52,430 nucleotides of DNA from a virus. Its lineage: Duplodnaviria > Caudoviricetes. The position numbers and the translations under genes were made by a program. Of this stretch, positions 1-52,430 are shown piece by piece. The notes beneath the pieces were generated by a model. That model saw only the letters and a list, made by a program, of their open reading frames with translations, was not told the DNA's origin and made no database searches. Location of the stretch: positions 1 to 52,430 of the IMG/VR virus record IMGVR_UViG_3300034065_000062; one strand, written 5' to 3'. Position 1 is the first letter of the stretch. Every line of letters begins with the position of its first letter.

Positions 1-623
1 TTCTTATCTTTACCATCTTTTTTAGTGATGATAATAACAAGATTACCTTGGTCATGATAATACTGGAACATGTTATTTGATTCACCAGCAGTACACCATT
101 TAGTCCCAGCACCATACTTACAAGCAGCAGCTTCTGTTTTAGGGATCAAAGCTTTGAAGTCTGGAGTATCAATTAGATATTCAACTTCATTCTTTTTAAG
201 GTCCTTAGCAGCAGCCTTTTTAGACTTTTCTAATTCTTCTTCATCACCAAATGGCTCGATTGCTTTGTATAAATCATCGATCGATTTATAGTTGTTCAAG
301 TCTTTGTTTTCAATTTTGGATTTGAATTTGAAGAACTTCTCGATATCACCACGAATACGGCTGATATCTTCAAGTTTGAATTCACCATTGATATAGCTCT
401 TGACTAACCACATAATGGCATTACCACCACGAGTTGGATCGGCTTTACCCAATTCTTTAATAACATCTAAAGCAGTCGCATCTTTTTTCAAGATGTCATT
501 TTTATCTTTTTTGAAAGCATCAAGTACTTTAGTAGCACGTGTTTTCTCTAATTCGGTAATCTTAGAAGCTAAATCTTCCATCAAAGATGGGTTAGAAATA
601 TTCTTGATTTCGTTCAGTTTCAT
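1..623 (-). CDS. Hypothetical phage protein with GTKWCT motif, runs off the window edge
   Basis: Read by hand, not in ORF track: ATG at 623, MKLNEIKNISNPSLMED...ACKYGAGTKWCTAG..., open to position 1; TATAAATA box upstream at 663-670. Confidence 0.8.
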   Translation of the reverse strand, partial: MKLNEIKNISNPSLMEDLASKITELEKTRATKVLDAFKKDKNDILKKDATALDVIKELGKADPTRGGNAIMWLVKSYINGEFKLEDISRIRGDIEKFFKFKSKIENKDLNNYKSIDDLYKAIEPFGDEEELEKSKKAAAKDLKKNEVEYLIDTPDFKALIPKTEAAACKYGAGTKWCTAGESNNMFQYYHDQGNLVIIITKKDGKDK

Positions 624-662
624 TGTGGTCCTTTAATTGGGCAGGGAATTATTACTATTTAT

Positions 663-670
663 TATTTATA
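663..670 (-). promoter_or_regulatory. T4-type late promoter box TATAAATA
   Basis: Exact TATAAATA on the minus strand 40 nt upstream of the ATG at 623; the same box recurs before many genes. Confidence 0.65.
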
Positions 671-679
671 GATATTCAA

Positions 680-1246
680 TTAATCATTCTGAGATTTATC
701 ATCAGCTTTTTCAGCTTTTCTGGCTTCTTTCTTCTCATAAGCATGAATAAATCTACGATATTCACGTGCTACCCCACTATTTTTATTCATTATAGCCTCA
801 CCTTTAGGCCATGGTTTCTTCAATGCACCTAATACATACTCAAATGTAGCATGTGGATCCTTAAGTATCTCAGATTCGGCAACAGGAAATGGACCTTTTA
901 TATAAATTACTGCATATGGAATAGAATATTTTGTATTTTTGGCAATAGCAGCTTCTCCTTTTGGGAAACGTTTCTTGATAATATTCTTAACATAGGCCCA
1001 AGCTGTTTGAGGGTCTTTGGCTATAGCATCTTCACCTGCTGGGAAGCCACGTTTTTTATTATCCATCTCAGTTGTCCAAGCATATCGATAGGCCCATTTT
1101 GGATCTTTTGTAAATAGCTTCTCGTATGGTTTTAATTTCTCTGGTGAAGCACCATACTTATCCCAAGCTAAATCAGGTACAGTTTCATGTGCATTCTCAT
1201 GACGATGAATAGTTTCAGGTTTATCGTGGAATTTATATAAGTTCAT
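680..1246 (-). CDS. Hypothetical protein with ~24-aa helical repeats
   Basis: 188 aa; repeated units KDPxxAYxYA...FPxGExAIAK. Confidence 0.8.
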   Translation of the reverse strand: MNLYKFHDKPETIHRHENAHETVPDLAWDKYGASPEKLKPYEKLFTKDPKWAYRYAWTTEMDNKKRGFPAGEDAIAKDPQTAWAYVKNIIKKRFPKGEAAIAKNTKYSIPYAVIYIKGPFPVAESEILKDPHATFEYVLGALKKPWPKGEAIMNKNSGVAREYRRFIHAYEKKEARKAEKADDKSQND

Positions 1247-1285
1247 TTGGGATCATTGGTATAATAGTTATATTTATCTCAAATA

Positions 1286-1310
1286 AAAAATGGGAACTTA
1301 ATCCCATTTT
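1286..1310 (-). terminator. Rho-independent terminator
   Basis: AAAATGGGA-loop-TCCCATTTT inverted repeat with T-run on the minus strand, just after the 1313-1486 ORF. Confidence 0.65.
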
Positions 1311-1312
1311 CT

Positions 1313-1486
1313 TTAAGCTGATTCAGTTAAGAACTGCTTTTGTTGCTGTTTTAGCTGCTCAGTAACTTGCTGAATCTGACGGGTATCGGTAAAGATACGA
1401 GTAGTGTTATCAGAATAAGTTACATGACATTCATTGACTGAATTGGCATGATTGAACTTAAAATCGCATTTAATTATTTTCAACAT
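1313..1486 (-). CDS. Small hypothetical protein (57 aa)
   Basis: Read by hand: AAGGAG RBS, MLKIIKCDFKFNHANSVNECHVTYSDNTTRIF...TESA*. Confidence 0.7.
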   Translation of the reverse strand: MLKIIKCDFKFNHANSVNECHVTYSDNTTRIFTDTRQIQQVTEQLKQQQKQFLTESA

Positions 1487-1523
1487 TTAATACTCCTTAA
1501 TTGATACTACGGAATATTATTTA

Positions 1524-1988
1524 TTAAAATAATTTAGCTAACATTCCTACATTATCAACATGGGTAGGTGAAGTCCAACCTTCAGGTTTAATCAAATCAG
1601 GCAATCCCAATGGGTTAGGACGGCTTGCTTTAATACCAACCTGCTTCTGCATATTTTTGTCATGGACACGATTCCAGGCAATATAAGCATTAACATCAAA
1701 GGCATTCAAAGTACCAATTGCCACAACACATAAATCAATCAAGGCATCAACCACATCATCTGCGGATTTTGCATAAACCATTTCATTGAGTTCTTCCTGA
1801 AGGAAGTCAATACGGAACTTTAAAAACTTAGCAAGTTTTTCTTTATCAAGATTTCTTACAGCTTCATTTACGCCAAACTTACCATGCATTTCTGCAATGT
1901 CTTGTGGCCATAATGTAGGTGCTAATCCTTGTCCATCTACTACATCGTCTGCAGGTACGTTTTCAATATGTGAAAAATTTTGATTCAT
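1524..1988 (-). CDS. MazG-like / all-alpha NTP pyrophosphohydrolase
   Basis: FLQEELNE...VVDALIDL acidic motifs and C-terminal LIKPEGW typical of the PRA-PH/MazG-like family. Confidence 0.75.
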   Translation of the reverse strand: MNQNFSHIENVPADDVVDGQGLAPTLWPQDIAEMHGKFGVNEAVRNLDKEKLAKFLKFRIDFLQEELNEMVYAKSADDVVDALIDLCVVAIGTLNAFDVNAYIAWNRVHDKNMQKQVGIKASRPNPLGLPDLIKPEGWTSPTHVDNVGMLAKLF

Positions 1989-1991
1989 TTA

Positions 1992-2687
1992 TTAGTGCTT
2001 TCCAAAGTTTTGATAGGTTGGTTCAGGGATAAATTTTGTTGCATTGTGCTGCATTACTTCATTAAAGTGCTGTTGTTTCTTTTCCACATCAGCACATATA
2101 ATTCCAAGGTTGTTTGCTGGATTTTCAAGACCATCTAATACACGGTCCCATTGTACCATTTCAAACCATTTTGTTTCTTCAGTGTGGATAGCAATCAATC
2201 GATCAATCGCTAATCTGGTAGTCTTCAATACATTCTGTGGATCAGTCGCCAAGTCACGGATCAAATCATCATCAGTACGTTTCTTGAAGCGGGCTACACG
2301 TTCCACTTGTGGGGTATGGATATAATACTTCAAATGAGCTGCACCAACATCCAAAGCAGGTTTTACATAATGGTCAATACCAGTTGGTTCAACAATCAAA
2401 AATGCCAAACCATCTTTCAACTTAGTAGCAAATTCCTGTTTAGTTACTCCATAACGAACACCACGATATGTTGCCAATTCAGCAAACTGATTAAAGGCTT
2501 CAAGACGTTTTGATTCATCTTCACTGATGAAGTAATAATCAACACCTTCAACTTCACCAACACGAGCATCACGGGTTGTGGTTGATACGATGCAATCAAA
2601 TCCTTGGCTACGGATATAATCGAGAAGATAGTTCTTACCACCAGCAGTTGGTGAAGTAAGGGTAACTAGAATTGGTTGTTTATGCAT
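1992..2687 (-). CDS. gmk: Guanylate kinase-like protein
   Basis: P-loop variant SPTAGGKN; GMP-binding signature STTTRDARVGEVEGVDYYF; YG motif. Confidence 0.85.
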   Translation of the reverse strand: MHKQPILVTLTSPTAGGKNYLLDYIRSQGFDCIVSTTTRDARVGEVEGVDYYFISEDESKRLEAFNQFAELATYRGVRYGVTKQEFATKLKDGLAFLIVEPTGIDHYVKPALDVGAAHLKYYIHTPQVERVARFKKRTDDDLIRDLATDPQNVLKTTRLAIDRLIAIHTEETKWFEMVQWDRVLDGLENPANNLGIICADVEKKQQHFNEVMQHNATKFIPEPTYQNFGKH

Positions 2688-3003
2688 TGTTTAAGACCTC
2701 AAGTTCTTCAGGGGTTGGTGATTGACAGCCATCAGCAGTATCTGACATTTCTGGTTGTGGTTGCCATTGTTTTGGTATTTGGAAGATGACATAGGTACCA
2801 TCATACTTACCTTCTTCATTTGGTTTTAAACCAGTGAGTTTATCATAGGCACTGGAAAATAAACCTGGACGAGCAACCCCAACTATATAATTGTTCATTA
2901 CTACACTGGGACTTTTAATAATACCATCAATATATAATTGATTGGCAATCAATTCCAATACACGATTGGCATTGACAATATAATTATCATCCTGGTTGGA
3001 CAT
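2680..3003 (-). CDS. Hypothetical protein
   Basis: ORF track 2680-3066; likely start MSNQDD at 3003 behind an AAGGA RBS. Confidence 0.65.
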   Translation of the reverse strand: MSNQDDNYIVNANRVLELIANQLYIDGIIKSPSVVMNNYIVGVARPGLFSSAYDKLTGLKPNEEGKYDGTYVIFQIPKQWQPQPEMSDTADGCQSPTPEELEVLNNA

Positions 3004-3220
3004 TTTCTGATTCCTTATTAAATTGTATATTACGGGCATCGGCCATACCAAGTTGATATGCACCATTAAGCATTCCTGCTATACCTTGTAATTGTGATTT
3101 GGTTAATCCTGGATTAGTAAAACTAACATTGGGTCCTTGTACAAACCAGTAACTGGATTGATTACCAATACTTGATTCATAGTTTAATTGATATGGGGTA
3201 AATTCAGATATCAGTTTCAT
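2987..3220 (-). CDS. Hypothetical protein (77 aa)
   Basis: ATGA overlap with the upstream kinase gene. Confidence 0.65.
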   Translation of the reverse strand: MKLISEFTPYQLNYESSIGNQSSYWFVQGPNVSFTNPGLTKSQLQGIAGMLNGAYQLGMADARNIQFNKESENVQPG

Positions 3221-3783
3221 CGTGGCATATCCAGTTGAATTACTTCTTTTAAGATTTCTTCCCGTGGTCGGAATTGACCATCAGGTCCAGTAACACAAAC
3301 AATCTGTTTATTCTTAATTGATGACTTGTTGAAAGCAGCAATATAATCATTCTGTTCTTCTTCACGCTTAGTTACATCCAAAGATAAACCATCATCTTTA
3401 AAGTGTTTGGAGATGGTGAAATCTTCAGTAAGAAGAATCATCCTTATATCTCGCATACGTGAATCTGTATGGTATTTCAATTCCATATTGAATACATAGT
3501 TACCATCATATCCACGATATCTTTGTGCATAAACTGGTTCACCTAAGTGACCACGGTCCATAATAACAAAGGCATCAGAATTCAATATATGGAAATAGTT
3601 GTGGTACATATCAATCTGACAGTCTTGTGCTGCTGTCTCTGGTGAAGTTTCATAACACTTTAACTTTTCAGGTTTGGTATTATGAATAACCAGATAGTTA
3701 CCAAGTTCTTGACGCATTGCTTGAATAAGAGTACTCTTACCCAAATGATCAATGCCTTCAATAATAAATTTGCAGTGTGGCAT
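3217..3783 (-). CDS. dTMP/dNMP kinase
   Basis: IIEGIDHLGKST P-loop and MDR motif of thymidylate-kinase-like NMP kinases. Confidence 0.8.
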   Translation of the reverse strand: MPHCKFIIEGIDHLGKSTLIQAMRQELGNYLVIHNTKPEKLKCYETSPETAAQDCQIDMYHNYFHILNSDAFVIMDRGHLGEPVYAQRYRGYDGNYVFNMELKYHTDSRMRDIRMILLTEDFTISKHFKDDGLSLDVTKREEEQNDYIAAFNKSSIKNKQIVCVTGPDGQFRPREEILKEVIQLDMPR

Positions 3784-3791
3784 ACTATTCC

Positions 3792-4166
3792 TTATTGTAC
3801 AATAAATTCACCAACAGTTGGATCATCATCAAAACTTGGGTCATCATGATTTCCAAAACCTGGTGGTTGTAATTCTAAATCAAATATTGGATCATCACCA
3901 TAACGCATATGGACAGGATGTTCTTCACCATTGATATCATCAATGCTAACTGTTAATGCAACCCATTTGCTTGCCTCATCTAACATTGATGGATCACAAG
4001 TTTCGATTGCATTAATAAGTTCAAAAGCGGCTTTTGAAAATTCACCAGTTAATCCAAGTCTAACATGATTCAACAGTTTTGATATGACCATTATTTGATC
4101 ATAATTCATTGTCAGCTTATATGCATCTTGATCAGGTTTATTAGGTCTGTATTTGAGGATAGTCAT
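3792..4166 (-). CDS. Hypothetical protein
   Basis: 124 aa ORF in a tightly packed operon. Confidence 0.7.
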   Translation of the reverse strand: MTILKYRPNKPDQDAYKLTMNYDQIMVISKLLNHVRLGLTGEFSKAAFELINAIETCDPSMLDEASKWVALTVSIDDINGEEHPVHMRYGDDPIFDLELQPPGFGNHDDPSFDDDPTVGEFIVQ

Positions 4167-4495
4167 GTTTGTTTTCTATGGAGATTGTGGCGTTGTTCTA
4201 TTTGATAACCTTGATAAGGTTCTTCTTCATTATGAACCCAACTAGCTGCCATGGCATCACAACACCCATAGCAATATCGGGAGTTTTGAAGAACACCACC
4301 AAATCTCATAGAGAAATATCGATGATGTTCACCTTTAGTAATTATACCACAACAGTAGATGCACGTATACTCTTTTCTTGCTCTTACTAGACGATCTTTA
4401 AAGGTAACATCATCCTGTTCTCCAAAGTCACCTTCAAAAGGATTTATAGTCAAGAACCCGTTTTTCCCATTCATCTTTGGGGACATAATTTTCAT
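4163..4495 (-). CDS. Hypothetical Cys-rich (putative Zn-binding) protein
   Basis: RARKEYTCIYC...I.KGE.H...CYGC pattern with two CxxC pairs. Confidence 0.7.
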   Translation of the reverse strand: MKIMSPKMNGKNGFLTINPFEGDFGEQDDVTFKDRLVRARKEYTCIYCCGIITKGEHHRYFSMRFGGVLQNSRYCYGCCDAMAASWVHNEEEPYQGYQIEQRHNLHRKQT

Positions 4496-4498
4496 AAT

Positions 4499-4705
4499 TC
4501 ATTTCATAAACCTTGGCATTTTTTCAGTATAACCACGGAACTCAAAGTTATCAAGAGTTACCAATAATTCTTCTAAATTAGTTGAGATAGTTCTTTGTAG
4601 ATGGTTAATGCCATCTTCAATTAACATATAATAAATCATTCCCGGTTTATCTTGAAAGTCTTCTAATTGAGCTTTAAAAATATATTCTAAATCTATAAGT
4701 CGCAT
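4499..4705 (-). CDS. Hypothetical protein (68 aa)
   Basis: ORF fills the gap in the operon; GGAG RBS. Confidence 0.6.
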   Translation of the reverse strand: MRLIDLEYIFKAQLEDFQDKPGMIYYMLIEDGINHLQRTISTNLEELLVTLDNFEFRGYTEKMPRFMK

Positions 4706-4706
4706 A

Positions 4707-5027
4707 TTATCTCCATGGTTCAGTTATCTGATAAATTCTATCTTCTTCAGCAAGTAACTTAGCAGTCACTTCTTCCTGTGTTGGTGCTGGTATATTCTTA
4801 AGCATCTTCAATCGCTTATAAACACCATAGAAATTTACTATCAGAAAGTAAACATTAATATAGGTTAATGAAGCTGATGCATTGGAATTAAATAGCAAAT
4901 AGATAGAACAGATTGATCCAATGATAAAACAAATATAACCAATGAGTGCTGCTTTGGTATCTCCATTTGCAACAAGGAGGGCACCAAAGACACTACCTAA
5001 TACTGCCAAAATATCAATTATTGTCAT
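4707..5027 (-). CDS. Small membrane protein (about 3 TM helices)
   Basis: Three hydrophobic segments; ends ...IVNFYGVYKR. Confidence 0.7.
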   Translation of the reverse strand: MTIIDILAVLGSVFGALLVANGDTKAALIGYICFIIGSICSIYLLFNSNASASLTYINVYFLIVNFYGVYKRLKMLKNIPAPTQEEVTAKLLAEEDRIYQITEPWR

Positions 5028-5036
5028 TAGTATCTT

Positions 5037-5195
5037 TCAAAGTTTTGAGGCTGAGCTAATTGCTAGGTAGATGGAACTTATAATAATCAGAATAGAAACT
5101 CCTAATACAAAGTTACTTTTTCTGAATTTATCACTACTCATTAATATAGCACCAATAATATCTATTATTGCTGTTATGATATCCAGCAGTGTCAT
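5037..5195 (-). CDS. Small membrane protein (52 aa), N-terminus similar to 4707-5027
   Basis: Read by hand: MTLLDIITAIIDIIGAILMS...SASKL*; ends in TGA in frame with the next gene. Confidence 0.6.
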   Translation of the reverse strand: MTLLDIITAIIDIIGAILMSSDKFRKSNFVLGVSILIIISSIYLAISSASKL

Positions 5196-5590
5196 TGTTT
5201 ATTTCTTTCTTCAATGCATGCCTGTACAAATTCATATAAGGCTTCATCAGAAAATGACCATTTGCCTGTTTGGTCATCCTGATGTCCACCATTAACAATT
5301 GCCAGATATCGCATACGTGGTTGTTCTAACTTACCATGTGGTTGCCAACTACAAGCAACATCAATGAAGTCATTTACCCATTTAATTCCGACATTATCTT
5401 TAATGGACAAATTAACCTGAACACTAATTAAATCCTTTACCATATCATCTAAATGACCGATAACAATCTTTTGTTCTTTTTTGGTTTTTGTCGGGAACCC
5501 ATTCAAGAATTTAATTCTATTACTAGAATCCAATTCTTTTGTTGGCACTATTGATTGTAGTTGTTTTAATAACTGGTCTAATGTTTTCAT
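5192..5590 (-). CDS. Hypothetical protein
   Basis: ORF track 5192-5674; likely start MKTLDQ at 5590 after AAGGA. Confidence 0.65.
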   Translation of the reverse strand: MKTLDQLLKQLQSIVPTKELDSSNRIKFLNGFPTKTKKEQKIVIGHLDDMVKDLISVQVNLSIKDNVGIKWVNDFIDVACSWQPHGKLEQPRMRYLAIVNGGHQDDQTGKWSFSDEALYEFVQACIEERNKQ

Positions 5591-5597
5591 ATTATCC

Positions 5598-7328
5598 TTA
5601 GATAAATTTGGTGTAACGTGGTTTAAATTCATTACCCCAGATATTTGCTTTTGAACCCCATAACCTTTGGGCATTCATATCTAAGAAATATGTGGTCGCA
5701 TGATCTGTTTCAGAACGTACTGAACGACCTGCTCCCTGTACCAACTTCTGAATCGTAATAATCTCATAAATCTCTTTATGATGATCCAGAATAAACTTCA
5801 TTCGTTTATCACCCAATGAGGGGAATGGTGCTTTGATCACAATCTGGAATCGAGATAAATCACCAGGTAAATCCACACCTTCAAAGATAGAAGGGGAAAT
5901 CAAAATTGCAGGTCCACCTTTATATGCCTTGAATGCTTCCAAGGTATTTTCTAACTTTTCACCTTGTCGTTGTTCAAACAATTTGAATCCGGGAATCCCA
6001 TGGAGTTCAGCAACTATTTCATTCTGTAGTTTGAAACTTGGAGATAGAATAATACCACGTTCTCCATCAGCCACATGCTTTTTCACAATCTTTGATACAT
6101 TCTTTCTAAGGGCCTTGATTGTATCTGGATTTTGTAATGTGGTATAGTTCAAAGATAATGGGTCAAAGAAAACGACTTCCTTATTTTCAATAGGAAAGGT
6201 TGGTTTGATCTTCAAGAATCCAGTTTTAGCAGGATCCAAATTCAATGTCTTAACCATAAATTCATTTGAAACTGTTGCAGACATAAACAAGTTATGATCT
6301 GAACATTGTAAGGCTTCAATCATTGTACCAACAAAAATTGGTTTGATTGATATAGAACAATCTTCTTCTTTGTACTCGAAGACGTGTTCATATTCATACT
6401 TGGTTAAGTCATCAATCTTACAAGCCAGACTTTCATATCGTTTATAGAATCGGGATAGCTTAGTATATTGACTGGTTTTATTTGAACGTAATGCTTTATC
6501 AGCCTGTTCTTTACCCTGCTCTGCTGCATAACTATAAACTTCATATATAGCACTCAGGTATGCTCGGTAATTTGAATCATTAATCTTGTCTTTAACACCA
6601 CAATCTTTAGCCACAGATGTTAGTATTTTATTAATTTTCATATCGGCAATGCCAACCAATTCACCGATTTCTTTGGCCATTGCTTGGACTTTCTTCTGTG
6701 AAAAGAGAATAGCATTATGTTCACTGAATAGATCATTGATAAGATGTGCTTCATCCCAGACAATCAGACTACGATCTTCAAACTTACCAGTGTACATCCG
6801 ATCAACAAAGAAGTAGGAATAATTAGTAGTTAGGTGACGAACTTGATTTTTTCTTTTGTTATTACACAAGTATTCACACTTATCACAGTGGGTTCTGATG
6901 GTACTTTCGAAGTCAGAACCTGCTTGAATCATAGTAAACCAAGCACAGGATTCAGCCGTTTCAGGTAGTTCGGTAGTAGATAATGCTGAACAAGGGTAGT
7001 TACTAGCACCCTTAATCATGATGTAATTACCCTTATTTGCCAGTTCTTTGAAGGTGGAATCATACTGTTTTGACAAAATATTAGTACTACAAAGCATGAT
7101 ACTTGCTTTTGGAGACTGTTTATTGAGTCCTTTACAGATGGAAAGGGCTTCAGCAGAGGCAGCACCGATGATACTTTTACCAGTACCTGTTGGTGCATTT
7201 AATATTTGATTCTGATATTTAATATCTAAAAAACCAACCAGAATATCATTAACTGCTTCTACTTGTCCAGGTCTTGGGGTAAATCCGAGTGCATCAAATG
7301 CTTCATTGATTTGGGTTTGATATTTCAA
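5598..7328 (-). CDS. DinG/YoaA (XPD-family, SF2) helicase
   Basis: Q motif RPGQ, Walker A APTGTGKS, DEAH, SAT, EGVDLPG, QGAGRSVR; Cys residues compatible with an Fe-S domain. Confidence 0.9.
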   Translation of the reverse strand: MKYQTQINEAFDALGFTPRPGQVEAVNDILVGFLDIKYQNQILNAPTGTGKSIIGAASAEALSICKGLNKQSPKASIMLCSTNILSKQYDSTFKELANKGNYIMIKGASNYPCSALSTTELPETAESCAWFTMIQAGSDFESTIRTHCDKCEYLCNNKRKNQVRHLTTNYSYFFVDRMYTGKFEDRSLIVWDEAHLINDLFSEHNAILFSQKKVQAMAKEIGELVGIADMKINKILTSVAKDCGVKDKINDSNYRAYLSAIYEVYSYAAEQGKEQADKALRSNKTSQYTKLSRFYKRYESLACKIDDLTKYEYEHVFEYKEEDCSISIKPIFVGTMIEALQCSDHNLFMSATVSNEFMVKTLNLDPAKTGFLKIKPTFPIENKEVVFFDPLSLNYTTLQNPDTIKALRKNVSKIVKKHVADGERGIILSPSFKLQNEIVAELHGIPGFKLFEQRQGEKLENTLEAFKAYKGGPAILISPSIFEGVDLPGDLSRFQIVIKAPFPSLGDKRMKFILDHHKEIYEIITIQKLVQGAGRSVRSETDHATTYFLDMNAQRLWGSKANIWGNEFKPRYTKFI

Positions 7329-7695
7329 TTTGTTTTATCTTTGCTATATAACTGATGATGAGAGAATAGATAATGCTTTTAATACAGTAAATCATTGATC
7401 CTGTATAAAGATTATCATTAGAATAAAGGACACGAATATGATTTGGGAGAGTTACATCACTATGAATTTTTAATAACTCTTCTATTATGTGAGTTCTTAG
7501 TTCAGCATAATTTATTTTATCTTGAAGATCATCAGGTACATCTATGAATTTTCGGTTAACTATAACAATTAACTCATCAAAGATATCAATCAGCTTTTGA
7601 TTAGGAGTACCAGAAGCCCGTAAGAACATTATTTCTTTCAGGAGCTCCTGTGGCTTAAAGGATACTGATGCCGGCATTTTGCTTAGCTTTTGCAT
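7303..7695 (-). CDS. Hypothetical protein
   Basis: ORF track; start position uncertain. Confidence 0.55.
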   Translation of the reverse strand: MQKLSKMPASVSFKPQELLKEIMFLRASGTPNQKLIDIFDELIVIVNRKFIDVPDDLQDKINYAELRTHIIEELLKIHSDVTLPNHIRVLYSNDNLYTGSMIYCIKSIIYSLIISYIAKIKQIEISNPNQ

Positions 7696-7891
7696 GTTCT
7701 AATGCACATGTTAGTATTTCAACAGCTTGTGGCCAGGTACCTTCATGGATTGCTTCATAGTGGTTAAGGTCCATACTACGATTTGCGAGTAGGTCCATAA
7801 CTTCTTCAAAGGCACCTCTTGAAGCCTCATCATGAACTAAAGCAGCTTCCCAGCGCTTATGGTCGGTACAAACTTTACATTGACAGGTCAT
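7655..7891 (-). CDS. Hypothetical protein (78 aa)
   Basis: GGGAG RBS; TGGTATAAT extended -10 just upstream. Confidence 0.7.
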   Translation of the reverse strand: MTCQCKVCTDHKRWEAALVHDEASRGAFEEVMDLLANRSMDLNHYEAIHEGTWPQAVEILTCALEHAKAKQNAGISIL

Positions 7892-8001
7892 ATCTATCTC
7901 CCCTTATAACAAAATGTATTATACCATGAATTTCCCTATTTGGGGCTGATATTGATAAATATACTTAATAACAGTTTCAGCTTACCAATTAGGAGAACTA
8001 C

Positions 8002-11000
8002 ATGCTATTTGACGGAATTAGTCTAACTGAAGGTTCAGATATTAAAAATCTTACCGTGGATACAGGCATAGCTTTTGTACCAACACCAACTGATGGTGAA
8101 TTATTTTATATTAATAGCACATCTTCTGGTAATCCACTGGGATTATATGTTTACTCAATGAGTAATTCAACTTGGGAACGTGTAGTACTTGATACTGATA
8201 CTTTATCATCAAGTATGATTACCTCAGCTCTTGGATACACTCCTCTTAATAAAGCTGGTGATACAATGTCTGGTGCTTTATTATTAAGTGCTGATCCAAC
8301 TGTATCAAGTCAAGCTGCTACAAAGAATTATGTTGATGCTGCAATTGCTGGTCTTTCATGGAAAAATGAAGTAGCTTGTGCAACTACTGCAAATATTACT
8401 TTATCTGGTGAACAAACAATTGATGGTGTTACTACTTCTGCTTCACGTGTATTAGTTAAAAACCAAACTACTGCCTCACAGAACGGTATTTATTTATCTG
8501 GTTCTGGTGCATGGACACGTACTACTGATGCTGATGTAGGTACTGAAATTATTGGTTCTGCCGTATATGTTGATGCTGGTACTGTTAATGCAGCAAGTGC
8601 ATGGGTTAATACAAATACCGCAATTACCCTTGGTACAACCCCTATTGTTTTTGCGCAATTTGGTGGAGGTGCAACTTATTCAGCAGGTACTGGTTTATCT
8701 TTAACTGGTAATGTATTTGCTAATACTGGTGTTACTTCATTAGTTGCAGGCTCAAATATTACATTAAGTGGTTCAACTGGTGCAGTTACAATTAGCTCTA
8801 CAAGTGCTGCAGGTAGTACACTAACTGGTACATCCCTTGCATCAAATATTATTAGTTCATCCCTTACTTCAGTTGGTACTCTTAGTACATTGACAGTATC
8901 TGGAACTATTTATGGAACTACTAATGGTAACTTAGCATTTGATGGTGGTACATTAACTGGTGCTCTTCTTCCATATACAGCAAATGTTACAGTATCTGGT
9001 ACAAATAATTTAAACCCAACCCAATTAAATGCTGATATAAATTATATCAACACTTTATCTGGAACTACAACTCCAACAGTTATGCTTCCAGATATTGCTG
9101 CTGGCCGTGAAGTAACCATTATTAATGATACAGCATACACCATTACTGCATATGCAGGAACACAAAGCCAATTACGTGGAACAAATTGCTATATCTATCC
9201 AGGTTCATCAATAACCTTAGTTGGCACTGGACACTTTACAACTGGTGATCCAGCTTACCCATTCTGGGTAGCAACAGCTTCTCCAATTCAAGCTGGCACT
9301 GGTATTACTGTATCACAGCCAAATGAATATAATACTCAATTTGCAACCACAATTACTAACTCGGGTGTTACTTCTTTAGTTGCAGGAACTGGTATTTCTC
9401 TTAGTGGTTCAACTGGTGTAGTTACAATTAGTTCAACTGGTGGTACAGGTACTATTACTTCTGTATCAGGTACGGCAAATCAAATTACTGCTTCAACTGT
9501 ATCAGGGGCAGTTACATTAAGTTTACCTTCAGCAATTTCTGGTATAACTTCAATTTCAGCAACTACATTTACTGGTGCTTTATCTGGTAATGCAAGTACA
9601 GCTACCACAGCTGGTACTGTTACTACTGCAGCGCAACCAAATATTACTTCTGTTGGTACCCTTACTTCATTAACAGTATCTGGTACTATTACAGGTCATG
9701 CTTCTCTTGACTTACCATTGACTGGTGGTACAATGTCTGGTGCATTAATTCTTAATGCTGATCCAGTAGCAGGTCTTGGTGCAGCAACTAAAAATTATGT
9801 TGATGCTGCGATTGCTGGTCTTTCATGGAAAAATGAAGTTGCTTGTGCTACTACTGCAAATATTACTTTATCTGGTGAACAGACAATTGATGGTATTACT
9901 ACTTCATCATCTCGTGTATTAGTTAAAAACCAAACTACTGCCTCACAGAACGGTATTTATTTATCTGGTTCTGGTGCATGGACACGTACAACCGATATGA
10001 CAACTAGTGCCCAGATATTGGGTTCTGCTGTATATGTTGATGGTGGTACTACTCAAAGCAGTAATGCTTTTGTAAATACAAACACTTCAGTAATTACTAT
10101 TGATACTACATCAATCACCTTTGTTCAATTTAGTGGTGGTGCTACTTATACTGCGGGTACTGGTTTATCTTTAGTTGGTAATACATTTAATAATACTGGT
10201 GTAACTTCAATTGTTGCTGGTTCTGGTATTTCTATTAGTGGTTCAACAGGTGCTGTAACTGTAACAGCTAGTGCTATTTCTATACCAGCAGCTCAAATTC
10301 CATTTGGTACTGGTTCAGGGGTTACTTCAAGTTCATTGCTTACTTTTACTGGTACTTCATCAACAAATAATGTGTTAACTATTGGTACTTATGCAATTGG
10401 TACCGGTAACACTGTGACTATTACTTCTACTGCAACAACTCCTGGTGGTGGTGGATCAACATTACAATTATTAGGTTCACCTGCAACTGTAGGAGGTACT
10501 AATGGTGGTAATGTTCTTATTCAGGGTGGTGCCAGTTTTACTTCAGGTTCAACTAGTGGTGGTATTACTATTCAACCTGGTATTTCTAATTCTGCTGGTA
10601 ATACAACTGGTAATGTAACAATTAATACTAATGCTTCAACTGGTAGTCGTGGTGGTAATATTAATATTGGTACTAATAATCTTACAGTTCTTGGCATTAA
10701 TGGTACTACGGGGAATCTTGCGGTTGCTGCTCCGCAAACCACATTTACTGGTTCAATAAACTTTTATAGTACAAATTTTATTGTTGCAGCAGGTACTACT
10801 CAAGCTACTGCTACTGCTCTTACTGCTGATAATAACTTTGTTACCTCTGTAGCTGCTGGTACTGGAGTAACTCTTCCAGCAGGTGCCGCTGGCCGTGAAA
10901 TATCTGTTGTAAATCGTGGTGCTAATCCATTAATGGTTTATCCAGCATCCGGAGCACAAATTGATGGTGCTGGTACTAATATAGGTGTATCAGTTCCTGT

Positions 11001-11463
11001 TAATGCAGCGTTTGTAGTTAATGCCCAAACATCAGCTCAATGGTGTGTATTAACTCCGGTATATGCTGCTGGTACAGGTGTAATAATTACTCAAAGTAAT
11101 AATGGTACTGTAACATTTGCATCACCTGCTGCCACTGCCATATTACAAAACAGTCAGAGTGCTGCTTATACTTGTGTACTTGCTGATGCAGGTGGTCAAA
11201 TTTTCCACCCTGCCACAGATACAACTGCACGTACTTGGACAATTCCTGCTAACTCCACTGTTGCTTATCCAATTGGAACAACCCTAACGTTTATTAATCA
11301 AAATGGTGCTGGTACAATCAGTATTATAATTACCACTGATACTATGACATTAGCTGGTGCAACTGCAAGTACTGGTCCAAGAACACTTGCAACTAATGGA
11401 CTTGCAACTGCAATTAAAATAGGAACCACTAGTTGGATAATTTCAGGAGTCAACTTAGCATGA
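8002..11463 (+). CDS. Tail fibre / virion structural protein (1153 aa)
   Basis: AGGAG RBS; Gly/Thr/Ser-rich; AATKNYVD and RVLVKNQT...NGIY modules and GVTSLVAG repeats typical of large-phage fibres. Confidence 0.85.
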   Translation: MLFDGISLTEGSDIKNLTVDTGIAFVPTPTDGELFYINSTSSGNPLGLYVYSMSNSTWERVVLDTDTLSSSMITSALGYTPLNKAGDTMSGALLLSADPTVSSQAATKNYVDAAIAGLSWKNEVACATTANITLSGEQTIDGVTTSASRVLVKNQTTASQNGIYLSGSGAWTRTTDADVGTEIIGSAVYVDAGTVNAASAWVNTNTAITLGTTPIVFAQFGGGATYSAGTGLSLTGNVFANTGVTSLVAGSNITLSGSTGAVTISSTSAAGSTLTGTSLASNIISSSLTSVGTLSTLTVSGTIYGTTNGNLAFDGGTLTGALLPYTANVTVSGTNNLNPTQLNADINYINTLSGTTTPTVMLPDIAAGREVTIINDTAYTITAYAGTQSQLRGTNCYIYPGSSITLVGTGHFTTGDPAYPFWVATASPIQAGTGITVSQPNEYNTQFATTITNSGVTSLVAGTGISLSGSTGVVTISSTGGTGTITSVSGTANQITASTVSGAVTLSLPSAISGITSISATTFTGALSGNASTATTAGTVTTAAQPNITSVGTLTSLTVSGTITGHASLDLPLTGGTMSGALILNADPVAGLGAATKNYVDAAIAGLSWKNEVACATTANITLSGEQTIDGITTSSSRVLVKNQTTASQNGIYLSGSGAWTRTTDMTTSAQILGSAVYVDGGTTQSSNAFVNTNTSVITIDTTSITFVQFSGGATYTAGTGLSLVGNTFNNTGVTSIVAGSGISISGSTGAVTVTASAISIPAAQIPFGTGSGVTSSSLLTFTGTSSTNNVLTIGTYAIGTGNTVTITSTATTPGGGGSTLQLLGSPATVGGTNGGNVLIQGGASFTSGSTSGGITIQPGISNSAGNTTGNVTINTNASTGSRGGNINIGTNNLTVLGINGTTGNLAVAAPQTTFTGSINFYSTNFIVAAGTTQATATALTADNNFVTSVAAGTGVTLPAGAAGREISVVNRGANPLMVYPASGAQIDGAGTNIGVSVPVNAAFVVNAQTSAQWCVLTPVYAAGTGVIITQSNNGTVTFASPAATAILQNSQSAAYTCVLADAGGQIFHPATDTTARTWTIPANSTVAYPIGTTLTFINQNGAGTISIIITTDTMTLAGATASTGPRTLATNGLATAIKIGTTSWIISGVNLA
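8326..9989 (+). repeat. Internal direct duplication of ~197 nt (8326-8522 and 9793-9989)
   Basis: Both copies encode NYVDAAIAGLSWKNEVACATTANITLSGEQTIDG...GAWTR with only scattered substitutions. Confidence 0.85.
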
Positions 11464-12671
11464 GTGCGATTGTTCAAATGGTTCTTAGTACATTTGCTAC
11501 GGTTCCGGCTGCGCCAAATTCTATATTAACCTCTGGTAATCCAGGTATAAATTATCCAACAACAAATACCTGGAGCACATCTAATAAAAATGCTAGTGTT
11601 ACCTATAGTAATGGTAATTTAACTGCTGCGGGTACTAGTAATACCCAATCAGTTATTGCATCACAAGGTATGTCTTCTGGTAAATGGTATTGGGAAACAA
11701 CAATTGGTGCTGGTACCACATTCAATATCTTAACAGGTATTGCATTAAGTACTTTAAATGTTAGTGCAACAATTTATACTGGACAAACACTTAATTCTGC
11801 ATTTACTTGTTATGCTCTTAATGGTGCTTTATATAATGGATTTAGTCAAATAGTATCCGGTATTACTGGTACGCCTGTAGCATTTAATAGTTCGGGTGTT
11901 GTTGTAGGTATCGCTCTTGATCTGACTAATAATATAATTGCTTGGTATAAAAATGGTGTATTGATGGAATATTATACTATCCCATCTGGTCAAACATGGT
12001 TCCCAGCAATAGGTTGTGGTACAAGTGGTTCCACCTGGTCAATGACTGCTGACTTTGGTAATTCACAACTTATTTATAACCCACCTACTGGATTTACTAG
12101 TGGTGTTGGTGGTACAGGTGTGGCAACTGGTAATGAAACATGATTACCTGCAAATGCAAGTTCTTCAGGATTAACATTCAGTAATGGTAACTTAACAGTT
12201 GTATGTCCTACTGTTGGTAGTGGTAAAATGGGTTATGCAGCACCGGCTCCATTAAATACAAAAACTTATTGGGAAGTTACATGTACCAATAATGCTGAAC
12301 TTTTAGGTATTGCATTGAATACTTGTAATCTTACTAAAGGTCTTGCAGGACAAACATCTGCTGCTATGTCTCTATCATACTTTATCAATAATGGATTATT
12401 TTATAATGGTATTTCAACTAATCTTGGTAGTGGATTTGACAATGCAGGTACAAAATTTGGATTTGCTTTAGATACTACTGTTGGTGCTATGAATATTTCA
12501 TTCTATTCTATGAATATTTTACAGCATACATTTACTTTAGCAGATGGTAATTATTACCCGGCTTTCGGTTTCCAAATAGCTATAGCAACTGCTTCAACTG
12601 CTAACTTTGGTGCCTCAGCATTTAATTATACCATACCTACTGGATTTGTATCTCTTAATAGTGTTCTTTAA
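11460..12671 (+). CDS. Tandem SPRY/B30.2-like (ConA fold) virion protein interrupted by in-frame TGA at 12141-12143
   Basis: Start overlaps previous stop (ATGA); SSGKWYWE...VVGIALD...WFPA motif occurs twice; track ORFs 11433-12143 and 12228-12671 are in frame with only this TGA between them. Confidence 0.75.
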
Positions 12672-12675
12672 TAAT

Positions 12676-12701
12676 AAAAGCCCTGAAATTCAGGGCTTTT
12701 T
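12676..12701. terminator. Bidirectional rho-independent terminator
   Basis: AAAAGCCCTGAA-A-TTCAGGGCTTTTT between convergent genes. Confidence 0.85.
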
Positions 12702-12702
12702 C

Positions 12703-13635
12703 TTATTCAAAAACATCTTTAACTAATTCCTTAAACCAATTTTCATATATGAAATCTTTCATACTCTTTCGTCCTACATATTTGATTGCTATGTAATTAC
12801 CCTCAAACCAAACCTCTGCTTTTTCTGGCATTTGTTTGGTTTCTGAATATGAGTGATGTACAGTAACACCCATTTTTTCTGGGTTAATATTGGTATTTAA
12901 AAACTGATATAAATCATCAGTATTCATGGCATCAATCAAATTACCACAGACTTCATCAATTCCATCTAAGATATCTATAGCAGAACTTGGTTTTTGTAAT
13001 TCAATAAACAATCTTTTTAGTGATGCCGAGTACGCTTTTATTTCTTCCATTGACAGCAAGTGATAAACATTAGGTGTTAAACTATCTTCCATTAATATAT
13101 CTTGTAAATCCATTGGAAGTTCTTCAAGATCACCCGCATTATGTGGGCGAAGTTGTTTGATTTTATAAGTCAACGAAACCAGCATTTGACCGATCTTATG
13201 CATAGAAAAATCATTAGGTTCATAGTCATTAAAGTCAGTGTCCATCTCAGCGATTTTATTATTGTCATATGGAATAATAAGCCAGGTCGCACCAAAATCT
13301 GCAGCCATTTCAACACTCGGAGTACCGAAAGTTGAATAAATTCTTTTAGGAACACCATTCCAGATTGGTGATTCACTTACGAAACTAAGGAACAAACTAC
13401 TATCCGTCTTAGAAGTTCTAGCTTCATGTCTTCCCAAAACTTCAGTATATATTATCGATTCGGTTTTACCACCAACTTCTGTTTCTTCACCAATTGAATA
13501 AGCACCACGATAGATAGGATGAATTTGGTCAATATCAAGTAAATTAATAGCCTTTTTACAATGTTTTTTAAGAATAGATACTAAGGTAAGATACCCTTCA
13601 TCAGTTCTATCTTCAAGTAGTTCATAGACTTTCAT
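12703..13635 (-). CDS. Hypothetical protein (310 aa), possible head-packaged protein
   Basis: MKVYELLE N-terminus; IYRG...EVWF motifs; TATAAATA at 13662-13669. Confidence 0.75.
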   Translation of the reverse strand: MKVYELLEDRTDEGYLTLVSILKKHCKKAINLLDIDQIHPIYRGAYSIGEETEVGGKTESIIYTEVLGRHEARTSKTDSSLFLSFVSESPIWNGVPKRIYSTFGTPSVEMAADFGATWLIIPYDNNKIAEMDTDFNDYEPNDFSMHKIGQMLVSLTYKIKQLRPHNAGDLEELPMDLQDILMEDSLTPNVYHLLSMEEIKAYSASLKRLFIELQKPSSAIDILDGIDEVCGNLIDAMNTDDLYQFLNTNINPEKMGVTVHHSYSETKQMPEKAEVWFEGNYIAIKYVGRKSMKDFIYENWFKELVKDVFE

Positions 13636-13661
13636 TAAATTCCCTTAAATTATTATTAATT

Positions 13662-13697
13662 TATTTATAGTTAAAATCAGCCTTTAAATTATAAATA
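13662..13697. promoter_or_regulatory. Divergent pair of TATAAATA late promoter boxes
   Basis: Minus-strand box at 13662-13669 and plus-strand box at 13690-13697 between divergent genes. Confidence 0.7.
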
Positions 13698-13734
13698 TAC
13701 CAAGAGGTATTTTTAAACACTAGGAGAATTAATA

Positions 13735-16700
13735 ATGCAAATTGATGGAATTCAACTAACGGAAGGTTCTGATGTTACAAATTTGACATTACCTTCTGGT
13801 GCCACATTCCCATCACTTCCATCAGACGGTGAACTATACTATGTTAATAGTACATCAGGTGGAAATACAGTTGGTTTATATGTTTACTCACACAATTTAA
13901 GTTCATGGCAACGACAACTTGATACAACCGCTGGATCAGATGCTGGTTCACTGTCAGGTAATACCCTTGCTTCTAATGTAATTTACTCCTCACTTACTTC
14001 ATTTGGAACACTTAGTTCTCTTGATGTTTCTGGTACCATTACAGCCGGGGCATTCAGTGGTTCTGGTACCCTATTAACTGGTATCCCAAACTCAGCCCTC
14101 ACAAATTACTCACTCACAATTGGTTCTACAAATGTTGCTTTAGGAGCAACTACTACAACCTTAGCGGGTTTGGCTTCAGTGACTGCAACATCATTTGTTG
14201 GTGCATTAACAGGTCATGCTTCTCTTGATTTACCTTTGACTGGTGGTACATTAACTGGTTCTTTATCTGTTGATATTGCTACAGTTGGGAATGTATTATC
14301 CTTATCAAACACTGGTAGTAATGGTGCGGTAATTGAACTTATTGGTAATGGTTCAACAACCCCAAACAAATATCTTAAATCTGTTAATGGTGCTTTTGAA
14401 ATAGCCAACAGTGCTAATAGTGGTGCCATTGTTATAATCGATGATTCAGGTAATGCGGCATTTAATAGTTCAGTAACAGGTACAAATTTTATTGGTGCAG
14501 GTACTGGTTTAACAGGTACTGCATCAGCTTTAAGTATTGGTGGTTCATCAGGTTCAACAGCAAATCTTACTGGTGGAACTGTTGGTGCAATTCCATTCCA
14601 ATCTGCTGTTAGTACAACTTCTTTCTTAACTGCTGGAACTTCATCACAGGTTCTTATTGGTGGTACAAATCCAGCATGGTCATCAGCTCCAGCATTTGAT
14701 GGATCAAATCTTTTTAATATTTCAAGTTCTGCGGTTTCAGGTGGATCAATCACAATTGGTTCTACTAATATTTCTGTAAATGGAAGTACTGCAACTCTTG
14801 CGGGTCTTACCTCTGTTACCTCTGCGCAATTTAATGGTCCACTTAATGGCTTAGCAAGTTCTGCAACTACTGCTGCAACTGCTTCAAATATATTAGCTGG
14901 TTCAACTGGTGCATTAGTTTACCAATCAGCTACTAATACTACAAATTTCATTTCTGCTGTTGCTACTGGACAAGTACTTATGTCTGGTACTACTCCAACA
15001 TGGACTGCTAATCCAAATATATCTGGTACTCTTACTGCTGGAACTTTCTCTGGTTCAGGTGCAAGTTTAACATCAATTCCAAATTCAGCATTAGTACACG
15101 ATTCAGTAACAATTGGTTCAACCAATATTGTGTTGGGTAGTAGTACAGCAACCTTAACAGGATTAACTTCTGTTTCAGCAACCATATTTACTGGTGCATT
15201 AACAGGAACCGCTTCTGGTAACTTACCACTTAATGGTGGTACATTAACCGGTGCACTTATATTAGCTGCTGATCCAACTGTTGCACTCGGTGCTGCCACA
15301 AAAGCATATGTAGATAATGTTGCTGCTGGTATTAATATTCACCCTTCAGTTGTAACTGCAACTACTACACTTTACAACATATCCCCTAGCACATATACAG
15401 CAGGTCTTGCTGGACAGTCACCTGATACAGGAACTGGTGTTGGTGCTTATTTACAGGCTACTGGGAATGGTCCGATAGGTTCAGTTGGTAATTATCCAAA
15501 TTTGGCTGTCGGTGATCGTATTCTTGTTAAGAATCAAGCTAATTATCCAGAAAATGGTATCTATGTTCTTACTGATTTTGGTTCAGTATCTACTCCATGG
15601 AAATTAACACGTGCCTCAGATTATGACAATAGTATTTTTGGTGATGTTATTGCTGGTGATCTTACCTATGTAACTAGTGGTGATTTAAAAGCAACTCAGT
15701 GGGTACAAACCACTGTTGGTAATGAAGTTGGTGGTACTGTTAGAATTGGTAGTGATGCGATCGTATTAACACAATTCTCTGGTGCTGGTGCTTCTTATAC
15801 TGCTGGTACCGGTATTGACATTTCAAGTAATATTATTTCAAATACTGGTGTTACTAGTATTACAACCAGTTCGGGCTTAAGTACAAACACTTCTGCAACC
15901 GGTGATATATCCATAACAAATACCGGTGTGACAAGTGCCATTGGTGGTACAAATATTTCGGTAAGTAGTTTTTCTGGTGATGTTACATTTAGTGTAACTG
16001 GTACTGTTCCTTCTGCAACTAATGCAACTAACACAATTAATATTGCTGGTGGTGCTGCTGGATCACTTCCATATCAAGGTGCTACTGGTACAACTAATAT
16101 GTTGACTCTTGGGACTACTGGTTATATTTTAACAGCAGGTGCATCAACTCCTATTTGGACAGATGCAAGTACGGCTTCTATTGGAACTGCAACTAATATT
16201 GCAGGTGGTGCTGCTGGATCACTTCCATATCAATCTGCTGCTGGTACAACTGCAATGTTATCGGTTGGAACAAATGGACAAATATTAACACTTGTATCTG
16301 GTGTTCCTTCTTGGCAAACTAATACCAGTGGTGTGACTTCAATTGCTGGTACTGCTAATCAGATTACCGCTTCGGCTTCAACTGGTGATGTTACTCTTTC
16401 ATTACCTTCAACTATTACTGGACTTACTTCAGTTACATCAACTAATTTTGTTGGTAACTTAACAGGTAATGTAACTGGTAATGTAACAGGATCATCTGGT
16501 TCGACTGGTACTGCATCAAATGTTGCTCTTGCTGTTTTAAGTGGTGTAGCTGGTAATGTTCAGGTAGTTCTTACAACAGCAGGTCCTACTGGTGGTTCAA
16601 GTTGTAGTTTGGATGTTTATCCAGATTTAACATATAACACAACTAATGATACTTTATATGCTCATTCTTTTGCCGTAACAACTGGTGAATTTGTTGGTAA

Positions 16701-17148
16701 TGGTGGTGGATTAACTGACATACCAAATGCCTCATTATCATATAGTTCTTTTGAGATAGGTAATACTGTTATCAATTTAGGTGATGTTGTTCAATCACTA
16801 TCTAATATGACATCAGTTGGTTTGACAAATTCACAAATAACAAATATCTATTATTTGTCATCAAACACCTCTGCTAACCAAGTTATTGATGCTGTACCAA
16901 TTGCTACTACAAGAACCTCAAAATATTTAGTCCAAGTAACTTCAGGAACTTCTTATCAAGCATGTGAAATTTTAGTCATGCATGATGGTACTTCTGCATT
17001 CATTACTGAATATGGTGATATCTATACCGCTGGTGTTTTAGCCACATTCGATGCAACTGTATCATCCGGGAATTTAAACTTAGTGTTTACTCCTACTAAT
17101 GCCGTAACTAAAGTTAGTGTTGTTCGTACATCTATTAACGTTTTATAA
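13735..17148 (+). CDS. Tail fibre / virion structural protein (1137 aa)
   Basis: AGGAG RBS; N-terminus paralogous to 8002 (DGI.LTEGSD..NLT); repeated TIGSTNI.LG/LTGLTSV units; C-terminal domain with KYLVQV...EYG. Confidence 0.85.
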   Translation: MQIDGIQLTEGSDVTNLTLPSGATFPSLPSDGELYYVNSTSGGNTVGLYVYSHNLSSWQRQLDTTAGSDAGSLSGNTLASNVIYSSLTSFGTLSSLDVSGTITAGAFSGSGTLLTGIPNSALTNYSLTIGSTNVALGATTTTLAGLASVTATSFVGALTGHASLDLPLTGGTLTGSLSVDIATVGNVLSLSNTGSNGAVIELIGNGSTTPNKYLKSVNGAFEIANSANSGAIVIIDDSGNAAFNSSVTGTNFIGAGTGLTGTASALSIGGSSGSTANLTGGTVGAIPFQSAVSTTSFLTAGTSSQVLIGGTNPAWSSAPAFDGSNLFNISSSAVSGGSITIGSTNISVNGSTATLAGLTSVTSAQFNGPLNGLASSATTAATASNILAGSTGALVYQSATNTTNFISAVATGQVLMSGTTPTWTANPNISGTLTAGTFSGSGASLTSIPNSALVHDSVTIGSTNIVLGSSTATLTGLTSVSATIFTGALTGTASGNLPLNGGTLTGALILAADPTVALGAATKAYVDNVAAGINIHPSVVTATTTLYNISPSTYTAGLAGQSPDTGTGVGAYLQATGNGPIGSVGNYPNLAVGDRILVKNQANYPENGIYVLTDFGSVSTPWKLTRASDYDNSIFGDVIAGDLTYVTSGDLKATQWVQTTVGNEVGGTVRIGSDAIVLTQFSGAGASYTAGTGIDISSNIISNTGVTSITTSSGLSTNTSATGDISITNTGVTSAIGGTNISVSSFSGDVTFSVTGTVPSATNATNTINIAGGAAGSLPYQGATGTTNMLTLGTTGYILTAGASTPIWTDASTASIGTATNIAGGAAGSLPYQSAAGTTAMLSVGTNGQILTLVSGVPSWQTNTSGVTSIAGTANQITASASTGDVTLSLPSTITGLTSVTSTNFVGNLTGNVTGNVTGSSGSTGTASNVALAVLSGVAGNVQVVLTTAGPTGGSSCSLDVYPDLTYNTTNDTLYAHSFAVTTGEFVGNGGGLTDIPNASLSYSSFEIGNTVINLGDVVQSLSNMTSVGLTNSQITNIYYLSSNTSANQVIDAVPIATTRTSKYLVQVTSGTSYQACEILVMHDGTSAFITEYGDIYTAGVLATFDATVSSGNLNLVFTPTNAVTKVSVVRTSINVL

Positions 17149-17175
17149 AATCAACTCATTGAGGAAAAGTGAATC

Positions 17176-20100
17176 ATGAGCAACTCATTACGTTTCAAAG
17201 TAAAAAATGGTCTTGACAACAACAATAATACCATTACCAATGTAGCAACTCCAGTCTTTAGTACTGATGCCGCAAATAAAGCATATATCGATGCACTTAG
17301 CACTGGTGTTAGTAGTGTTACAGGCACAACCAATCAAATTATTGTTACAGGTTCTGGTGCAATAACTTTAAGTCTACCACAGAATATTAATTCTGGGGCA
17401 GCACCAATTTTTAATGGTACATACTTTACAAATATTCCAAATGGTGCTCTTGTTAATGATACCATCACAATTGGTTCTACTAGTCTTGCTTTAGGTGCTA
17501 CTAGTTTAACATTAGCTGGATTGACTTCAGTTACTTCAACCACTTTTGTTGGTGCTCTTACTGGTAATGCAAGTACTGCTACATCTTCCACAAATATTTT
17601 AGGTGGTGCTGGTGGATCACTTCCATATCAATCAGCAGCTAATACAACTGCAATGCTTGCTTCGGGATCATCTTCACAAGTATTGATTTCTGGTGCAGCT
17701 CCAAGTTGGACAAACACACCATCAATAAATGGTACAAATTTTACTAGCATTCCAAATTCTGCTCTTACAAATAATAGTGTTACCATTGGTTCTACTAATA
17801 TTACTTTAGGTGCAACAGCAACAGCTTTAGTTGGTCTTACTTCAGTTACCTCAACCAGTTTTACTGGTGCTCTTACTGGTAATGCTACTAGTGCCACCAC
17901 AACTGCAATTACAGATAATACAACTCTTAATGCTACAGTATATCCAACATGGGTAACTGGTACTTCTGGTAATCTCGGTCAAGAGACTTCAAGTACAAAA
18001 CTTTCATTTAATCCTAATTCAGGTACATTAACTGCAACAGCTTTTTCTGGATCAGGTGCAGGATTAACAAACATTCCTAATGGGGCCTTTACTAATAATT
18101 CATTAACCATTGGCTCTACCAATATTGCTTTAGGTTCTACCGTAACCACTTTAACCGGTCTTACTTCAGTTGTCTCAACTGGATTTACTGGTGCTCTTAC
18201 TGGTAATGCTAGTTCTGCTACCACTGCAACCACTGCCGGTACATTAACCACTGCACAGAATTTCTCTGCAACTGGTGATGCAACTGCCCCTAACGTTTCT
18301 TTCAATGGTTCATCTGGTGTTGCTTTAGCATTAACTCTTGCGACTGTTAACTCAAGTCCTGTTAGTGCAGCATTCCAAAAACTTACCACCAATGGTAAAG
18401 GTTTGGTAGTAGCAACATCTTCAGTTCTTCCATCAGATATTACCACAGCTTTAGGATACACTCCAGTTAATAAAGCTGGTGATACTATGACAGGTGCATT
18501 GATTCTTAATGCCGATCCGAGTGCAGCATTAGGTGCTGCAACTAAACAATATGTTGATGCAGCCGTTGCCAACCTTTATGTTCATGGTTCTGTTAATGTT
18601 GCAACTACTACAAATTATCCAGCAATTTATAATAATGGTACTGGTGGTGTTGGTGCTACACTTACAAATTCAGGTACTCTTACTGCATTAGTTGTTGATG
18701 GTGTTACTTTACCTCTCAATTCTCGTGTACTTGTAAAGAATCAAACCACAACAACACAAAACGGTATCTACTTCTTATCAACTCTTGGAACTGGTTCAGT
18801 TGCTTGGGTTCTTACTCGTACATTAGATGCTGATGGTAGTCCAGCAGTAGACTTTGCTCCTGGTGCTTATGTATTCGTTGATGCTGGTGGTACACAAAAT
18901 AGTAATACTGGTTGGACAGAAACTGCGATCGGTACTGGGTCAGGTGGTACAATTAATATCGGTACTGATGCTGTTGTGTTTACACAATTCTCAGGTGCTG
19001 GTTCATATCTTGCAGGTACTGGTCTTTCATTAACTGGTAATACTTTTGCAAATACTGGTGTTCTTTCTAATGTTGCTGGAACTGGTATTTCTATATCTGG
19101 TTCAACTGGTAATATTACTATAACAAATACCGGTGTTACTTCTCTTGTTGCTGGATCAAATGTTAATATTTCTGGTGCAACAGGTGCTGTTACTATTTCA
19201 TTACCAACCACATTATCAGGTCTTACTTCTGTATCTTCAACTACATTTACTGGTGCATTAACTGGTAACGCTTCAACTGCAACTTTAGCCACCACAGCAA
19301 CCAATATTGCTGGTGGTACTGCTGGTTCATTACCATATCAAACCGCAGCTGGTACTACTGGAATGTTAGCAGCAACCACAAACGGATTTGTATTAACCTT
19401 AGCTTCTGGTTTACCGGTTTGGGCAGCAAATACTGGTGGTGTTACTTCTATTACTGGAACTGCTAATCAGGTTATTGCATCCTCATCAACTGGTGCAGTT
19501 ACATTAAGTTTACCACAAAATATTAATTCTGGTGCAGCTCCTACATTTGTAGGTACCAATTTTACTAGTATTCCAAATTCAGGTTTAACAAATAGTTCAT
19601 TAACAATTGGTTCTACAAATATTGCTTTAGGTACCACAGCTACAACCATTGCCGGTCTTACTTCTGTATCATCAACTACTTTTGTCGGTGCTCTTACAGG
19701 TGTTGCATCTGGCAACTTACCATTAACTGGTGGTACATTAACTGGTCCACTTACTGTCGGATATTCAACTCCGGTTGTAGCTATCAATGATACCTCTGGT
19801 ACCAACCAATCAAATTTAGAATTTAATAGTTCTGGTTCTATTGTGTGGGATTTGGTAAAGTTGGCTGGTGCAACTGGTAATTTCCAAATTCAACGTTTTG
19901 TATCTGGTTCTTATGTTGATAGTCCTATCAATATCTCAAATACAACAGGTTTAGTTTCGATAGCAGATGGTTTAACTGTTACTGGTACTACCACTTCAAC
20001 CACCTTTGTTGGTGCATTAACTGGTAATGCAAGTACTGCAACAACTGCTACTAACTCAAATAATACTTTAGTTACCGCAACTGGTTCAAATATTAACTAT

Positions 20101-23013
20101 CCACTTGCAATGGTTTCATCTGATGTGACTGGTCAACAGAGTTTATTAGTTGATTCAGCAGCAAGTCTTACATGGAATCCATCAACTGATATTATGACTA
20201 CCACTGGTTCTATTGAACATACTAGTGGTATTTCTAATGCATATTGGTTATCACAAGATAGTTCTGGTCGTCAACATTGGTATTGGAATACTACTGGATC
20301 TTCTGCTCCGGTAACTATTACTACTAATGAAGATGTAATGGATATTATGATGACCACCGGTAATGGTTTAGTAGCTACTTGTAATGCAACTATTTCTGGT
20401 ACTGTTATGACTGTTACATCTACACCAACTGCAAATATTGCACTCGGTGATTTAATTACTGGTGTTGGTATCCCAACAGGTGTTTATGTTTCATCTTATG
20501 GAACTGGTACTGGTTCAAATACTGGTACTTATAATCTTAATACAGCAGTTACTGTTAGTACAGCAGAATTAATTACATTTACTCCACCAGCGGCAGTTTA
20601 TACTGGTTCTATTTCTGGAAACAACCTTACTATAACTAGTGTAACCATAGGAACAATTAATGTTGGTCAATATGTTACTGGGTCAGGTATTACTTCTGGG
20701 ACTTATATTGTTGCTGGTTCAGGAACTGCATGGCAAGTTAATAATTCACAAACGGTTTCAAGTACTACATTGTTTAATGGTGCTGGTGGTTCTATGCAGT
20801 TTAGAACTACAACTGGTTTAAATCAACCCGCCGGAACTGCCTTTGCTTTTGATAATGTACTTAGTCTTCAAAAAGTTGGATCTTCTTTGGCATCATCATT
20901 AGCGATACAAGGTAACCTAACATTAAGTTCTGCCTTTGGTAATCCAACTGTTGGTCGTTTAATATTACCAAATGGTTCAGCTGCTTTACCAGTTGTTGCT
21001 TTTAATGGTAACTCAGGATTAACAGGTTTATATTACACTGGTGCTAATATCGGATTTACCGTCGCAGGAACTGCAGTTGGTAATATTGGATCTACTGGTT
21101 TAAATAGCATGCCGATCGGTGTATCTACTGCTGCAAATGCTAACTTTACAACTGTTAATACTTCAGGTACTCTTACTTATACAACAGCAACAGCTGGTAA
21201 CCAAGAAGGTATTTTATTATCTAATACCAATGCTGCTGGTGGTGTCACAATAAATTTCTCTGGAAATAATGGTGGCCTTGGTGCAGTTGTAGGATTAAAC
21301 TCTGCTGGTTCAACTTTCATTCTTGGTACAACAACAGTAACTCCAGTAGTACTTGAAATTGATGGTACTGCTGCTTTAACTATTACAACTGCCGGTGGTT
21401 TCTCATTCGGTTCTACAAGTACTAACTATGGTACTGCTGGTCAAGTATTAACTTCAAATGGTAATGCTGCTCCTTCATGGTCAGCTGGAACTGGTGCTGG
21501 TCAAATGACAACCAACCCGGTTATTGTGGCTACTCAAGGTCAAACTGTGTTCAGTGTACCAAGTGGGTATTCTGCTGGCTTGATAATGGTTTTTGTTAAT
21601 GGTAGTTTATTATTATCATCTGATTATACTGCAATTAATGGTACTTCAGTCACTTTAGCTACCGCATCAAATGCTGGTGAAGAAGTCCAAACTATTGTAT
21701 TCTCAAATCAATCTCTTGTTGCTTCAAGTTCAATAACTCGTACTCCATTCACTGCAACTGATAACCAAACAACATTCAGTGTTGCTTATCCAGTTGGTAT
21801 GATATTGGTAAGTTTGGGTGGTACTATTTTACCAACTTCTGATTACACAGCAACCAATGGTACAAGTGTGGTATTTAATACTGGACTATCAACTGGTTCA
21901 ACTGGTGAATTTATTACCTTCACCGCAATGAATATTACCAATGCAGTTAATAAAACTGGTGATGCTATTTCAGGTGTTGTGACTGCTCCTACTCCAGCTG
22001 TGACTGTTAATAATACACAATTAGCAACAACTGCATATGTTAATAACTTAATAGCTATGCAACATGCTGGTCATAATTTCATGGTTAATGGTGATATGGG
22101 AATTGCTCAACGTGGAACTACATACGCAATTCCAGCGGGTGCTGGTTTCTTATATGGATCGTTGGATCGTTGGGCAGTTTTTGCAACATCTTCAACTGGA
22201 TATTTTAATCAAGTTGCTGCACCAGCTGGTAGTGGGTTCCAAAATATAGCTAAACTTGGTAGAACTGCCGGTCAAACTGGAACAGGTATAATTAATACTA
22301 GACAAGCATTAGAATCAGTGAATTCATACCCAATGGCTGGACAAACAGTAGTATTAAGTTTTTATGCTTATGCGGGTGCTAATTTTAGTGCAGCAAGTAA
22401 TAGTATGGTTGTTAACTTATGTGCTGGTACTGGCACTGATCAACCAGTTAATGCTATGGCTTCTTGGACAGGTCTTACTTTACCGATTAATCAAACTATT
22501 AGTTTAACTACTGGATTAGTTCAGTATCAATTTACTGCAACAATACCATCTAATGCAACACAAATTGGTCTTCGACTTTATTTTACTCCATCTGGAACTG
22601 CTGGTGCTGATGATGCATTTTATGTTACTGGTGTTCAGTTGGAAATTGTTGAACCTACCAATGCGGTGGCTTCTAACTATGACTACCTAGATTATGGTAT
22701 TCAACTGCAAGAATGTCAACGTTGGTTACGACCTTTGTCAATTGGTGCAGTTGGTTTTTGCACATCAACTGTTAATGCTTATGTTTATTCAACTGGTATT
22801 CCAATGCGCAATACAGCTTCTCTTATTTCAACTACTACTTTTGGGGTTTCTAGTGCTGCTGGTGCAAATATTGCAACTACGGCTGCGAGTTTAGCATCAA
22901 GATCTAATGATAATGCTACATTTGGTATTCAAATGACTGTTGCTTCAGGGTTAGTTGCTGGTAATGGAACTATTCTTAATGGTGGTACTGGTTATATTAG
23001 TTGTGAATTATAA
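17176..23013 (+). CDS. Long tail fibre (1945 aa) with C-terminal putative carbohydrate/receptor-binding domain
   Basis: Same repeat vocabulary as the other fibres; ATxGQTxF modules; C-terminal HNFMVNGD...QRG...CQRW...EL domain. Confidence 0.85.
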   Translation: MSNSLRFKVKNGLDNNNNTITNVATPVFSTDAANKAYIDALSTGVSSVTGTTNQIIVTGSGAITLSLPQNINSGAAPIFNGTYFTNIPNGALVNDTITIGSTSLALGATSLTLAGLTSVTSTTFVGALTGNASTATSSTNILGGAGGSLPYQSAANTTAMLASGSSSQVLISGAAPSWTNTPSINGTNFTSIPNSALTNNSVTIGSTNITLGATATALVGLTSVTSTSFTGALTGNATSATTTAITDNTTLNATVYPTWVTGTSGNLGQETSSTKLSFNPNSGTLTATAFSGSGAGLTNIPNGAFTNNSLTIGSTNIALGSTVTTLTGLTSVVSTGFTGALTGNASSATTATTAGTLTTAQNFSATGDATAPNVSFNGSSGVALALTLATVNSSPVSAAFQKLTTNGKGLVVATSSVLPSDITTALGYTPVNKAGDTMTGALILNADPSAALGAATKQYVDAAVANLYVHGSVNVATTTNYPAIYNNGTGGVGATLTNSGTLTALVVDGVTLPLNSRVLVKNQTTTTQNGIYFLSTLGTGSVAWVLTRTLDADGSPAVDFAPGAYVFVDAGGTQNSNTGWTETAIGTGSGGTINIGTDAVVFTQFSGAGSYLAGTGLSLTGNTFANTGVLSNVAGTGISISGSTGNITITNTGVTSLVAGSNVNISGATGAVTISLPTTLSGLTSVSSTTFTGALTGNASTATLATTATNIAGGTAGSLPYQTAAGTTGMLAATTNGFVLTLASGLPVWAANTGGVTSITGTANQVIASSSTGAVTLSLPQNINSGAAPTFVGTNFTSIPNSGLTNSSLTIGSTNIALGTTATTIAGLTSVSSTTFVGALTGVASGNLPLTGGTLTGPLTVGYSTPVVAINDTSGTNQSNLEFNSSGSIVWDLVKLAGATGNFQIQRFVSGSYVDSPINISNTTGLVSIADGLTVTGTTTSTTFVGALTGNASTATTATNSNNTLVTATGSNINYPLAMVSSDVTGQQSLLVDSAASLTWNPSTDIMTTTGSIEHTSGISNAYWLSQDSSGRQHWYWNTTGSSAPVTITTNEDVMDIMMTTGNGLVATCNATISGTVMTVTSTPTANIALGDLITGVGIPTGVYVSSYGTGTGSNTGTYNLNTAVTVSTAELITFTPPAAVYTGSISGNNLTITSVTIGTINVGQYVTGSGITSGTYIVAGSGTAWQVNNSQTVSSTTLFNGAGGSMQFRTTTGLNQPAGTAFAFDNVLSLQKVGSSLASSLAIQGNLTLSSAFGNPTVGRLILPNGSAALPVVAFNGNSGLTGLYYTGANIGFTVAGTAVGNIGSTGLNSMPIGVSTAANANFTTVNTSGTLTYTTATAGNQEGILLSNTNAAGGVTINFSGNNGGLGAVVGLNSAGSTFILGTTTVTPVVLEIDGTAALTITTAGGFSFGSTSTNYGTAGQVLTSNGNAAPSWSAGTGAGQMTTNPVIVATQGQTVFSVPSGYSAGLIMVFVNGSLLLSSDYTAINGTSVTLATASNAGEEVQTIVFSNQSLVASSSITRTPFTATDNQTTFSVAYPVGMILVSLGGTILPTSDYTATNGTSVVFNTGLSTGSTGEFITFTAMNITNAVNKTGDAISGVVTAPTPAVTVNNTQLATTAYVNNLIAMQHAGHNFMVNGDMGIAQRGTTYAIPAGAGFLYGSLDRWAVFATSSTGYFNQVAAPAGSGFQNIAKLGRTAGQTGTGIINTRQALESVNSYPMAGQTVVLSFYAYAGANFSAASNSMVVNLCAGTGTDQPVNAMASWTGLTLPINQTISLTTGLVQYQFTATIPSNATQIGLRLYFTPSGTAGADDAFYVTGVQLEIVEPTNAVASNYDYLDYGIQLQECQRWLRPLSIGAVGFCTSTVNAYVYSTGIPMRNTASLISTTTFGVSSAAGANIATTAASLASRSNDNATFGIQMTVASGLVAGNGTILNGGTGYISCEL

Positions 23014-23031
23014 AATAAAAGGAAAAACAAA

Positions 23032-24126
23032 ATGTCATCACAAGCTTTTAATAATGCAACAGCTAATAATTTCAGATATAGAAATCGTCTATTAAATCCT
23101 GACAGCTATATAGATCAGAGAAATTCCGGGGCATTAGTTACCGCCGCTGGCTATACAGTCGATAGATATGTTGTTGGTCAAATTGGAACCGCTGGGATTT
23201 TATCATCCCAACAAGATGTATCTACTTTTTTGGGTAATAATCAACCAACTTTTTCATCACATAAAATAAATGTAGTAACTCAACATGCGTCTCTTGCAGC
23301 AGGTGATCAATATGCTCGATTTCAGCCAATTGAAATTTCTAAAATGAGAGATTCATTTTGGGGAACAGCTAATGCACAACCTTTTGTTTATACAATTGGT
23401 ATCTATGTTCCTGTTGCTGGGGTTTATTCTGTATCTTTTAGAAATTATGCAGCAACAAGAAGTTATGTTTCAACAATCACCATAGCTAACGCTAATACAC
23501 TTGAATTCCATTCTATTGTGGTTCCTGGTGATACAGGCGGTACTTGGGCAACAACCCCAGCGTCTGCTGGATTTATGTATATTACATTAGATCTTGGTGC
23601 CGGATCAACATATACAACCTCAACACTAAATACATGGCAAACTGGTAATTTTACTAAAGCAACTGGTTCACAAAGTTTTTGTGCTAATACTGCCGCAACA
23701 TCGATGCACGTTGCTTGGGAACAGTTTGAAATAAATTATGCTACAGCTCCTGAAATTGTTCCTCTCGAACTAGCACTTTTGCAGTGTCAACGATACTGTC
23801 AAATACTTGGTCAAAATGTTGGTGGTGGATCTAATTATTTCGGACATGGTTTTGTTCAGTCTACAAATTCAGGCCATGCCCTTATTCAACTTGGTACACC
23901 AATGCGTGTTGCTCCAACACCGACTGCTGTTGGTATAAGTGGTATGGGTTATACCTCACAGGCTGCATCTTCAGTGGTAACGGCAATTTCAGTTTTTGGT
24001 ATTGCAAGTACAACTAGTATAGCTATACTTTTCACAGGAACTGGTACTCCATATACATTAGGTCAGGCAGCATATGTATATTCAAGTAGTACTGGTACTT
24101 ATATAGTGCTATCATCAGAATTATAA
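23032..24126 (+). CDS. Tail-fibre tip / receptor-binding-like protein (364 aa)
   Basis: RNRLLNPD..IDQR...CQRY...SSEL, paralogous to the C-terminal domain of 17176-23013. Confidence 0.8.
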   Translation: MSSQAFNNATANNFRYRNRLLNPDSYIDQRNSGALVTAAGYTVDRYVVGQIGTAGILSSQQDVSTFLGNNQPTFSSHKINVVTQHASLAAGDQYARFQPIEISKMRDSFWGTANAQPFVYTIGIYVPVAGVYSVSFRNYAATRSYVSTITIANANTLEFHSIVVPGDTGGTWATTPASAGFMYITLDLGAGSTYTTSTLNTWQTGNFTKATGSQSFCANTAATSMHVAWEQFEINYATAPEIVPLELALLQCQRYCQILGQNVGGGSNYFGHGFVQSTNSGHALIQLGTPMRVAPTPTAVGISGMGYTSQAASSVVTAISVFGIASTTSIAILFTGTGTPYTLGQAAYVYSSSTGTYIVLSSEL

Positions 24127-24138
24127 AAGGGAAATTAA

Positions 24139-25212
24139 ATGTCACAAACTCTACAAAGGGCTATTGGTGGAATTTCTAGAAATAGATTAATCAACCCTGA
24201 TTCATATATTGATCAACGAAATTCTGGTGCTTTAGTTACTGCATCTGGATATACAGTTGATAGAATTATCGTTGGTGCAACTGTTGCTGGTATTCTTTCT
24301 TCACCGCAAGATTTAACCACATCATTGGGTGCAAATCAACCAACCATTTCATCTCATAAAATAAGTGTGGTTACTCAACATGCCACATTAGCTGCTGGTG
24401 ATGCTTTTGGTCGTTATCAGGTTATTGAAGCAAATCGTATGAGAGATAGTTTTTGGGGAACTGCCAATGCAAACCCATTTGCCTATACTATTGCATTAGT
24501 GGTTCCTGTTGCTGGTGTTTATTCCATAGCATTCAGAAATACAGCAACCAACAGAAGTTATGTTACTACTATTACTGTTGCTAATGCAAATACATTAGAG
24601 TTTCATTCTATTGTGGTTCCTGGTGATACCACTGGTACTTGGTCAACTACTTATAATGCTGGTCATACTATCATTGATTTAGATTTGGGGGCAGGCACAA
24701 CTTATTCAACTTCAACACTAAATACATGGCAAGCTGGTAACTTTACTAAAGCAACAGGATCATTAAGTTTTGTTGCAAATACAGCAGGTACTTCTATGTA
24801 CATTGCTTGGATGCAATTTGAACCAGATTTTGGAACATTACCAGAAATTGTACCTTATGAAAAAGCTTTAAAAGCTTGCCAATGATACTATGAAACTATA
24901 GCATATAATGGCCCAGGAGTAACAGCCAGTAATGTACCAATGTGTATTGGTCATGCTTATATTGCTACTAGTGCATATGGTCAGATTTTTTATTCAGTAG
25001 CTAAGAGAGCTACAGTAATAGCAACTTATACAGGTTCACAACCACAGACTTATGCAGGTGTTGTTGTTAGTGCATTTGCTATTGTATCAAATACTTTAGG
25101 TTATAACGGACTTGCAGTTAACTGGACTGGTAGTTATACAGTAGGAAATGCAGTACCAATTTTAATGGGTTCTGCTACGAGTGGAACATTTTCAATCAGC
25201 GCAGAATTATAA
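24139..25212 (+). CDS. Receptor-binding-like paralog interrupted by in-frame TGA at 24883-24885
   Basis: Close paralog of 23032; ...LKACQ*YYETI... continues without another stop into track ORF 24940-25212, ending SAEL. Confidence 0.75.
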
Positions 25213-25224
25213 AAGGAAAATATT

Positions 25225-26331
25225 ATGTCAAGAACAAGAGACCAGAGTCAAGGAATTGTGGATTATGTAAGTCCATCACTTGGTGCATATGGATTAGTTG
25301 GTAGAAATGTAATTGTTAATGGTGATAGCAGTATTGCCCAAATTAATGGTGCCAATGCCGTCACTCCATCTATTTCAGGTACTTTCCCAATAGATATGAG
25401 ATATTGGGGTTTAACCCAACCAAGTAAATTATCTGCTCAACAAGTAACTAATAAACTAAATTCATTGGGTGCTACTCATGCATTACAAGCAACTGTTGTA
25501 GCATCTTATACCACAATAGCCACTGATCTCTTTTTCTTTTATCCAGCTATTGAAGGTTATAATTTAGCTAGATTTGCATATGGTACAGCAAATGCCAAAG
25601 CCGGTAGTTTACAATTTAAAGTAAATGCCTCAGTAGCGGGAACTTATTCTGGTGCAATCATTAGTTATAATAGTACACGATCATATCCATTTACTTATAC
25701 TGTAGCAGCTAATACTGATACCTTAATACAGATACAAAATATCCCTGGTGATACTGGTGGTACTTGGGTTGGTGCTACTTCTGCAAGTGCTGGTATTATT
25801 ATATTTGATATGGGTAGTGGTTCAACATTTAAATCATCCACTGTTGGATCATGGCAAGCTGGTGCAATTTATGGTGTTACTGGTTCAACCAACTTGGTTT
25901 CTCAAACTAATGGTAGTACATTAACTATTACCGATATTCAGTTTGAAGTTGGTTCTGTTTGTACACAGTTTGAACGTAAACTCTATGATCAAAACTTAAG
26001 AGAATGCCAGCGTTATCTTCCATGTTGGAATGGAACATTTACAGGTATAGTCACATATTCAACAACAACAACTAATGCATCAATGTATATAAATTATCCA
26101 ACAACAACTCGTGTACCAGCCACTGGTATAGTTTTTTCTTCAGTTAGCCATTTTAGATATAATAATGCATCAAGTAATTATATTGCAACAGCTTTAGCTT
26201 TTTCAACTAGTTCAACAGTTGGTGGTTCATTTATTTTAACAACTAGTGGTATTGCAGCAGGTAATCTTCCGGGTATTGGTGATTGTAATAATGCAGCTGG
26301 ACAATTAGCATTTACGGGTATTCAAATCTAA
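25225..26331 (+). CDS. Receptor-binding-like paralog (368 aa)
   Basis: RNVIVNGD...IPGDTGGTW...ECQRY; same family as 23032. Confidence 0.8.
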   Translation: MSRTRDQSQGIVDYVSPSLGAYGLVGRNVIVNGDSSIAQINGANAVTPSISGTFPIDMRYWGLTQPSKLSAQQVTNKLNSLGATHALQATVVASYTTIATDLFFFYPAIEGYNLARFAYGTANAKAGSLQFKVNASVAGTYSGAIISYNSTRSYPFTYTVAANTDTLIQIQNIPGDTGGTWVGATSASAGIIIFDMGSGSTFKSSTVGSWQAGAIYGVTGSTNLVSQTNGSTLTITDIQFEVGSVCTQFERKLYDQNLRECQRYLPCWNGTFTGIVTYSTTTTNASMYINYPTTTRVPATGIVFSSVSHFRYNNASSNYIATALAFSTSSTVGGSFILTTSGIAAGNLPGIGDCNNAAGQLAFTGIQI

Positions 26332-26332
26332 T

Positions 26333-26360
26333 AAAAATGGGAACTTTAAGTTCCCATTTT
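26333..26360. terminator. Bidirectional rho-independent terminator
   Basis: AAAAATGGGAACTT-T-AAGTTCCCATTTT between convergent genes. Confidence 0.85.
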
Positions 26361-26361
26361 C

Positions 26362-27861
26362 TTATGCCTTCATTATTACCGTTTTGATTTCAGGATTTCG
26401 TTCATCCCTTATAATCAACTCAACTGGATAACCCCAAAGAAGTTTCACATACTGTAAAGTTTTCTCGGCATTACCACGATGTAAACTGCGTTTCAAGAAT
26501 GGTTTATATTCCAATGTTAAAGTACGATCACTTTTCATTTTAGCACCACTCACAACAATATCGGGTGTATAGTTAATTGAATTATGTTGGCGGGCAAATG
26601 CACCACGCATATTTCGATATCCCATATCATCAGCAATTTCACTGACAACACCAGCTCCTTTTTGAATTTCAAGAGTCATCATTTTATACTTACGCATTAA
26701 ATTAGGAGTCATGAACTGCTCAATAAAGCTTTCATCATTGTAATCAAATGCAGCATTCTTGACTTCTGTTCTCCAATCCTTACCAACCAAATTAGGGAAC
26801 CATTCCTTATCTTCTGCTGTTGGATCTTCACAAACCCGACGAACTTCCTTAAGGATGTCAAAGCCCAATGCATATGGATTAAAGTTACCATCATAGTGTT
26901 TGGAATGCATATTAGGTTGATATACCACACCTGAATGTAAATGCAACCAGGCAAGCTGTGCATCAGGTGAAATCAAACCACGCTTTTCCAACTCATCCAT
27001 AATATAGAAGTGAGTGAAAGTAGCCATACCTTCATTCAAAACTTTGGTATGTTTCTGATTGTAGAAGTATGCATTAATCTTACAAATGATCCGGCAAATT
27101 TCCCGTTGCCATTGCTTCATATTAGGTGCATTCTTATAGATGAAGTATAACAAATTTTCTTCATCTTCGATATCCACATCTGTGGTATCATCCTTCTCTT
27201 TTTTCTCTTCTACTACAGAAGTTGTCTTGATAACAATATCTAGTTCCTGTTGTTTCTCATCTTCTTTTTTAAGAATTAAAGCTTTTGCTTCAGCTTCAGA
27301 AACACGGGATTTATACTTACGTTGACTCTTATCAACCGAGTGTGTTGCCAAAGTATGGGCAGCATCCAAGATAAGTTCAACCTCATCTTCACCATATTTT
27401 TCTTCACAATCACGAATGAATGCTTTTGCAAATACTACATAGTCAATAATAGATGAAGCATTAGTACGTTCTTTAAACAGGTAATTATTTTTGAATACTG
27501 TATTATGACCAATACCTGCATGTGCCATAACCAAAGTCTGAGCAACTGCATTGTTATCTTCCATCAAATAGTTGATAACTGGGTTAGTATTAATAACTAA
27601 TTCAAGAGCCAATCCCATTTTACCTTTTTGATACTTGGCATTATTCCGCATGAAGTCTTTACCAAAACTCCAGTGGGAATACATTTCTTTAAGACCAGTA
27701 CTTGAATAGGCATCAAGCATTTGTTCGGCCGATACTACCTCAAAGACATTTGGGTAGGTATCGATTTTTAAATCATTATGACCAATGTCTTCAATGTGTG
27801 ACCAGATTTCCCCTAGAAGTTCTGGGGTCCAATCATCACGGGATGTAATAAGATGTGTCAT
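26362..27861 (-). CDS. SpoVR/YcgB family protein
   Basis: YSHWSFGK, ELVINTNP, AHAGIGHN.VFKNN, TKVLNEGMA.F.H and NPYALG motifs. Confidence 0.92.
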   Translation of the reverse strand: MTHLITSRDDWTPELLGEIWSHIEDIGHNDLKIDTYPNVFEVVSAEQMLDAYSSTGLKEMYSHWSFGKDFMRNNAKYQKGKMGLALELVINTNPVINYLMEDNNAVAQTLVMAHAGIGHNTVFKNNYLFKERTNASSIIDYVVFAKAFIRDCEEKYGEDEVELILDAAHTLATHSVDKSQRKYKSRVSEAEAKALILKKEDEKQQELDIVIKTTSVVEEKKEKDDTTDVDIEDEENLLYFIYKNAPNMKQWQREICRIICKINAYFYNQKHTKVLNEGMATFTHFYIMDELEKRGLISPDAQLAWLHLHSGVVYQPNMHSKHYDGNFNPYALGFDILKEVRRVCEDPTAEDKEWFPNLVGKDWRTEVKNAAFDYNDESFIEQFMTPNLMRKYKMMTLEIQKGAGVVSEIADDMGYRNMRGAFARQHNSINYTPDIVVSGAKMKSDRTLTLEYKPFLKRSLHRGNAEKTLQYVKLLWGYPVELIIRDERNPEIKTVIMKA

Positions 27862-27870
27862 ATTATTTCC

Positions 27871-27878
27871 TATAAATA
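27871..27878 (+). promoter_or_regulatory. TATAAATA late promoter box for the inserted endonuclease
   Basis: Exact box 31 nt upstream of the ATG at 27909. Confidence 0.6.
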
Positions 27879-27908
27879 AAGATAGATTATACTATCATTA
27901 AGGGTATT

Positions 27909-28583
27909 ATGGATATTTCTGTTATTCCATATGTTTATAAATTAGTTCATAAAGAAACTGGTAGATTTTATTTTGGCTATAGAAGAGCTAATAAAGTTCC
28001 AGCAATTGATGACTTGGGTAAAAAATATTTTACATCTAGTAAAATTGTTAAACCATTTTTTAATGAATTTACTTATGAAATTATTAAAGAATTTATTAAT
28101 GCATATGAAGCTTTCTGGTATGAACAAAAATTAATAGCTGAAAATTGTAAAAATCCACTTATACTTAATAGAAGATTTCAAAGAAAAGATACTAAAGTAT
28201 TTACTTTTTGTGGACATCATTCTATAGAAACCAAAGCTAAAATTGCTTTAAAACAAATTGGTAAAAAACATACATTAGACCATTCACAGAAAATAAGTAA
28301 TGCATTAAAAGGTAGAAAATTAACAACTAAAGAGCTTTCTACAAGAAAAAAACAATTACCATTTTCAGAAGAAACTAAAAAGAAAATGTCACAAGCAAAA
28401 ATAGGAAAGGTACAATCTCCAGAACATATAATGAAAAGAACTGCAAAAATGTTATGGCCACCACGAGATAATCCATGTACTATTGATAATATTACTATAT
28501 ACCGAACACAACAAGAACTTGTAAAAAGTTTAGGTCAAGGTAAAAAAGGATTAAAATCACCAACTTTTAGATTTTTAAAGTAA
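27909..28583 (+). mobile_element. Free-standing GIY-YIG-like homing endonuclease with NUMOD3 repeats
   Basis: PYVY...FYFGYR N-terminus; HSIETKAKI, HTLDHSQKIS and FSEETKKKMS repeats; inverted relative to the surrounding operon. Confidence 0.8.
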
Positions 28584-28584
28584 G

Positions 28585-29901
28585 TTATCTTTTTCTTTTA
28601 AACAAAGTTTTAAATACGGGATAACATTCCTCAGCTGTTTCTACTATAGATAATGTAACCTTACCAGAGCGAACATTTTCACGAACATAATCATAAGCTT
28701 CCCAAAGATTTGTATCTCTGGAACCACCTCTGGCTTGACCAACCTCAATATAACTAAACAGGTTTACCTTGTCTAATAATGGATGATCACCAGTTAATCT
28801 GTCAACCACCAAATCATTATCATCATCCCAGTTATCGCCATCAGAAGCATGGCAAACATAGATGTTGGTTTCATTTGGATCATACCGTTCTTTAATGATA
28901 TTGTCTACCATTTCTAGAGCTGGAGATACCGAAGTACCACCATTCATACGAGTACTAAAGAAGTCTTCTTCAGACATTTCAAAAGCTTCAGTTGTATGGG
29001 CAATAAAGACCAATTCCGTTGTTGCATATCGACGTTGAATGAATGCATATAATAATGCAAACCATCGACGAGCAATGATCTTTTTCTCTTCATCCATGGA
29101 ACCAGAAATATCCATTAAGAAGAACAGAACACTGTCAACTGTCTTAAGTGGTTTGGCTTCTTTTTTACGATAGCGAAGATCTGATTTATCAAAGCCCGCA
29201 ATGAATGCAATCTTTTTATCCAGCTCTGCTAATCGGACATAAATTTCTGCAACCCGAACTTTTAATTGTTCAGCGGCAATATATTCAGTTCCTGGAATCC
29301 GTTCTTCAAGCATACGAAGTTCTAATTCAAGGGCTTCCTTTTCAGTCTTATAAGGACCTTGTAAAGCTTTACGACGACCAAGAGATTGTTTATAAGTACG
29401 GATAACACTTAACTGTGCTGGGTTTCCTGTTGTGGAGAAACCTGCAGGTTGGAATGTATTATCAGCTTTATCAGTGAATTTTTCGTTGACAAGATTTGGT
29501 AGTTCACAGTCTTCAAAGAATAAGTCTAAGAATTCACCACGAGCAATATTAACGATGAATTCATCTTCGCCATTTTCACCGGGTCCACCTTTACCACCGG
29601 CGCCACCTTCATCATCTTCTGGAATACGAACCTTATCACCACGTTGGTATTCTGTATTACCAATGATGACGGCTGTTTGTTGACCATCATTTGCATAGGC
29701 AAACCATGGTTCTTCTAATGCTGTACCTGCAACTTTAACAGGTGAGTCACTTTTTGCTTTTGTACCACTGACACCACCTTGACCAATATTTTGTGGCACG
29801 GATGATTTGATGAATGATTTAATACGTTTAATCAACTTCTGTCTATTTTCAGAAGACTTACCTTGTCCAGCTTTCCTGCGATCGATTAGGATAAAAGCCA
29901 T
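28585..29901 (-). CDS. YeaH/YhbH (DUF444) vWA-domain protein
   Basis: IDRR N-terminus, FFEDCELPNL, DLRY, MDISGSM MIDAS motif, ASDGDNW. Confidence 0.92.
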   Translation of the reverse strand: MAFILIDRRKAGQGKSSENRQKLIKRIKSFIKSSVPQNIGQGGVSGTKAKSDSPVKVAGTALEEPWFAYANDGQQTAVIIGNTEYQRGDKVRIPEDDEGGAGGKGGPGENGEDEFIVNIARGEFLDLFFEDCELPNLVNEKFTDKADNTFQPAGFSTTGNPAQLSVIRTYKQSLGRRKALQGPYKTEKEALELELRMLEERIPGTEYIAAEQLKVRVAEIYVRLAELDKKIAFIAGFDKSDLRYRKKEAKPLKTVDSVLFFLMDISGSMDEEKKIIARRWFALLYAFIQRRYATTELVFIAHTTEAFEMSEEDFFSTRMNGGTSVSPALEMVDNIIKERYDPNETNIYVCHASDGDNWDDDNDLVVDRLTGDHPLLDKVNLFSYIEVGQARGGSRDTNLWEAYDYVRENVRSGKVTLSIVETAEECYPVFKTLFKRKR

Positions 29902-29903
29902 TG

Positions 29904-30143
29904 TTATTCCTTTTTAATACTACTATTCAACTGGTCACGAAGTGCACAGGCATAAAGCATCTTCTGTTCATTATCCCAGAAGTCACCAGTAATTTCCATA
30001 GCAACATCATGATTGAAATCATCAGATTGAAGCACAAGTCTATCCAATCCTTCTTCACTACGTGGTGGCCATACATCAATCTGCCACGGGCCTTTATCAG
30101 CCACATTATAGTAGTCTTCGGGTTTAGGTATTTGTGCTGTCAT
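29904..30143 (-). CDS. Hypothetical protein (79 aa)
   Basis: AAGGA RBS; lies between prkA and the yeaH-like gene. Confidence 0.65.
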   Translation of the reverse strand: MTAQIPKPEDYYNVADKGPWQIDVWPPRSEEGLDRLVLQSDDFNHDVAMEITGDFWDNEQKMLYACALRDQLNSSIKKE

Positions 30144-30179
30144 TATATCCTTAGTTAAAGTTTAATATTTTGCGAAACA

Positions 30180-30207
30180 GCTATATTCACCGAACAGTGA
30201 ATATAGC
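30180..30207. terminator. Hairpin after prkA
   Basis: GCTATATTCAC-CGAACA-GTGAATATAGC perfect 11-bp stem. Confidence 0.55.
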
Positions 30208-30221
30208 CATTTTAGCGAATA

Positions 30222-32183
30222 TTAGTTTTTACGGTTGTTTGCCCACCATGCAACAATCAAACGTACTTGTGCTGCTGTGTAACCTTTGGTAATCATACGA
30301 GACATAAAATCATCATGTTTCTTCTGTTCATCAGATGAACCTTTTGGATTGAAAGAAACAATCGGCATAATGTCTTGAGTTGCTGAAAACATTTTCTTTT
30401 CAATAACGATCTTGATTTTTTCATATTGATTCCATGCTGGTGCACGACCTTCATTTTTTGCACGATGACGTAATACATAGTGAACGATGTCATTACGGAA
30501 ATCTTTTGCATTAACAATTGAAGCACTCTTTTCAAGTTCTTCCAAGCGTGAATTCAAGTTGTTACGATCCAACAAGACATGGGTTTCTGGATCACGTACA
30601 GTTGTTTCATCGATCCATGCTTCAGCAAACAAGCAGTAACGTTCAAACATTGTCTGACCGAAATCTGAGTAAGATTCCAAGTATGCAATACGAAGTTCTT
30701 TGTCAATAAATTCAAAGAAGCGTGGTTGTACCCATGATTTGATGTAATCAAGATAACGTTCATGATCTTCTTGTGGAAGATGTTCACGTTTTAATGCTTC
30801 TTCAAGAACATACATCAAGTCAATTGGATTGGCCTGAACTTCTTCTGGGCGCAAGTTAAAAGTTTGTGAAAGGATTTTGAATGCAAAACGAGTTGATAAT
30901 CCATTCATACCTTCATCAACACCTGCAGCTTGTTTGTATTCTTCATACGGTTTAGCCATTGGCATTGTATCTTTTACATTTTCACCATTATAGACTTTCA
31001 TCTTGGCGAACAATGTGCTATTTTCCGGTTCACGAAGACGTGTAAGAACCATAAATTCAGCAAGGGCTTTCAATGTTTCTGGTGCACAAGGTGCATTATG
31101 AAGACTTGATACGGTCAACATTTTTTCATAAATCATACGTTCTTCATCAGTACGTAAGCAATATGGAACGTTAACAATATAGACCCGATCCAAGAAAGCT
31201 TCATTGGATTTATCATTACGGAATTTAAACCATTCTGCTTCATTTGAGTGAGCGCAGATAATACCAGTATAAGGCATAGCTGGAATATTTTCAGTACCAT
31301 TGTAGTTGTGTTCTTGTGTTGCCATCAACAATGGATTCAATGTTTTGATATTGCTTTTAAACATTTCAGCAAATTCCATGAAACATTGGCTTGTACGATT
31401 CAAACCACCTGAATAGGAATAGCTGTATGGATGATTCTGTGAATAAGTTTCCAATTTACGGATATCAGTTTTACCAATAAGGACTGAAACGTCTTGGTTA
31501 TTTTCATCACCCGGTTCAACCTTCATGATACCAATTTGTGAATCTTTGTTTGGATACATTTTAACAACAGTAAATTTGGTCCAGTCACCATCAAACTCTT
31601 TCAGTTTTTCTTGAGCCCAACCAGAAGATACAGTGTTCAAATAACGAACATCGATACCAAAGGTTTTTTGAAGTTCTTCACCATGTTCATGTTTGTTGAA
31701 CAAGCCAAGTGGGCTTTCAAACATAGGTGAAATTTGTAGCTCTGGATTCTTTTCTGAAGAATCTTTAAGAACGTAGATTGGATGCTGTTGCATCAATTCT
31801 TTGAGACGTTCAACTAATGAAGATTTTGAAGAACCGACTGGTCCTTTAAGATACAAAATCTGTTTGGATTCTTCCAAGCCTTGTGCGAAATGGCGGAAGT
31901 ATGCAACTAAACGTTCAATGGTTTCTTCAATACCATAGAAGTCTTTGAATGCTGCATATTGACGAATTTTTTTATTTGAGAAGATGCGGGAGAGATGTGC
32001 ATCTTGAGAAGTATCAATAACAGTTGGTTCACCAATTGCTGCTAACATACGCTCGGCGGCATTTGCATATGCCATTTTATCAGTTTTGCACAAGTTGAGA
32101 TATTCTTCAATTGTCATTTCTGTATTGGTAGCAAATTTCTTTGCAAAGGTAGATTTAAAACTATTACTAAGTTTCGTATTCAT
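30222..32183 (-). CDS. prkA: PrkA/YeaG AAA+ serine protein kinase
   Basis: AAERML.AIGEP, KQILYLKGPVGSSKSS Walker A, EPGDENNQD, EF.EMFK, AHSNE, GLSTRFAFK. Confidence 0.93.
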   Translation of the reverse strand: MNTKLSNSFKSTFAKKFATNTEMTIEEYLNLCKTDKMAYANAAERMLAAIGEPTVIDTSQDAHLSRIFSNKKIRQYAAFKDFYGIEETIERLVAYFRHFAQGLEESKQILYLKGPVGSSKSSLVERLKELMQQHPIYVLKDSSEKNPELQISPMFESPLGLFNKHEHGEELQKTFGIDVRYLNTVSSGWAQEKLKEFDGDWTKFTVVKMYPNKDSQIGIMKVEPGDENNQDVSVLIGKTDIRKLETYSQNHPYSYSYSGGLNRTSQCFMEFAEMFKSNIKTLNPLLMATQEHNYNGTENIPAMPYTGIICAHSNEAEWFKFRNDKSNEAFLDRVYIVNVPYCLRTDEERMIYEKMLTVSSLHNAPCAPETLKALAEFMVLTRLREPENSTLFAKMKVYNGENVKDTMPMAKPYEEYKQAAGVDEGMNGLSTRFAFKILSQTFNLRPEEVQANPIDLMYVLEEALKREHLPQEDHERYLDYIKSWVQPRFFEFIDKELRIAYLESYSDFGQTMFERYCLFAEAWIDETTVRDPETHVLLDRNNLNSRLEELEKSASIVNAKDFRNDIVHYVLRHRAKNEGRAPAWNQYEKIKIVIEKKMFSATQDIMPIVSFNPKGSSDEQKKHDDFMSRMITKGYTAAQVRLIVAWWANNRKN

Positions 32184-32254
32184 TTTTACTCCTGGTTATT
32201 TAAGATGTGAATCTACAACACTGCTCTAACACAATTCTATTTATACATTAAAAA

Positions 32255-32665
32255 TTAAGTTTTTTCGCCTTCTGAAGAATAATCCAAATGCTTCAATTCA
32301 CATTCATGGATAATTCCGCCGGGTTCAATTTCTAATGTACGATAATAAATTTTAGATCCTGTTATTTTGGCACTGGCAAGGATACGAACAGTTCCTTCAG
32401 CCCAAATTGTTTTGCTTGTTACTTGGCCGGCAATGATGATATCACCAGTGCAGATTTCTGTTGATTGTATAATCCCACTTTTGGTAAGAATAACACAATC
32501 AAATTTTGCCCCCTTAGTTGCGGTATCGGTAATACCTGCTAAAGTTGTACCACTTATATTACCTTCAATCTTGATAGTTCCAGTGAAATTTACTTCACCA
32601 GAAACTGAAGTTCCTTCAGCAATCAGATTCGTGAAAGAATCTGTATTAAGTTTCTTATTAAACAT
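32255..32665 (-). CDS. Bactofilin (polymer-forming cytoskeletal beta-helix protein)
   Basis: LIAEGTSVSGEVNFTGTIKIEG...IIIAGQV...ILASAKITG..YRTLEIEPGG pattern of the CcmA/bactofilin family. Confidence 0.8.
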   Translation of the reverse strand: MFNKKLNTDSFTNLIAEGTSVSGEVNFTGTIKIEGNISGTTLAGITDTATKGAKFDCVILTKSGIIQSTEICTGDIIIAGQVTSKTIWAEGTVRILASAKITGSKIYYRTLEIEPGGIIHECELKHLDYSSEGEKT

Positions 32666-32686
32666 AATTAACCTCGTGTGTGAATA

Positions 32687-33280
32687 TTAGATGCCGTAGC
32701 GACCAGGCAATAATTTATTAAGTGGTCCAAGCTTTGAAGTATCCCCTATATGGAATTCAACAAATTGATATTCAATAGCATCCTGTTTATCAGTTGCTTC
32801 TTGAGTTAACCATTCTGACCGATTTGAACAAACATAAATGCTTTCTTTATATCTGAATAAAGCCTTTGTTAATTCGATTCCGGTAACAGGAAATGATATA
32901 TCACCACGTGGAATAGTATTAACAATGGTAACATATAAAGTATCTGGACCTAAATCCATACCTTCTTTATAGATACCTTGACCACCAATTAAAATGACAT
33001 CCTCATTAGTGTCAATTGCTTCAGGTAATGAAGCACAACAATGTAGGCCATCAATTAATGAGTATGGTGCAGGTTTACTTGTGATAAGAATGTTTTTTCT
33101 TTTTGGGAGAGGTTTACCAATACTGTTATAAGTATTAGTTCCCATAACAACTGTTTTACCAGATGTCATGTTTCTGAAATGACGCATATCTTCTTTGATA
33201 TCCCATGGAATGTTATTAGTTGCTGAATTACCAATAATACCATTGAGACCTACTGCGACAATCATACTAAATTTTGACAT
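32687..33280 (-). CDS. Dihydrofolate reductase
   Basis: MIVA..NGIIG...IPW.IKEDMRHF...VVMG..TY.SIGKPLPKR.N...IGG.GIY. Confidence 0.92.
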   Translation of the reverse strand: MSKFSMIVAVGLNGIIGNSATNNIPWDIKEDMRHFRNMTSGKTVVMGTNTYNSIGKPLPKRKNILITSKPAPYSLIDGLHCCASLPEAIDTNEDVILIGGQGIYKEGMDLGPDTLYVTIVNTIPRGDISFPVTGIELTKALFRYKESIYVCSNRSEWLTQEATDKQDAIEYQFVEFHIGDTSKLGPLNKLLPGRYGI

Positions 33281-33839
33281 ATTTTTGAATTTCCTTTATA
33301 GCTTTATAGAAGGCTATTTTGTTGGCTCTTGCATCACATATAGAAATGTGTTGCGTTTCTGTTGGTTTCTCTTCAAAGTAATCACTAAAATAGAGATGAA
33401 ATAACTCACGGACTGTTTTACACAGCTCAGCATAATTATTATCAGATACACCTATTATATCACAACCACGAGGTAAAGTGACATAAACATTTTCACCACC
33501 ACGAATAAATTTTGGATGTGGTTCAGTAAGTAATTCAATCAGCAGATCATAATCTTTCTGATAGTCCCACATGATTAATATCTGATCACATTCTAGGCCA
33601 TCCAACCATTCCCAAAGACGAGCAGATAGTTCAGAACGTTTATGTCCATACAGAGTGAAGTTTAGTAATGGGTAGATATTTTCTTGAACCCACTCATTAG
33701 CATATTCTCGTTGGAAGTCAGTATTTTCACCATAGAATTCCTTGCCATCATCCGAGATACAGCCAATAGAAATTAGATCACAGTCTTTGAAATCTGTGAA
33801 TTCTGTGTCAATCCAGACACGAAGTATATTCTTTTTCAT
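33267..33839 (-). CDS. DEDD-family 3'-5' exo(ribo)nuclease
   Basis: WIDTEFT..LISIG...FYGE...D.DL...H.SICDAR; likely start MKKNIL at 33839. Confidence 0.75.
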   Translation of the reverse strand: MKKNILRVWIDTEFTDFKDCDLISIGCISDDGKEFYGENTDFQREYANEWVQENIYPLLNFTLYGHKRSELSARLWEWLDGLECDQILIMWDYQKDYDLLIELLTEPHPKFIRGGENVYVTLPRGCDIIGVSDNNYAELCKTVRELFHLYFSDYFEEKPTETQHISICDARANKIAFYKAIKEIQKYVKI

Positions 33840-34015
33840 TAGTGCATCATGGTGAAAGATTTGGGCATACCACATTTAGTACAAGTACAAAAAGCAGTTC
33901 TACCAACATGTCTTTTAGTACCATCCTCATCAGTCTCTTCTAATCTGATAGTATCATCAGTTCTCCACTGATGATCATATATACCAAATAGTGATCTAAA
34001 AAATCGACTAAACAT
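33839..34015 (-). CDS. Small hypothetical protein (58 aa) with CxCxxC
   Basis: Read by hand: MFSRFFRSLFGIYDHQW...CTCTKCG...*; stop overlaps the next start. Confidence 0.6.
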   Translation of the reverse strand: MFSRFFRSLFGIYDHQWRTDDTIRLEETDEDGTKRHVGRTAFCTCTKCGMPKSFTMMH

Positions 34016-34017
34016 GA

Positions 34018-34206
34018 TTAACCCTTTGGTTTAATGACAGTACAAGTATCGAGTTCGGTATCAATTTCGACATCGATATATTCACCATATGTCAACCATT
34101 CAGAAGCGGCATCATACATTTCTTCTCTTTCTTCTTCAGAAAGATTAGCTCTTCCTAATGCATCATGAAGTGAATCAGGACCTTTAAAAGTTAGTTTAAG
34201 TTTCAT
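34018..34206 (-). CDS. Hypothetical protein (62 aa)
   Basis: ORF track; operon context. Confidence 0.65.
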   Translation of the reverse strand: MKLKLTFKGPDSLHDALGRANLSEEEREEMYDAASEWLTYGEYIDVEIDTELDTCTVIKPKG

Positions 34207-34207
34207 A

Positions 34208-34525
34208 TTAATTTTGCTTTACGTAAGTTGTACCATCAATGGTGATGGTATTTTGGACAGTGCTATTCATCATAGTCATTGATGTTTCGGAAGATGGACA
34301 GCGGATGATATAAACTGATTTATAATTAACTGGAGTTATGATAGACATTTTACACCCCTTTAAATCGGGAGTTTTTGCTATCTCCGCATTATAATCATTC
34401 ATATACTGTTGAGCTTTTGGAATGGTTTCTGCTTGATACTTATCAGGTTTCGCACTACACCCTGTCAACAAATAGGGAATAAAAAGACTTACTAATATCA
34501 GAATATTAAATAAATGTTTTTTCAT
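34208..34525 (-). CDS. Putative lipoprotein
   Basis: MKKHLF + hydrophobic stretch + lipobox LTGC; likely start at 34525. Confidence 0.7.
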   Translation of the reverse strand: MKKHLFNILILVSLFIPYLLTGCSAKPDKYQAETIPKAQQYMNDYNAEIAKTPDLKGCKMSIITPVNYKSVYIIRCPSSETSMTMMNSTVQNTITIDGTTYVKQN

Positions 34526-34535
34526 TTTGGACTTT

Positions 34536-34787
34536 TTAATTAGGTGGTTTATGTAGATGATCAATACCCATTTGAATATCGAAATCACTGTAGCCTTGCA
34601 TCTCTTTAAGAGTTTGTTCTTCTTCAGCTACAGCTTTATCTAATTCGGCTTGACGGATACGTCTTATCTCTAATGCGATTTCATAATCCGTATATCCATC
34701 TAATTCCATGGACATACGAATATATGATTCTTCTGTGGCCTGATCGGGTTTTAATGCCGACCAGACTTTAGAAAGCCAATTCCACAT
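34536..34787 (-). CDS. Hypothetical protein (83 aa)
   Basis: Start overlaps the Ro60 stop; repeated GY(T/S)D.(E/D)I motif. Confidence 0.65.
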   Translation of the reverse strand: MWNWLSKVWSALKPDQATEESYIRMSMELDGYTDYEIALEIRRIRQAELDKAVAEEEQTLKEMQGYSDFDIQMGIDHLHKPPN

Positions 34788-36397
34788 TAGAAGGACTGAA
34801 TCAATTGTGGTGCTGCTGAATCAAAACCAGCGATATCCAACATACCAGGATCTTTTGGATCGGCAATTGTAAACTTGGTTACTGATGTACCACAAACAAT
34901 CAATTTAGCATCTTTGACATGCTTTTGACGGTAACGTGATAATGCTTCAACAGGTTGCATCTTACCAGCATATGTTTCATTGTCGGTAATAACAACAAAT
35001 TTACTTACATTATCCATACCATTGTCAAGTGCATGACGCATTGGCAATGAGCAATCAGTTGAACCCCAATTGAATTTTTGCATAACAGCCAATACAGCAT
35101 CTAAGCGCATTGATGGAGAGATTTTTAATTCACTCATTCTGTTATTGAAACCACCAATCCAATGGTTAGGTTCACGCTTAGCAACAGCCAAAGCCATAAC
35201 TGCAGCAACTTCAGCTGAAGAAAGGTTTGGAGCACTTGAAACACTTGAGCTCCACATAGAACCAGAACAGTCAACACCAATCAAATGACCAAGGCCAGTT
35301 GATTCAATGAAATTGAATGATTCATAGAAAACATCATTCAATGCATCAAGGATTTGTTGAGATGGAGTCCAAGTTAATGAACCCTTATCACCATGACCGG
35401 TTTTGTATTGGTTGAATGCATTCAAAATAGTGATTGGGTGTACTCGACCACTCTTGATTGCTTCTACATCAGTTAACTTACCAACAATAAGTTGAAGATC
35501 ATTTGACATTGGCTTGATTACACCAATATTAGTCAACTGACCAAGCTTACGGATAAGTGCTGTCATACCCATTGTGTTAACAAGAGCCGACATAACTGCT
35601 GGGTTACGATGCAATTCAGTTGGAATCATTTCCCATGTGATATCAGGATTTGATTCAATCAATTTGATTGCAGTCTTAGCATCAACACCACGCTTCAATG
35701 TTTCAAAGTCAATAAGCAATTGTGGAACTGCTGTATTAGCTTCAATAGCTTCGGCACCCTTTACAGAGTAACGGAACAAAGCAGATTGAACATCATTAGT
35801 TGGTTTAACATGAGCTAAACGCAAGACGTCACGATGTGCCCAACCATTTCGTGATTGGTACTTTAACAATTGAACTGCCAACTTGTCTTCTTTACGCTTT
35901 GTGTACCAGGAAGCAATACCACGTTTTGCAGCGGCATTCCACTTACCAAGTTCATCAATTGCGGCAACAAATTGGAACAAATGAGTACCGATACGGCAAA
36001 CTTTATGCAAGGATGCGTATGCTGCGGCAACAGTTGCTTCATCACCATTGATTGCACATAGTGCAAGAGCAAAGACGGCTGAATCATTTTTAGGTGCACG
36101 GCCAGCTTGTGAGATTTCCACAATACGATTTACTGTTTTGATACCATCAAGTTTAATACAAGCCAATACATTCTTAGCAGCATCTTTGGTAAGTTTTTCA
36201 ACTGATGCATAGTAGAATGGTGATTCACTACCCAAGATTAGGAAACGATCCAAGTAGGACCATGCATCTAATTTGAATACGAATCCACCCGCATGGTTTT
36301 TAACCATTTCGGCTTCACGACCTGAAAGAGGTTGTGTTTGTGGTGTTACTGTTTTTGTTGGCTTTGTTGATACGGTGTCTGAATAGCTAAATGACAT
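34787..36397 (-). CDS. rsr: Ro60/Rsr (TROVE + vWA) RNA-binding protein
   Basis: NHAGGFVF..D....LDRFLILGS, RIGTHLFQF, KYQSRNGW.HRD.LRL.H, VHP, DCSGSM MIDAS, TDCSLPM, ITDNET, IADP.D.GMLDI.GFD. Confidence 0.95.
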   Translation of the reverse strand: MSFSYSDTVSTKPTKTVTPQTQPLSGREAEMVKNHAGGFVFKLDAWSYLDRFLILGSESPFYYASVEKLTKDAAKNVLACIKLDGIKTVNRIVEISQAGRAPKNDSAVFALALCAINGDEATVAAAYASLHKVCRIGTHLFQFVAAIDELGKWNAAAKRGIASWYTKRKEDKLAVQLLKYQSRNGWAHRDVLRLAHVKPTNDVQSALFRYSVKGAEAIEANTAVPQLLIDFETLKRGVDAKTAIKLIESNPDITWEMIPTELHRNPAVMSALVNTMGMTALIRKLGQLTNIGVIKPMSNDLQLIVGKLTDVEAIKSGRVHPITILNAFNQYKTGHGDKGSLTWTPSQQILDALNDVFYESFNFIESTGLGHLIGVDCSGSMWSSSVSSAPNLSSAEVAAVMALAVAKREPNHWIGGFNNRMSELKISPSMRLDAVLAVMQKFNWGSTDCSLPMRHALDNGMDNVSKFVVITDNETYAGKMQPVEALSRYRQKHVKDAKLIVCGTSVTKFTIADPKDPGMLDIAGFDSAAPQLIQSF

Positions 36398-36441
36398 AGT
36401 GTGATACTCCTTTAAGAAACGGCTGGGAAATCCAGCAAAAT

Positions 36442-36789
36442 AATAACATGACTTTCTAAGTCTCCATAACGAAAAGTTGAAATCGGAGATTTCGATATAC
36501 CCCGGTAAGACGCCAATATTGTCCGGCTTACTTACTCATTGAATATACCTACACTAATTTTTCTGACTAGTAACATACTTGATATTCCATCAAGACTATT
36601 CTCCTTAATGCCCGTATTGAGAAGTGACGGTTAATACTATCCCAGTAAAGGGCTGCTGTGGCATATTAATACCCTATTTTCTAAGTGGCTTGTCTTTCAA
36701 CTTGCATACTGTTTTAATAGGTGCATATTTTTCACGTTTGAGATAACCAATGTTCGGTCGGTTAAGAAGACTTAAAAAATCATGTTATT
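36442..36789 (-). ncRNA. Large (~350 nt) Y-RNA-like structured RNA
   Basis: Ends pair over >20 bp with G-U pairs on the minus strand; AACCG-N12-UUAUC motif at 36740-36763; many internal hairpins; directly upstream of Ro60. Confidence 0.7.
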
Positions 36790-36811
36790 TAAAAAAGTTT
36801 GTGTTACATGA

Positions 36812-36928
36812 TATAGATTTAGAAATGAAACAAAGAAGTGTTAATCGTCGTTTGGTTTATTCTGTCGGGCTTTCACTCAACCGATTAAAAGTGGATAATC
36901 AATTAACGTTCGGTTTCTTAAATCTATA
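36812..36928 (-). ncRNA. Y-RNA-like RNA (~117 nt)
   Basis: Terminal stem UAUAGAUUUA/UAAAUCUAUA; GAAAC-C-GAA paired to UUC-UUU-GUUUC (bulged helix); upper stem GUUAAUUG/CGAUUAAC followed by AUUAUCC. Confidence 0.75.
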
Positions 36929-36945
36929 AATTACATATTATTGTA

Positions 36946-36975
36946 ATTATATACTATTTATAGAAATTTGTATAT
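36946..36975 (-). promoter_or_regulatory. Overlapping late (TATAAATA, 36955-36962) and sigma70-like (TATAAT) promoter for the Y-RNA/Ro60 unit
   Basis: Minus strand reads ATATACAAATTTCTATAAATAGTATATAAT. Confidence 0.55.
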
Positions 36976-36987
36976 ATTTAAAATAAA

Positions 36988-37578
36988 TTATACTGGTTTT
37001 GGTTGTGGTGGACATTGATACAAAATTCCAGGAAGCAACATAATACAATCTTCTGGTATTCTTCGCGGATTATTTTTGATATCCATTGTACTAAAGAATG
37101 TAAATTTATAAGGATTACCGTCATGACCTTTGACTGAAATCCATTCAAAAATTGGGGCATCCATAAACATGGCAATTGGTGGATTAGAAGTTTCTATAAC
37201 TTCCAGGATAACTTCTCCACTTTCTGATACTGGTGAACCATTTTGTTCTTGTCGATCAAGTTCATCATAGTATTCACATGCAGCCACAGTATCATCAATA
37301 AATCCTTGGGGATTATTGGGATAATGAATAGCTCGCAAATATTGCAAAGCCATATACTTAATAAATTGTGATATAAGAAGTCCGGCAAAAAATGAACCAA
37401 GGAATGAATACCAGTTAATACCAAAAAAGATGATAGCAATAATAGGTGGAACAATAGCACCAAACCATTTACCAATTATGATCCAGCGTTCATGTGATTT
37501 TAATAACATTTCCATTTTAGGGGTAAGTTTACTCATAGCAGTTCTCCTTTGGAAAGTATATAATTCAATTATACTCAC
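36988..37578 (-). CDS. Membrane protein (2 TM helices)
   Basis: Hydrophobic N-terminal pair; probable start MSKLTP behind an AGGAG RBS. Confidence 0.7.
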   Translation of the reverse strand: MSIIELYTFQRRTAMSKLTPKMEMLLKSHERWIIIGKWFGAIVPPIIAIIFFGINWYSFLGSFFAGLLISQFIKYMALQYLRAIHYPNNPQGFIDDTVAACEYYDELDRQEQNGSPVSESGEVILEVIETSNPPIAMFMDAPIFEWISVKGHDGNPYKFTFFSTMDIKNNPRRIPEDCIMLLPGILYQCPPQPKPV

Positions 37579-37603
37579 CCTATTATTAGAGTGAGTATAA
37601 TCA

Positions 37604-38173
37604 TTAGTGCTTCAAATACTGATGTGCTCTTGATGTTTCTGGAATGAAACTCATTAAGAATTCCATTTGATCAGAAAGAACCTGACGGTTTTGTAACAAC
37701 AAGAATTCTGCACTTGATGGTACATATGGAACATATACCAACTTCATACTACATTCAGATAACAAAGAGTCATTCTTGTGGTTATTACAACGTTCACAAG
37801 CAGATACAACATTCATCCAAGTATCTTTACCACCACGTGATGTCGGAACAATATGATCACGTGTTAATTTGCTGTCCGGAAAGTGCTTAGCACAGTACGC
37901 ACAAATATTGTGGTCACGGCGGAAAAGTTCTTTGTTGCTTAAAGATGGAATAGAAAAACGCTTCTTCCCTTTAGCAGAACCTTTAACGGCAATGATTGAA
38001 GATGTATGGATAATAGATTGCATACCAGTCATGCGGTTTTGACCACCACGAGCTGTGGTATTGCTTTCACCCAATGACCAAGTTACTAATCCTTTAGCAT
38101 GTAAAGTAATAGCATCCTGCCATGAAATCCATTTGATTGGCTGACCTTGAGTATCTAATTGTAATATAAGCAT
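37604..38173 (-). CDS. HNH endonuclease family protein
   Basis: LFRRDHNICAYC...LTRDHIVPTSRGG..TW.NVVSAC..CN..K. Confidence 0.9.
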   Translation of the reverse strand: MLILQLDTQGQPIKWISWQDAITLHAKGLVTWSLGESNTTARGGQNRMTGMQSIIHTSSIIAVKGSAKGKKRFSIPSLSNKELFRRDHNICAYCAKHFPDSKLTRDHIVPTSRGGKDTWMNVVSACERCNNHKNDSLLSECSMKLVYVPYVPSSAEFLLLQNRQVLSDQMEFLMSFIPETSRAHQYLKH

Positions 38174-38174
38174 T

Positions 38175-38303
38175 TTATAACCTGTGTATGATGAGACGTA
38201 AAATTAATAAATCTATAACAAACATATCCCCAAATTCCCCTTCTGCTGGCAGGAATTCAAATCCTAAACTGACTCCCATGATAAATTCTGGCTCGATATA
38301 CAT
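38175..38303 (-). CDS. Small hypothetical protein (42 aa)
   Basis: Read by hand: AAGGA RBS, MYIEPEFIMGVSLGFEFL...IDLLILRLIIHRL*. Confidence 0.55.
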   Translation of the reverse strand: MYIEPEFIMGVSLGFEFLPAEGEFGDMFVIDLLILRLIIHRL

Positions 38304-38383
38304 ATGAATCCTTTATTATAAGTCTAATTAATTATACCACAGAAAATCTATGGTATACCAGATATTTATAATAAACTTTGTAA

Positions 38384-38902
38384 CTATGAGTTACAGTAAA
38401 GTTTCAATGCTTCATATGTAACTTCTGGATTTTTGTACTGATGTAAAATTCCAATACCTTTACCTTTTTGAACCCAATCTGAAATATTATCTTCTCGGTC
38501 ATCAATTAATATGTCACCAGGAGTACAATGTTTCCATTTATCTGCACTATATGGACCCATATTAACGCTAACATCTTTACTTAAATGTTGGGCCATCCAA
38601 TCCCGTTTATCTTGTGCAGCATCTGGCATTGGTGAACGTCTTGGAATTGCAGTAAGAATCTGTACATCTGCTCCATAGGAATTAATCAAATCCCATAAAG
38701 TTTTAGCATAAGGTGTTGGTTTTAATTGAAGATACAAATGTGGAATTGTTTTAAGAAATTCCCACATTGCAGTATCAGCACCTGGACCATCAGCATGATG
38801 GAAAGTTCTACCCATATGAGTTAAAACAAAATCATCAAAGTCTGCAATAACACCATCCATATCACAATAGATGGTATTTACTTTGGGATTAAAATTTCTC
38901 AT
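38384..38902 (-). CDS. HAD-family 5'(3')-deoxyribonucleotidase
   Basis: IYCDMDGVIADF, ILTA, K..W, DILIDDR..NI..W. Confidence 0.88.
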   Translation of the reverse strand: MRNFNPKVNTIYCDMDGVIADFDDFVLTHMGRTFHHADGPGADTAMWEFLKTIPHLYLQLKPTPYAKTLWDLINSYGADVQILTAIPRRSPMPDAAQDKRDWMAQHLSKDVSVNMGPYSADKWKHCTPGDILIDDREDNISDWVQKGKGIGILHQYKNPEVTYEALKLYCNS

Positions 38903-39081
38903 GGTGTTGTACCAAGTACTAATGTATCTGGATTAGCTGCTTGTTTAGCATCACGTTCCGCTTTTAGTTTAGCAATAGTTTGTGTTTGATATTCCTGGTA
39001 TGCTTTGTGTGCGGCTTCATTTCGTGCAATTGCTGTAGCTTTACGTTCTTCGTAAGTACCGCGTTGTTTAGCTTGACCCAT
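38899..39081 (-). CDS. Hypothetical protein (60 aa)
   Basis: AAGGA RBS; MGQAKQRGTYEERKA N-terminus. Confidence 0.7.
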   Translation of the reverse strand: MGQAKQRGTYEERKATAIARNEAAHKAYQEYQTQTIAKLKAERDAKQAANPDTLVLGTTP

Positions 39082-39098
39082 GATTATTTCCTTTTATG

Positions 39099-39548
39099 TT
39101 ATGATTGAATATATGTATATGTTGCTTCAACTATTTTGTGATGTTTTACATCACCTTCCTTTAAAAATTCTTCTTTTGATAACCACATTACCTTACCTGT
39201 TTCAAAGTGAGGTTTATCAAAATCATCCTTGCTTTTAACTTGACCACAAAAAATGATCAATTTATATAAATCTTTGGCACCTTGCATTTCATCATCAGAT
39301 ACAAGATGAATTGTATCATGTATTAGATTAGATATTTTAAATCCAAGTTCTTCTTTAGCTTCCCTTAATGCTGCAGCTTTACTGGTTTCACCTGGATCAA
39401 CATTACCCTTTGCAATTTGTGGTTTGGTTCCACCAAATTTAGGATCAGATGGAACCATAAACATAAACAGTGGTTCATCATTTTCAAAAATATAAGGGAT
39501 AAACCCAGCCTTTTTTTTTGCACGCATTGCTATTTCACTTAATTTCAT
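39099..39548 (-). CDS. NUDIX hydrolase
   Basis: Nudix box KGNVDPGETSKAAALREAKEELG. Confidence 0.88.
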   Translation of the reverse strand: MKLSEIAMRAKKKAGFIPYIFENDEPLFMFMVPSDPKFGGTKPQIAKGNVDPGETSKAAALREAKEELGFKISNLIHDTIHLVSDDEMQGAKDLYKLIIFCGQVKSKDDFDKPHFETGKVMWLSKEEFLKEGDVKHHKIVEATYTYIQS

Positions 39549-39556
39549 TTAAATCC

Positions 39557-40228
39557 TTAATCTGTTAATGACATTTTTGGTACTGATTCCCGATATCGAC
39601 GGATATTAAATTCATTTCTTACCTCAGCACATTTTAATAAATTTTCTGATAATACATATTGATATTTTTGATAAGAAGTATCATCATTTTTAAAATACTT
39701 ATCCATTTCTTCAATAGAATAAAATGTTACCATCGAATGTCCAACTTTTGTATTGTCTGAAGTATCATATAAAGTTATTGTATGTCCTAATTTAAACAAA
39801 TTTTTCCATATATTGTAACCTTCATCACTTAAAGTTTTATCACTCATCATACGAATACTTTTATCAGTATCTTTCAATATGGCACTATATAAATCACTAG
39901 CATATGGGGCCTTACCTTTTAATTTTGGATTTTTACCTGTCATTCTAACAACTAAACATTGATGTTCTTTATGTAATTCAGTGCCAAGTTGAATTTGTCC
40001 ATCTTTTTCATACCAGTATACAATAGCAGAACCAGCACTAATTTTTTTTAAATTATTACCTAAATCTTCTGCTTTAATACCATGTTTTATAAAGTCTTTA
40101 ATATTATATTCTAACATATCAAAGGTTTCAAAAGTTCCTAATCCTTCTGGCATTTCAGAAAGCCATGACTCATTAAACATAGTTCTATCACCTATATGCT
40201 TAAGTGGGTTTATTTCATCTAGTTTCAT
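39557..40228 (-). CDS. Hypothetical protein (223 aa)
   Basis: MKLDEI N-terminus; SD.TLSDEG..IW motif suggests a GNAT-like fold (weak). Confidence 0.7.
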   Translation of the reverse strand: MKLDEINPLKHIGDRTMFNESWLSEMPEGLGTFETFDMLEYNIKDFIKHGIKAEDLGNNLKKISAGSAIVYWYEKDGQIQLGTELHKEHQCLVVRMTGKNPKLKGKAPYASDLYSAILKDTDKSIRMMSDKTLSDEGYNIWKNLFKLGHTITLYDTSDNTKVGHSMVTFYSIEEMDKYFKNDDTSYQKYQYVLSENLLKCAEVRNEFNIRRYRESVPKMSLTD

Positions 40229-41028
40229 TTATTCCTTGATTTTTTCTTTAATATTTTAGTTTTGGCAAATTGCCAAAATATATCACTGGGTGCAAGATAG
40301 TTTCTTATTTTTATTAAGTCATCCCATCTAGTATGGGTATTTGCTGAATCCAAAATAACAACAGTATCTCTTTGATTATTTATATTTAATATAACAACTA
40401 AGCAACCACCTGAAGCATTAATAAAACCTGTTTTTGATAATATAAAATCCCAACCTGGTTTATGTAATAATGGATTGGTTGACTTATAATGACCATAAGA
40501 AGTTTCTTCTGTTGTGGTAATAATATTTAATAATGGTTCAGAAATCATATTAGCAAATAATGCTAAATCCTTTGCTGAAGCATGATTCATCATACTCAAA
40601 CCAGAAGGTTCTTCCAAATAAATGGAATATAAACCACGGTCCATTGCTGCTTGATTTACTTTTTTAATAATAAAATCAGTACCATGTTCCCGAGCTAATG
40701 CATAAATTGCTTGGTTATTGGAAGGTATCAAAGCCAACTCAAGTAGTTGTTGTTCAGTCAGCATTGTATTAGTTTTGATATGAGCTCGCATATTAGCAGA
40801 ATCTTCCTTCTTAACTAATACACTATTACCAGCAAGTAAAACAGGAACTATCTGTTCAGCAACTAACAGTTTAGAAATTGAGGCAATTGGGCGAATAGTA
40901 TCTTCATCATGAGCAAGAATAATTTGACCTGCTTCATCCAAAACAACATAAGATTTGGCAGATATATTTGGAACTTGTGCAGATACTAGTGAACTAACTA
41001 ATAATAATAAAATAGCAAGTTTATTCAA
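40225..41028 (-). CDS. D-Ala-D-Ala peptidase (peptidase S11, PBP7/DacA-like), secreted
   Basis: Signal peptide; SxxK (ASISKL), SxN (PSNN), KTG (SKTGF), EPSGL. Confidence 0.88.
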   Translation of the reverse strand: MNKLAILLLLVSSLVSAQVPNISAKSYVVLDEAGQIILAHDEDTIRPIASISKLLVAEQIVPVLLAGNSVLVKKEDSANMRAHIKTNTMLTEQQLLELALIPSNNQAIYALAREHGTDFIIKKVNQAAMDRGLYSIYLEEPSGLSMMNHASAKDLALFANMISEPLLNIITTTEETSYGHYKSTNPLLHKPGWDFILSKTGFINASGGCLVVILNINNQRDTVVILDSANTHTRWDDLIKIRNYLAPSDIFWQFAKTKILKKKSRNK

Positions 41029-41309
41029 AAAACTGGTTCCTTATAATCTGGTAATACAACAGACTGATGACCAACATGAATAAGTCGAACTTTCCGACCA
41101 CCAACACGATTACGAAGATTTGGATGCCATGCGATTTCAATAGCTTGAATATAATCTTGTTGAGTTACTTCAGTAAGTCGATATATTTGCATACCATTAT
41201 ACATACAAGTTGATGCAATAGCAATATAGGCACCAACTTCTAATTTGGTACCAAGCATATCATAGGTAGGCTTACCCTTCTCAAGGGCTTCTTTAATCTT
41301 AGCATGCAT
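41025..41309 (-). CDS. Hypothetical protein
   Basis: AAGGAG RBS. Confidence 0.7.
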   Translation of the reverse strand: MHAKIKEALEKGKPTYDMLGTKLEVGAYIAIASTCMYNGMQIYRLTEVTQQDYIQAIEIAWHPNLRNRVGGRKVRLIHVGHQSVVLPDYKEPVF

Positions 41310-41364
41310 AAAAACTCCTTAGTCAAGGAATTATTATATCATGTTTGACAAGATTAAGATATGA

Positions 41365-41452
41365 AAATAGGGCATTTTCATTGGGGGTCTTGGTACGTAT
41401 TTATCCAAGATTAACAGTGACTTGCGCCCCCGCCGATGAAAATGCCCTATTT
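41365..41452 (-). ncRNA. Unidentified structured element (17-bp stem capped by a 3-way junction)
   Basis: AAATAGGGCATTTTCAT perfect inverted repeat enclosing GGGG/CCCC, a GGC-GCAA-GUC hairpin and UCUUGG/CCAAGA. Confidence 0.5.
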
Positions 41453-41455
41453 ATT

Positions 41456-41674
41456 TTATACAGTTGTATAGTCTTCAACATGAACACTTGCAACACGTTT
41501 TACCATGTTGTTGTTGATCATGTATTGCAGAACACCACGAACATCTAACCAATTTTTGATAGTCATTTCAGCTGATACAGCTTCAACGATTTTCTTCCAT
41601 GGTGTTGGTTCAGCAGTAATAGTCTTAGTCAAAATTGCAAGAACTTGATGCTGTTTGTTTGCAGAGATAGCCAT
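41456..41674 (-). CDS. Hypothetical protein (72 aa), possibly winged-helix-like
   Basis: AAGGA RBS; preceded by a promoter-like sequence. Confidence 0.7.
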   Translation of the reverse strand: MAISANKQHQVLAILTKTITAEPTPWKKIVEAVSAEMTIKNWLDVRGVLQYMINNNMVKRVASVHVEDYTTV

Positions 41675-41710
41675 GATAATTTCCTTGTGGTTGTTTTCAA
41701 TCGATAAGTA

Positions 41711-41740
41711 ATTATACTTCTATCTGAAAGCAAAGTACAC
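41711..41740 (-). promoter_or_regulatory. Early/sigma70-like promoter GTGTAC-N18-TATAAT
   Basis: Minus strand GTGTACTTTGCTTTCAGATAGAAGTATAAT; a similar GTATAC...TGGTATAAT lies near 47626-47655. Confidence 0.55.
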
Positions 41741-41757
41741 AATTAAATTGTAACGGT

Positions 41758-42429
41758 TTACCACAACAAATCAAAGTTGCCAGAAAGTACTTTACTAACC
41801 TGTGCAGTCTTTCCAGTTATATGATCTGTAACAGTATTATCTTGGAATCTATAAGTACGGACCTTATCCCCACGCATACCTGAACCAACTTGATTCTTTC
41901 TATCTTGAGAAACCAACTGCTGTTCCTTGCTGAAGTGTGTGGAATTTAGTTTTAATAATAAAGCTTGGGTAGCTTCATTAAGTGAATTTTCCCGACTACG
42001 ACATTGTGCAGTTGAGACAATACCGGTTTTGATATGTGTAAGACGGCATGAGTTCTGGTGTTTATTGCGATGTTGACCACCACTACCAGTACCAGAGTAC
42101 CATTCTATTTTAAAGTCTTTTTGATTGAACTCGATCGCTTTTATTTCAGTGGGATCAATAACAGCAACTGTTACAGTTGAAGTATGAACTCTACCTTTGC
42201 GTTCGGTTGGGGGAGTGCGTTGGATTCTTTGCCCACCTTTTTCATTATCCAATCCAGATAAATCCTTGCCTTCTACTTCTATGGATATGACACCCTTAGT
42301 AGTTTCGACAAGGTGGTGCTTTCAGCCAACTCGTTGGAAGTGTTTAATGTAGGAGTTAGCTAAATCTTTTGAGAAGAGTTTAGCATCATCACCGCCTTCA
42401 GCAAATCTGATTTCTAGTATTTTTTTCAT
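41758..42429 (-). CDS. RF1-type peptide chain release factor lacking domain 1, with in-frame TGA at codon 36 (42322-42324)
   Basis: AAGGA RBS, MKKILEIRFAEGGDDAKLF...QRVG*KHHLV...; QRTPPTERKGRVHTS (PxT motif), GSGGQHRNK, KVRTYRF. Confidence 0.85.
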
Positions 42430-42438
42430 TTTATTTCC

Positions 42439-42935
42439 TTAGTTTTTTAATGGTACTTTATTTGCATATTCTTCTATTGCTTTAATATCACTAGCTACTA
42501 GCTTTCCTTTTGCAAGAAGCATATATTCACCATTAGGGGTTTGTACCCATTTAATAACTTGTTCATAGGATGATCCTTTACAATACCATGTTGCTAATTT
42601 TTCATATAATGATTTTCTTGATTCAATAGCACCATTTTTATTATTAATATCAAACATTATTATATCTGGGTTTAGTTCTCTAATTTTAGGAACCATTGAA
42701 TTAAATAGTGCGCCGAATACTTTGGCAGCCATTTTTTTTCAGCTGCTACTGTCCATTCCCCATCTCTGGTAAAACCAAAATCAATAAGGCTATAGTCTTT
42801 ACTTAATTTAAGTTCATATTCATCTAAATGAATTTTATATTTATGATCTTCTAAGTCAAATATACCATAATAAGTATTATCAACTTTTTTCCATTTAACA
42901 TCTGGATTGGTATCAAAAATTTCATTTAAAAGCAT
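42439..42935 (-). CDS. Hypothetical protein apparently split by a frameshift in an A8 run (42732-42739)
   Basis: Track ORFs 42672-42935 and 42439-42732 join into one ~165-aa ORF if the run is A9. Confidence 0.55.
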
Positions 42936-43022
42936 TTAATATCCTCTGTATATCCCATTTAACAAGATACTGCCATGAATAATGTTTCATTGGGAAATGC
43001 TTATCAAGCCATTCATAAATCA

Positions 43023-43484
43023 TTACCAAGACCACCAATGTTTTTTGTTGTTTATAAAGTCAATTCTTGTTTCTTCTCTAAGTACAGGATCTTTTATTTT
43101 TTCACAAATACCCATTGCTTGTTCCATATTAAAGGAATCTTTCATCCCCTTAACTGTTGCTGCAAATAAAGAATCTCTAACTGTATCCCCTATTTCTGTT
43201 TGAAATTTCAATGCTTGTGCATCTTTTAACGCAATAGTAATTTCCAGTTTAGTACGACCTGTATCATCAAAAGCACCTTCAAATTTTGCTTGAAGTTTTT
43301 TAGTAATGGAATCATAACCATCAGCTTCTAAATCAATACCATACATAGTACTAATTTCAGCTTCAGTATATCCCTGTTTCATTTCCTTAGGCCAATATAA
43401 TTTTGTTCTTAAGGTACCAAGATATAATTCAAACTCTTCCAGTGGATTAGTTGATTGAGTTGCTTGAAAATTTATAAACATCAA
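43023..43484 (-). CDS. Hypothetical protein
   Basis: GAGG RBS; 153 aa. Confidence 0.7.
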   Translation of the reverse strand: MMFINFQATQSTNPLEEFELYLGTLRTKLYWPKEMKQGYTEAEISTMYGIDLEADGYDSITKKLQAKFEGAFDDTGRTKLEITIALKDAQALKFQTEIGDTVRDSLFAATVKGMKDSFNMEQAMGICEKIKDPVLREETRIDFINNKKHWWSW

Positions 43485-43591
43485 TTACCTCTAATAAGTT
43501 TCTTTACAACAACATAGTGATAATTTTGAGATGCAAATTTTTCATCCGTACGCGCCATCATTATTCCTATTTGACTAATTACATAAGCCAT

Positions 43592-43855
43592 TCAATTTCC
43601 CTTGTAATGGATATCTGCATGTTCTACAGTTCCGAATGTCATAAATGCAGATTCAAGTTCTTTCAATGCTGTACGAATTACTTCAGCATTTTCCAGGTCT
43701 TCCACACGTTTATCAAGTTCATCTGTAAAAATCTTAATAGCCACATCAGCTAAACAAGTAGGGAGGTTCATATGACAGCCATTCCTTTTGGCATAAAGCA
43801 GTCCAGGAATAAAATAGCCTACGGCTTCCCATACACAGTCTTGTGAATATTTCAT
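43592..43855 (-). CDS. Hypothetical protein (87 aa)
   Basis: GGAG RBS; TGGTATAAT upstream. Confidence 0.65.
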   Translation of the reverse strand: MKYSQDCVWEAVGYFIPGLLYAKRNGCHMNLPTCLADVAIKIFTDELDKRVEDLENAEVIRTALKELESAFMTFGTVEHADIHYKGN

Positions 43856-43894
43856 AATAGTTCTCCCATTTAGAGTTCTATTATACCACAGATT

Positions 43895-45370
43895 TCAATA
43901 GGTCACTAAGAAATTTTCAAATGACCAAGTATTAGTTTTATTTAATTCAGGTTTGAATAGCATATTGCGTTCATCAAGTGGAGTCCAATCTGATTGGATA
44001 CTTGCGATCGGCCCAAGATAAGGTTTAGCCACTTCAAGAATTTCTTCAAATGGTAAATCTTCTGGTTCTTTATATCCCTCTTTTGGATTATTTAACATCC
44101 AAACAATAACACCTAATAAAGAAGCAACTACTTGTACTGATGTTGCACTTTCATTAGGAATTAATTCACGGGCTTCATTGATGTCTAATTGACTACCATA
44201 CCACCAAGCATTACAGCCATGTCCCATTAGAAGAACACCAAGTTCATCACGGCCACTAACTATTTCATCTTTGACAATACGTTTAGCATGTTGCATTTCT
44301 AATTCTTGGCCACGGAATTCATGGACAGAAACAATAGCACAATCAGCTGGTTGATATGTATAGTGAACAGTTGGACGGAAAGTGACATTAGTACCATTAC
44401 TTACAGAGAAGTATTCGGAAATAGTAACAGCTTCAGAGTGCTGTACTAACATACCATTATAACTACCACCACGTGGAACCCATGATTTAATTAATGTAGC
44501 AACACCTGGTTGTGTTAAGAAGATAGCATTACGAGGACCTGATTGATGAGCAACACCATTCTCTGGAAGTTTATCTTCATGTGTACCCCAACCTAATTCA
44601 GATGGAGCACGACCTTCTGCCCAGAAGCCTTCACAGCTCCAAGTATTAGTAAACTCACCCATGACTTTCGGTCGATCGATAACTTGTGTATCACGTTCAG
44701 CAATGTGTACAACTTTGGTACCAGTCTTCTCCATAAGTTTTGCCCATTCTTCACGGGACTTAGGAACTTCAGTTTTCATACCCATTGCTTCAGCAATATC
44801 TAATAGAGCAGCTTTTGTAAAGTGGGTAACTAAACCTGGATTTGCACCATGAGTAACACAGGAAGTTGCGGCTCCTTTATTTTTATATGGAGCAACAGCT
44901 TTACGTATTTCTTGATGAGCAAAGTAAAGAGTACGTTCTTCCATTTTAGGAATAGATTCATCTGGTTCATCTTCCCAACGTTCTATACTGGTATCACAGT
45001 ACATAACATCATGATCAAGACACCATTTAACAATAGCAATACCATCAATATTAAGACTAACATTGATGAGTAAATCTCCAGCACTTAAGTGTTCTGAGAG
45101 AGTAGAATCTAAATTACTTTTAACAATTTTTAATGGGATGTATTTGATATCTGTATCACTATGGCGGGTTTTAAACAATTGAGCATGTTCACCAGCTTCA
45201 ATGACAGTGATTTGATTTGGGTTGATCCCAATGTGACGTAATACTAAAGGAAGGATGGCTTGACCGACGGAACCGTATCCGATGATTAAAATGCGACCTT
45301 TATGATCAATGTACTTTTTGTGCAAAGGCGCAGATAGTGTTGTTGTTTGTGCTATTTCGTGGAGCTTCAT
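43895..45370 (-). CDS. hss: Homospermidine synthase
   Basis: IIGYGSVG Rossmann motif, HGANPGLV.HF, VHIAERDTQ, NTWS.EG, ELGWGTHE, H.EA.TI, RPTVHY.Y.P, G.DELGVLL. Confidence 0.92.
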   Translation of the reverse strand: MKLHEIAQTTTLSAPLHKKYIDHKGRILIIGYGSVGQAILPLVLRHIGINPNQITVIEAGEHAQLFKTRHSDTDIKYIPLKIVKSNLDSTLSEHLSAGDLLINVSLNIDGIAIVKWCLDHDVMYCDTSIERWEDEPDESIPKMEERTLYFAHQEIRKAVAPYKNKGAATSCVTHGANPGLVTHFTKAALLDIAEAMGMKTEVPKSREEWAKLMEKTGTKVVHIAERDTQVIDRPKVMGEFTNTWSCEGFWAEGRAPSELGWGTHEDKLPENGVAHQSGPRNAIFLTQPGVATLIKSWVPRGGSYNGMLVQHSEAVTISEYFSVSNGTNVTFRPTVHYTYQPADCAIVSVHEFRGQELEMQHAKRIVKDEIVSGRDELGVLLMGHGCNAWWYGSQLDINEARELIPNESATSVQVVASLLGVIVWMLNNPKEGYKEPEDLPFEEILEVAKPYLGPIASIQSDWTPLDERNMLFKPELNKTNTWSFENFLVTY

Positions 45371-45441
45371 TTGTTAATCCAGATGATAAAAGTATATCAT
45401 ATTTATTGAATTAACAAGGTGATGTAGAATTTAGTAAGATT

Positions 45442-45515
45442 TGGTGCTCTGTACCGGTTACAATCCGATGCCTAATCCATACCAGGGATTTGTACTGTCA
45501 TTATACTAACAGAGC
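45442..45515 (-). tRNA. tRNA-Thr(GGT), atypical T-loop
   Basis: Cloverleaf, loop CUGGUAU, encoded CCA; T-loop AUUGUAA. Confidence 0.75.
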
Positions 45516-45521
45516 TTTGTT

Positions 45522-45593
45522 TGGAACCCAACTGCAGAGTTGAACTGCATCAACAGGCTTAGAAGGCCCATGTCCGAATCCCTCGGGTCGGGT
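45522..45593 (-). tRNA. tRNA-Arg(TCT), non-canonical short D-arm
   Basis: Acceptor ACCCGAC/GUUGGGU, loop CUUCUAA, T-loop UUCAACU, CCA. Confidence 0.75.
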
Positions 45594-45597
45594 ATTG

Positions 45598-45828
45598 TTA
45601 TGTGCTAAGTTTATTAAACTTATCTGTTGCCATTTTTAATTCACGATGAAGTTTATCCTGATTTCTACGGGCCTTATTCATCTGTACTTGAACAGCACCA
45701 ATTATTAGTTCAGCTTCTTTATATTTCTTACGAGCAACTTTATATTCCTGTTCGGCTTTATTATAAGCAGATGTTTTGGCTGCTTTAATAGCTCGTTCTT
45801 TAGCTGCGGCTTCATGATCAAATTGCAT
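45598..45828 (-). CDS. Small coiled-coil protein
   Basis: 76 aa, Ala/Lys-rich helical sequence. Confidence 0.65.
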   Translation of the reverse strand: MQFDHEAAAKERAIKAAKTSAYNKAEQEYKVARKKYKEAELIIGAVQVQMNKARRNQDKLHRELKMATDKFNKLST

Positions 45829-45830
45829 AA

Positions 45831-46028
45831 TTATTTTTGATAGACCGTTCTTTTACCGGTGATTTCACCAGTCTGAGCATTTTTAATAGTAACAGTTTGT
45901 TTAGAGACTTTCTTGGAATTAATGATACCACCAAGTTTATGATCACGATCATACATATCTCCAAGTTTTAATGGAGAACCAGTAACGACCCCTTTAAAAG
46001 GATCCGGCATTATTTCTCTAACTTTCAT
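45831..46028 (-). CDS. Hypothetical protein (65 aa)
   Basis: GAGG RBS, MKVREI N-terminus, TATAAATA at 46057-46064. Confidence 0.7.
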   Translation of the reverse strand: MKVREIMPDPFKGVVTGSPLKLGDMYDRDHKLGGIINSKKVSKQTVTIKNAQTGEITGKRTVYQK

Positions 46029-46068
46029 ATTACACCTCTAAAATAAGATTATCTCTTATTTATATGTT

Positions 46069-46142
46069 TGGCCTGTCAAGTAGGAATCGAACCCACATCA
46101 AAGCGTTTGGAGTGCCTTATTCTACCACTGAACTATTGACAT
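46069..46142 (-). tRNA. tRNA-Trp(CCA)
   Basis: Loop CUCCAAA, G73, CCA; D-stem GUUC/GAAU (A24); A31-C39 mismatch. Confidence 0.85.
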
Positions 46143-46148
46143 ATAGTA

Positions 46149-46343
46149 TTACTTTTTACGTTCTTTAGGAAAGAACCCAGCACAGCATTCATCTGTTAAA
46201 CTGGCTATTCCTTGTTTATGACCTTCAAGAGATTTACCACAAACTGATATAGTTTTAGTTTTACCAGTAGCAGTTTGTGTCATGACAACATCAAAATCTT
46301 GACCATGCATTACAAAGTCAAATGTGTATTGTGTAGCTAACAT
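46149..46343 (-). CDS. Hypothetical protein (64 aa)
   Basis: GAGG RBS before MLATQY; the track's longer version overlaps tRNAs. Confidence 0.65.
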   Translation of the reverse strand: MLATQYTFDFVMHGQDFDVVMTQTATGKTKTISVCGKSLEGHKQGIASLTDECCAGFFPKERKK

Positions 46344-46358
46344 AATAACCTCTAAAAA

Positions 46359-46432
46359 TGGAGTCGGGTACCGGAGTTGAACCGATCTAAGTGATTTTGC
46401 AGACCACTGCATGGCCGATGTGCTAACCCGAC
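46359..46432 (-). tRNA. tRNA-Cys(GCA)
   Basis: Loop CUGCAAA, U73, CCA. Confidence 0.85.
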
Positions 46433-46438
46433 ATTGTT

Positions 46439-46512
46439 TGGAGTCCCTGGATGGTAACGCGCCACCTTCCATAGTTTTGCAGACTATCGCATTACTTTTA
46501 TGCTACAGGGAC
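46439..46512 (-). tRNA. tRNA-Cys(GCA), second copy, atypical T-loop
   Basis: Loop CUGCAAA, U73, CCA; T-loop CGCGUUA. Confidence 0.75.
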
Positions 46513-46518
46513 ATTATT

Positions 46519-46620
46519 TGGCAGAGGTGGAGGGAATTGAACCCCCATCGAAGGTTTTCCTAAAAATACTATTACGAATATTTTTAGGAGACCCCTATAC
46601 TGCCATTGTACTACACCTCT
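46519..46620 (-). tRNA. tRNA (Trp-type body) with a 28-nt hairpin inserted in the anticodon loop
   Basis: Canonical acceptor, D and T arms, G73, CCA; loop reads CUCC[UAAAAAUAUUCGUAAUAGUAUUUUUAGG]AAA. Confidence 0.7.
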
Positions 46621-46628
46621 ATAATTCT

Positions 46629-46701
46629 TGGCACCCAATGAAGGAGTTGAACCTTCTTACTCAGATTTCGAAGACCTAAGACCGGTTCCGCCGGATCGGG
46701 T
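46629..46701 (-). tRNA. tRNA-Arg(TCG), non-canonical short D-arm
   Basis: Acceptor ACCCGAU/AUUGGGU, loop CUUCGAA, CCA. Confidence 0.75.
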
Positions 46702-46709
46702 ATAAATTC

Positions 46710-46784
46710 TGGTTCCCACTGATGGATTTGAACCATCGACCCACGCGTTATCAACACGGCGCTCTACCACTGAGCTAAGCGGGA
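46710..46784 (-). tRNA. tRNA-Ile(GAT)
   Basis: Canonical D and T arms, loop UUGAUAA, CCA. Confidence 0.85.
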
Positions 46785-46788
46785 ATAG

Positions 46789-46871
46789 TAACAACAAATT
46801 GCTTTTTAGGGCAGGAGCAGTTGAGGGCGTTGTCTTAAAAGGATAATCCTCTGTCGCAAATCCGGTTGTTA
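46789..46871 (-). ncRNA. Small Y-RNA-like element inside the tRNA array
   Basis: Terminal UAACAAC/GUUGUUA stem; AACCG-N16-UUAUCC at 46841-46867; strand is less certain because one alternative stem favours the plus strand. Confidence 0.55.
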
Positions 46872-46936
46872 AATTCTTAATTCTTTACTATAACTAATAA
46901 ATATTCTTATGTAAACATTTATTTATGGAGATTCCC

Positions 46937-47203
46937 ATGACAGCACCAGTTTTAACACCAGTACCAATGTATCCAATTGGATCAGTTATTTATGTTGTAT
47001 CTGCAGCATCTTTTGGTATTGCTATTGCTACAATTACAGCTGTTGATGTTGCAAGTGTAAATCCAACTGCACCACCAGTAATAACATATTCAGTTAGATT
47101 TTCTAACCCAGTACGTTCAGCAAATATTCAACAGTTTGATTCATCAATGGTATTCCCTGATGTAACTACTGCAGTTGCTGCATATGCTCCACTTATTAGT
47201 TAA
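46937..47203 (+). CDS. Hypothetical protein (88 aa), possible virion protein
   Basis: GGAG RBS before the ATG at 46937; TAAATA box upstream; only + strand gene in the tRNA region. Confidence 0.65.
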   Translation: MTAPVLTPVPMYPIGSVIYVVSAASFGIAIATITAVDVASVNPTAPPVITYSVRFSNPVRSANIQQFDSSMVFPDVTTAVAAYAPLIS

Positions 47204-47205
47204 GA

Positions 47206-47386
47206 TATATAAAGTTGTAGTTTGAGACAATACGGTGGGAGTTGCACCACACATTAAGGCCCTGTCCGGGCCTTTTCTTATCTATTAGAAGACATATTTC
47301 AATACAGTCTTTAACCCGTCAAAGTCAATACTATATTGCCAAACCAACCTGTTGCTCGAGTTGACGTGCTGTTACAACTTTATATA
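47206..47386 (-). ncRNA. tRNA/tmRNA-like structured RNA enclosed by a 14-bp terminal stem
   Basis: TATATAAAGTTGTA inverted repeat; inner GGCAAUAU/GUAUUGUC stem, T-arm-like GG-UGCAACU-CC and two internal hairpins. Confidence 0.5.
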
Positions 47387-47444
47387 ACCTAAAAATTACT
47401 CTGTTCGCGTTACGCAAACGAACTACAAAATAGATACAAGAAAT

Positions 47445-47572
47445 TGGTGGTGACGGAAGGGATCGAACCTCCACTAGCCTGTTATGAGTAGGATAATCAA
47501 TAAGCGACCGGTTGAGTTAACAACAAAAAATGCAATCGATGTTTTACTGTGCTGCCATTACACTACATCACC
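47445..47572 (-). ncRNA. tRNA(CAT) carrying a 54-nt Y-RNA-like insertion in the anticodon stem
   Basis: Acceptor GGUGAUG/CGUCACC-A-CCA, D and T arms and loop CUCAUAA all intact; insert carries AACCG-N12-UUAUCC. Confidence 0.75.
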
Positions 47573-47660
47573 ATTTAAATTTTTATCAAAGAACTATTAA
47601 AATCCCAAGATTCAAACTATAAAGAATTATACCATACAGTTTGAATCTTGTATACATCAT

Positions 47661-47990
47661 TTAAACTTTATCTGGATATTTACTATCTAAAAAATCGATA
47701 TAAGCATGTGGGCTCATACCAGGTTCTAATACTTCAACATTCTTGAAACCATTGGCTTCAGTGATTAAACTTTCAGATGCATCAATGGCACCAGCATATT
47801 TGCGGAAACCGGGTTTATTCATCATCTCACCAGTAGCAGGATCAATGGAACCCCATTCAGTCCAATCTGTTTTACTACGATTGTCAATAGGTTCACATGC
47901 ATAAGTTTTACCAGTACGATTTGAATAAACAATAAATCGTCCAGTGTCATCAGTATTAGTTAGGAATTTTGTTCTTAGTTCAGGATTCAT
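47661..47990 (-). CDS. Hypothetical phage protein (109 aa)
   Basis: DTGRFIVYS.RTGKTY..EPI...WG..DPATG motif-rich ORF. Confidence 0.75.
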   Translation of the reverse strand: MNPELRTKFLTNTDDTGRFIVYSNRTGKTYACEPIDNRSKTDWTEWGSIDPATGEMMNKPGFRKYAGAIDASESLITEANGFKNVEVLEPGMSPHAYIDFLDSKYPDKV

Positions 47991-48011
47991 ATAAGGCCTT
48001 ATAGGTTAGGC

Positions 48012-48110
48012 TTAACGAATCAACCCCAGAGCGACTAGCTCTTTACGTGTCTCATCAGTTAAGCGTTGCAATTCATTTATTAGTTTTATTACATATTCTA
48101 ATGAGTACAT
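48012..48110 (-). CDS. Putative micro-ORF (32 aa)
   Basis: AGGTG RBS, MYSLEYVIKLINELQRLTDETRKELVALGLIR*. Confidence 0.45.
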   Translation of the reverse strand: MYSLEYVIKLINELQRLTDETRKELVALGLIR

Positions 48111-48125
48111 TTGGGCACCTATATA

Positions 48126-48611
48126 TTATGATGGTTGTTTAATTTTGTCTAATTCTTTTCTTACCCAAACTCTCGCATCTTTTTGATTATCAAAAATTGC
48201 AATGGGTTTACTACTTTCTGCCCATACTTTCTGTAATATAGGTTTCATTAAATTTGCTGCTATAACTTCATCATCTTTAATTACAAAAGCTGCACATGAT
48301 GAAATGGAATCCTTCATATATTGACTATAGACTTTTAATGCATCTGGTCCCATTTGAACATCTTTTTTAAATGTAGTAATTGCACCAAAAATTTTTGGAA
48401 TTTCTACCGTTTTAATTACTTCATCTCTTATTTCAGTAAGGTGAACAAAAAACTCTTTATTAAATGGACCAGTATATTCATGATAGATAATATCAGATTC
48501 CCACCATCTAGACTGTTCTCCATGTGGTGCAAATGGTGATGTTTTATTAGCATTTAATTTGCTGATAATTTCAGTCCATGATTGTATTGTATTAGGTTTT
48601 TTCTTTTTCAT
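48126..48611 (-). CDS. Hypothetical protein, possibly STAS/SEC14-like fold
   Basis: TGPFN.E...AAFV...IF.N..DA..W pattern; weak family call. Confidence 0.65.
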   Translation of the reverse strand: MKKKKPNTIQSWTEIISKLNANKTSPFAPHGEQSRWWESDIIYHEYTGPFNKEFFVHLTEIRDEVIKTVEIPKIFGAITTFKKDVQMGPDALKVYSQYMKDSISSCAAFVIKDDEVIAANLMKPILQKVWAESSKPIAIFDNQKDARVWVRKELDKIKQPS

Positions 48612-48672
48612 GCTAATATTTATTGCCTGGGAGGCATAATATAACAGTTTTATTGCATGAAGGGTTTGGAAA

Positions 48673-48748
48673 TAAACCTATAGTGGTAGTCGAAAACCAC
48701 ATTGCCAGCTATTAATCCGTCCGCGGAGACATCTCAAATATAGGTTTA
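48673..48748 (-). ncRNA. tRNA-like ncRNA, family copy 1
   Basis: 10-bp terminal stem; UUUGA...GAUUAAUAGCUGGCAAU + T-like arm GUGGU-UUUCGACU-ACCAC; core shared with 50515-50590. Confidence 0.6.
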
Positions 48749-48761
48749 CTTTTTTCATCAT

Positions 48762-48783
48762 AAGTGGGGAAATTTCCCCACTT
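48762..48783. terminator. Hairpin/terminator
   Basis: AAGTGGGGAAATTTCCCCACTT palindrome after the 48803 gene. Confidence 0.55.
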
Positions 48784-48802
48784 TCATCATACTAACCTTC
48801 GA

Positions 48803-49561
48803 TTACACTGGATAGGTTGCAGAAACTGCTGGCCCATAGGTAAGGGTACCTTCAGATTTTTCACCACGGTGATTTTTGTCACAACATTCACCTTTGATAT
48901 TACGGAAACGTAATTCATCAATGGTTTGGCTGTTAATAAGTGCACGAGTGGTATTACCATCATCGACAATCATGTGTTGTGTCTGTGCTGCGGCTAATGC
49001 AGATGCTGCAGATGCAACTTGACCCGCCAATGTAGAAGCTGCAGTGGTTTGCGATGCTGCTAATTGAATTGCTGCAAGAGTTGCATTAAAATTTGCATTA
49101 GTACTTGAAGTTAAAGCTGCAAGTGCTGTTGCATTACTAAAGTTTTGTGATTGACCTGCAATGAAATATGCTGTATCTTGTGCAACTATACGATCAGCAC
49201 TGTTGGCCACATCCGATGAAACTCCCCAAGCACCTCTATTAACATCAACACGTGTATCACTTGCTTCTTTTGCAACTTCTCTACGTGCATCTGATGATTC
49301 TTCTGCGGTTTCTCTACGAATATCTGATTGACCATGAAGTACTTGACTCATATCTACTAAACCTGTTACGGTTCCTGTTACTATATCTGCCATGATTATT
49401 TCCTTTAAAGTATCCGGAATTAACGAGTTCGTATCACCGGAAGTTGAACTTGTAATAGGAGGTACAACAGTATTTAAAATCTGTTCTGGAGAAACAATTT
49501 CTACGGGGGTAGAAACATCTAGAATTGGAACTGAAGGTTCAGTATTTTGAATAACGATCAT
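48803..49561 (-). CDS. Ala-rich coiled-coil hypothetical protein
   Basis: Possible starts at 49561 (AGGTG RBS) and 49393 (AAGGA RBS, MADIV); SD.RRE repeats; C-terminal ECC. Confidence 0.75.
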   Translation of the reverse strand: MIVIQNTEPSVPILDVSTPVEIVSPEQILNTVVPPITSSTSGDTNSLIPDTLKEIIMADIVTGTVTGLVDMSQVLHGQSDIRRETAEESSDARREVAKEASDTRVDVNRGAWGVSSDVANSADRIVAQDTAYFIAGQSQNFSNATALAALTSSTNANFNATLAAIQLAASQTTAASTLAGQVASAASALAAAQTQHMIVDDGNTTRALINSQTIDELRFRNIKGECCDKNHRGEKSEGTLTYGPAVSATYPV

Positions 49562-49570
49562 ATCACCTAT

Positions 49571-49671
49571 TAAACGTAACCTCATAAGAGGCTTTTCAGC
49601 AATCGCTGCTGTATGCGTTTCATGCCGGGCATGAAATACGTTTAAATCCGCGGAAGTAACTTTCTTACTTC
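49571..49671 (-). promoter_or_regulatory. Structured 5' leader (4-way junction plus upstream hairpin)
   Basis: UAAACGUA/UACGUUUA closes three hairpins directly before the RBS; TATAAATA at 49688-49695. Confidence 0.5.
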
Positions 49672-49754
49672 ATTCAATCGTTATTTGTATTTATAGAAAT
49701 GGAATAAAATTCTAAAAAAAAACTTATAATATTAAAAATTATTTTAAATATTTT

Positions 49755-49830
49755 GCGAAGACTAATATGATTGTCTCATCACTTTTTGCCAGCCCGCGGA
49801 CGAATTTACCAGCAAATTATTAGCCCTCAC
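49755..49830 (-). ncRNA. Unidentified small RNA (3-way junction)
   Basis: 13-bp terminal stem with several G-U pairs, two inner hairpins, TATAAATA at 49837-49844. Confidence 0.55.
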
Positions 49831-49882
49831 AAGATATATTTATAGATTTTGAAAATTTAGTAGTGTTTCTTCATGGAAATAT

Positions 49883-49955
49883 TGGCAGGGGTAGTAGGAA
49901 TCAAACCTACGGGTATCTGGCTCAGAACCAAATCCAATCTTCATATCATACCCCA
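49883..49955 (-). tRNA. tRNA-Gln(CTG), atypical D-arm
   Basis: Loop UUCUGAG, T-loop UUUGAUU, CCA. Confidence 0.7.
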
Positions 49956-49961
49956 ACTGTT

Positions 49962-50037
49962 TGGTACCCAGGGTCGGACTCGGACCGACATACTCCCACT
50001 TGTAAGGAGGGCGCTTGAACCTCTCAGCTACCCGGGC
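49962..50037 (-). tRNA. tRNA-Val(TAC)
   Basis: Loop CUUACAA, A73, CCA. Confidence 0.85.
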
Positions 50038-50045
50038 ATAAATTC

Positions 50046-50118
50046 TGGTAAGGGTGGAGAGAATCAAACTCTCTGACATCTGGCTCAAAACCAAATTCGA
50101 TTTTCATATCACACCCCA
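50046..50118 (-). tRNA. tRNA-Gln(TTG), atypical D-arm
   Basis: Paralog of 49883-49955; loop UUUUGAG, CCA. Confidence 0.7.
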
Positions 50119-50122
50119 ACTG

Positions 50123-50479
50123 TTACTGCTTAATTGTATTTTTACAATTATAAAATCTTTCAGACTTAACAACATTAAACTTAGTCAACCATTTCTGTTC
50201 AGTTTTTCTAATTAATGTTGCATCTTCAATAAACTCTAATATTATTCTTTTAAATTGAGTTATTCCATAATGCTCAAATACTCTTTTAAATCTTGATCCC
50301 GATCCTCGATAATCATCATTACAAATACCTTTATGACTACCAATATAAAACATATTTTCTGGTAAACATTTCCACATGTAAATAAAACCAGCATAAGACT
50401 CAGGTCTAGTGACATTGAGTTCTTCATAGTTATCTAATAAGGGATTTGTATGTGTTATGATAAGACGTTTCATAAACAA
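50123..50479 (-). mobile_element. Short GIY-YIG (Seg-like) endonuclease
   Basis: GFIYMW...FYIGSH...Y.GSG...E...FYN; TATAAATA at 50498-50505; inside the tRNA array. Confidence 0.75.
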
Positions 50480-50514
50480 TAATTAGTATTAAACTATTAT
50501 TTATAAAATAATTT

Positions 50515-50590
50515 TGGCTCCCGAGGCGTAAGTCGAAGTACGCATTACCAACTATTAATCGAGGGCGCGCCGGCCTGATCAAACTCGAGA
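50515..50590 (-). ncRNA. tRNA-like ncRNA, family copy 2, with encoded CCA
   Basis: Acceptor-like UCUCGAG/CUCGGGA-G-CCA; T-like arm GCGUA-CUUCGACU-UACGC; no canonical D or anticodon arm. Confidence 0.6.
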
Positions 50591-50598
50591 ATTGATTC

Positions 50599-50673
50599 TG
50601 GTGGTGATAGTTGGAGTCGAACCAACGTAGCCTACTTTATGAGAGTAGTTCATAACCATTCTGACATATCACC
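50599..50673 (-). tRNA. tRNA(CAT): elongator Met or Ile2
   Basis: Loop CUCAUAA, paired G1-C72, A73, CCA. Confidence 0.8.
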
Positions 50674-50674
50674 A

Positions 50675-51355
50675 TTATTTCTTTATACCTAAAACCCAAC
50701 CATCATTTAGATAGCTATCAATTTCAGATATTTGTATTCGTTTTGTTATTCCTTCTTTTGATACACATTTATTTCGTTTACCAAAATTTGAATTCTTTTC
50801 ACCTTGCTGGTGATTACTTTTCCTAAGAGTATTTATTCTTTTAATATTAGTATCTACTGAATTAACTTTTTTAATTGCTTCTGAGGAAAAATAACTAACT
50901 GATTTTCTACCATCTTTATATTGTTGCTTAAGAGTAATTGACATATTTACTGATTTTTTCTTAACCCAATCAGGATCAGTATTTTTTAATTCTATCTGTT
51001 TTAAATGAGAGTTTATAGCACGATCTTTTAATTGTTGTTTTGATAAAAATTTTGTAATAAATTCCCAACCACCTTCACCACCAATTTTAAGATTAATACA
51101 TAAAGATTCTTTTAAAATATCTTCATTAACTAATTGTGCTTCTCTAACTTTAAGTTCTGCTCTTGAATTAAGAAATTCAAGTATTTCTTTTTTATGGTTC
51201 TCATCGCCATATTTGCGTCTTGAGTAACCCAAAATTTTCTCACTTCCAAGATATCCATCTTCCAAGTTACTAGTTGAATGCATACCAATATAAAACTTAC
51301 CAGTAATTAAACAAGTAGTTTTATAGATATAGTGATACTTCTTTTGTTTGCGCAT
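50675..51355 (-). mobile_element. GIY-YIG Seg-like homing endonuclease
   Basis: HYIYKTT..ITGKFYIGMH...YLGS...E...NL..GG.GG; likely start MRKQKK at 51355 (AAGGA RBS); TATAAATA at 51375-51382. Confidence 0.85.
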
Positions 51356-51405
51356 TTTGTATTCCTTAAACATATATTTATAAGAATAGTACAAAATGGC
51401 GAATG

Positions 51406-51474
51406 ACCCACCACCCAGAGTCGAACTGGGCATTCAACGTTCGTAGCGTCAAAGTTATGTCCCATAATGGTGAG
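51406..51474 (-). tRNA. tRNA-Arg(ACG), non-canonical short D-arm, no encoded CCA
   Basis: Acceptor CUCACCA/UGGUGGG, loop CUACGAA, T-loop UUCGACU. Confidence 0.7.
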
Positions 51475-51958
51475 ATTGTTTTTCTATTAACCTTTCAAGA
51501 GGAGCAACATATTCTATCCAGGTCACATCTTGCACAAAGTCAGGATGTTTAAATATTGTACCTACAGTTTCAAATCCTTGATTTATAAAATAAGGACCTA
51601 CTTCTGTTTCTCTATCCTGCGGAACCAATTCAATTAATTCTTTAGCATCAGGATATTTAGCAATAAGGATTTCTGCTAATCTTTTTAAAGCAAGACTTGA
51701 ATAACCTTTTCCCTGTTCATCAGGAACTATTCCATGCCATGCTAATATAATACGGTTATCAACTAGATAATATCCAGTCAATCCAATAGGTTTATCATAC
51801 CAATTAAGTATTAGAAATTTTTCATTATCATCTAGTTCGGGATTCTCTAAAGTATAAAGACAATCTTCTTCAACTTCAGCAGATCGTTTTTCCCAAATAG
51901 ATTTAAATCCACGATAAGCAAATGGATTACTTATTAATTTTTCTAAACTTACGGACAT
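51455..51958 (-). CDS. GNAT-family N-acetyltransferase
   Basis: IGLTGY...LAWHGIVPDEQGKGYSSLAL...YF..QGF acetyl-CoA-binding motif. Confidence 0.75.
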   Translation of the reverse strand: MSVSLEKLISNPFAYRGFKSIWEKRSAEVEEDCLYTLENPELDDNEKFLILNWYDKPIGLTGYYLVDNRIILAWHGIVPDEQGKGYSSLALKRLAEILIAKYPDAKELIELVPQDRETEVGPYFINQGFETVGTIFKHPDFVQDVTWIEYVAPLERLIEKQSHHYGT

Positions 51959-51976
51959 ATATTATCCTATGTGTTA

Positions 51977-52050
51977 TGGTGCTTCTTGTAGGAATCGGAC
52001 CCACATTTATCGGTAATCGGCCGATCATTCTACCATTGAATTAAAGAAGC
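51977..52050 (-). tRNA. tRNA with aberrant anticodon loop CCGAUUA (nominal GAT; Thr-like body)
   Basis: Full cloverleaf and CCA, but C33 and U37. Confidence 0.6.
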
Positions 52051-52056
52051 ATTGTT

Positions 52057-52131
52057 TGGTGCCCAGACACTAGAATCGAACTGTGATCTATTCCTTACAA
52101 GAGAATCGTTCTACCATTGAACTATAAGGGC
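52057..52131 (-). tRNA. tRNA-Thr(TGT)
   Basis: Loop CUUGUAA, CCA. Confidence 0.8.
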
Positions 52132-52143
52132 ATAATTTAAAAC

Positions 52144-52219
52144 TGGCTGACCAGGCAGGGCTCGAACCTGCGACAAACGGATTAACAGTCCGCTACTCTA
52201 CCAACTGAGTTACAAGTCA
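52144..52219 (-). tRNA. tRNA-Asn(GTT)
   Basis: Canonical; loop CUGUUAA, G73, CCA. Confidence 0.9.
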
Positions 52220-52226
52220 ATTGTAT

Positions 52227-52305
52227 TGGCGATCCGTATCGGATTTTAACCGATGATCTTCTCCGTGACAGGGAGACGCATTGGGACGGGCTATGCTAAC
52301 GAACC
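52227..52305 (-). tRNA. tRNA-Asp(GTC), atypical D and T loops
   Basis: Loop CUGUCAC, G73, CCA; T-loop UUAAAAU. Confidence 0.78.
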
Positions 52306-52328
52306 ATATATTTATAAAATATTATGTG

Positions 52329-52403
52329 CTCCGGGAACTGGGAACGATCCAGTCTAATCATGATTAACAGTCATGCGGTTGCCACCAAGGCGCCTCCCCC
52401 GGA
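52329..52403 (-). tRNA. Atypical tRNA-Asn(GTT) without CCA, inside an extended stem
   Basis: Loop CUGUUAA; flanks ATTATGTGC/GCACATAAT extend the acceptor stem (52321-52412). Confidence 0.6.
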
Positions 52404-52430
52404 GCACATAATACTTCTACTACTCAATAA

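Follow-up and report, generated by a model that had tools for sequence, protein, structure and literature searches.

The presence of a Ro60 gene in a phage genome raises the question of which RNAs its product would bind, and whether four short motif copies found on the same strand mark the genes for such RNAs. The DNA analyzed here (hereafter the window) is a single stretch of 52,430 nt and probably represents 15% of the genome of a peat jumbo phage, which encodes a Ro60 orthologue and, it appears, at least four cognate Y RNAs. The Ro60 gene (34787..36397, minus strand; 536 aa) combines a TROVE domain (Pfam, E = 2.4e-32) with a vWA domain of the Ro60 type (Pfam vWA_Ro60, E = 7.5e-53), and its product matched the solved Ro60/Rsr chains (PDB 9nen, 1yvp, and 2nvo) with E-values from 1e-100 to 4e-96. 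Homologues showed 59-97% identity and were found on contigs of up to 358 kb. The four motif-bearing elements are best read as genes for partner (Y) RNAs of this phage Ro60; we assign this reading, in which we infer binding by Ro60, a probability of about 0.8.

A search for AACCG-N{10,18}-TTATC on both strands returned exactly four matches in the window, all of them on the minus strand and thus on the Ro60 strand: 36742-36763 (element 1), 36894-36915 (element 2), 46842-46867 (element 3), and 47492-47513 (element 4). The expectation from shuffled sequences was 0.48 (SD 0.75), and four copies were attained in 1 of 100 shuffles. Positions and tRNA calls agree with the preliminary description of this locus, which had placed two copies upstream of Ro60 and two inside the tRNA array; the upstream pair lies 345-518 nt before the Ro60 start. 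The pairing of AAC with GUU next to a U-rich stretch, also proposed there, could be read in all four elements. In the window the motif copies start with A instead of G, reading ACCGAAC(G) in element 2 and ACCGA/ACCGG, and UUAU is present in all four. CCG and UUAUC are separated by 16 nt in element 3, by 12 nt in the other three elements, and by 10-12 nt in relatives.

Across 80 related jumbo-phage loci and the window (duplicates included), CCG-N10-13-TTATC occurred 185 times on the Ro60 strand versus 48 times on the other. For 68 of the 185 occurrences on the Ro60 strand, but only 1 of the 48 on the opposite strand, an exact TT plus the reverse complement of the preceding 5-mer was found within 450 nt downstream. 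These 5-mers, which stand before a bulged C, vary widely and covary with the distal UU-GNNNN strand. A covariance model (R1) trained on 20 relatives, with the window left out, matched elements 2 and 3 in the window and nothing else below an E-value of 0.2; its consensus in the relatives reads GCCGaA...GGUUAUC. Over 1.35 Mb, the Ro60 strand carried all 52 matches at E ≤ 0.01, of which 32 were new, and 49 of 51 locus matches were no farther from Ro60 than 2.13 kb on its upstream or 0.9 kb on its downstream side. The module went undetected in 24 of the 80 related loci, some of which are truncated, some duplicates, and some with modules elsewhere in the genome.

In alignment A4, which was fitted to the model structure and in which pairing is thereby favoured, 88.6% of cells were paired, compared with 59.8% after shuffling and 38-47% after sliding. 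Compensatory changes were detected for 13 of its 15 pairs; the closing C-G pair occurs in 49/52 sequences and is followed by the bulged C and a G·U pair (48/52). The spacer between CCG and UUAUC had been described earlier as a stem of its own. This proved wrong, as the spacer supplies the 5′ half of an upper stem and pairs with a distal strand, e.g. GUUAAUUG/CGAUUAAC in element 2 and AUUGG/CCGAU in element 1. The predicted docking module for Ro60 that is common to the elements would comprise (i) a helix ending in a C-G pair and a bulged C; (ii) G·U and A-U/G·U pairs against a U-run, with an internal loop; and (iii) an upper stem of about one helical turn, followed by an invariant-like GRUUAUC.

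All five complete relatives encoding Ro60 carried R1 matches (15 in total), and the matches distant from the gene all lay in tRNA arrays, 38-96 kb away. In five of five large phages without Ro60, which are controls distant from the clade used to train R1, neither R1 nor TROVE matches were obtained. The module might instead be read by another phage factor, e.g. a processing nuclease or a ligase with tRNA-array transcripts as substrates, its linkage to Ro60 then reflecting shared ancestry. Many modules do reside in tRNA arrays far from Ro60, all complete relatives encode Rnl1- and Rnl2-type RNA ligases, and the Ro60-less controls are also unrelated to the clade. We nevertheless consider such a factor extremely unlikely: the module displays published features of Ro60 sites, namely a bulged helix whose 5′ strand contains a GNCGAA resembling GGUCCGA, and it clusters tightly beside Ro60 in phages whose Ro60 proteins are 40-97% identical. 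The same clustering is seen in actinophages, cultured representatives of which carry CCGAAG...GGUUAUC beside their Ro genes.

Element 2 (36812..36928, minus strand), identified by model R1 and by covariation, is a putative small hairpin-type Y RNA ('type A') of about 115 nt. It consists of a lower stem, a predicted Ro helix (GAAAC/GUUUC, with CUUCUUU before the GUUUC strand), the bulged C at 36912, the upper stem, and GAUUAUC, and carries a branched apical domain of about 50 nt. The match to R1, a model built from relatives only, spans 36817-36927 (39.3 bits, E = 2.2e-8). Just upstream, a promoter-like TATACA-17-TATAAT (36946..36974, minus strand) agrees with the consensus at 10 of 12 positions, the count of such sites being not above that in shuffles. 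Second Y RNAs in the form of long hairpins are known beside Ro60, i.e. YrlB of Salmonella and M. smegmatis and Yrn2 of D. radiodurans (Chen et al. 2014, PMC4201824). Element 2 is likened to these by description only, and differs from them in its branched apical domain.

Element 1 (36443..36787, minus strand) is a large Y-like RNA ('type B') of 324-345 nt, delineated by its fold, its homologues, and RNA contigs, the latter supporting 36457-36780. A terminal stem of about 26 bp (closing duplex -31.5 kcal/mol) holds the predicted Ro60 site, with AAC/GUU inside the stem and CUUUUC before GUU, and encloses a multi-hairpin domain of about 250 nt. The 543-nt leader region as a whole has a fold z-score of -4.65. 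A closing stem is found beside the motif in all 24 type B instances (23 related loci and the window), and 23 of these stems (those of 22 of the 23 related loci and of the window) are long, at 17-26 bp, and unrelated in sequence. Conserved are the ends, 5′ CCG..GUUGGUUAUC and 3′ CUGAAAUCUCCGAC..UUUUGU, and 10 of 13 consensus pairs display compensatory changes.

Element 1 RNA appears to accumulate in environmental RNA. Exact, isolated contigs restricted to element 1, which carry no strand information or true ends, were recovered from four of four peat metatranscriptomes (36457-36780, 36505-36751, 36506-36756, and 36502-36755), the runs having been chosen because words of 34787-37000 were present in them; all are from peat samples and may represent one campaign. 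One of the contigs was recovered as a closed cycle. Elements 1 and 2 immediately precede Ro60 on its own strand, with 46 nt between the end of element 1 and the start codon, and this position is kept in relatives. Both might accordingly be parts of a cis-acting leader, through which Ro60 would regulate its own synthesis by binding its 5′UTR, without separate RNAs being made. However, the contigs end within element 1 and do not enter the Ro60 ORF in any of the four runs. Between element 1 and the ribosome-binding site of Ro60, a consensus scan also detected a terminator-like hairpin with a U-rich tail (36422..36436, minus strand; two terminator-like sites in the region versus 0.5 in shuffles). 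Finally, the same modules occur downstream of Ro60 (eight R1 matches) and in the distant tRNA arrays, and the leader explanation is very unlikely. As Y RNA genes, elements 1 and 2 would probably share a single promoter upstream of Ro60, with transcripts ending ahead of its mRNA.

Element 3 (46789..46871, minus strand; 83 nt) is a candidate open Y module, supported by R1 and by analogous modules in relatives. Its predicted Ro helix is UAACAAC/GUUGUUA with AAUUU before GUUGUUA, the bulged C is at 46864, and the variable domain comprises about 45 nt. It is the weakest of the four, given its R1 match (46781-46879, 22.3 bits) with a rough E-value of 0.001 and its atypical spacer; its UUAUC can occupy a local hairpin loop. 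Directly 3′ of it, after a gap of 4 nt, lies tRNA-Ile(GAU) (46710..46784, minus strand; ARAGORN, Rfam tRNA 63.8 bits), and the RNase P site of this tRNA would define the 3′ terminus of element 3. A promoter-like TTTACA-17-TATAGT is located upstream (46887..46915, minus strand; 10/12 matches, with a count not above shuffles). Modules between tRNAs were likewise found in relatives (L003 1052-1204 and L015 840-942). By eye only, a further one was noted in L012 at about 5-80.

Element 4 (47445..47572, minus strand; 128 nt) is predicted to be a tRNA-Y chimera, on the basis of the Rfam tRNA model, of model R2, and of a family with 16 members in 11 records. Present are D and T arms, a 7-bp acceptor stem, and an encoded CCA, and the place of the anticodon arm is taken by an upper stem and a loop-capped predicted Ro60 helix (UUU-GUUG-loop-CAAC-C-GG, about 47509-47527). 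CAAC/GUUG is permuted in this helix, the U-run and GUUG standing 5′ of the motif. The Rfam tRNA model scored 38.3 bits (gathering score 29) while skipping a 60-nt insert at the position of the anticodon arm, and R2, whose training set includes the window copy, scored 94.5 bits. All five helices covary in the family, and in alignment A7, again fitted to the model structure with pairing favoured, 94.5% of cells were paired and 23 of 29 pairs showed compensatory changes. A promoter-like TATACA-17-TATAAT with a TG extension lies 54 nt upstream (47626..47654, minus strand; 10/12 matches, count not above shuffles).

With its canonical acceptor, D, and T arms and encoded CCA, element 4 could also belong, with its kin, to working tRNA genes, e.g. 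for tRNA(CAU), that bear an insert resembling an intron or an extra arm. The Y module would then regulate, mark, or be cut from a decoding tRNA, and the RNA itself would be no Y RNA. After the motif, CCU-A/C-AGG may form around a 7-nt loop, CUCAUAA, with U33 and A37-like positions, so that a tRNA-like anticodon arm would remain once about 54 nt were removed; a relative (L060 9265-9393) offers UCGA-CUUCUAA-UCGA. The candidate arm of element 4 is weak, though, as its 3-bp stem contains an A/C mismatch, and the window already encodes a tRNA-Met(CAU) at 50599-50673. In other members (L059 9669-9798, L064 1882-2018, L062, and L066) the anticodon stem flanks the entire insert and no 7-nt loop is left, and the insert is a covarying predicted Ro60 site in 16 of 16 members. 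Decoding by these RNAs therefore appears unlikely. As Y RNA genes within the tRNA array, elements 3 and 4 would share the maturation route of the neighbouring tRNAs through RNase P, 3′ trimming, and CCA enzymes. A comparable arrangement exists in D. radiodurans, where a Y RNA is co-transcribed with tRNA-Asp and Yrn2 is part of one precursor with tRNA-Asp and Yrn1 (PMC4201824).

Searching the regions of elements 1-4 (36400-37200 and 45300-47700) against Rfam 15 at E ≤ 10 yielded no family except tRNA and chance-level matches, and gathering-mode scans of seven related loci yielded tRNA only. For elements 1-3, the Rfam tRNA model gave no match at E ≤ 10, and neither a D nor a T arm was detectable. 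UUAUC is conserved in animal Y RNAs and nematode sbRNAs, which are about 70-115 nt long and transcribed from single genes by RNA polymerase III. The signature had been called animal-type, a label that does not hold, as it matches the GNCGAA...YUAY of bacterial and phage YrlA, and so do the model of the relatives and the actinophage sequences. Since the motif is common to animal Y RNA and bacterial YrlA, the likeness is no evidence of an animal-specific link. Animal Y RNAs resemble the elements in their bulged helix, which contains GGUCCGA and is contacted by Ro60 on its 5′ strand (PMC4201824), and in their modular design of a Ro60 stem and a variable loop domain. In contrast to element 4, they and the sbRNAs have no tRNA-like body.

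Among phages, a similar layout is known from Thermus phage phiLo, in which Yrl1 and Yrl2, stem-bulge-stem RNAs with a CGAA motif, lie just upstream of the phiRo60 gene and bind both the phage Ro60 and host PNPase (PMC12135203). phiRo60 is distant from the window protein (E = 6e-7, versus 1e-100 for animal and Deinococcus Ro60), and the available part of that report describes no tRNA-array copies, tRNA chimera, or 300-nt form.

Comparative evidence, together with the RNA contigs of element 1, bears out the earlier proposal of a family of four Y-RNA-like elements tied to phage Ro60, in which one conserved predicted Ro60-site module is joined to different variable domains: about 50 nt apical (element 2), about 250 nt with multiple hairpins (element 1), about 45 nt (element 3), and a complete tRNA body (element 4). 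The Ro60 ring would dock on the module, and the variable body may then recruit or gate a second factor. This factor is the exoribonuclease PNPase in bacteria and phiLo; for tRNA-like bodies, a tRNA-recognising factor would be expected. Such a 'modular RNP adaptor', as it had been termed, is the accepted model for Y RNAs and no new principle. What the locus would widen is the known repertoire of bacterial-type Y RNAs, with four different Y RNA genes accompanying one phage Ro60, among them a very large Y RNA with contigs in environmental RNA and another with the layout of a complete tRNA.

The closest known counterparts are the YrlA RNAs. Y RNAs have been found beside Ro60 in more than 250 bacteria and phages, and the hallmarks of YrlA are a GNCGAAN0-1G motif and, where the V-loop begins, a conserved YUAY (PMC4201824). 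Shared with the window elements are (i) the location with Ro60 on the same strand; (ii) in the 5′ strand of the Ro60 helix, a motif of the GNCGAA type, albeit with A where YrlA has G; (iii) at the junction of stem and V region, the YUAY, represented by the UUAU of GRUUAUC; and (iv), for element 4, the tRNA-like body with D and T arms, which elements 1-3 lack in detectable form. YrlAs are described as circularly permuted tRNA-like RNAs in which the acceptor stem is closed and a free CCA is absent (PMC4201824; Wang et al. 2018, bioRxiv 10.1101/312249). None of elements 1-4 displays the permuted order of V, T arm, closed acceptor stem-loop, and D arm between the strands of the Ro60 stem. Judged by its predicted arms, element 4 is a YrlA in unpermuted order, in which the two ends form an acceptor stem of 7 bp, CCA is encoded, and a loop caps the Ro60 helix. 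Canonical permuted YrlA-like genes with a T arm, closed acceptor stem-loop, and D arm were seen by eye in two distant loci (L074 9206-9351 and L077 8880-9045).

Ro60, an autoantigen in humans, is a conserved protein of RNA quality control, and Y RNAs are its obligate partners. The window (52,430 nt) spans an entire IMG/VR virus record, which is estimated to make up 15% of a genome; its ORF 34787..36397, on the minus strand, encodes a 536-aa Ro60. This protein matched the Pfam families vWA_Ro60 (E = 7.5e-53) and TROVE (E = 2.4e-32), as well as solved animal and Deinococcus Ro60 chains (E = 1e-100 to 4e-96). Metagenome contigs as long as 358 kb carry homologues with 59-97% identity; given the size of these contigs, we regard the source as a jumbo phage. 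The sequencing runs holding the window stretch are peat metagenomes. Other genes of the window include a bacterial stress/sporulation-type module, the trio PrkA (AAA + kinase), DUF444/YeaH, and SpoVR (26362-32183, minus strand); genes for DHFR, guanylate kinase, NUDIX, NT5C nucleotidase, and D-Ala-D-Ala carboxypeptidase; and a truncated class-I release-factor-like gene (164-aa ORF, 41758-42252, minus strand) that encodes an RF-1 domain but no more of PCRF than its end.

The motif AACCG-N{10,18}-TTATC occurs exactly four times in the window (36742-36763, 36894-36915, 46842-46867, and 47492-47513), always on the strand of Ro60, as the preliminary description had claimed. The mean in shuffled sequences was 0.48, and four copies were reached in 1 of 100 shuffles. 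Taken alone this count is modest, and the comparative data are decisive. No match was obtained for 34787-37100 by blastn against phages, nor any related locus with a single Ro60 protein as query; an alignment of 29 Ro60 proteins (A1) then retrieved 80 viral loci, which were oriented with Ro60 on the plus strand. Across these loci and the window (duplicate loci included), the Ro60 strand carried 185 copies of CCG-N10-13-TTATC and the opposite strand 48. An exact TT plus the reverse complement of the 5-mer ending in the first C followed within 450 nt downstream for 68 of the 185 copies, as against one of the 48. The 5-mers vary between phages (GGAAC, CGAAC, GAAAC, TCCAC, CGGGC, and AGAGC among them). 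Given this strand difference and this diversity, the motif reads as the 5′ strand of a covarying helix, with the predicted layout ...NNNNC, bulged C, G, paired to UU-GNNNN. The spacer between CCG and UUAUC had been taken for a self-contained stem; instead, it supplies the 5′ half of an upper stem and pairs with a distal strand.

For the Ro60 site, Chen et al. 2014 reported the motif GNCGAAN0-1G, which is similar to the GGUCCGA that Xenopus Ro60 contacts in a bulged helix, on its 5′ strand; they also noted a conserved YUAY at the beginning of the YrlA V loop (PMC4201824). The layout of the window family is the one they describe, so the signature, previously called animal-type, is equally the GNCGAA...YUAY signature of bacterial and phage YrlA (PMC4201824).

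A covariance model of open modules (R1) was trained on 20 short modules of relatives (alignment A3), with the window left out. With filters off, R1 recovered element 2 at 36817-36927 (39.3 bits, E = 2.2e-8) and element 3 at 46781-46879 (22.3 bits, E = 0.001), and gave no further window match below E = 0.2. When 75 sources (1.35 Mb) were scanned on both strands, all 52 matches at E ≤ 0.01 lay on the Ro60 strand, 32 of them new. Among 51 locus matches, 42 were located at most 2.13 kb upstream of Ro60 and seven at most 0.9 kb downstream, with two outliers. The 52-row alignment was fitted to the model structure, which favours pairing; 88.6% of its cells were paired, compared with 59.8% after shuffling and 38-47% with partners slid. 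Compensatory changes were detected in 13 of 15 pairs. The closing C-G was present in 49 of the 52 rows, the next G.U in 48, and the exact CCG-N-UUAUC, with a spacer of 10-12 nt, in 43. Some detector found at least one module in 56 of the 80 loci. On the comparative data, the original proposal of a phage Ro60 accompanied by a set of modular Y RNAs is right in kind, Ro60 binding itself being a prediction.

A 16-mer box search of IMG/VR added no new loci: 35 of its 41 matches were without motif or Ro60, a number close to that expected by chance for a 16-mer, and the remaining six were Ro60 loci already among the relatives, five of them with a Y motif just upstream. Cultured actinophages carry CCGAAG..GGUUAUC modules upstream of annotated Ro genes. 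For example, Microbacterium phage Cece (OP068343.1) contains an unannotated Y module (L085 647-730, R1 29.7 bits, E = 4e-6) between annotated genes for tRNA-Ile and tRNA-Ala, 2.2 kb upstream of an annotated Ro-like gene; Cece is a cultured system where array-borne Y RNAs are testable. Distant Ro60 phages (43% identity) have the motif in arrays of 5-7 copies, located upstream of the Ro60 gene. Some of these distant copies were recognized by eye as canonical permuted YrlAs, with T arm, closed acceptor stem-loop, and D arm (L074 9206-9351 and 8666-8821; L077 8880-9045).

Two of the four predicted Y-like RNAs lie directly upstream of Ro60. Element 2 (type A, about 36928-36812) consists of a lower stem, a GAAAC/GUUUC helix, the bulged C, an upper stem GUUAAUUG/CGAUUAAC, GAUUAUC, and an apical domain of ~50 nt. 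It is preceded by a TATACA-17-TATAAT site, and its counterparts in close relatives are located roughly 440-560 nt, and at most about 1.2 kb, upstream of Ro60. Element 1 (type B, 36787-36443) is followed on its 3′ side by a terminator-like hairpin (36436-36422, minus strand). In all 24 type B instances (23 loci and the window), a closing stem immediately precedes the bulged C on its 5′ side; 23 of these stems are long (17-26 bp) and unrelated in sequence between phages, and that of locus L038 is weak (-12.6 kcal/mol). Type B RNAs have a predicted total length of 280-392 nt and end roughly 45-90 nt before the Ro60 start, as judged from loci with Ro60 starting at 10001. Their ends are conserved, with CCG..GUUGGUUAUC on the 5′ side and CUGAAAUCUCCGAC..UUUUGU on the 3′ side. 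Covariation is seen in the upper stem (GUUGG/CCGAC, AUUGG/CCAAU, AUCGA/UCGAU), and 10 of 13 consensus pairs display compensatory changes. The interior contains a conserved GC-AGUU-GAAAG-AC-AAGC hairpin and another hairpin, then GUGUAGG; beyond these two small hairpins it gave no reliable consensus alignment. The 543-nt leader region as a whole folds far better than shuffled sequences (z = -4.65). Promoter-like sites fit the elements, but in consensus scans of both regions their counts were not above those in shuffles. RNase P RNA was considered as an identity for type B, as suggested by the box GUUGAAAGACAAGCC together with GGGUGCCAG in one relative. Rfam E-value scans of the window leader and of L018 5540-5920 detected neither RNase P nor anything else relevant, and the second box, GGGUGCCAG, is not conserved in relatives; for these two reasons the idea was dropped.

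Element 3 (46871-46789) is an open module with the helix UAACAAC/GUUGUUA. Its 3′ end lies 4 nt before tRNA-Ile, and a promoter-like site is found 8 nt upstream of its R1 match. In this it would resemble D. radiodurans Yrn2, which shares one precursor with a tRNA (PMC4201824). Comparable modules between tRNA genes occur in relatives, namely L003 1052-1204 (with a T-arm-like hairpin), L015 840-942, and, by eye only, L012 ~5-80. In the five complete relatives (97-100% complete, 342-368 kb), R1 detected 15 modules, present in every genome and all on the Ro60 strand. Those located 38-96 kb from Ro60 are all within tRNA arrays, and ARAGORN called 4-14 tRNAs in each of seven regions around distant modules. 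One of these genomes (G004) has three R1 matches in a tRNA array 96 kb from Ro60, and no R1-type module adjoins its Ro60 gene. In contrast to these five Ro60 genomes, no R1 match was found in five large cultured phages without a TROVE match (KVP40, GAP32, RaK2, phiKZ, and Aeh1; 1.46 Mb), which are distant from the training clade. Because Y modules sit in tRNA arrays as far as 96 kb away from Ro60, searches restricted to the Ro60 neighbourhood undercount Y RNAs. Y RNAs probably also account for some of the supposed gaps and unusual tRNAs of phage tRNA arrays.

Two further features of the window array were observed. A tRNA-like gene at 46522-46620 (minus strand, Rfam tRNA 48.5 bits) has normal acceptor, D, and T arms, and a 13-bp AU-rich hairpin extension replaces its anticodon loop (fold z = -3.7); it is without the Ro60 motif. 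The stretch 47219-47293 (minus strand) matched weakly to a tymovirus tRNA-like 3′ element (21.4 bits, E = 0.15) and contains a GC-rich hairpin, which additionally scores as a plus strand terminator (47256-47274), followed by a T-arm-like hairpin.

Element 4 (47572-47445) scored 38.3 bits with the Rfam tRNA model, with 60 nt skipped at the position of the anticodon arm. Its body comprises D and T arms, the latter with the loop UUCGAUC, and a 7-bp acceptor stem whose CCA is encoded. The insert is a predicted Ro60 site with the strand order reversed: a U-run and GUUG, a 6-nt loop, CAAC, the bulged C, GG, an upper-stem strand, and GAUUAUC. This chimera design was found in 16 genes from 11 records, which scored 73-107 bits with R2, the covariance model of tRNA-Y chimeras; one of the 16 (L046 2030-2172) is outside the R2 training set. 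R2 also detects further chimeras in distant arrays, e.g. L128 3857-3984 (89.7 bits). ARAGORN in intron mode gave 36 calls, mostly of two fused neighbouring tRNAs, and these served as leads only, checked by eye and with R2. Within the chimera alignment, 94.5% of cells were paired versus 69.4% after shuffling, with compensatory changes in 23 of 29 pairs and across all five helices. Taken singly, neither element 3 (z = -0.8) nor element 4 (z = -0.1) has an MFE fold better than shuffles, so the case for both rests on comparison.

Published YrlAs have been likened to circularly permuted tRNAs whose acceptor stem is closed and which have no free CCA; some are possibly processed towards canonical tRNAs, according to the authors (bioRxiv 10.1101/312249). 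YrlA of M. smegmatis is cut by RNase P and receives a CCA (PMC4201824). Element 4 shares this design in a gene with the ordinary, unpermuted order of a tRNA. A decoding tRNA that carries an insert would be an improbable identity for element 4: the window copy retains an anticodon-like hairpin (loop CUCAUAA) 3′ of the motif, as such a tRNA might, but this hairpin is not general among members of the chimera family. Read as a Y RNA with a tRNA body in normal gene order, element 4 bears on the published idea that YrlA derives from tRNA genes or may undergo processing towards tRNAs (bioRxiv 10.1101/312249).

Ten peat metatranscriptome runs contained 5-14% of the words of 34787-37000, and four of them were mapped on 34000-48000. 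The runs had been selected for containing some part of this 2.2-kb stretch; in each, the part present was element 1, which makes up 15% of it. All four mapped runs yielded a difference-free contig of element 1 (X4, 36457-36780; X6, 36505-36751, then adapter; X7, 36506-36756; X8, 36502-36755) and no contig on the Ro60 ORF. This fits a stable element 1 RNA greatly outnumbering the Ro60 mRNA. Elements 2, 3, and 4 had no contig at ≥99% identity in these four runs, which does not imply their absence. RNA pieces on 46730-46777 showed 2-3 differences and their flanks ran on unlike the window, hence they derive from tRNAs of other organisms.

The X4 contig is 354 nt long, and its first and last 30 letters are identical. 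It contains a direct joint from 36457 to 36780 and thereby forms a closed 324-nt cycle (depth 6.9) without a branch into the flanks, seen in one contig of one run. The cycle could stem from an RNA circle, from a tandem duplication carried by a related strain, or from a chimera formed in the library. The predicted stem has 36780 opposite 36451 and 36457 opposite 36774, pairings that would place both ends 6 nt apart and make them closable into a hexaloop. RNA ligases are encoded in all five complete relatives, with one Rnl1-type and two or three Rnl2-type domains each, and RtcB was found in none of the five. No RNA ligase was found in the window, which is uninformative since the record covers 15% of the genome.

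A more far-reaching and tentative reading, to which we assign a probability of about 0.3, is that element 1 is a covalently closed circle within a clade-wide Ro60 system of array-borne Y RNAs matured by tRNA enzymes, including a true-ended chimera. The circle is suggested by the closed cycle of X4 and by Rnl1/Rnl2 without RtcB in the complete relatives. Under this reading, the ends 36780 (5′) and 36457 (3′) would be sealed as a hexaloop by an RNA ligase of the tRNA-repair type, and the product may serve as an exonuclease-proof scaffold for Ro60. The several Y RNAs of the clade would be transcribed within tRNA arrays and matured by tRNA enzymes, and the tRNA-Y chimera would be true-ended and possibly chargeable. 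If true, the circle would be without precedent among Y-type RNAs and would connect Ro60 with the RNA-repair ligases of phages.

That Y RNAs are encoded next to Ro60 genes of phages is already known (PMC4201824), and two upstream Y-like RNAs of Thermus phage phiLo bind phage Ro60 and host PNPase (PMC12135203). Full-text literature searches brought up neither a published unpermuted tRNA-Y chimera nor Y modules regularly housed in phage tRNA arrays, two points on which the supplements of PMC4201824 may bear, and no published ~300-nt Y-type RNA or circular Y RNA. This phage clade joins one predicted docking module to four or more natural bodies within the same genome, among them a conserved ~250-nt domain abundant enough to assemble from environmental RNA. 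Most notable are a YrlA in tRNA order and the large Y-like RNA, which is abundant and possibly circular. A separate observation concerns the RNA of run X6, which held an exact 133-nt piece on 46940-47072. Adapter on both of its sides marks it as a discrete short fragment; it overlaps the sole plus strand ORF of that region (46925-47203, 92 aa, hydrophobic, without a Pfam match), between elements 3 and 4.

Follow-up and report, generated by a model that had tools for sequence, protein, structure and literature searches.

The whole stretch of DNA that was analysed, hereafter the window, comprises 52,430 nucleotides (52 kb) of the genome of an uncultured virus, of which it is estimated to make up about 15%; its genes lie on the minus strand and a large tRNA array occupies 45-52 kb. 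The open reading frame at 34787-36397 encodes a genuine Ro60 protein, as recognised by TROVE and vWA_Ro60 domain matches (Table 1). A gap of 590 nt lies 5' of this gene and, on the Ro60 strand, harbours a structured RNA, referred to here as the giant RNA, which ends 44 nt before the Ro60 start codon. Comparison of 34700-37100 with named phages by blastn gave no match, and at the protein level the Ro60 of the window retrieved 354 records from named phages, mostly actinophages, all below 60% identity and at most at about 40%. Many homologues at 60%-97% identity were found in metagenomes, some of them on contigs of 290-360 kb. Since four related viral records that are 98%-100% complete measure 336-368 kb, the clade carrying this Ro60 and its RNA is one of jumbo phages.

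Among the neighbouring genes, the HNH gene at 37604-38173 was confirmed by profile matches and stands upstream in 24 of the 31 member loci of the RNA family described below, the DHFR gene is kept in 12 of them, and a 196-aa open reading frame at 36988-37578 is weakly conserved (8/31). The RNase H-like gene at 33267-33875 is kept in 5/31 member loci; it matches the phrog_2259 'RNase H' phage family and gave no match in a Pfam search. The original prediction, which was made from the sequence letters of this locus, had put forward a DEDD exonuclease at 33267 and the HNH protein at 37604 as candidate partners of the RNA. The first of these proposals found no support; the second concerns a real gene, but one that is linked to the RNA by synteny only, which is no evidence of partnership. 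The role suggested in that prediction, a scaffold or decoy acting on nucleases or defence proteins, likewise found no support.

The same prediction had described an RNA with a long terminal helix at 36442-36789, and this was borne out by folding. The minus strand of this interval folds at -95.7 kcal/mol, against -69.7 ± 5.1 kcal/mol in 100 shuffles, none of which matched the native value, and the plus strand of the same interval gave a z-score of -2.00. The terminal helix consists of 24 unbroken pairs (36766-36789 with 36442-36465), a U-U mismatch and four further pairs, 28 bp in total. No open reading frame of at least 60 aa covers the RNA, in line with the prediction; on the plus strand it is overlapped by two mechanical ORFs, one of 40 aa and one of 59 aa. 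All parts are encoded by the minus strand, and a given RNA position p is found at window coordinate 36790-p.

At the top of the terminal helix, designated P1, a CCG lies opposite a UUUUCG strand. The leading C of this CCG forms a pair with the G of UUUUCG, its middle C is predicted to stay unpaired, and its G has C or U as partner. A second helix, P2, is adjoined by an unpaired UUAUC on its 5' side and by UCGAAAU on its 3' side. These elements together are called here the handle, and they enclose a cargo domain of about 245 nt, for which six hairpins were obtained with P1 and P2 enforced. The previously listed hairpins UUCUC/GAGAA, CUUGAU/AUCAAG, ACUAGU/AUUAGU and GUAAG/CUUAC are all in the sequence, most of them in both the free and the constrained folds. 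The 'final arm' with a UCGAA loop is likewise present in the sequence, but it competes with P2, the helix that comparison supports.

Table 1. Positions of the Ro60 gene, of the RNA features and of the matching RNA-library contigs in the window
Feature	Position	Strand	Basis or remark
Ro60/Rsr gene, 536 aa	34787..36397	(-)	PF25045 vWA_Ro60 7.5e-53; PF05731 TROVE 2.4e-32; phrog_850 1.3e-70
Leader hairpin: UUUUG, 4-bp stem, 5-nt loop, CCG	36420..36440	(-)	5' of Ro60 Shine-Dalgarno
Whole helix-delimited RNA element, 348 nt	36442..36789	(-)	Fold z -5.07; longest long-range helix
P1, 5' strand, RNA positions 1-29	36761..36789	(-)	Folds; family P1 covaries
P1, 3' strand, RNA positions 320-348	36442..36470	(-)	Folds; family P1 covaries
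CCG at top of P1	36759..36761	(-)	C16 and G18 invariant, C17 in 26/27; C:G pair in 27/27
UUUUCG, 3' junction strand (family consensus UUUYG)	36470..36475	(-)	T305 and G307 invariant
P2, 5' strand, GAA-C-AUUGG, C bulged	36747..36755	(-)	Comparison and constrained fold; compensatory variants
P2, 3' strand, CCGAUUUC	36479..36486	(-)	Comparison and constrained fold
Unpaired UUAUC adjoining P2	36742..36746	(-)	T31, T32, A33 and C35 invariant in 27 sequences
UCGAAAU (family YNGAA), 3' side, adjoining P2	36489..36495	(-)	GAA in 26/27 sequences
Cargo domain, about six hairpins	36496..36741	(-)	Constrained fold, -89.9 kcal/mol (P1 and P2 enforced)
Long cargo hairpin tipped GUU-GAAA-GAC	36669-36726	(-)	Constrained fold
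Cargo hairpin CUUGAUG/UAUCAAG	36578-36594	(-)	Constrained fold
Cargo hairpin ACUAGU/AUUAGU, then GUAGG	36548-36571	(-)	Constrained fold
324-nt form, candidate circular or end-joined RNA	36457..36780	(-)	One contig, one RNA library (X4)
Second small RNA, about 117 nt, same handle, own P1 and P2	36812..36928	(-)	CCG at 36911-36913
X4 contig, 354 nt	36457-36640, then 36611-36780		324 nt plus 30-nt overlap, circle-like
X5 contig	36505-36751		Adapter as loose end
X6 contig	36506-36756		
X7 contig	36502-36755		

A conserved and covarying family core

A total of 80 viral loci were retrieved through Ro60 with an alignment-based scan of viral contigs, a scan with a single Ro60 protein having recovered no locus. 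The RNA family is not findable by sequence alone, since nhmmer with the whole intergenic region as query returned only six weak matches. In these loci, the longest long-range helix 5' of Ro60 repeatedly has 11-25 bp and spans 268-395 nt, and its sequence differs from locus to locus. Of the 41 loci that combine a Ro60 of at least 49% identity with at least 500 nt of upstream sequence, 38 have a family core 5' of the Ro60 gene. Its 5' half is made up of P1, CCG, 1-4 nt, P2 (8 nt, usually ending in UUGG), UUAUC and then the cargo, and its 3' half of YNGAA, about 3 nt, P2 (usually starting with CCGA), 3-5 nt, UUUYG and P1.

The core was recognised by script in 34 loci and by eye in four more with variant P2 sequences (L018, L019, L025 and L040); it is absent from L033, L034 and L036. 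In a metagenome scan it was also found in L087, L092 and L096/97, and none of the 34 loci with a Ro60 at 41%-47% identity holds a convincing copy. Candidate copies in L047, L050 and L071, with 6-8 of 12 P1 pairs and at 471-1718 nt from Ro60, were judged to be chance occurrences. As every locus was found via Ro60, the sample is biased, and the linkage of the giant RNA to Ro60 could reflect shared ancestry in one phage clade.

The covariation counts were made on 27 non-redundant sequences, from which duplicates (L004, L013, L029, L035, L039, L043 and L044) were left out, together with L002, a member by eye for which the script took an upstream 5' motif. The cognate strands of P1 pair at 13.0 of 15 positions, against 7.1 ± 2.0 in 702 non-cognate combinations, and four to six pair types occur at each of the 15 junction-proximal positions. 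Because the MAFFT alignment of the whole RNA has only seven gap-free columns beyond the 3' G, eight P1 pairs were counted on the alignment and 15 by anchor register in the script. On this alignment, the 16 pairs considered (eight of P1 and eight of P2) have 87.0% of their cells paired, against 63.3% when shuffled, with 90.7% for helix 1, and their covariation score is 0.658, against 0.199 when shuffled, a value that none of 500 shuffles reached. Pairing falls to 29%-49% when the partner is slid by one to three columns, and 13 of the 16 pairs change on both sides. Compensated variants of P2 include UUGG:CCGA, AUGA:UCGU, UUGA:UCGA, UUGG:CCAA, AUCGG:CCGAA and UUGC:GCGA, and this helix frequently carries one bulged nucleotide past its fifth pair.

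The structure of the giant RNA is conserved far beyond chance. The original prediction had proposed a covariation check with homologs and had named transcription solely as an unprocessed Ro60 leader lacking conserved structure as the outcome that would speak against it; in the 27 relatives, the helices are instead kept with different sequences.

Several letters of the handle are also fixed in the 27 sequences. The outer C and G of CCG are invariant and its middle C occurs in 26/27, as does the GAA of YNGAA, and UUA-C of UUAUC and the U and G of UUUYG are likewise invariant. All 27 sequences have a pair between the first C of CCG and the G of UUUYG, and the G of CCG faces U or C. From this we infer that the middle C is unpaired, giving a G-U or G-C pair next to it. 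A pairing of UUAUC with internal GAUAG elements was also considered and rejected, as by eye its UUAAC and UUACC variants occur with no compensating partner.

The cargo is more variable. At a fixed place, 11 of 30 members carry a hairpin tip of the GUUGAAAGA type (GUU-GAAA-GAC), and 23 of 30 members have, also at a fixed place, a hairpin followed by (G/A)UGUAG(G/A). For the 13 members most like the window, RNAalifold gave 24 pairs, 11 of them with compensatory changes, including two interior helices. The remaining cargo varies in content and length, and the distance from CCG to the 3' G ranges from 199 to 339 nt across the family. In the alignment, some relatives show, by eye, NYCGAAN loops of 7 nt closed by stems of 4-5 bp.

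Handle copies on other RNAs and at the Ro60 start

The 5' motif of the handle occurs in three copies on the minus strand of the window, at 36761, 36913 and 47511. The second of these belongs to the small RNA listed in Table 1, and a homologous small upstream handle RNA was found in 10 of 27 non-redundant loci. The third lies inside a tRNA(CAU) as a circularly permuted copy in which P1 is loop-closed. Taking the window (G000) and the four complete relatives (G001-G004) in turn, the motif has 3, 6, 7, 6 and 6 matches, against 0, 0, 1, 1 and 0 in the reversed control. The copies in the complete relatives are almost all on one strand, and four to five of the 6-7 per genome are located in tRNA arrays. 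Some of these array copies belong to RNAs of about 150 nt with T-arm cargo, one such cargo scoring as a tRNA at 31.4 bits, and others form tRNA chimeras whose anticodons are CAU or GUA. In a scan of viral contigs with the handle pattern, which returned at least 115 loci, one full handle (L196) was present among the matches listed, the rest being chance matches. Since the motif recurs on small RNAs, on tRNA-like RNAs and on tRNAs, this phage clade attaches one handle to many cargos, of which the giant RNA is the largest.

A further copy is found at the Ro60 gene itself. The leader hairpin in front of the Ro60 Shine-Dalgarno (Table 1), with UUUG and CCG at its flanks, contains the junction strands of the handle with P1 loop-closed, that is, a permuted half-handle, for which no P2 partner was found in the window. 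In the 120 nt that precede Ro60, 22 of 32 member loci show its strict form, compared with 1 of 34 non-member loci. In L015, L016 and L022, the half-handle remains at the Ro60 start, with the giant RNA 160-531 nt off. The half-handle is likely to be an autoregulatory operator of Ro60 translation, which would tie the handle to Ro60 and not to another protein. By eye, a CUUG variant was seen in several of the ten loci outside the strict form.

The distribution of the copies can also be read in another way. As most copies per genome lie in tRNA arrays away from Ro60, and some within tRNAs, the handle could serve a tRNA-related protein rather than Ro60: a tRNA processing or repair protein, an RNA ligase or the HNH protein would read it, the RNA would form part of a tRNA-repair or anti-defence kit, and Ro60 would be linked by synteny only. 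The HNH gene upstream in 24/31 member loci and the Rnl1/Rnl2-type ligases in all four complete relatives are consistent with such a reader, as is the association of tRNAs, RNA ligases and TROVE proteins with RNA repair that has been described in jumbo phages (PMC7824862). We nevertheless regard this reading as unlikely, given that handle RNAs stand directly upstream of Ro60 on its strand, the small one included, and that the half-handle is concentrated at the Ro60 ribosome-binding site. In addition, the handle agrees in shape with the Ro60 site as published (PMC4726728), and a union of a Ro60 stem with a tRNA-like domain is already known from YrlA (PMC4201824). Docking on Ro60 thus remains the preferred reading of the handle.

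RNA libraries and the 324-nt joint

Ten peat RNA-library entries contain part of the stretch. Four peat metatranscriptome runs from four studies (X4-X7) were compared with 35500-37900, and each yielded one contig, all four of them inside the giant RNA; library contigs of this kind are no proof of transcription, ends or abundance. Neither Ro60 nor the upstream genes are covered by contigs of these four runs, an absence that was set aside as carrying no evidential weight. The X5, X6 and X7 contigs stop at similar places (36502-36506 and 36751-36756), a weak hint at best; one of the three bears an adapter as a loose end.

The X4 contig closes on itself, joining 36780 to 36457, which correspond to RNA positions 10 and 333, with no shared letters at the joint. 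Both ends are located in P1, and their joining would cap this helix with a six-base loop. The joint was seen in one of the four RNA contigs, and we treat a 324-nt circle as a lead that has a roughly even chance of being correct. Even as a test-tube artefact, the joint would mark the ends of a discrete 324-nt species. The mature ends of the giant RNA are likely to be at 36780 and 36457, slightly inside the helix-delimited element of 36442-36789.

The exact joint in the circle-like contig could also come from the excision of a self-splicing or mobile RNA element, whether intron-like or ribozyme-bearing. This origin is highly improbable, since no intron or ribozyme was matched in Rfam at E up to 10, no gene is interrupted, and the RNA keeps a fixed place beside Ro60 with a variable cargo in 38 loci.

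With the giant RNA stopping 44 nt short of the Ro60 start codon, it could also be asked whether it acts in cis as a leader of the Ro60 mRNA, in the form of a structured 5' UTR, an attenuator or a stability element, and is not a free RNA. The best sigma-70-like promoter site on the strand (36974-36946, 10/12) is located upstream of both RNAs, and only a weak terminator-like hairpin separates the giant RNA from Ro60, both of which suit a leader. Its distance to Ro60, however, grows to 160-786 nt in L014, L015, L016, L022 and L024, the same handle is carried by RNAs far from Ro60, and one RNA-library contig self-closes within P1. Bacterial Y RNAs are likewise processed from precursors upstream of rsr (PMC4201824). 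A purely cis-acting leader is accordingly considered quite improbable, and a free RNA processed from a longer transcript is favoured.

As candidates for sealing such an RNA, ligases were searched for in the phages. The four complete relatives all encode an Rnl1-type ligase (PF09511), and all four also have a PF09414 match; no RNA ligase gene was found in the 52-kb window, which amounts to about 15% of the genome. RtcB was rejected as the sealing enzyme, as neither the four complete relatives nor the window encode it. The ligase content of the relatives fits the account of jumbo phages in the accessible text of PMC7824862.

Relation to Y RNAs and proposed function

Searches with known models do not assign the giant RNA to a described family. 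No Rfam match was obtained for 36300-37050 at E up to 10, Y_RNA, YrlA, introns and ribozymes included, nor for the Y-like families over 29500-42000 at E up to 5. Across the window, RF00019 (Y_RNA) gave no match, and RF02553 (YrlA) matched in tRNA genes only, with at most 22.8 bits against a criterion of 69 bits. Among 19 relatives searched with Rfam at the gathering threshold, one tRNA was the sole match. As a positive control, a mycobacteriophage Ro60 locus returned YrlA just upstream of Ro60 with 28.8 bits and an E of 0.004. Searches of the literature, Supplemental Tables S1 and S2 of PMC4201824 with their 22 YrlA-bearing phages aside, turned up neither an account of such an RNA family nor one of a circular Y RNA.

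The published systems are compared here on the accessible text of the cited sources. In all Y RNAs, the stem formed by the 5' and 3' ends holds the Ro60 site, of which bacteria conserve only the 5' strand (bioRxiv 10.1101/312249). The vertebrate Ro60 site is a helix in which one strand has a single bulged C and the other strand a bulge as well (PMC4726728), and the bulged C is retained in bacterial Y RNAs (PMC4030889). The handle, with its helix, its predicted unpaired C and its longer opposite strand, resembles this site. With the vertebrate Y RNAs (RF00019), the giant RNA thus has in common a terminal stem with an unpaired C in the 5' strand and extra nucleotides opposite (PMC4726728, PMC4030889), as well as a variable loop domain for other partners. 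It differs from them in having no model match and no oligo-U tail, in its bacterial-virus context, and in a cargo of about 245 nt of hairpins where the vertebrate loop has about 30-50 nt.

Closer parallels are offered by the bacterial YrlA and YrlB RNAs (RF02553), which combine a Ro60 stem with a tRNA-like domain and have as hallmarks T and D arms and a GNCGAAN0-1G near the 5' end (PMC4201824). Like them, the giant RNA is located just 5' of Ro60, on the same strand, often as one of two RNAs in tandem, and joins a 5'/3' stem with a conserved irregular site to a distal second module (PMC4201824); its sister RNAs in these phages, moreover, bear T-arm or tRNA-like cargo. Unlike them, it has no RF02553 match, and searches for tRNA and YrlA detected no tRNA-like domain with T and D arms in it. 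Near its 5' end the window reads GACCGAAC, which does not fit GNCGAAN0-1G and lies in a stretch that is not conserved in relatives; the motifs CCG...UUGGUUAUC and YNGAA...UUUYG replace that hallmark. It measures 348 nt from one helix end to the other, or 324 nt by the RNA contig, roughly threefold the 80-130 nt of characterised Y RNAs (PMC4201824), in line with the unusual length that had been predicted. The designation as a Y-like RNA holds with respect to its place beside Ro60, its end-to-end stem, its irregular handle and its variable body, but not with respect to membership of an Rfam Y family.

Two other systems are of interest in this context. The Ro60 of Thermus phage phiLo binds two RNAs encoded 5' of its gene, Yrl1 and Yrl2, and assembles with the PNPase of the host (PMC12135203). 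A phage Ro60, two upstream RNAs and a proposed capture of host PNPase are features that this system shares with the present one; the phiLo RNAs, in contrast, are small and were selected for a CGAA motif located in an internal bulge, and neither a family-wide handle nor a giant cargo or a circular form is described in the accessible text of PMC12135203. Circularly permuted pre-tRNAs and ligase-sealed circular small RNAs of archaea (bioRxiv 10.1101/312249; PMC9014305) are similar in that helix-borne ends become joined to give a circle, and an ATP-dependent RNA ligase is available in the phage relatives. The candidate phage circle differs in that it is seen in one contig, its enzyme is conjectural, and no splicing endonuclease is known for it.

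Taken together, the giant RNA is probably the largest member of an undescribed Ro60-associated, Y-RNA-like family of uncultured jumbo phages, in which a docking handle is combined with a cargo, perhaps in circularised form. The handle, composed of P1, CCG/UUUYG, P2, UUAUC and YNGAA, would be the docking site for the phage Ro60, and the cargo hairpins would hold an effector, for instance a host exoribonuclease, as in the particles of Ro60, Y RNA and PNPase. The same handle is grafted onto the small RNA, tRNA-like RNAs and real tRNAs of these phages, and Ro60 may control its own translation through the closed half-handle at its ribosome-binding site. The giant RNA would be cut from a longer transcript; its ends, which face one another within P1, may be closed to a 324-nt circle, with the Rnl1/Rnl2-type ligases of the relatives as plausible enzymes. 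Combining all of these steps gives a more far-reaching and rather doubtful, though possible, picture of an expanded Ro60 system, in which one handle serves many cargos, a ligase-sealed circle proof against exonucleases captures a host decay or defence enzyme, and Ro60 throttles itself.

Conservation of Ro60 and Y RNAs extends from bacteria to humans. To our knowledge, the partners recruited by the variable module of a Y RNA have been established in very few cases. In this light, the covarying handle family represents a natural mutational map of a putative Ro60 docking site, and its interchangeable cargos, which range in size between 117 nt and about 350 nt, with real tRNAs among them, furnish a set for fishing partners. 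The half-handle, in turn, offers a putative autoregulation that lends itself to testing. Should the 324-nt circle prove real, it would represent a novel route to Y RNA stability, the first circular Y RNA and, for a phage, a circular RNA encoded by DNA. It would also link Ro60 to the RNA ligases of jumbo phages, with a bearing on the ways in which phages withstand host defences that target RNA.

A small handle-bearing RNA and its neighbourhood

The giant RNA, a multi-hairpin RNA of ~350 nt lying upstream of the Ro60 gene, is preceded by a second and much smaller RNA carrying the handle, the proposed Ro60 docking site (see the table below). In this small RNA, the CCG motif is located at 36911-36913 and UUAUC at 36894-36898, and homologues were found in 10 of 27 non-redundant loci. 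It is flanked by the giant RNA on one side and by a promoter-like site on the other, the latter being the top sigma-70-like match on the minus strand. Since this site lies just upstream of the small RNA (~18 nt), the arrangement of the sequence suggests a single transcript spanning both RNAs and Ro60. Further upstream, an HNH endonuclease gene is retained ahead of the RNAs and Ro60 in 24 of the 31 member loci (viral loci with a handle-bearing giant RNA), with 50-62% identity, a stability that is unusual among free-standing HNH genes.

Features located in the window around Ro60 and in the tRNA array
Feature	Position	Strand	Description
Half-handle hairpin	36420-36440	-	UUUUG and CCG flanks; immediately precedes the Shine-Dalgarno sequence of Ro60
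Second, small handle RNA	36812-36928	-	~117 nt; handle motifs, P1 and P2 of its own
Sigma-70-like promoter match	36946-36974	-	TATACA, 17 nt, TATAAT; 10/12
HNH endonuclease gene	37604-38173	-	Upstream of both RNAs and Ro60
tRNA(CAU) with handle insert	47445-47572	-	Circularly permuted handle copy in the anticodon stem

Handles joined to tRNAs and tRNA-like cargo

The handle is also found in a tRNA(CAU), in which a 6-nt loop closes helix P1 of the permuted copy, and the complete relative L166 has similar handle-tRNA chimeras, whose anticodons are CAU and GUA. The tRNA arrays of the four complete relatives (L166-L169) contain RNAs of ~150 nt that join the handle to a cargo bearing either a T-arm, with a 5-bp stem and the loop UUCGAUU, or an entire tRNA-like fold, as exemplified by L169 3310-3374, which scores 31.4 bits as a tRNA. 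Although these RNAs share the design of YrlA, the bacterial and phage Y RNA family, they have no match to its model, RF02553. In the window, this model gave a weak full-length match (22.8 bits; 52074-52192, minus strand), running from the T-arm of one tRNA through the spacer to the D-arm of the next; a YrlA gene was rejected there, the match being a tRNA-tRNA junction.

Elements at the start of Ro60

The hairpin preceding Ro60 looks like the closed half of the handle, and its strict form was present in 22 of the 32 member loci but in just 1 of the 34 non-member loci; it is a possible autoregulatory operator of Ro60. In loci of a more distant Ro60 clade with 41-47% identity (L046, L051, L052, L054, L059, L060 and L063), the handle is replaced by a common element, GAGCCGAA, 27-73 nt upstream of the Ro60 start, which could be the sign of another kind of Y-like RNA or operator.

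What the first reader, a model, noticed from the sequence alone, without database searches (positions are those of the whole stretch)
45522..51474. Three tRNA-Arg isoacceptors share a non-canonical architecture
Seen: Arg(TCT) 45522-45593, Arg(TCG) 46629-46701 and Arg(ACG) 51406-51474 all lack the 8-9 linker. The acceptor strand runs straight into a 4-bp D-stem (CCGA/UCGG, CCGG/CCGG, UUAU/AUAA, which covary) with a 5-nt NGGAN loop, then 2 nt and a 6-7-bp anticodon stem. The GGA keeps G18, G19 and the ArgRS identity element A20. Inference: a distinct functional tRNA structural class that standard scanners may miss.
Basis: partly seen in the sequence, partly recalled or inferred. Interest (0 to 1): 0.72.

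Follow-up and report, generated by a model that had tools for sequence, protein, structure and literature searches.

The report
Compact-core arginine tRNAs in a phage
Three arginine tRNA genes of an uncultured giant peat phage look real but are built on a shrunken frame that lacks the usual two-base hinge, a design shared by many other phages and some bacteria and missed by the standard tRNA model.

Summary
Arg(UCU) 45522-45593, Arg(UCG) 46629-46701 and Arg(ACG) 51406-51474 each have a 7-bp acceptor stem that runs with no 8-9 linker into a 4-bp D stem. After that come a 5-nt NGGAN loop, 1-2 nt, a 6-7-bp anticodon stem, 2-3 variable nt and a normal T arm.

The window is a fragment (about 15%) of an uncultured peat jumbo phage. 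The design is not private to it. In one truncated pattern scan of viral contigs, 71 of 122 matches (65 unique) had the same architecture, with covariation in every helix. It also occurs in cultured Rhodobacter, Ruegeria and Corynebacterium phages, and in 48 of 61 genomes of one actinobacterial genus.

Rfam's tRNA model found 0 of 27 such genes. Default ARAGORN found 41 of 65 elsewhere, and 1 of 3 here with wrong ends.

Best reading: these are working elongator tRNA-Arg genes with a compact core like Methanomethylophilus alvus tRNA-Pyl and mitochondrial tRNA-Ser(UCN). Charging and expression are untested. Nine literature searches found no description. This scan noted the same design earlier on other DNA.

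The parts
45522..45593 (-). tRNA-Arg(UCU), compact core, 72 nt including encoded CCA. It lies 6 nt upstream of tRNA-Thr(GGU) at 45442-45515.
   Evidence: ARAGORN -mt. Minimum-free-energy fold equals the proposed cloverleaf. Segments read out. R1 self-hit of 88.4 bits. Not reported by RF00005 at E<=1.
46629..46701 (-). tRNA-Arg(UCG), compact core, 73 nt including encoded CCA. It lies 8 nt downstream of tRNA-Ile(GAU) at 46710-46784.
   Evidence: ARAGORN -mt. Default ARAGORN gives a different 80-nt call, 46629-46708. RF00005 scores 24.4 bits, below its cut-off of 29. Fold; segments.
51406..51474 (-). tRNA-Arg(ACG), compact core, 69 nt to the discriminator, no encoded CCA. Its first 20 nt overlap the 3' end of the GNAT-like ORF 51455-51958.
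   Evidence: ARAGORN -mt calls 51405-51474. Segments. The ORF's TAA stop at 51455-51457 lies in the 3' strand of the D stem. Not reported by RF00005 at E<=1.
45574..45586 (-). D arm of Arg(UCU): a 4-bp stem directly after acceptor base 7, with a 5-nt loop GGGAU (G18 G19 A20 by homology).
46682..46694 (-). D arm of Arg(UCG): a 4-bp stem directly after acceptor base 7, with loop CGGAA.
51455..51467 (-). D arm of Arg(ACG): a 4-bp A/U stem directly after acceptor base 7, with loop GGGAC.
   Evidence: The minimum-free-energy fold adds a fifth G-C pair.
45553..45571 (-). Anticodon arm of Arg(UCU): 6-bp stem, loop CUUCUAA, anticodon at 45561-45563.
46660..46680 (-). Anticodon arm of Arg(UCG): 7-bp stem, loop CUUCGAA, anticodon at 46669-46671.
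51433..51453 (-). Anticodon arm of Arg(ACG): 7-bp stem, loop CUACGAA, anticodon at 51442-51444.

Best explanation
The three genes encode working elongator arginine tRNAs of the phage, with anticodons UCU, UCG and ACG (the last probably read as ICG). They are built on a compact core.

Shown: the secondary structure.
- A 7-bp acceptor stem is continuous with a 4-bp D stem; there are no nucleotides 8-9.
- The D loop has 5 nt and holds only G18, G19 and A20 plus one flanking base on each side.
- 1-2 nt follow, then a 6-7-bp anticodon stem, 2-3 variable nt and a standard 5-bp T arm with a UUCRACU loop.

Inferred: the three-dimensional logic.
- The extra anticodon-stem pairs take the place of the 26/44-45 layers.
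- The lost D-loop bases remove the 8-14 and 15-48 layers.
- The D stem therefore sits one or two layers nearer the elbow, and its 5' end reaches acceptor base 7 without a linker.
- G18-G19 still dock on the T loop, so the L-shape and the anticodon-to-CCA distance are kept.

Inferred: the host or phage ArgRS charges them through A20 and C35. Together they read all six Arg codons of the phage's genes during infection.
For: **Structure.** On a 68-sequence alignment (3 from the window, 65 unique viral), 98.0% of cells pair. The covariation score is 1.048 against 0.266 for shuffles (0 of 500 reach it) and 0.11-0.20 for slid partners.
- All 4 D-stem pairs change on both sides; pair 9-19, for example, is UA 34, CG 29, GC 4.
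- The sixth anticodon-stem pair is Watson-Crick and covaries: CG 25, GC 14, UA 13, AU 7.
- A seventh pair forms in 48 of 68 sequences.

**Recurrence.**
- 40 of 125 pattern matches in prokaryote genome contigs are compact.
- Cultured phages RcXuper and DSS3_MAL1 each carry compact Arg(ACG) and Arg(CCG), with R1 scores of 49.7-62.8 bits. C3PO carries a compact Arg(UCU).
- 48 of 61 genomes of the genus of G046 have a 45.7-67.2-bit match beside their canonical Arg(CCG).

**Gene-like context.**
- The genes sit in slots of tRNA arrays, 6 and 8 nt from their neighbours here and likewise in other phages.
- Two of three encode CCA here, and 45 of 71 do elsewhere.
- In 25 of the 27 loci that hold another ARAGORN-called Arg gene, the compact gene's anticodon is not duplicated.

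**Identity.**
- A is at position 20 in 63 of 66 compact matches when that position was left free.
- C35 is present in all three.
- A20 is the main E. coli ArgRS determinant (PMC9976931).

**Demand.** The window's 32 long ORFs use CGU 49%, AGA 26%, CGA 11%, CGC 7%, CGG 4% and AGG 3% of 368 Arg codons. The three anticodons can read all of these.

**Divergence.** The three genes are only 40-51% alike to each other in unconstrained columns, so the shared shape is not recent duplication.

Against: - There is no expression, processing or aminoacylation evidence of any kind.
- Two of the three have U73. The review gives A/G73 for arginine identity, and 60 of 68 aligned members have A or G.
- The ACG gene lacks an encoded CCA and overlaps an ORF's last 20 nt.
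- Folding energies are not better than shuffles by much: z = -0.9 to -1.4.
- The nearest phage relatives I could reach through a neighbouring gene carry only canonical Arg tRNAs. No orthologous copies of these particular three genes were found.
- The scan pattern fixed GGA, the anticodon-loop frame and the T loop. Members were also filtered on pairing (acceptor >=6/7, D >=3/4, T >=4/5). Conservation of those parts, and percent paired in three helices, is therefore partly imposed.
- In a sample drawn without GGA in the pattern, only 3 of 91 unique viral Arg tRNAs were of this class.
- In the actinobacterial genus the compact gene is an extra copy, so it is not proven essential there.
Confidence: 0.8

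Rival explanations
1. The RNAs are made but are not used for decoding. They act as tRNA-like decoys or sponges, for example against host nucleases or other defences that target tRNA-Arg, or in some other non-translational role.
For: Phage tRNAs that neutralise tRNA-targeting defences are documented (titles and abstracts of PMC11464382 and PMC11555353, seen in the listing only). The compact core removes many canonical core positions. In the actinobacterial genus the compact gene is redundant with a canonical Arg(CCG).
Against: - The full set of features needed for charging and decoding is kept: 7/5 acceptor-T branch, U33, a 7-nt anticodon loop, A20, C35 and often an encoded CCA.
- The compact genes usually fill an anticodon not otherwise present in the array (25 of 27 loci).
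- The three here cover all six Arg codons.
- A decoy and a decoder are not mutually exclusive.
Confidence: 0.1
2. They are decaying tRNA pseudogenes, or chance tRNA-like sequences left from deletions in the D region.
For: RF00005 scores are below threshold. One gene overlaps an ORF end and lacks CCA. No orthologues of these exact genes were found.
Against: Pairing is perfect in all 22 pairs of all three genes despite 40-51% identity. The same 69-70-nt frame is kept in 65 other unique sequences with compensatory changes in every helix. It is also kept across 48 of 61 genomes of a bacterial genus.
Confidence: 0.03
3. The true fold is different. It could be a canonical cloverleaf with a 2-nt linker and a tiny D hairpin, or the 'rewired' non-cloverleaf layout noted elsewhere in this scan for other phage Arg tRNAs.
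For: ARAGORN -mt labels two of the three as D-loop-replacement tRNAs without a D stem.
Against: - The first D-stem pair, the one abutting the acceptor stem, covaries: CG 49, GC 17, AU 1, UA 1.
- Sliding partners by 1-3 columns drops pairing from 98% to 32-48%.
- The minimum-free-energy and centroid folds of UCU and UCG are the zero-linker cloverleaf.
Confidence: 0.04

Closest known systems
tRNA-Pyl of Methanomethylophilus alvus (class without the PylRS N-terminal domain); review PMC7609411, passages read
   Same: No nucleotide between the acceptor and D stems, an elongated 6-bp anticodon stem, a very small D loop (4 nt there, 5 here), a short variable region, and a 7/5 acceptor-T branch.
   Different: As the review describes other tRNA-Pyl species, they lack G18, G19 and the T-Psi-C sequence. 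The phage tRNAs keep GG in the D loop and a UUCRACU T loop. The anticodon is CUA against Arg anticodons, the source is archaeal against phage or bacterial, and the synthetase is PylRS against (inferred) ArgRS. The M. alvus anticodon stem has an unpaired A. Some class members here show an internal mismatch, but the three window genes do not.
Mammalian mitochondrial tRNA-Ser(UCN), 'type I' mt-tRNA (PMC7609411)
   Same: A 6-bp anticodon stem, a small D loop, a 3-nt variable region, retained G18, G19 and T-Psi-C, and an L-shape reported as canonical-like.
   Different: It has one linker nucleotide; the phage genes have none. It is organellar and a single isoacceptor. Here all of a phage's visible Arg isoacceptors use the frame, and it works (by inference) with bacterial translation factors.
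Canonical bacterial and phage tRNA-Arg (Rfam RF00005), for example those of the distant relatives L012, L022 and L026
   Same: The anticodon loop frame CUNCKAA, the T arm, the 7-bp acceptor stem, GGA in the D loop, and position in phage tRNA arrays.
   Different: Canonical genes have the 8-9 linker, a 7-11-nt D loop, a 5-bp anticodon stem plus base 26, and 74-77 nt with CCA. The distance from base 1 to C32 is 31-32 nt against 28 here.
allo-tRNAs and other 8/4 or 9/3 tRNAs (Mukai et al. 2017, PMC5389517, passages read)
   Same: Non-canonical cloverleaves found in bacteria and their phages by metagenome mining; longer anticodon stems.
   Different: Those change the acceptor/T split (8/4, 9/3) and have long variable arms and tRNA-Sec-like D arms. 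The present class keeps 7/5 and shrinks the core.

Membership tests
Canonical class I tRNA (Rfam RF00005) | Score at or above the family's gathering threshold (29 bits) | tested here: not met
   UCG scores 24.4 bits. UCU and ACG are not reported at E<=1. 0 of 24 class members in 20 other loci are reported at gathering.
Canonical class I tRNA (Rfam RF00005) | Two unpaired bases (8, 9) between the acceptor and D stems | tested here: not met
   There are zero bases in all three genes. The abutting pair covaries in 68 sequences.
Canonical class I tRNA (Rfam RF00005) | 5-bp anticodon stem with a single base 26 before it | tested here: not met
   The stems are 6, 7 and 7 bp. The sixth pair covaries and the seventh forms in 48 of 68.
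Canonical class I tRNA (Rfam RF00005) | 7-bp acceptor stem, 5-bp T stem, 7-nt T loop with a T-Psi-C-type sequence, 7-nt anticodon loop with U33 | tested here: met
   for the three genes; for pairing.
[quoted passage not shown] | 0-1 linker base, 4-5-nt D loop, anticodon stem of at least 6 bp, variable region of about 3 nt | tested here: met
   Linker 0; loop 5 nt; stems 6/7/7 bp; 3/3/2 nt between the stem as drawn and the T stem. In the class there are 3 or 4 nt after the sixth pair. The definition is taken from PMC7609411.
tRNA-Pyl | CUA anticodon and absence of G18, G19 and T-Psi-C | tested here: not met
   The anticodons are UCU, UCG and ACG. GG is present in the D loop and the T loops are UUCAACU or UUCGACU.
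tRNA-Arg identity set (E. coli type: A20, C35, U/G36, A/G73) | A20 in the D loop and C35 | tested here: met
   All three have GGA in the D loop and C at the middle anticodon position. A is at that place in 63 of 66 compact matches when it was left free. The determinants are taken from PMC9976931. Calling the A 'position 20' rests on homology to G18 G19 A20.
tRNA-Arg identity set (E. coli type: A20, C35, U/G36, A/G73) | Discriminator A73 or G73 | tested here: inconclusive
   The three have U, G and U. In the class the counts are G 39, A 21, U 8 of 68.
tRNA-Arg identity set (E. coli type: A20, C35, U/G36, A/G73) | Arginylation by ArgRS | not testable with these tools
   This needs an in vitro or in vivo charging assay.

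The most novel reading that the evidence does not exclude
The compact core is an adaptation, not a neutral variant. By discarding U8, A14, R15, positions 16/17, A21, 26 and 44-48, phage and mobile-array tRNA-Arg genes may become independent of host core-modifying enzymes. They may also become invisible to host or rival-phage factors that recognise or cut the canonical tRNA core, while still being charged through A20 and C35. On this reading, whole isoacceptor sets (three here, three in L097, two each in L147, L160, L162, RcXuper and DSS3_MAL1) are kept on this frame as a counter-defence or take-over device. They would also be ready-made scaffolds for engineered orthogonal tRNAs.
Probability: 0.15. 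Interest if true: 0.85.

Novelty: new variant of a known kind. Interest (0 to 1): 0.66.

Why it matters
Reviews describe tRNAs used outside organelles as canonical cloverleaves, with tRNA-Sec, tRNA-Pyl and allo-tRNAs as the listed exceptions (PMC7609411 outline; PMC5389517).

Here an ordinary amino acid's tRNAs, in phages of many GC contents and in bacterial chromosomes, use the shrunken frame so far described for tRNA-Pyl and mitochondrial tRNA-Ser(UCN). If they are charged and used, three things follow:
- Bacterial ArgRS, EF-Tu, RNase P and ribosomes naturally accept a zero-linker core.
- tRNA censuses of phages based on covariance models undercount. RcXuper, for example, has two unannotated Arg genes.
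- Cultured phage-host pairs exist in which the design can be tested directly.

Tried and rejected
- **Exact D-arm pattern.** A 20-letter D-arm pattern shared by the UCU and UCG genes gave 6 viral hits. None was a tRNA.
- **Relatives via a neighbouring gene.** The neighbouring saccharopine-dehydrogenase-like gene gave 56 loci at 53-71% identity. Their Arg tRNAs are canonical. R1 on 45 of those 56 records gave only 15.6-36-bit matches of 71-72 nt. I left 11 short loci out of that call.
- **Near-identical DNA.** Megablast of 44000-52430 against cultured phages gave only a 70-nt tRNA match.
- **blastn of single compact tRNAs.** Four queries found no match among cultured phages: window UCU, L085, L148 and L098. 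Two queries found matches.
- **A fourth member in the window.** R1 found none. The next hit after the three genes is tRNA-Cys at 34.7 bits with a canonical D region.
- **Expression.** No RNA holder is listed for 45400-46800.
- **Natural variation.** Contigs of four peat DNA runs gave only pieces with no differing letters over the phage-specific parts they covered. That is no natural variation with which to test compensation, and no RNA.
- **Bacterial context.** The flanks of the actinobacterial compact gene are ordinary metabolic genes (fucosidase-like, FAD oxidase, hydrolase). I saw no link to a dedicated tRNA-using enzyme.
- **Literature.** Nine full-text searches found no description of zero-linker or compact-core elongator tRNAs in phages or bacteria. 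PMC9897764 (passages) deals with tRNA fragments, not this class. The selection of mitochondria-like suppressor tRNAs in E. coli by Steinberg and colleagues is recalled only; I did not see it.

Full report
**What the window is.** The window is a whole IMG/VR virus record of 52,430 bases, judged about 15% complete. Its GC is 32-39%. Its DNA is held in peat metagenome runs. From about 45.4 kb to its end it carries a minus-strand tRNA cluster. Default ARAGORN lists 11 genes. Rfam RF00005 lists 14 at or above its threshold in 44000-52430.

**The observation.**
- Each begins with a 7-base acceptor strand, followed at once by a 4-bp D stem: CCGA/UCGG, CCGG/CCGG and UUAU/AUAA.
- The D loops have five bases: GGGAU, CGGAA and GGGAC.
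- One or two bases follow, then an anticodon stem of 6, 7 and 7 bp.
- The anticodon loops have seven bases and carry UCU, UCG and ACG.
- Then come 3, 3 and 2 variable bases, a 5-bp T stem with loop UUCAACU, UUCAACU or UUCGACU, the 3' acceptor strand, and a discriminator (U, G, U).
- The first two encode CCA; the third does not.

ARAGORN in mitochondrial mode finds all three at these coordinates, with the anticodon at position 31 rather than 34. The minimum-free-energy and centroid folds of the first two are this cloverleaf. The third differs by one extra pair in the D loop and an opened acceptor pair. Energies are only 0.9-1.4 sd better than shuffles, so energy is not the argument.

On the three-sequence alignment, all 66 cells pair and 17 of 22 pairs change on both sides. 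No shuffle out of 500 reaches this, and sliding the partners gives 27-47% pairing. The three are only 40-51% alike to one another outside the constrained columns.

**Standard tools.**
- RF00005 reports none of the three at its threshold. UCG scores 24.4 bits against a cut-off of 29. The other two are absent even at E<=1.
- Default ARAGORN reports only UCG, as an 80-nt gene with different 5' boundaries.

**Is it a class?**

A covariance model of the three (R1) finds no fourth member in the window.

Phages related through the neighbouring saccharopine-dehydrogenase-like gene (56 loci, 53-71% identity) have canonical Arg tRNAs. They give only weak R1 matches in 45 of the 56 records searched.

I then scanned viral contigs for a spacing pattern taken from the three genes: GGA, 13 bases, CUNCKAA, 13-14 bases, GUUCRACUC. 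The 122 matches split as follows:
- 71 (65 unique) have at least 6 of 7 acceptor pairs at zero offset, at least 3 of 4 D-stem pairs (68 of the 71 have all 4), and at least 4 of 5 T pairs.
- 47 are canonical-like, with the acceptor strand 4-5 bases further upstream in 41 and 1-2 bases in 6.
- 4 are neither.

Anticodons among the 71 are UCU 28, ACG 25, CCG 9, GCG 6, UCG 2 and CCU 1; 45 encode CCA. The host loci have GC from 0.30 to 0.68. Most hold many other tRNA genes.

**Covariation in the class.** I aligned the 65 unique sequences with the window's three (A2) and counted pairs on the stated structure.
- 98.0% of 1428 cells pair.
- 20 of 21 pairs change on both sides.
- The covariation score is 1.048, against 0.266 for shuffles (0 of 500 reach it) and 0.11-0.20 for slid partners.
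- Every D-stem pair shows several Watson-Crick types.
- The sixth anticodon-stem pair, which was not used in any filter, is CG 25, GC 14, UA 13, AU 7, UG 3, GU 1 and unpaired 5.
- A seventh pair forms in 48 of 68 sequences.
- Lengths to the discriminator are 69 nt (36 sequences) or 70 nt (32 sequences).

Caveats: the pattern fixed GGA, the anticodon-loop frame and the T loop, and the filter required pairing in three helices. Related sequences also inflate shuffle tests.

**Position 20.** I repeated the scan with that base free. In its 117 loci, A stands there in 63 of 66 compact matches and C in 3. The review of tRNA identity gives A20 as the main determinant for E. coli ArgRS, together with C35, position 36 and A/G73 (PMC9976931, section 'Arginine identity', passages read).

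**How common is it?** A sample drawn without GGA in the pattern gave 91 unique well-formed Arg tRNAs. Three of them have the compact 28-nt distance from base 1 to C32, 8 have 30 nt, and 72 have 31 or 32 nt only. The class is a small minority of viral Arg tRNAs.

**Cultured phages.**
- blastn with one member found six records of Rhodobacter, Ruegeria, Roseobacter and Phaeobacter phages. The match was unannotated in five and annotated tRNA-Arg in one.
- In RcXuper, R1 finds compact Arg(ACG) and Arg(CCG) in gaps of the annotated array, at 56.0 and 49.7 bits. The only Arg annotated in the 12-kb stretch viewed is UCU.
- DSS3_MAL1 has the same two, both annotated tRNA-Arg.
- Corynebacterium phage C3PO has a compact Arg(UCU), annotated tRNA-Arg.

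**Tool performance on the class.** RF00005 at gathering found 147 other tRNAs but none of the 24 compact genes in 20 of the 60 member loci. Default ARAGORN found 41 of 65.

**Bacteria.**
They include many Kribbella assemblies, all Arg(CCG), and MAGs labelled Cyanobacteria, Myxococcota, Planctomycetota and others.
- In Kribbella pratensis (G046) a canonical Arg(CCG) also exists. The compact gene lies about 1.8 kb beyond a small array of second-copy tRNAs.
- R1 finds a 45.7-67.2-bit, 68-70-nt match in 48 of 61 genomes sampled from that genus. It also finds the canonical Arg(CCG) at about 34 bits.

The frame is therefore kept in a cellular lineage, as an accessory copy.

**Function.**
- The three anticodons can read all six Arg codons. 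The window's 32 long ORFs use 368 Arg codons: CGU 179, AGA 97, CGA 39, CGC 27, CGG 15 and AGG 11.
- In 25 of the 27 member loci that hold another ARAGORN-called Arg gene, the compact gene's anticodon is not duplicated within the held stretch.
- The genes sit in array slots a few bases from their neighbours.

Together with the covariation, this supports working decoders. No RNA or charging evidence exists.

**Comparison with what is known.**
- The same review describes mt-tRNA-Ser(UCN): one linker base, a small D loop, a 6-bp anticodon stem, a 3-nt variable region, and retained G18, G19 and T-Psi-C.
- The phage Arg class combines the zero linker of the former with the retained elbow bases of the latter.
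- The review has no section on phage or bacterial elongator tRNAs of this kind.
- Mukai et al. 2017 treat a different departure, the 8/4 and 9/3 branches.
- Nine searches found no description.
- Earlier notes of this scan report the same compact-core idea on other genomes, for several amino acids. I took from them the pointer to the tRNA-Pyl review and checked it myself.

**Verdict.** The three-dimensional compensation, arginylation and use in translation are inferred. Whether the design is adaptive is open.

Noticed in passing
window 46522-46620 (-): A tRNA (RF00005 48.5 bits) with about 28 extra bases in the anticodon loop. The extra bases fold into a long A/U hairpin (fold z = -3.8). Read without the hairpin, the loop would be CUCCAAA (Trp, CCA). 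Bacteria are not known to splice such short inserts, so how or whether it matures is unexplained.
   Followed up: partly
window 47448-47572 (-): A 125-nt tRNA-like gene (RF00005 38.3 bits) with normal acceptor, D and T arms but about 60 bases where the anticodon arm should be. The fold is not better than shuffles.
   Followed up: partly
window 49883-49955 (-) and 50047-50119 (-): Two tRNA-Gln genes (CUG, UUG) with 6-bp anticodon stems and a shrunken D region that lacks GG. RF00005 gives them 29.6 and 25.7 bits. This is a second kind of compact tRNA in the same cluster.
   Followed up: partly
window 46442-46512 (-): A second tRNA-Cys(GCA), next to the first at 46359-46432. Rfam finds it (49.2 bits) but default ARAGORN does not. 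Its T loop is unusual.
   Followed up: no
window 34787-36397 (-), 30222-32183 (-), 26362-27861 (-): The phage encodes a Ro60/TROVE protein with a vWA domain, a PrkA-type AAA kinase and a SpoVR-like protein. These are unusual cargo for a phage. The Ro60 gene lies about 9 kb from the tRNA cluster.
   Followed up: no
window 50675-51433 (-) and 50123-50479 (-): Two ORFs inside the tRNA cluster have N-terminal motifs that look to me like GIY-YIG homing endonucleases. This is motif recognition from memory. Pfam gave no hit for the first ORF at E<=0.001, and I did not scan the second. Later in-frame starts of the first ORF, at 51394, 51373 and 51355, would avoid overlap with tRNA-Arg(ACG).
   Followed up: partly
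L457 (RcXuper record 8000-20000): 4848-4917 and 6441-6510; also 3040-3111: Two unannotated compact Arg genes (ACG, CCG) sit in gaps of the annotated tRNA array. A 72-nt gene annotated tRNA-Ser(cga) also aligns to R1 (26.4 bits) with a zero-linker D arm and the loop CUUGCAA, so its annotated identity looks doubtful.
   Followed up: partly
L471 (Corynebacterium phage C3PO record 42746-42815): The compact tRNA-Arg(UCU) is annotated on the strand opposite to its two neighbouring tRNA genes, and opposite to the strand on which it reads as Arg(UCU).
   Followed up: no
G046:C3:1635801-1635869 and 47 other genomes of that genus: A chromosomal compact tRNA-Arg(CCG) occurs in 48 of 61 sampled genomes of an actinobacterial genus, beside a canonical Arg(CCG). 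Acceptor-stem changes between species are compensatory. In G046 it lies about 1.8 kb from a small array of duplicate tRNAs.
   Followed up: partly
L097 (IMG/VR contig, 42.6 kb): 5870-5938, 7311-7379, 9121-9189: Another phage carries three compact Arg isoacceptors (UCU, GCG, ACG) in one array of more than 30 tRNAs. Default ARAGORN called no other Arg gene in the held stretch and missed all three.
   Followed up: no
class members with anticodon GCG (L078, L079, L095, L097, L186): Several compact genes carry G34 (GCG) rather than A34. As far as I recall, G34 is uncommon for bacterial tRNA-Arg.
   Followed up: no

What the first reader, a model, noticed from the sequence alone, without database searches (positions are those of the whole stretch)
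47445..47572. tRNA-Y RNA chimera: a circularly permuted Ro60-binding module inserted in a complete tRNA(CAU)
Seen: removing 54 nt between G27 and C28 leaves a normal 74-nt tRNA with loop CUCAUAA and CCA. The insert holds the Y module in permuted order: the 3' strand first (AUCGAUUGCAUUUUUUGUUG), a closing loop UUAACU, then CAACCGGUCGCUUAUUGAUUAU, with the CC of UUAUCC supplied by the anticodon stem. Known: in bacterial YrlA the Ro-binding stem is made by the RNA ends and the tRNA-like acceptor is closed by a loop; this is the inverse topology. Inference: a potentially chargeable tRNA that recruits Ro60, a Ro60-controlled tRNA switch, or an evolutionary intermediate between tRNA and Y RNA.
Basis: partly seen in the sequence, partly recalled or inferred. 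Interest (0 to 1): 0.9.

Follow-up and report, generated by a model that had tools for sequence, protein, structure and literature searches.

The report
tRNA carrying a Y-RNA docking arm
A giant soil phage encodes a complete methionine-type tRNA with a conserved extra arm, and that arm is the same RNA module, in swapped strand order, that forms the base of the small RNAs beside the phage's Ro60 gene, so it is probably a tRNA-shaped partner RNA of Ro60 and not a broken or intron-bearing tRNA.

Summary
Minus strand 47572..47445 is a 128-nt tRNA(CAU) gene with an encoded CCA and a 54-nt insert after G27.

The insert is a conserved structured module, not junk. Homologous inserts sit at the same place in six other tRNA-shaped genes (CAU, GUA and one irregular) in at least three other giant-phage lineages. 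Both helices, P1 and P3, keep pairing through compensatory changes.

The same two strands (X = AACCG..RUUGRUUAUC, Y = CGAY..UUUUGUU) occur in the opposite order at the base of seven stand-alone RNAs. Four of these lie directly upstream of Ro60, on its strand, in 3 of 3 Ro60-encoding records examined, including this window (36814-36926 and 36447-36784). The "circularly permuted Y module" reading therefore holds structurally.

Ro60 binding is inferred from association, not shown:
- Rfam YrlA does not hit the element.
- The published GNCGAA motif is not met in the insert.
- One module-bearing phage record (70% complete) shows no Ro60.

I found no RtcB or splicing endonuclease and no BHB motif, so an intron is unlikely.

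I found no paper describing this layout. Earlier notes of this scan report similar tRNA-shaped Ro60 partner RNAs, with other motifs, on other phage DNA.

The parts
47445..47572 (-). Whole gene: tRNA(CAU)-shaped RNA with a 54-nt side arm, 128 nt, CCA encoded
   Evidence: Sequence. Rfam tRNA 38.3 bits. Model R1 74.1 bits.
47547..47572 (-). 5' tRNA part: acceptor strand GGUGAUG, U8 A9, D arm GUGU-AAUGGCA-GCAC, A26, G27
   Evidence: The D arm is identical to that of the homologous CAU chimera of G008.
47541..47546 (-). 5' linker UAAAAC between the anticodon stem and helix P1
   Evidence: AAAC is conserved in 7 of 8 aligned rows.
47521..47540 (-). Y strand AUCGAUUGCAUUUUUUGUUG: 5' halves of P1 (AUCGAU) and P3 (GUUG)
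47515..47520 (-). Capping loop UUAACU of P3. In stand-alone copies P3 instead runs on into the terminal stem.
47493..47514 (-). X strand CAACCGGUCGCUUAUUGAUUAU: 3' halves of P3 (CAAC) and P1 (AUUGAU), conserved AACCG and UUAU
47445..47492 (-). 3' tRNA part: CC-UA / loop CUCAUAA / CAGGC, variable loop UAGU, T arm GGAGG-UUCGAUC-CCUUC, acceptor strand CGUCACC, A73, CCA
36814..36926 (-). winA: 113-nt stand-alone RNA with the same module in X-then-Y order, a terminal stem made by its ends, and CCGAACG in X. It lies upstream of Ro60 on the same strand.
   Evidence: R1 gives 16.1 bits, E 0.047, the only other hit in the window.
36447..36784 (-). winB: 338-nt stand-alone RNA with a 19-bp terminal stem and the module in X-then-Y order, directly upstream of Ro60
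   Evidence: Homologous RNAs lie upstream of Ro60 in G008 and G012.
34787..36397 (-). Ro60 gene (536 aa, TROVE plus Ro60 vWA domains), the proposed protein partner
   Evidence: It is 73% identical to the G008 Ro60.
47626..47654 (-). Promoter-like site (TATACA, 17-nt spacer, TG-TATAAT) about 54 nt upstream of the RNA's 5' end. Weak evidence.
   Evidence: 10 of 12 matches, but the number of sites in the region (3) is not above shuffles (mean 2.8).

Best explanation
The gene makes a tRNA-shaped relative of a Y RNA. It has an intact tRNA(CAU) body: acceptor stem with encoded CCA, D and T arms with the elbow nucleotides, and a 7-nt loop CUCAUAA.

A 54-nt arm branches from the 5' strand of the anticodon stem. 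The arm is a fixed two-helix module. P1 is AUCGAU/AUUGAU. An internal loop carries AACCG and a U-run. P3 is GUUG/CAAC and is capped by a loop.

The same module, with its strands in the other order and P3 opened into the RNA's ends, forms the base stem of the non-coding RNAs directly upstream of the phage's Ro60 gene. The module is therefore most likely the docking handle for phage Ro60. The RNA would then work like YrlA: Ro60 sits on the stem, and a tRNA domain serves as the effector or tether part. Here, however, the tRNA domain is a real, open-ended tRNA that might be processed and charged.

Shown by computation: the anatomy, the conservation, the covariation, the strand permutation and the link to Ro60 loci.

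Inferred: Ro60 binding, maturation by RNase P/Z, and any charging or tethering.
For: 1. The tRNA anatomy is intact.

2. Homologous inserts occur at position 27-30 of the anticodon stem in six other distinct tRNA-shaped genes.
- They comprise two CAU, three GUA and one irregular body, and are found in G001/G002/L038, L037, L039 and G008.
- The tRNA exons themselves show compensatory changes in the anticodon and T stems.

3. The helices are supported by covariation.
- On alignment A3 (7 distinct rows), 97.6% of cells pair, against 1-61% when the partners are slid.
- Four pairs have changes on both sides, and 0 of 500 shuffles reach the observed values.
- RNAalifold predicts P1 and P3 on its own, and 5 of its 13 pairs are compensatory.

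4. The permutation is clear. Each of 14 instances has exactly one X and one Y. Y comes first in 7 of 7 tRNA-inserted copies and X comes first in 7 of 7 stand-alone copies. In the same register, P1 positions 0-3 and P3 positions 0-2 pair in 14 of 14. Swaps include AU to GC (9 versus 5), and AACCG to AGCCG or GACCG matched by GUU to GCU or GUC.

5. The module is linked to Ro60.
- Four of the 7 stand-alone copies lie in the intergenic region directly upstream of Ro60, on its strand, in 3 of 3 Ro60-encoding records examined: G000, G008 and G012.
- The G008 Ro60 is 73% identical to ours, and its upstream gene is homologous too.
- Six relatives without Ro60 have no R1 match at E <= 0.1: 0 of 6 among G003-G007 and G009, where G006 is 100% complete and its best hit is 16.3 bits, E 0.29.
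- In both G000 and G008 a chimera lies about 11.0 kb upstream of Ro60 on the same strand.

6. The literature supports the method and the comparison.
- Y RNAs were identified by exactly this criterion: near Ro60, on the same strand, with a shared motif (Chen 2014, PMC4201824, sections 5 and 6 read; phiLo paper, PMC12135203, passages).
- YrlA is described as resembling a circularly permuted tRNA with a closed acceptor stem and no free CCA (10.1101/312249, passages).
Against: - No binding data exist.
- The Rfam YrlA model gives nothing at the element or at the Ro60-upstream RNAs.
- The published motif GNCGAAN0-1G is met at only 3 of 6 fixed positions in the insert (ACCGGUCG). winA meets 5 of 6.
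- G001 (70% complete) and G002 (31% complete) carry the module but show no TROVE match. They also lack the gene that neighbours Ro60 in G008, so this is inconclusive.
- In G008, five of the six module copies lie 11-165 kb from Ro60.
- The MFE energies are no better than shuffles.
- Only a handful of lineages are known, all related, so the covariation counts are small and the co-occurrence table (10 records, most of them fragments) is weak.
Confidence: 0.6

Rival explanations
1. It is a working decoding tRNA(CAU) whose extra arm serves something other than Ro60. The arm might shield the anticodon stem from host tRNA-cutting defence nucleases, or bind another phage or host factor. In that case the Ro60-adjacent RNAs merely reuse a stable structural module.
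For: - Anticodon loops, discriminator bases, CCA and, in the GUA copies, the long variable arm are all conserved.
- Module copies occur far from Ro60 in tRNA arrays.
- One module-bearing record shows no Ro60.
- Relatives have many tRNAs with other extra arms and inserts.
Against: - Each array also holds an ordinary paralogue: tRNA-Met at 50599-50673 here and normal tRNA-Tyr genes in L037, L038 and L039.
- One chimera (G008 copy 3) has an irregular loop and only gave tRNA calls with anticodon AUC, so decoding is not conserved.
- The module is found upstream of Ro60 in 3 of 3 Ro60 records.
- Whether a ribosome tolerates a 54-nt branch at position 27/28 is unknown.
Confidence: 0.2
2. The 54 nt are an intron of the 'enigmatic' kind reported in Lak megaphage tRNAs. 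They are removed to give a normal 74-nt tRNA-Met.
For: - Removing 54 nt restores a canonical 74-nt tRNA.
- Predicted introns in phage tRNAs have a precedent (PMC6784885, passages read).
- A second tRNA in the window has a 28-nt insert in its anticodon loop.
Against: - The insert is far shorter than known self-splicing group I introns (recalled), and no Rfam intron or ribozyme hit appears at E <= 10.
- I see no bulge-helix-bulge at the junctions by inspection, and the position (27/28 to 29/30) is in the stem, not at 37/38.
- No RtcB or tRNA-splicing endonuclease was found in 0 of 3 records, including the complete G008.
- The same module is a permanent part of stand-alone RNAs.
Confidence: 0.08
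3. It is a dead tRNA gene disrupted by a small selfish or recombined insertion, with no function.
For: The thermodynamic stability of the fold is unremarkable, and no expression data cover the element.
Against: - The insert is conserved across diverged phages and across three different tRNA bodies.
- Compensatory changes occur in both the insert helices and the tRNA stems.
- The sequence is identical in an independent sample.
Confidence: 0.04

Closest known systems
YrlA, the tRNA-mimicking Y RNA of bacteria and actinophages (Rfam RF02553; Chen et al. 2014, PMC4201824; Wang et al. 2018 preprint, 10.1101/312249)
   Same: Both have a stem with an asymmetric internal loop joined to a domain with tRNA D and T arms. 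Both occur in genomes that encode Ro60. The layout runs outer stem, loop, inner stem, YUAY-like UUAU, then the tRNA domain. The Rfam consensus is shown.
   Different: In YrlA the stem is made by the RNA's two ends, the acceptor stem is closed by a loop, and there is no CCA or anticodon loop. Here the ends are a normal acceptor stem with CCA, the anticodon hairpin is kept, and the stem module is capped and branches from the anticodon stem. The Rfam model does not hit it, and the GNCGAA motif is not kept.
Mycobacterium smegmatis YrlA, cut by RNase P and given CCA (as told in 10.1101/312249, passages)
   Same: It is a Y RNA whose tRNA-like part can acquire a tRNA-like 3' end.
   Different: That RNA is a processing product of a permuted RNA. 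Here the open acceptor stem and the CCA are encoded, together with an anticodon loop.
Yrl1 and Yrl2 of Thermus phage phiLo, two Y-like RNAs upstream of the phage Ro60 gene that bind it (PMC12135203, abstract and passages)
   Same: Two non-coding RNAs lie upstream of a phage Ro60 gene, as winA and winB do here. winA and winB both contain CGAA.
   Different: The phiLo RNAs are stand-alone. No tRNA with an inserted module is described in the passages I read.
'Enigmatic' predicted introns in Lak megaphage tRNAs (PMC6784885, passages)
   Same: Both are short inserts in tRNA genes of huge phages, highly conserved where present.
   Different: Those were read as introns in or near the anticodon loop with no link to Ro60. 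Here the insert is a module shared with Ro60-adjacent RNAs.
Circularly permuted tRNA genes of red algae and an archaeon (cited in 10.1101/312249; otherwise recalled)
   Same: The same RNA parts are used in two circular orders.
   Different: Those are precursors re-joined by the splicing machinery into normal tRNAs. Here both orders appear to be end products, and no splicing enzymes were found.

Membership tests
tRNA (Rfam RF00005) | Cloverleaf with acceptor, D and T arms scoring above the family threshold | tested here: met
   38.3 bits against a gathering score of 29, model positions 1-71. U8, A14, G18 G19, the UUCGAUC T loop and the encoded CCA are read directly from the sequence.
tRNA (Rfam RF00005) | Uninterrupted 5-bp anticodon stem with a 7-nt loop | tested here: not met
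   The loop CUCAUAA is canonical, but the 5' strand is broken by 54 nt between G27 and C28, and pair 31:39 is A.C.
tRNA (Rfam RF00005) | Aminoacylation and decoding | not testable with these tools
   The CAU anticodon and A73 are present. No RNA data cover the element.
YrlA / bacterial Y RNA (Rfam RF02553) | Match to the family covariance model (gathering score 69 bits) | tested here: not met
   There is no YrlA hit at the element or at 36447-36926 at E <= 10. The only hit (22.8 bits, 52074-52192) spans two adjacent tRNAs. A permuted module could not match this model in any case.
YrlA / bacterial Y RNA (Rfam RF02553) | GNCGAAN0-1G motif near the 5' end (Chen 2014, section 6) | tested here: not met
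   The insert has ACCGGUCG, matching 3 of 6 fixed positions. winA has ACCGAACG, matching 5 of 6. The other copies vary at these positions.
YrlA / bacterial Y RNA (Rfam RF02553) | Encoded within about 4 kb of Ro60 on the same strand (Chen 2014, section 5) | tested here: inconclusive
   The chimera is on the same strand but 11.0 kb away. The stand-alone copies winA and winB meet the criterion (50-530 nt upstream), as do the copies in G008 and G012.
YrlA / bacterial Y RNA (Rfam RF02553) | Ro-binding stem formed by the 5' and 3' ends, with the acceptor-like stem closed by a loop | tested here: not met
   The topology is inverse: Y precedes X, P3 is capped by UUAACU, and the acceptor stem is open with CCA.
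YrlA / bacterial Y RNA (Rfam RF02553) | Bound by Ro60 | not testable with these tools
   Only adjacency and co-occurrence are available.
Archaeal/eukaryal-type tRNA intron | Bulge-helix-bulge at the splice sites, and a splicing endonuclease plus RtcB-type ligase available | tested here: not met
   I see no 3-nt bulges flanking a 4-bp helix at the junctions by inspection. PF01974 and PF01139 gave 0 of 3 records, one of them complete. Host enzymes are unknown.
Self-splicing group I intron or small ribozyme | Match to an Rfam intron or ribozyme model | tested here: not met
   The insert is 54 nt, and there are no such Rfam hits in 45000-52430 at E <= 10.

The most novel reading that the evidence does not exclude
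These are genuine, chargeable tRNAs (Met/Ile-type CAU and Tyr GUA) that carry a Ro60 handle. The phage would then physically couple the Ro60 RNA-surveillance ring to aminoacyl-tRNA partners such as synthetases, EF-Tu, the ribosome or host tRNA-cutting defence nucleases. They would also be living examples of the step by which Y RNAs arose from tRNAs: a Ro-binding arm is grafted into the anticodon stem first, and circular permutation with loss of the acceptor end follows.
Probability: 0.25. Interest if true: 0.92.

Novelty: new variant of a known kind. Interest (0 to 1): 0.8.

Why it matters
Y RNAs are known as tRNA mimics with closed acceptor stems. What their tRNA-like domain binds, and how they arose from tRNAs, are open questions. 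In this case the same stem module sits on complete tRNAs of defined identity (CAU, GUA) with CCA ends, beside stand-alone versions and a Ro60 gene in the same phages.

This gives a directly testable system:
- Does Ro60 bind the module?
- Is the RNA charged?
- Which tRNA-binding proteins does it bring to Ro60?

It also matters for annotation. tRNA finders either miss these genes or call them intron-bearing or wrong-anticodon tRNAs.

My searches of PubMed Central and bioRxiv found no description of this layout. Supplements were closed and subscription journals are not covered.

Tried and rejected
Searches for homologues that found nothing:
- blastn of the 128 nt against 14 syntenic loci of relatives (L004-L017) gave only short tRNA-arm matches.
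- blastn-distant against 50,697 GenBank phages matched only an ordinary tRNA-Ile.
- An exact 24-mer of the X strand had 0 matches in IMG/VR.

Pattern scans and their noise:
- The first degenerate X pattern gave 18 IMG/VR loci. Two (L027, L034) were real. The rest were chance: 13 copies of one coding sequence, plus L018, L019 and L033 in coding-like context and L029.
- L036 and L057-L058 are also chance hits without tRNA context.
- The scan of 185,579 species genomes gave 7 hits. All lack a tRNA context and Ro60, and I read them as chance.
- One IMG/VR scan was wasted on a wrong gap length.

Ro60 routes that led nowhere:
- The search for related loci with the Ro60 protein found no locus.
- GenBank phages hold Ro60 at 40% identity or less, mostly actinophages, so no close named relative exists.
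- G001 and G002 gave no match when searched with the 16-kb region around G008's Ro60 gene or with the gene upstream of it.
- G001, G002 and G008 gave no match to this window's PrkA protein.
- I therefore cannot tell whether G001 lacks Ro60 or lacks that part of the genome.

Other checks:
- Rfam YrlA found nothing relevant.
- MFE stability is not significant.
- ARAGORN's own intron parse, Asp(gtc) i(30,33), was rejected because its loop lacks U33.
- Public reads: the RNA run X10 covers only 46940-47072 and not the element. No run bridges the whole gene, so nothing can be said about expression or splicing.
- The promoter-like site is not above shuffle expectation.

Full report
**What is there.**
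The window is a 52-kb fragment of an uncultured virus record that CheckV rates 15% complete, so a genome of roughly 350 kb. Public runs place it in peat metagenomes.

On the minus strand, 47572..47445 reads as a tRNA:
- acceptor strand GGUGAUG, U8 A9, D arm GUGU-AAUGGCA-GCAC, A26, G27;
- then 54 extra nucleotides (47546..47493);
- then CCUA-CUCAUAA-CAGGC, a 4-nt variable loop, T arm GGAGG-UUCGAUC-CCUUC, acceptor strand CGUCACC, A73 and an encoded CCA.

Rfam's tRNA model scores it 38.3 bits (threshold 29) with a local insertion. Default ARAGORN misses it. ARAGORN's intron mode gives an implausible Asp(gtc) parse whose loop lacks U33.

I deleted the insert in silico. Of 168 deletion windows, 37 gave tRNA calls, including 14 tRNA-Met(cat) calls, 7 of them 74 nt long.

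**Is the insert meaningful?**
Thermodynamics alone says little. The MFE z-score is 0.09 for the RNA and -0.27 for the insert.

The turning point was an earlier first-reader note of a Y-like RNA upstream of the Ro60 gene. Ro60 itself is ORF 34787..36397 on the minus strand, with TROVE and Ro60 vWA domains. Reading the 590-nt intergenic region upstream of it showed two copies of the insert's 3' strand.

The pattern AACCGNNCGNNNATTGRTTATC occurs exactly three times in the window, all on the minus strand: 36894-36915, 36742-36763 and 47492-47513. No shuffle out of 100 gave three matches. The pattern was written from these copies, so this is descriptive only.

**Homologues elsewhere.**
Pattern scans of IMG/VR and of JGI metagenome contigs found the same insert in other giant-phage contigs, among a number of chance hits in coding sequence:
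- A tRNA-Tyr(GUA) with the insert occurs in L027, L034 and L038 (one phage), with variants in L037 and L039. In the variants the anticodon-stem pair 28:42 and a T-stem pair have changed on both sides.
- A tRNA(CAU) with the insert occurs in the same phage at L034 7885-8015.
- G008, a complete 343-kb genome with terminal repeats, carries a GUA copy and a CAU copy in tandem. Its CAU copy has a D arm identical to ours.

I built a covariance model (R1) from six of these sequences. It found a third chimera in G008, on a different tRNA body with an irregular loop. It found no match at E <= 0.1 in six other relatives' whole records; the best was G006 at 16.3 bits, E 0.29.

The scan of 185,579 species genomes gave only 7 hits, none in a tRNA context.

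The element is therefore rare, but it is conserved across diverged phages and across three tRNA bodies.

**Structure.**
- On the model-fitted alignment A3 (7 distinct rows), 97.6% of cells in P1 (8 bp) and P3 (4 bp) pair, against 1-61% when the partners are slid.
- Four pairs change on both sides, and 0 of 500 shuffles reach the observed values.
- The alignment leans towards the model. However, MAFFT alignment A1 gives 95.2%, and RNAalifold predicts the same two helices on its own.

**Permutation.**
The stand-alone RNAs carry the same two strands in the other order. They are:
- winA (36814-36926, 113 nt) and winB (36447-36784, 338 nt) in this window;
- L034c, L049c and a further small RNA in G008's tRNA array;
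- the roughly 320-360-nt RNAs upstream of Ro60 in G008 and G012.

Each of 14 instances has exactly one X and one Y. Y precedes X in 7 of 7 tRNA-inserted copies, and X precedes Y in 7 of 7 stand-alone copies.

In one fixed register, P1 positions 0-3 and P3 positions 0-2 pair in 14 of 14 instances. The swaps include AU to GC (9 versus 5), and AACCG to AGCCG or GACCG answered by GUU to GCU or GUC.

In the stand-alone RNAs, P3 runs on into a long terminal stem made by the RNA's ends. In the tRNA copies it is capped by a 6-nt loop.

Two of the small stand-alone RNAs contain a T arm and a D-like arm with GG in the loop but no acceptor stem.

This is the Y RNA layout described for YrlA (Chen 2014, sections 5 and 6; passages of the Wang 2018 preprint). 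The tRNA chimera is its inverse.

**Link to Ro60.**
For:
- Four of the 7 stand-alone copies lie directly upstream of Ro60, on its strand, in 3 of 3 Ro60-encoding records examined: G000, G008 and G012.
- The Ro60 proteins of G000 and G008 are 73% identical, and the gene upstream is homologous.
- In both genomes a chimera lies about 11 kb upstream of Ro60 on the same strand.
- Counting records gives: Ro60 and module together in 3; Ro60 without the module in 0; neither in 6; module without Ro60 in 1 (G001/G002, 70% and 31% complete). By hand, the chance that all 3 Ro60 records fall among the 4 module records is 4/120. The records are related and mostly fragments, so this is only a hint.

Against:
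- Rfam YrlA finds nothing.
- The published motif GNCGAAN0-1G is met at 3 of 6 fixed positions in the insert and 5 of 6 in winA.
- Most G008 copies are far from Ro60.
- Binding is untested.

**Rivals.**
- An intron is unlikely. The insert lies in the stem at slightly different places (27/28, 28/29, 29/30), I see no bulge-helix-bulge, no Rfam intron or ribozyme hits, and no RtcB or splicing endonuclease appears in 0 of 3 records, including the complete G008.
- A dead gene is excluded by the conservation and covariation.
- A decoding tRNA with an arm that serves another partner remains possible. Against it, ordinary paralogues exist in each array, and one chimera has a non-canonical loop.

**Known or new.**
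Five literature searches and reading of the main Y RNA papers found tRNA-mimicking Y RNAs, two Y-like RNAs upstream of a phage Ro60, an RNase P-cut YrlA that gains CCA, and "enigmatic" tRNA introns in Lak phages. None described a complete tRNA carrying the Y stem module.

Earlier notes of this scan report similar tRNA-shaped partner RNAs of Ro60 or Ro60-like proteins in other phages, with other motifs. I did not test them. They agree with this reading but are not independent evidence.

I class the element as a new variant of a known kind (Y RNA / tRNA mimic).

Noticed in passing
window 46519-46620 (-): A second tRNA carries an insert of a different kind: a 28-nt insert that, with the anticodon bases, forms a perfect 10-bp hairpin in the anticodon loop. 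Removing it gives CCU (Arg) or CCA (Trp), depending on the register. It shares no sequence with the X/Y module.
   Followed up: partly
window 36447-36926 (-): Two non-coding RNAs lie upstream of Ro60: winA at 113 nt and winB at 338 nt. winB shares the stretch GCAAGUUGAAAGACAAGCC with the RNA upstream of Ro60 in G012. These large Ro60-adjacent RNAs have no Rfam match.
   Followed up: partly
L034 8030-8172 (+); L049 71-207 (-); L056 about 7955-8100 (-): Small stand-alone module RNAs sit inside tRNA arrays. Two of them have a T arm and a D-like arm but no acceptor stem.
   Followed up: partly
window 41758-42252 (-): An ORF with an RF-1 domain has an N-terminus that matches only the last 28 positions of the PCRF domain, so the gene seems interrupted upstream.
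   Followed up: no
window 26362-32183: The phage carries the bacterial PrkA, DUF444 (YeaH-like) and SpoVR-like gene trio. PrkA has no match in G001, G002 or G008.
   Followed up: no
window 52074-52192 (-): A weak YrlA hit (22.8 bits) is made from the T arm of one tRNA and the D arm of the next. It is an artefact, but it mirrors the published idea that YrlA arose from a dimeric tRNA transcript.
   Followed up: yes
window 46940-47072: A 133-nt piece between the tRNA clusters is the only part of the laid stretch (46300-47800) present in a peat metatranscriptome contig, with adaptor sequence at both ends. It may be a small RNA or carried-over DNA.
   Followed up: no
L004-L016 (e.g. L004 1800-1889, L005 3589-3675, 5420-5507): Relatives carry arrays of up to 39 tRNA genes in 12 kb. 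Many tRNAs of normally short types (Gln, Met, Lys, Trp, Asn, Cys, Glu) are 83-90 nt long with long variable arms.
   Followed up: no
L034 9964-10100 and 11918-12086; L015 8084-8261; L009 1839-1968; L014 6839-6967: Other tRNA genes have inserts of 37-94 nt that model R1 does not match. Their nature is unknown.
   Followed up: no
L007 7278-7695 (+): A GOLLD RNA (201 bits) lies inside a relative's tRNA array.
   Followed up: no
window 47219-47293 (-): A GC-rich hairpin with a weak Tymo_tRNA-like hit (21.4 bits) lies downstream of the chimera. On the plus strand the same hairpin scores as terminator-like.
   Followed up: no
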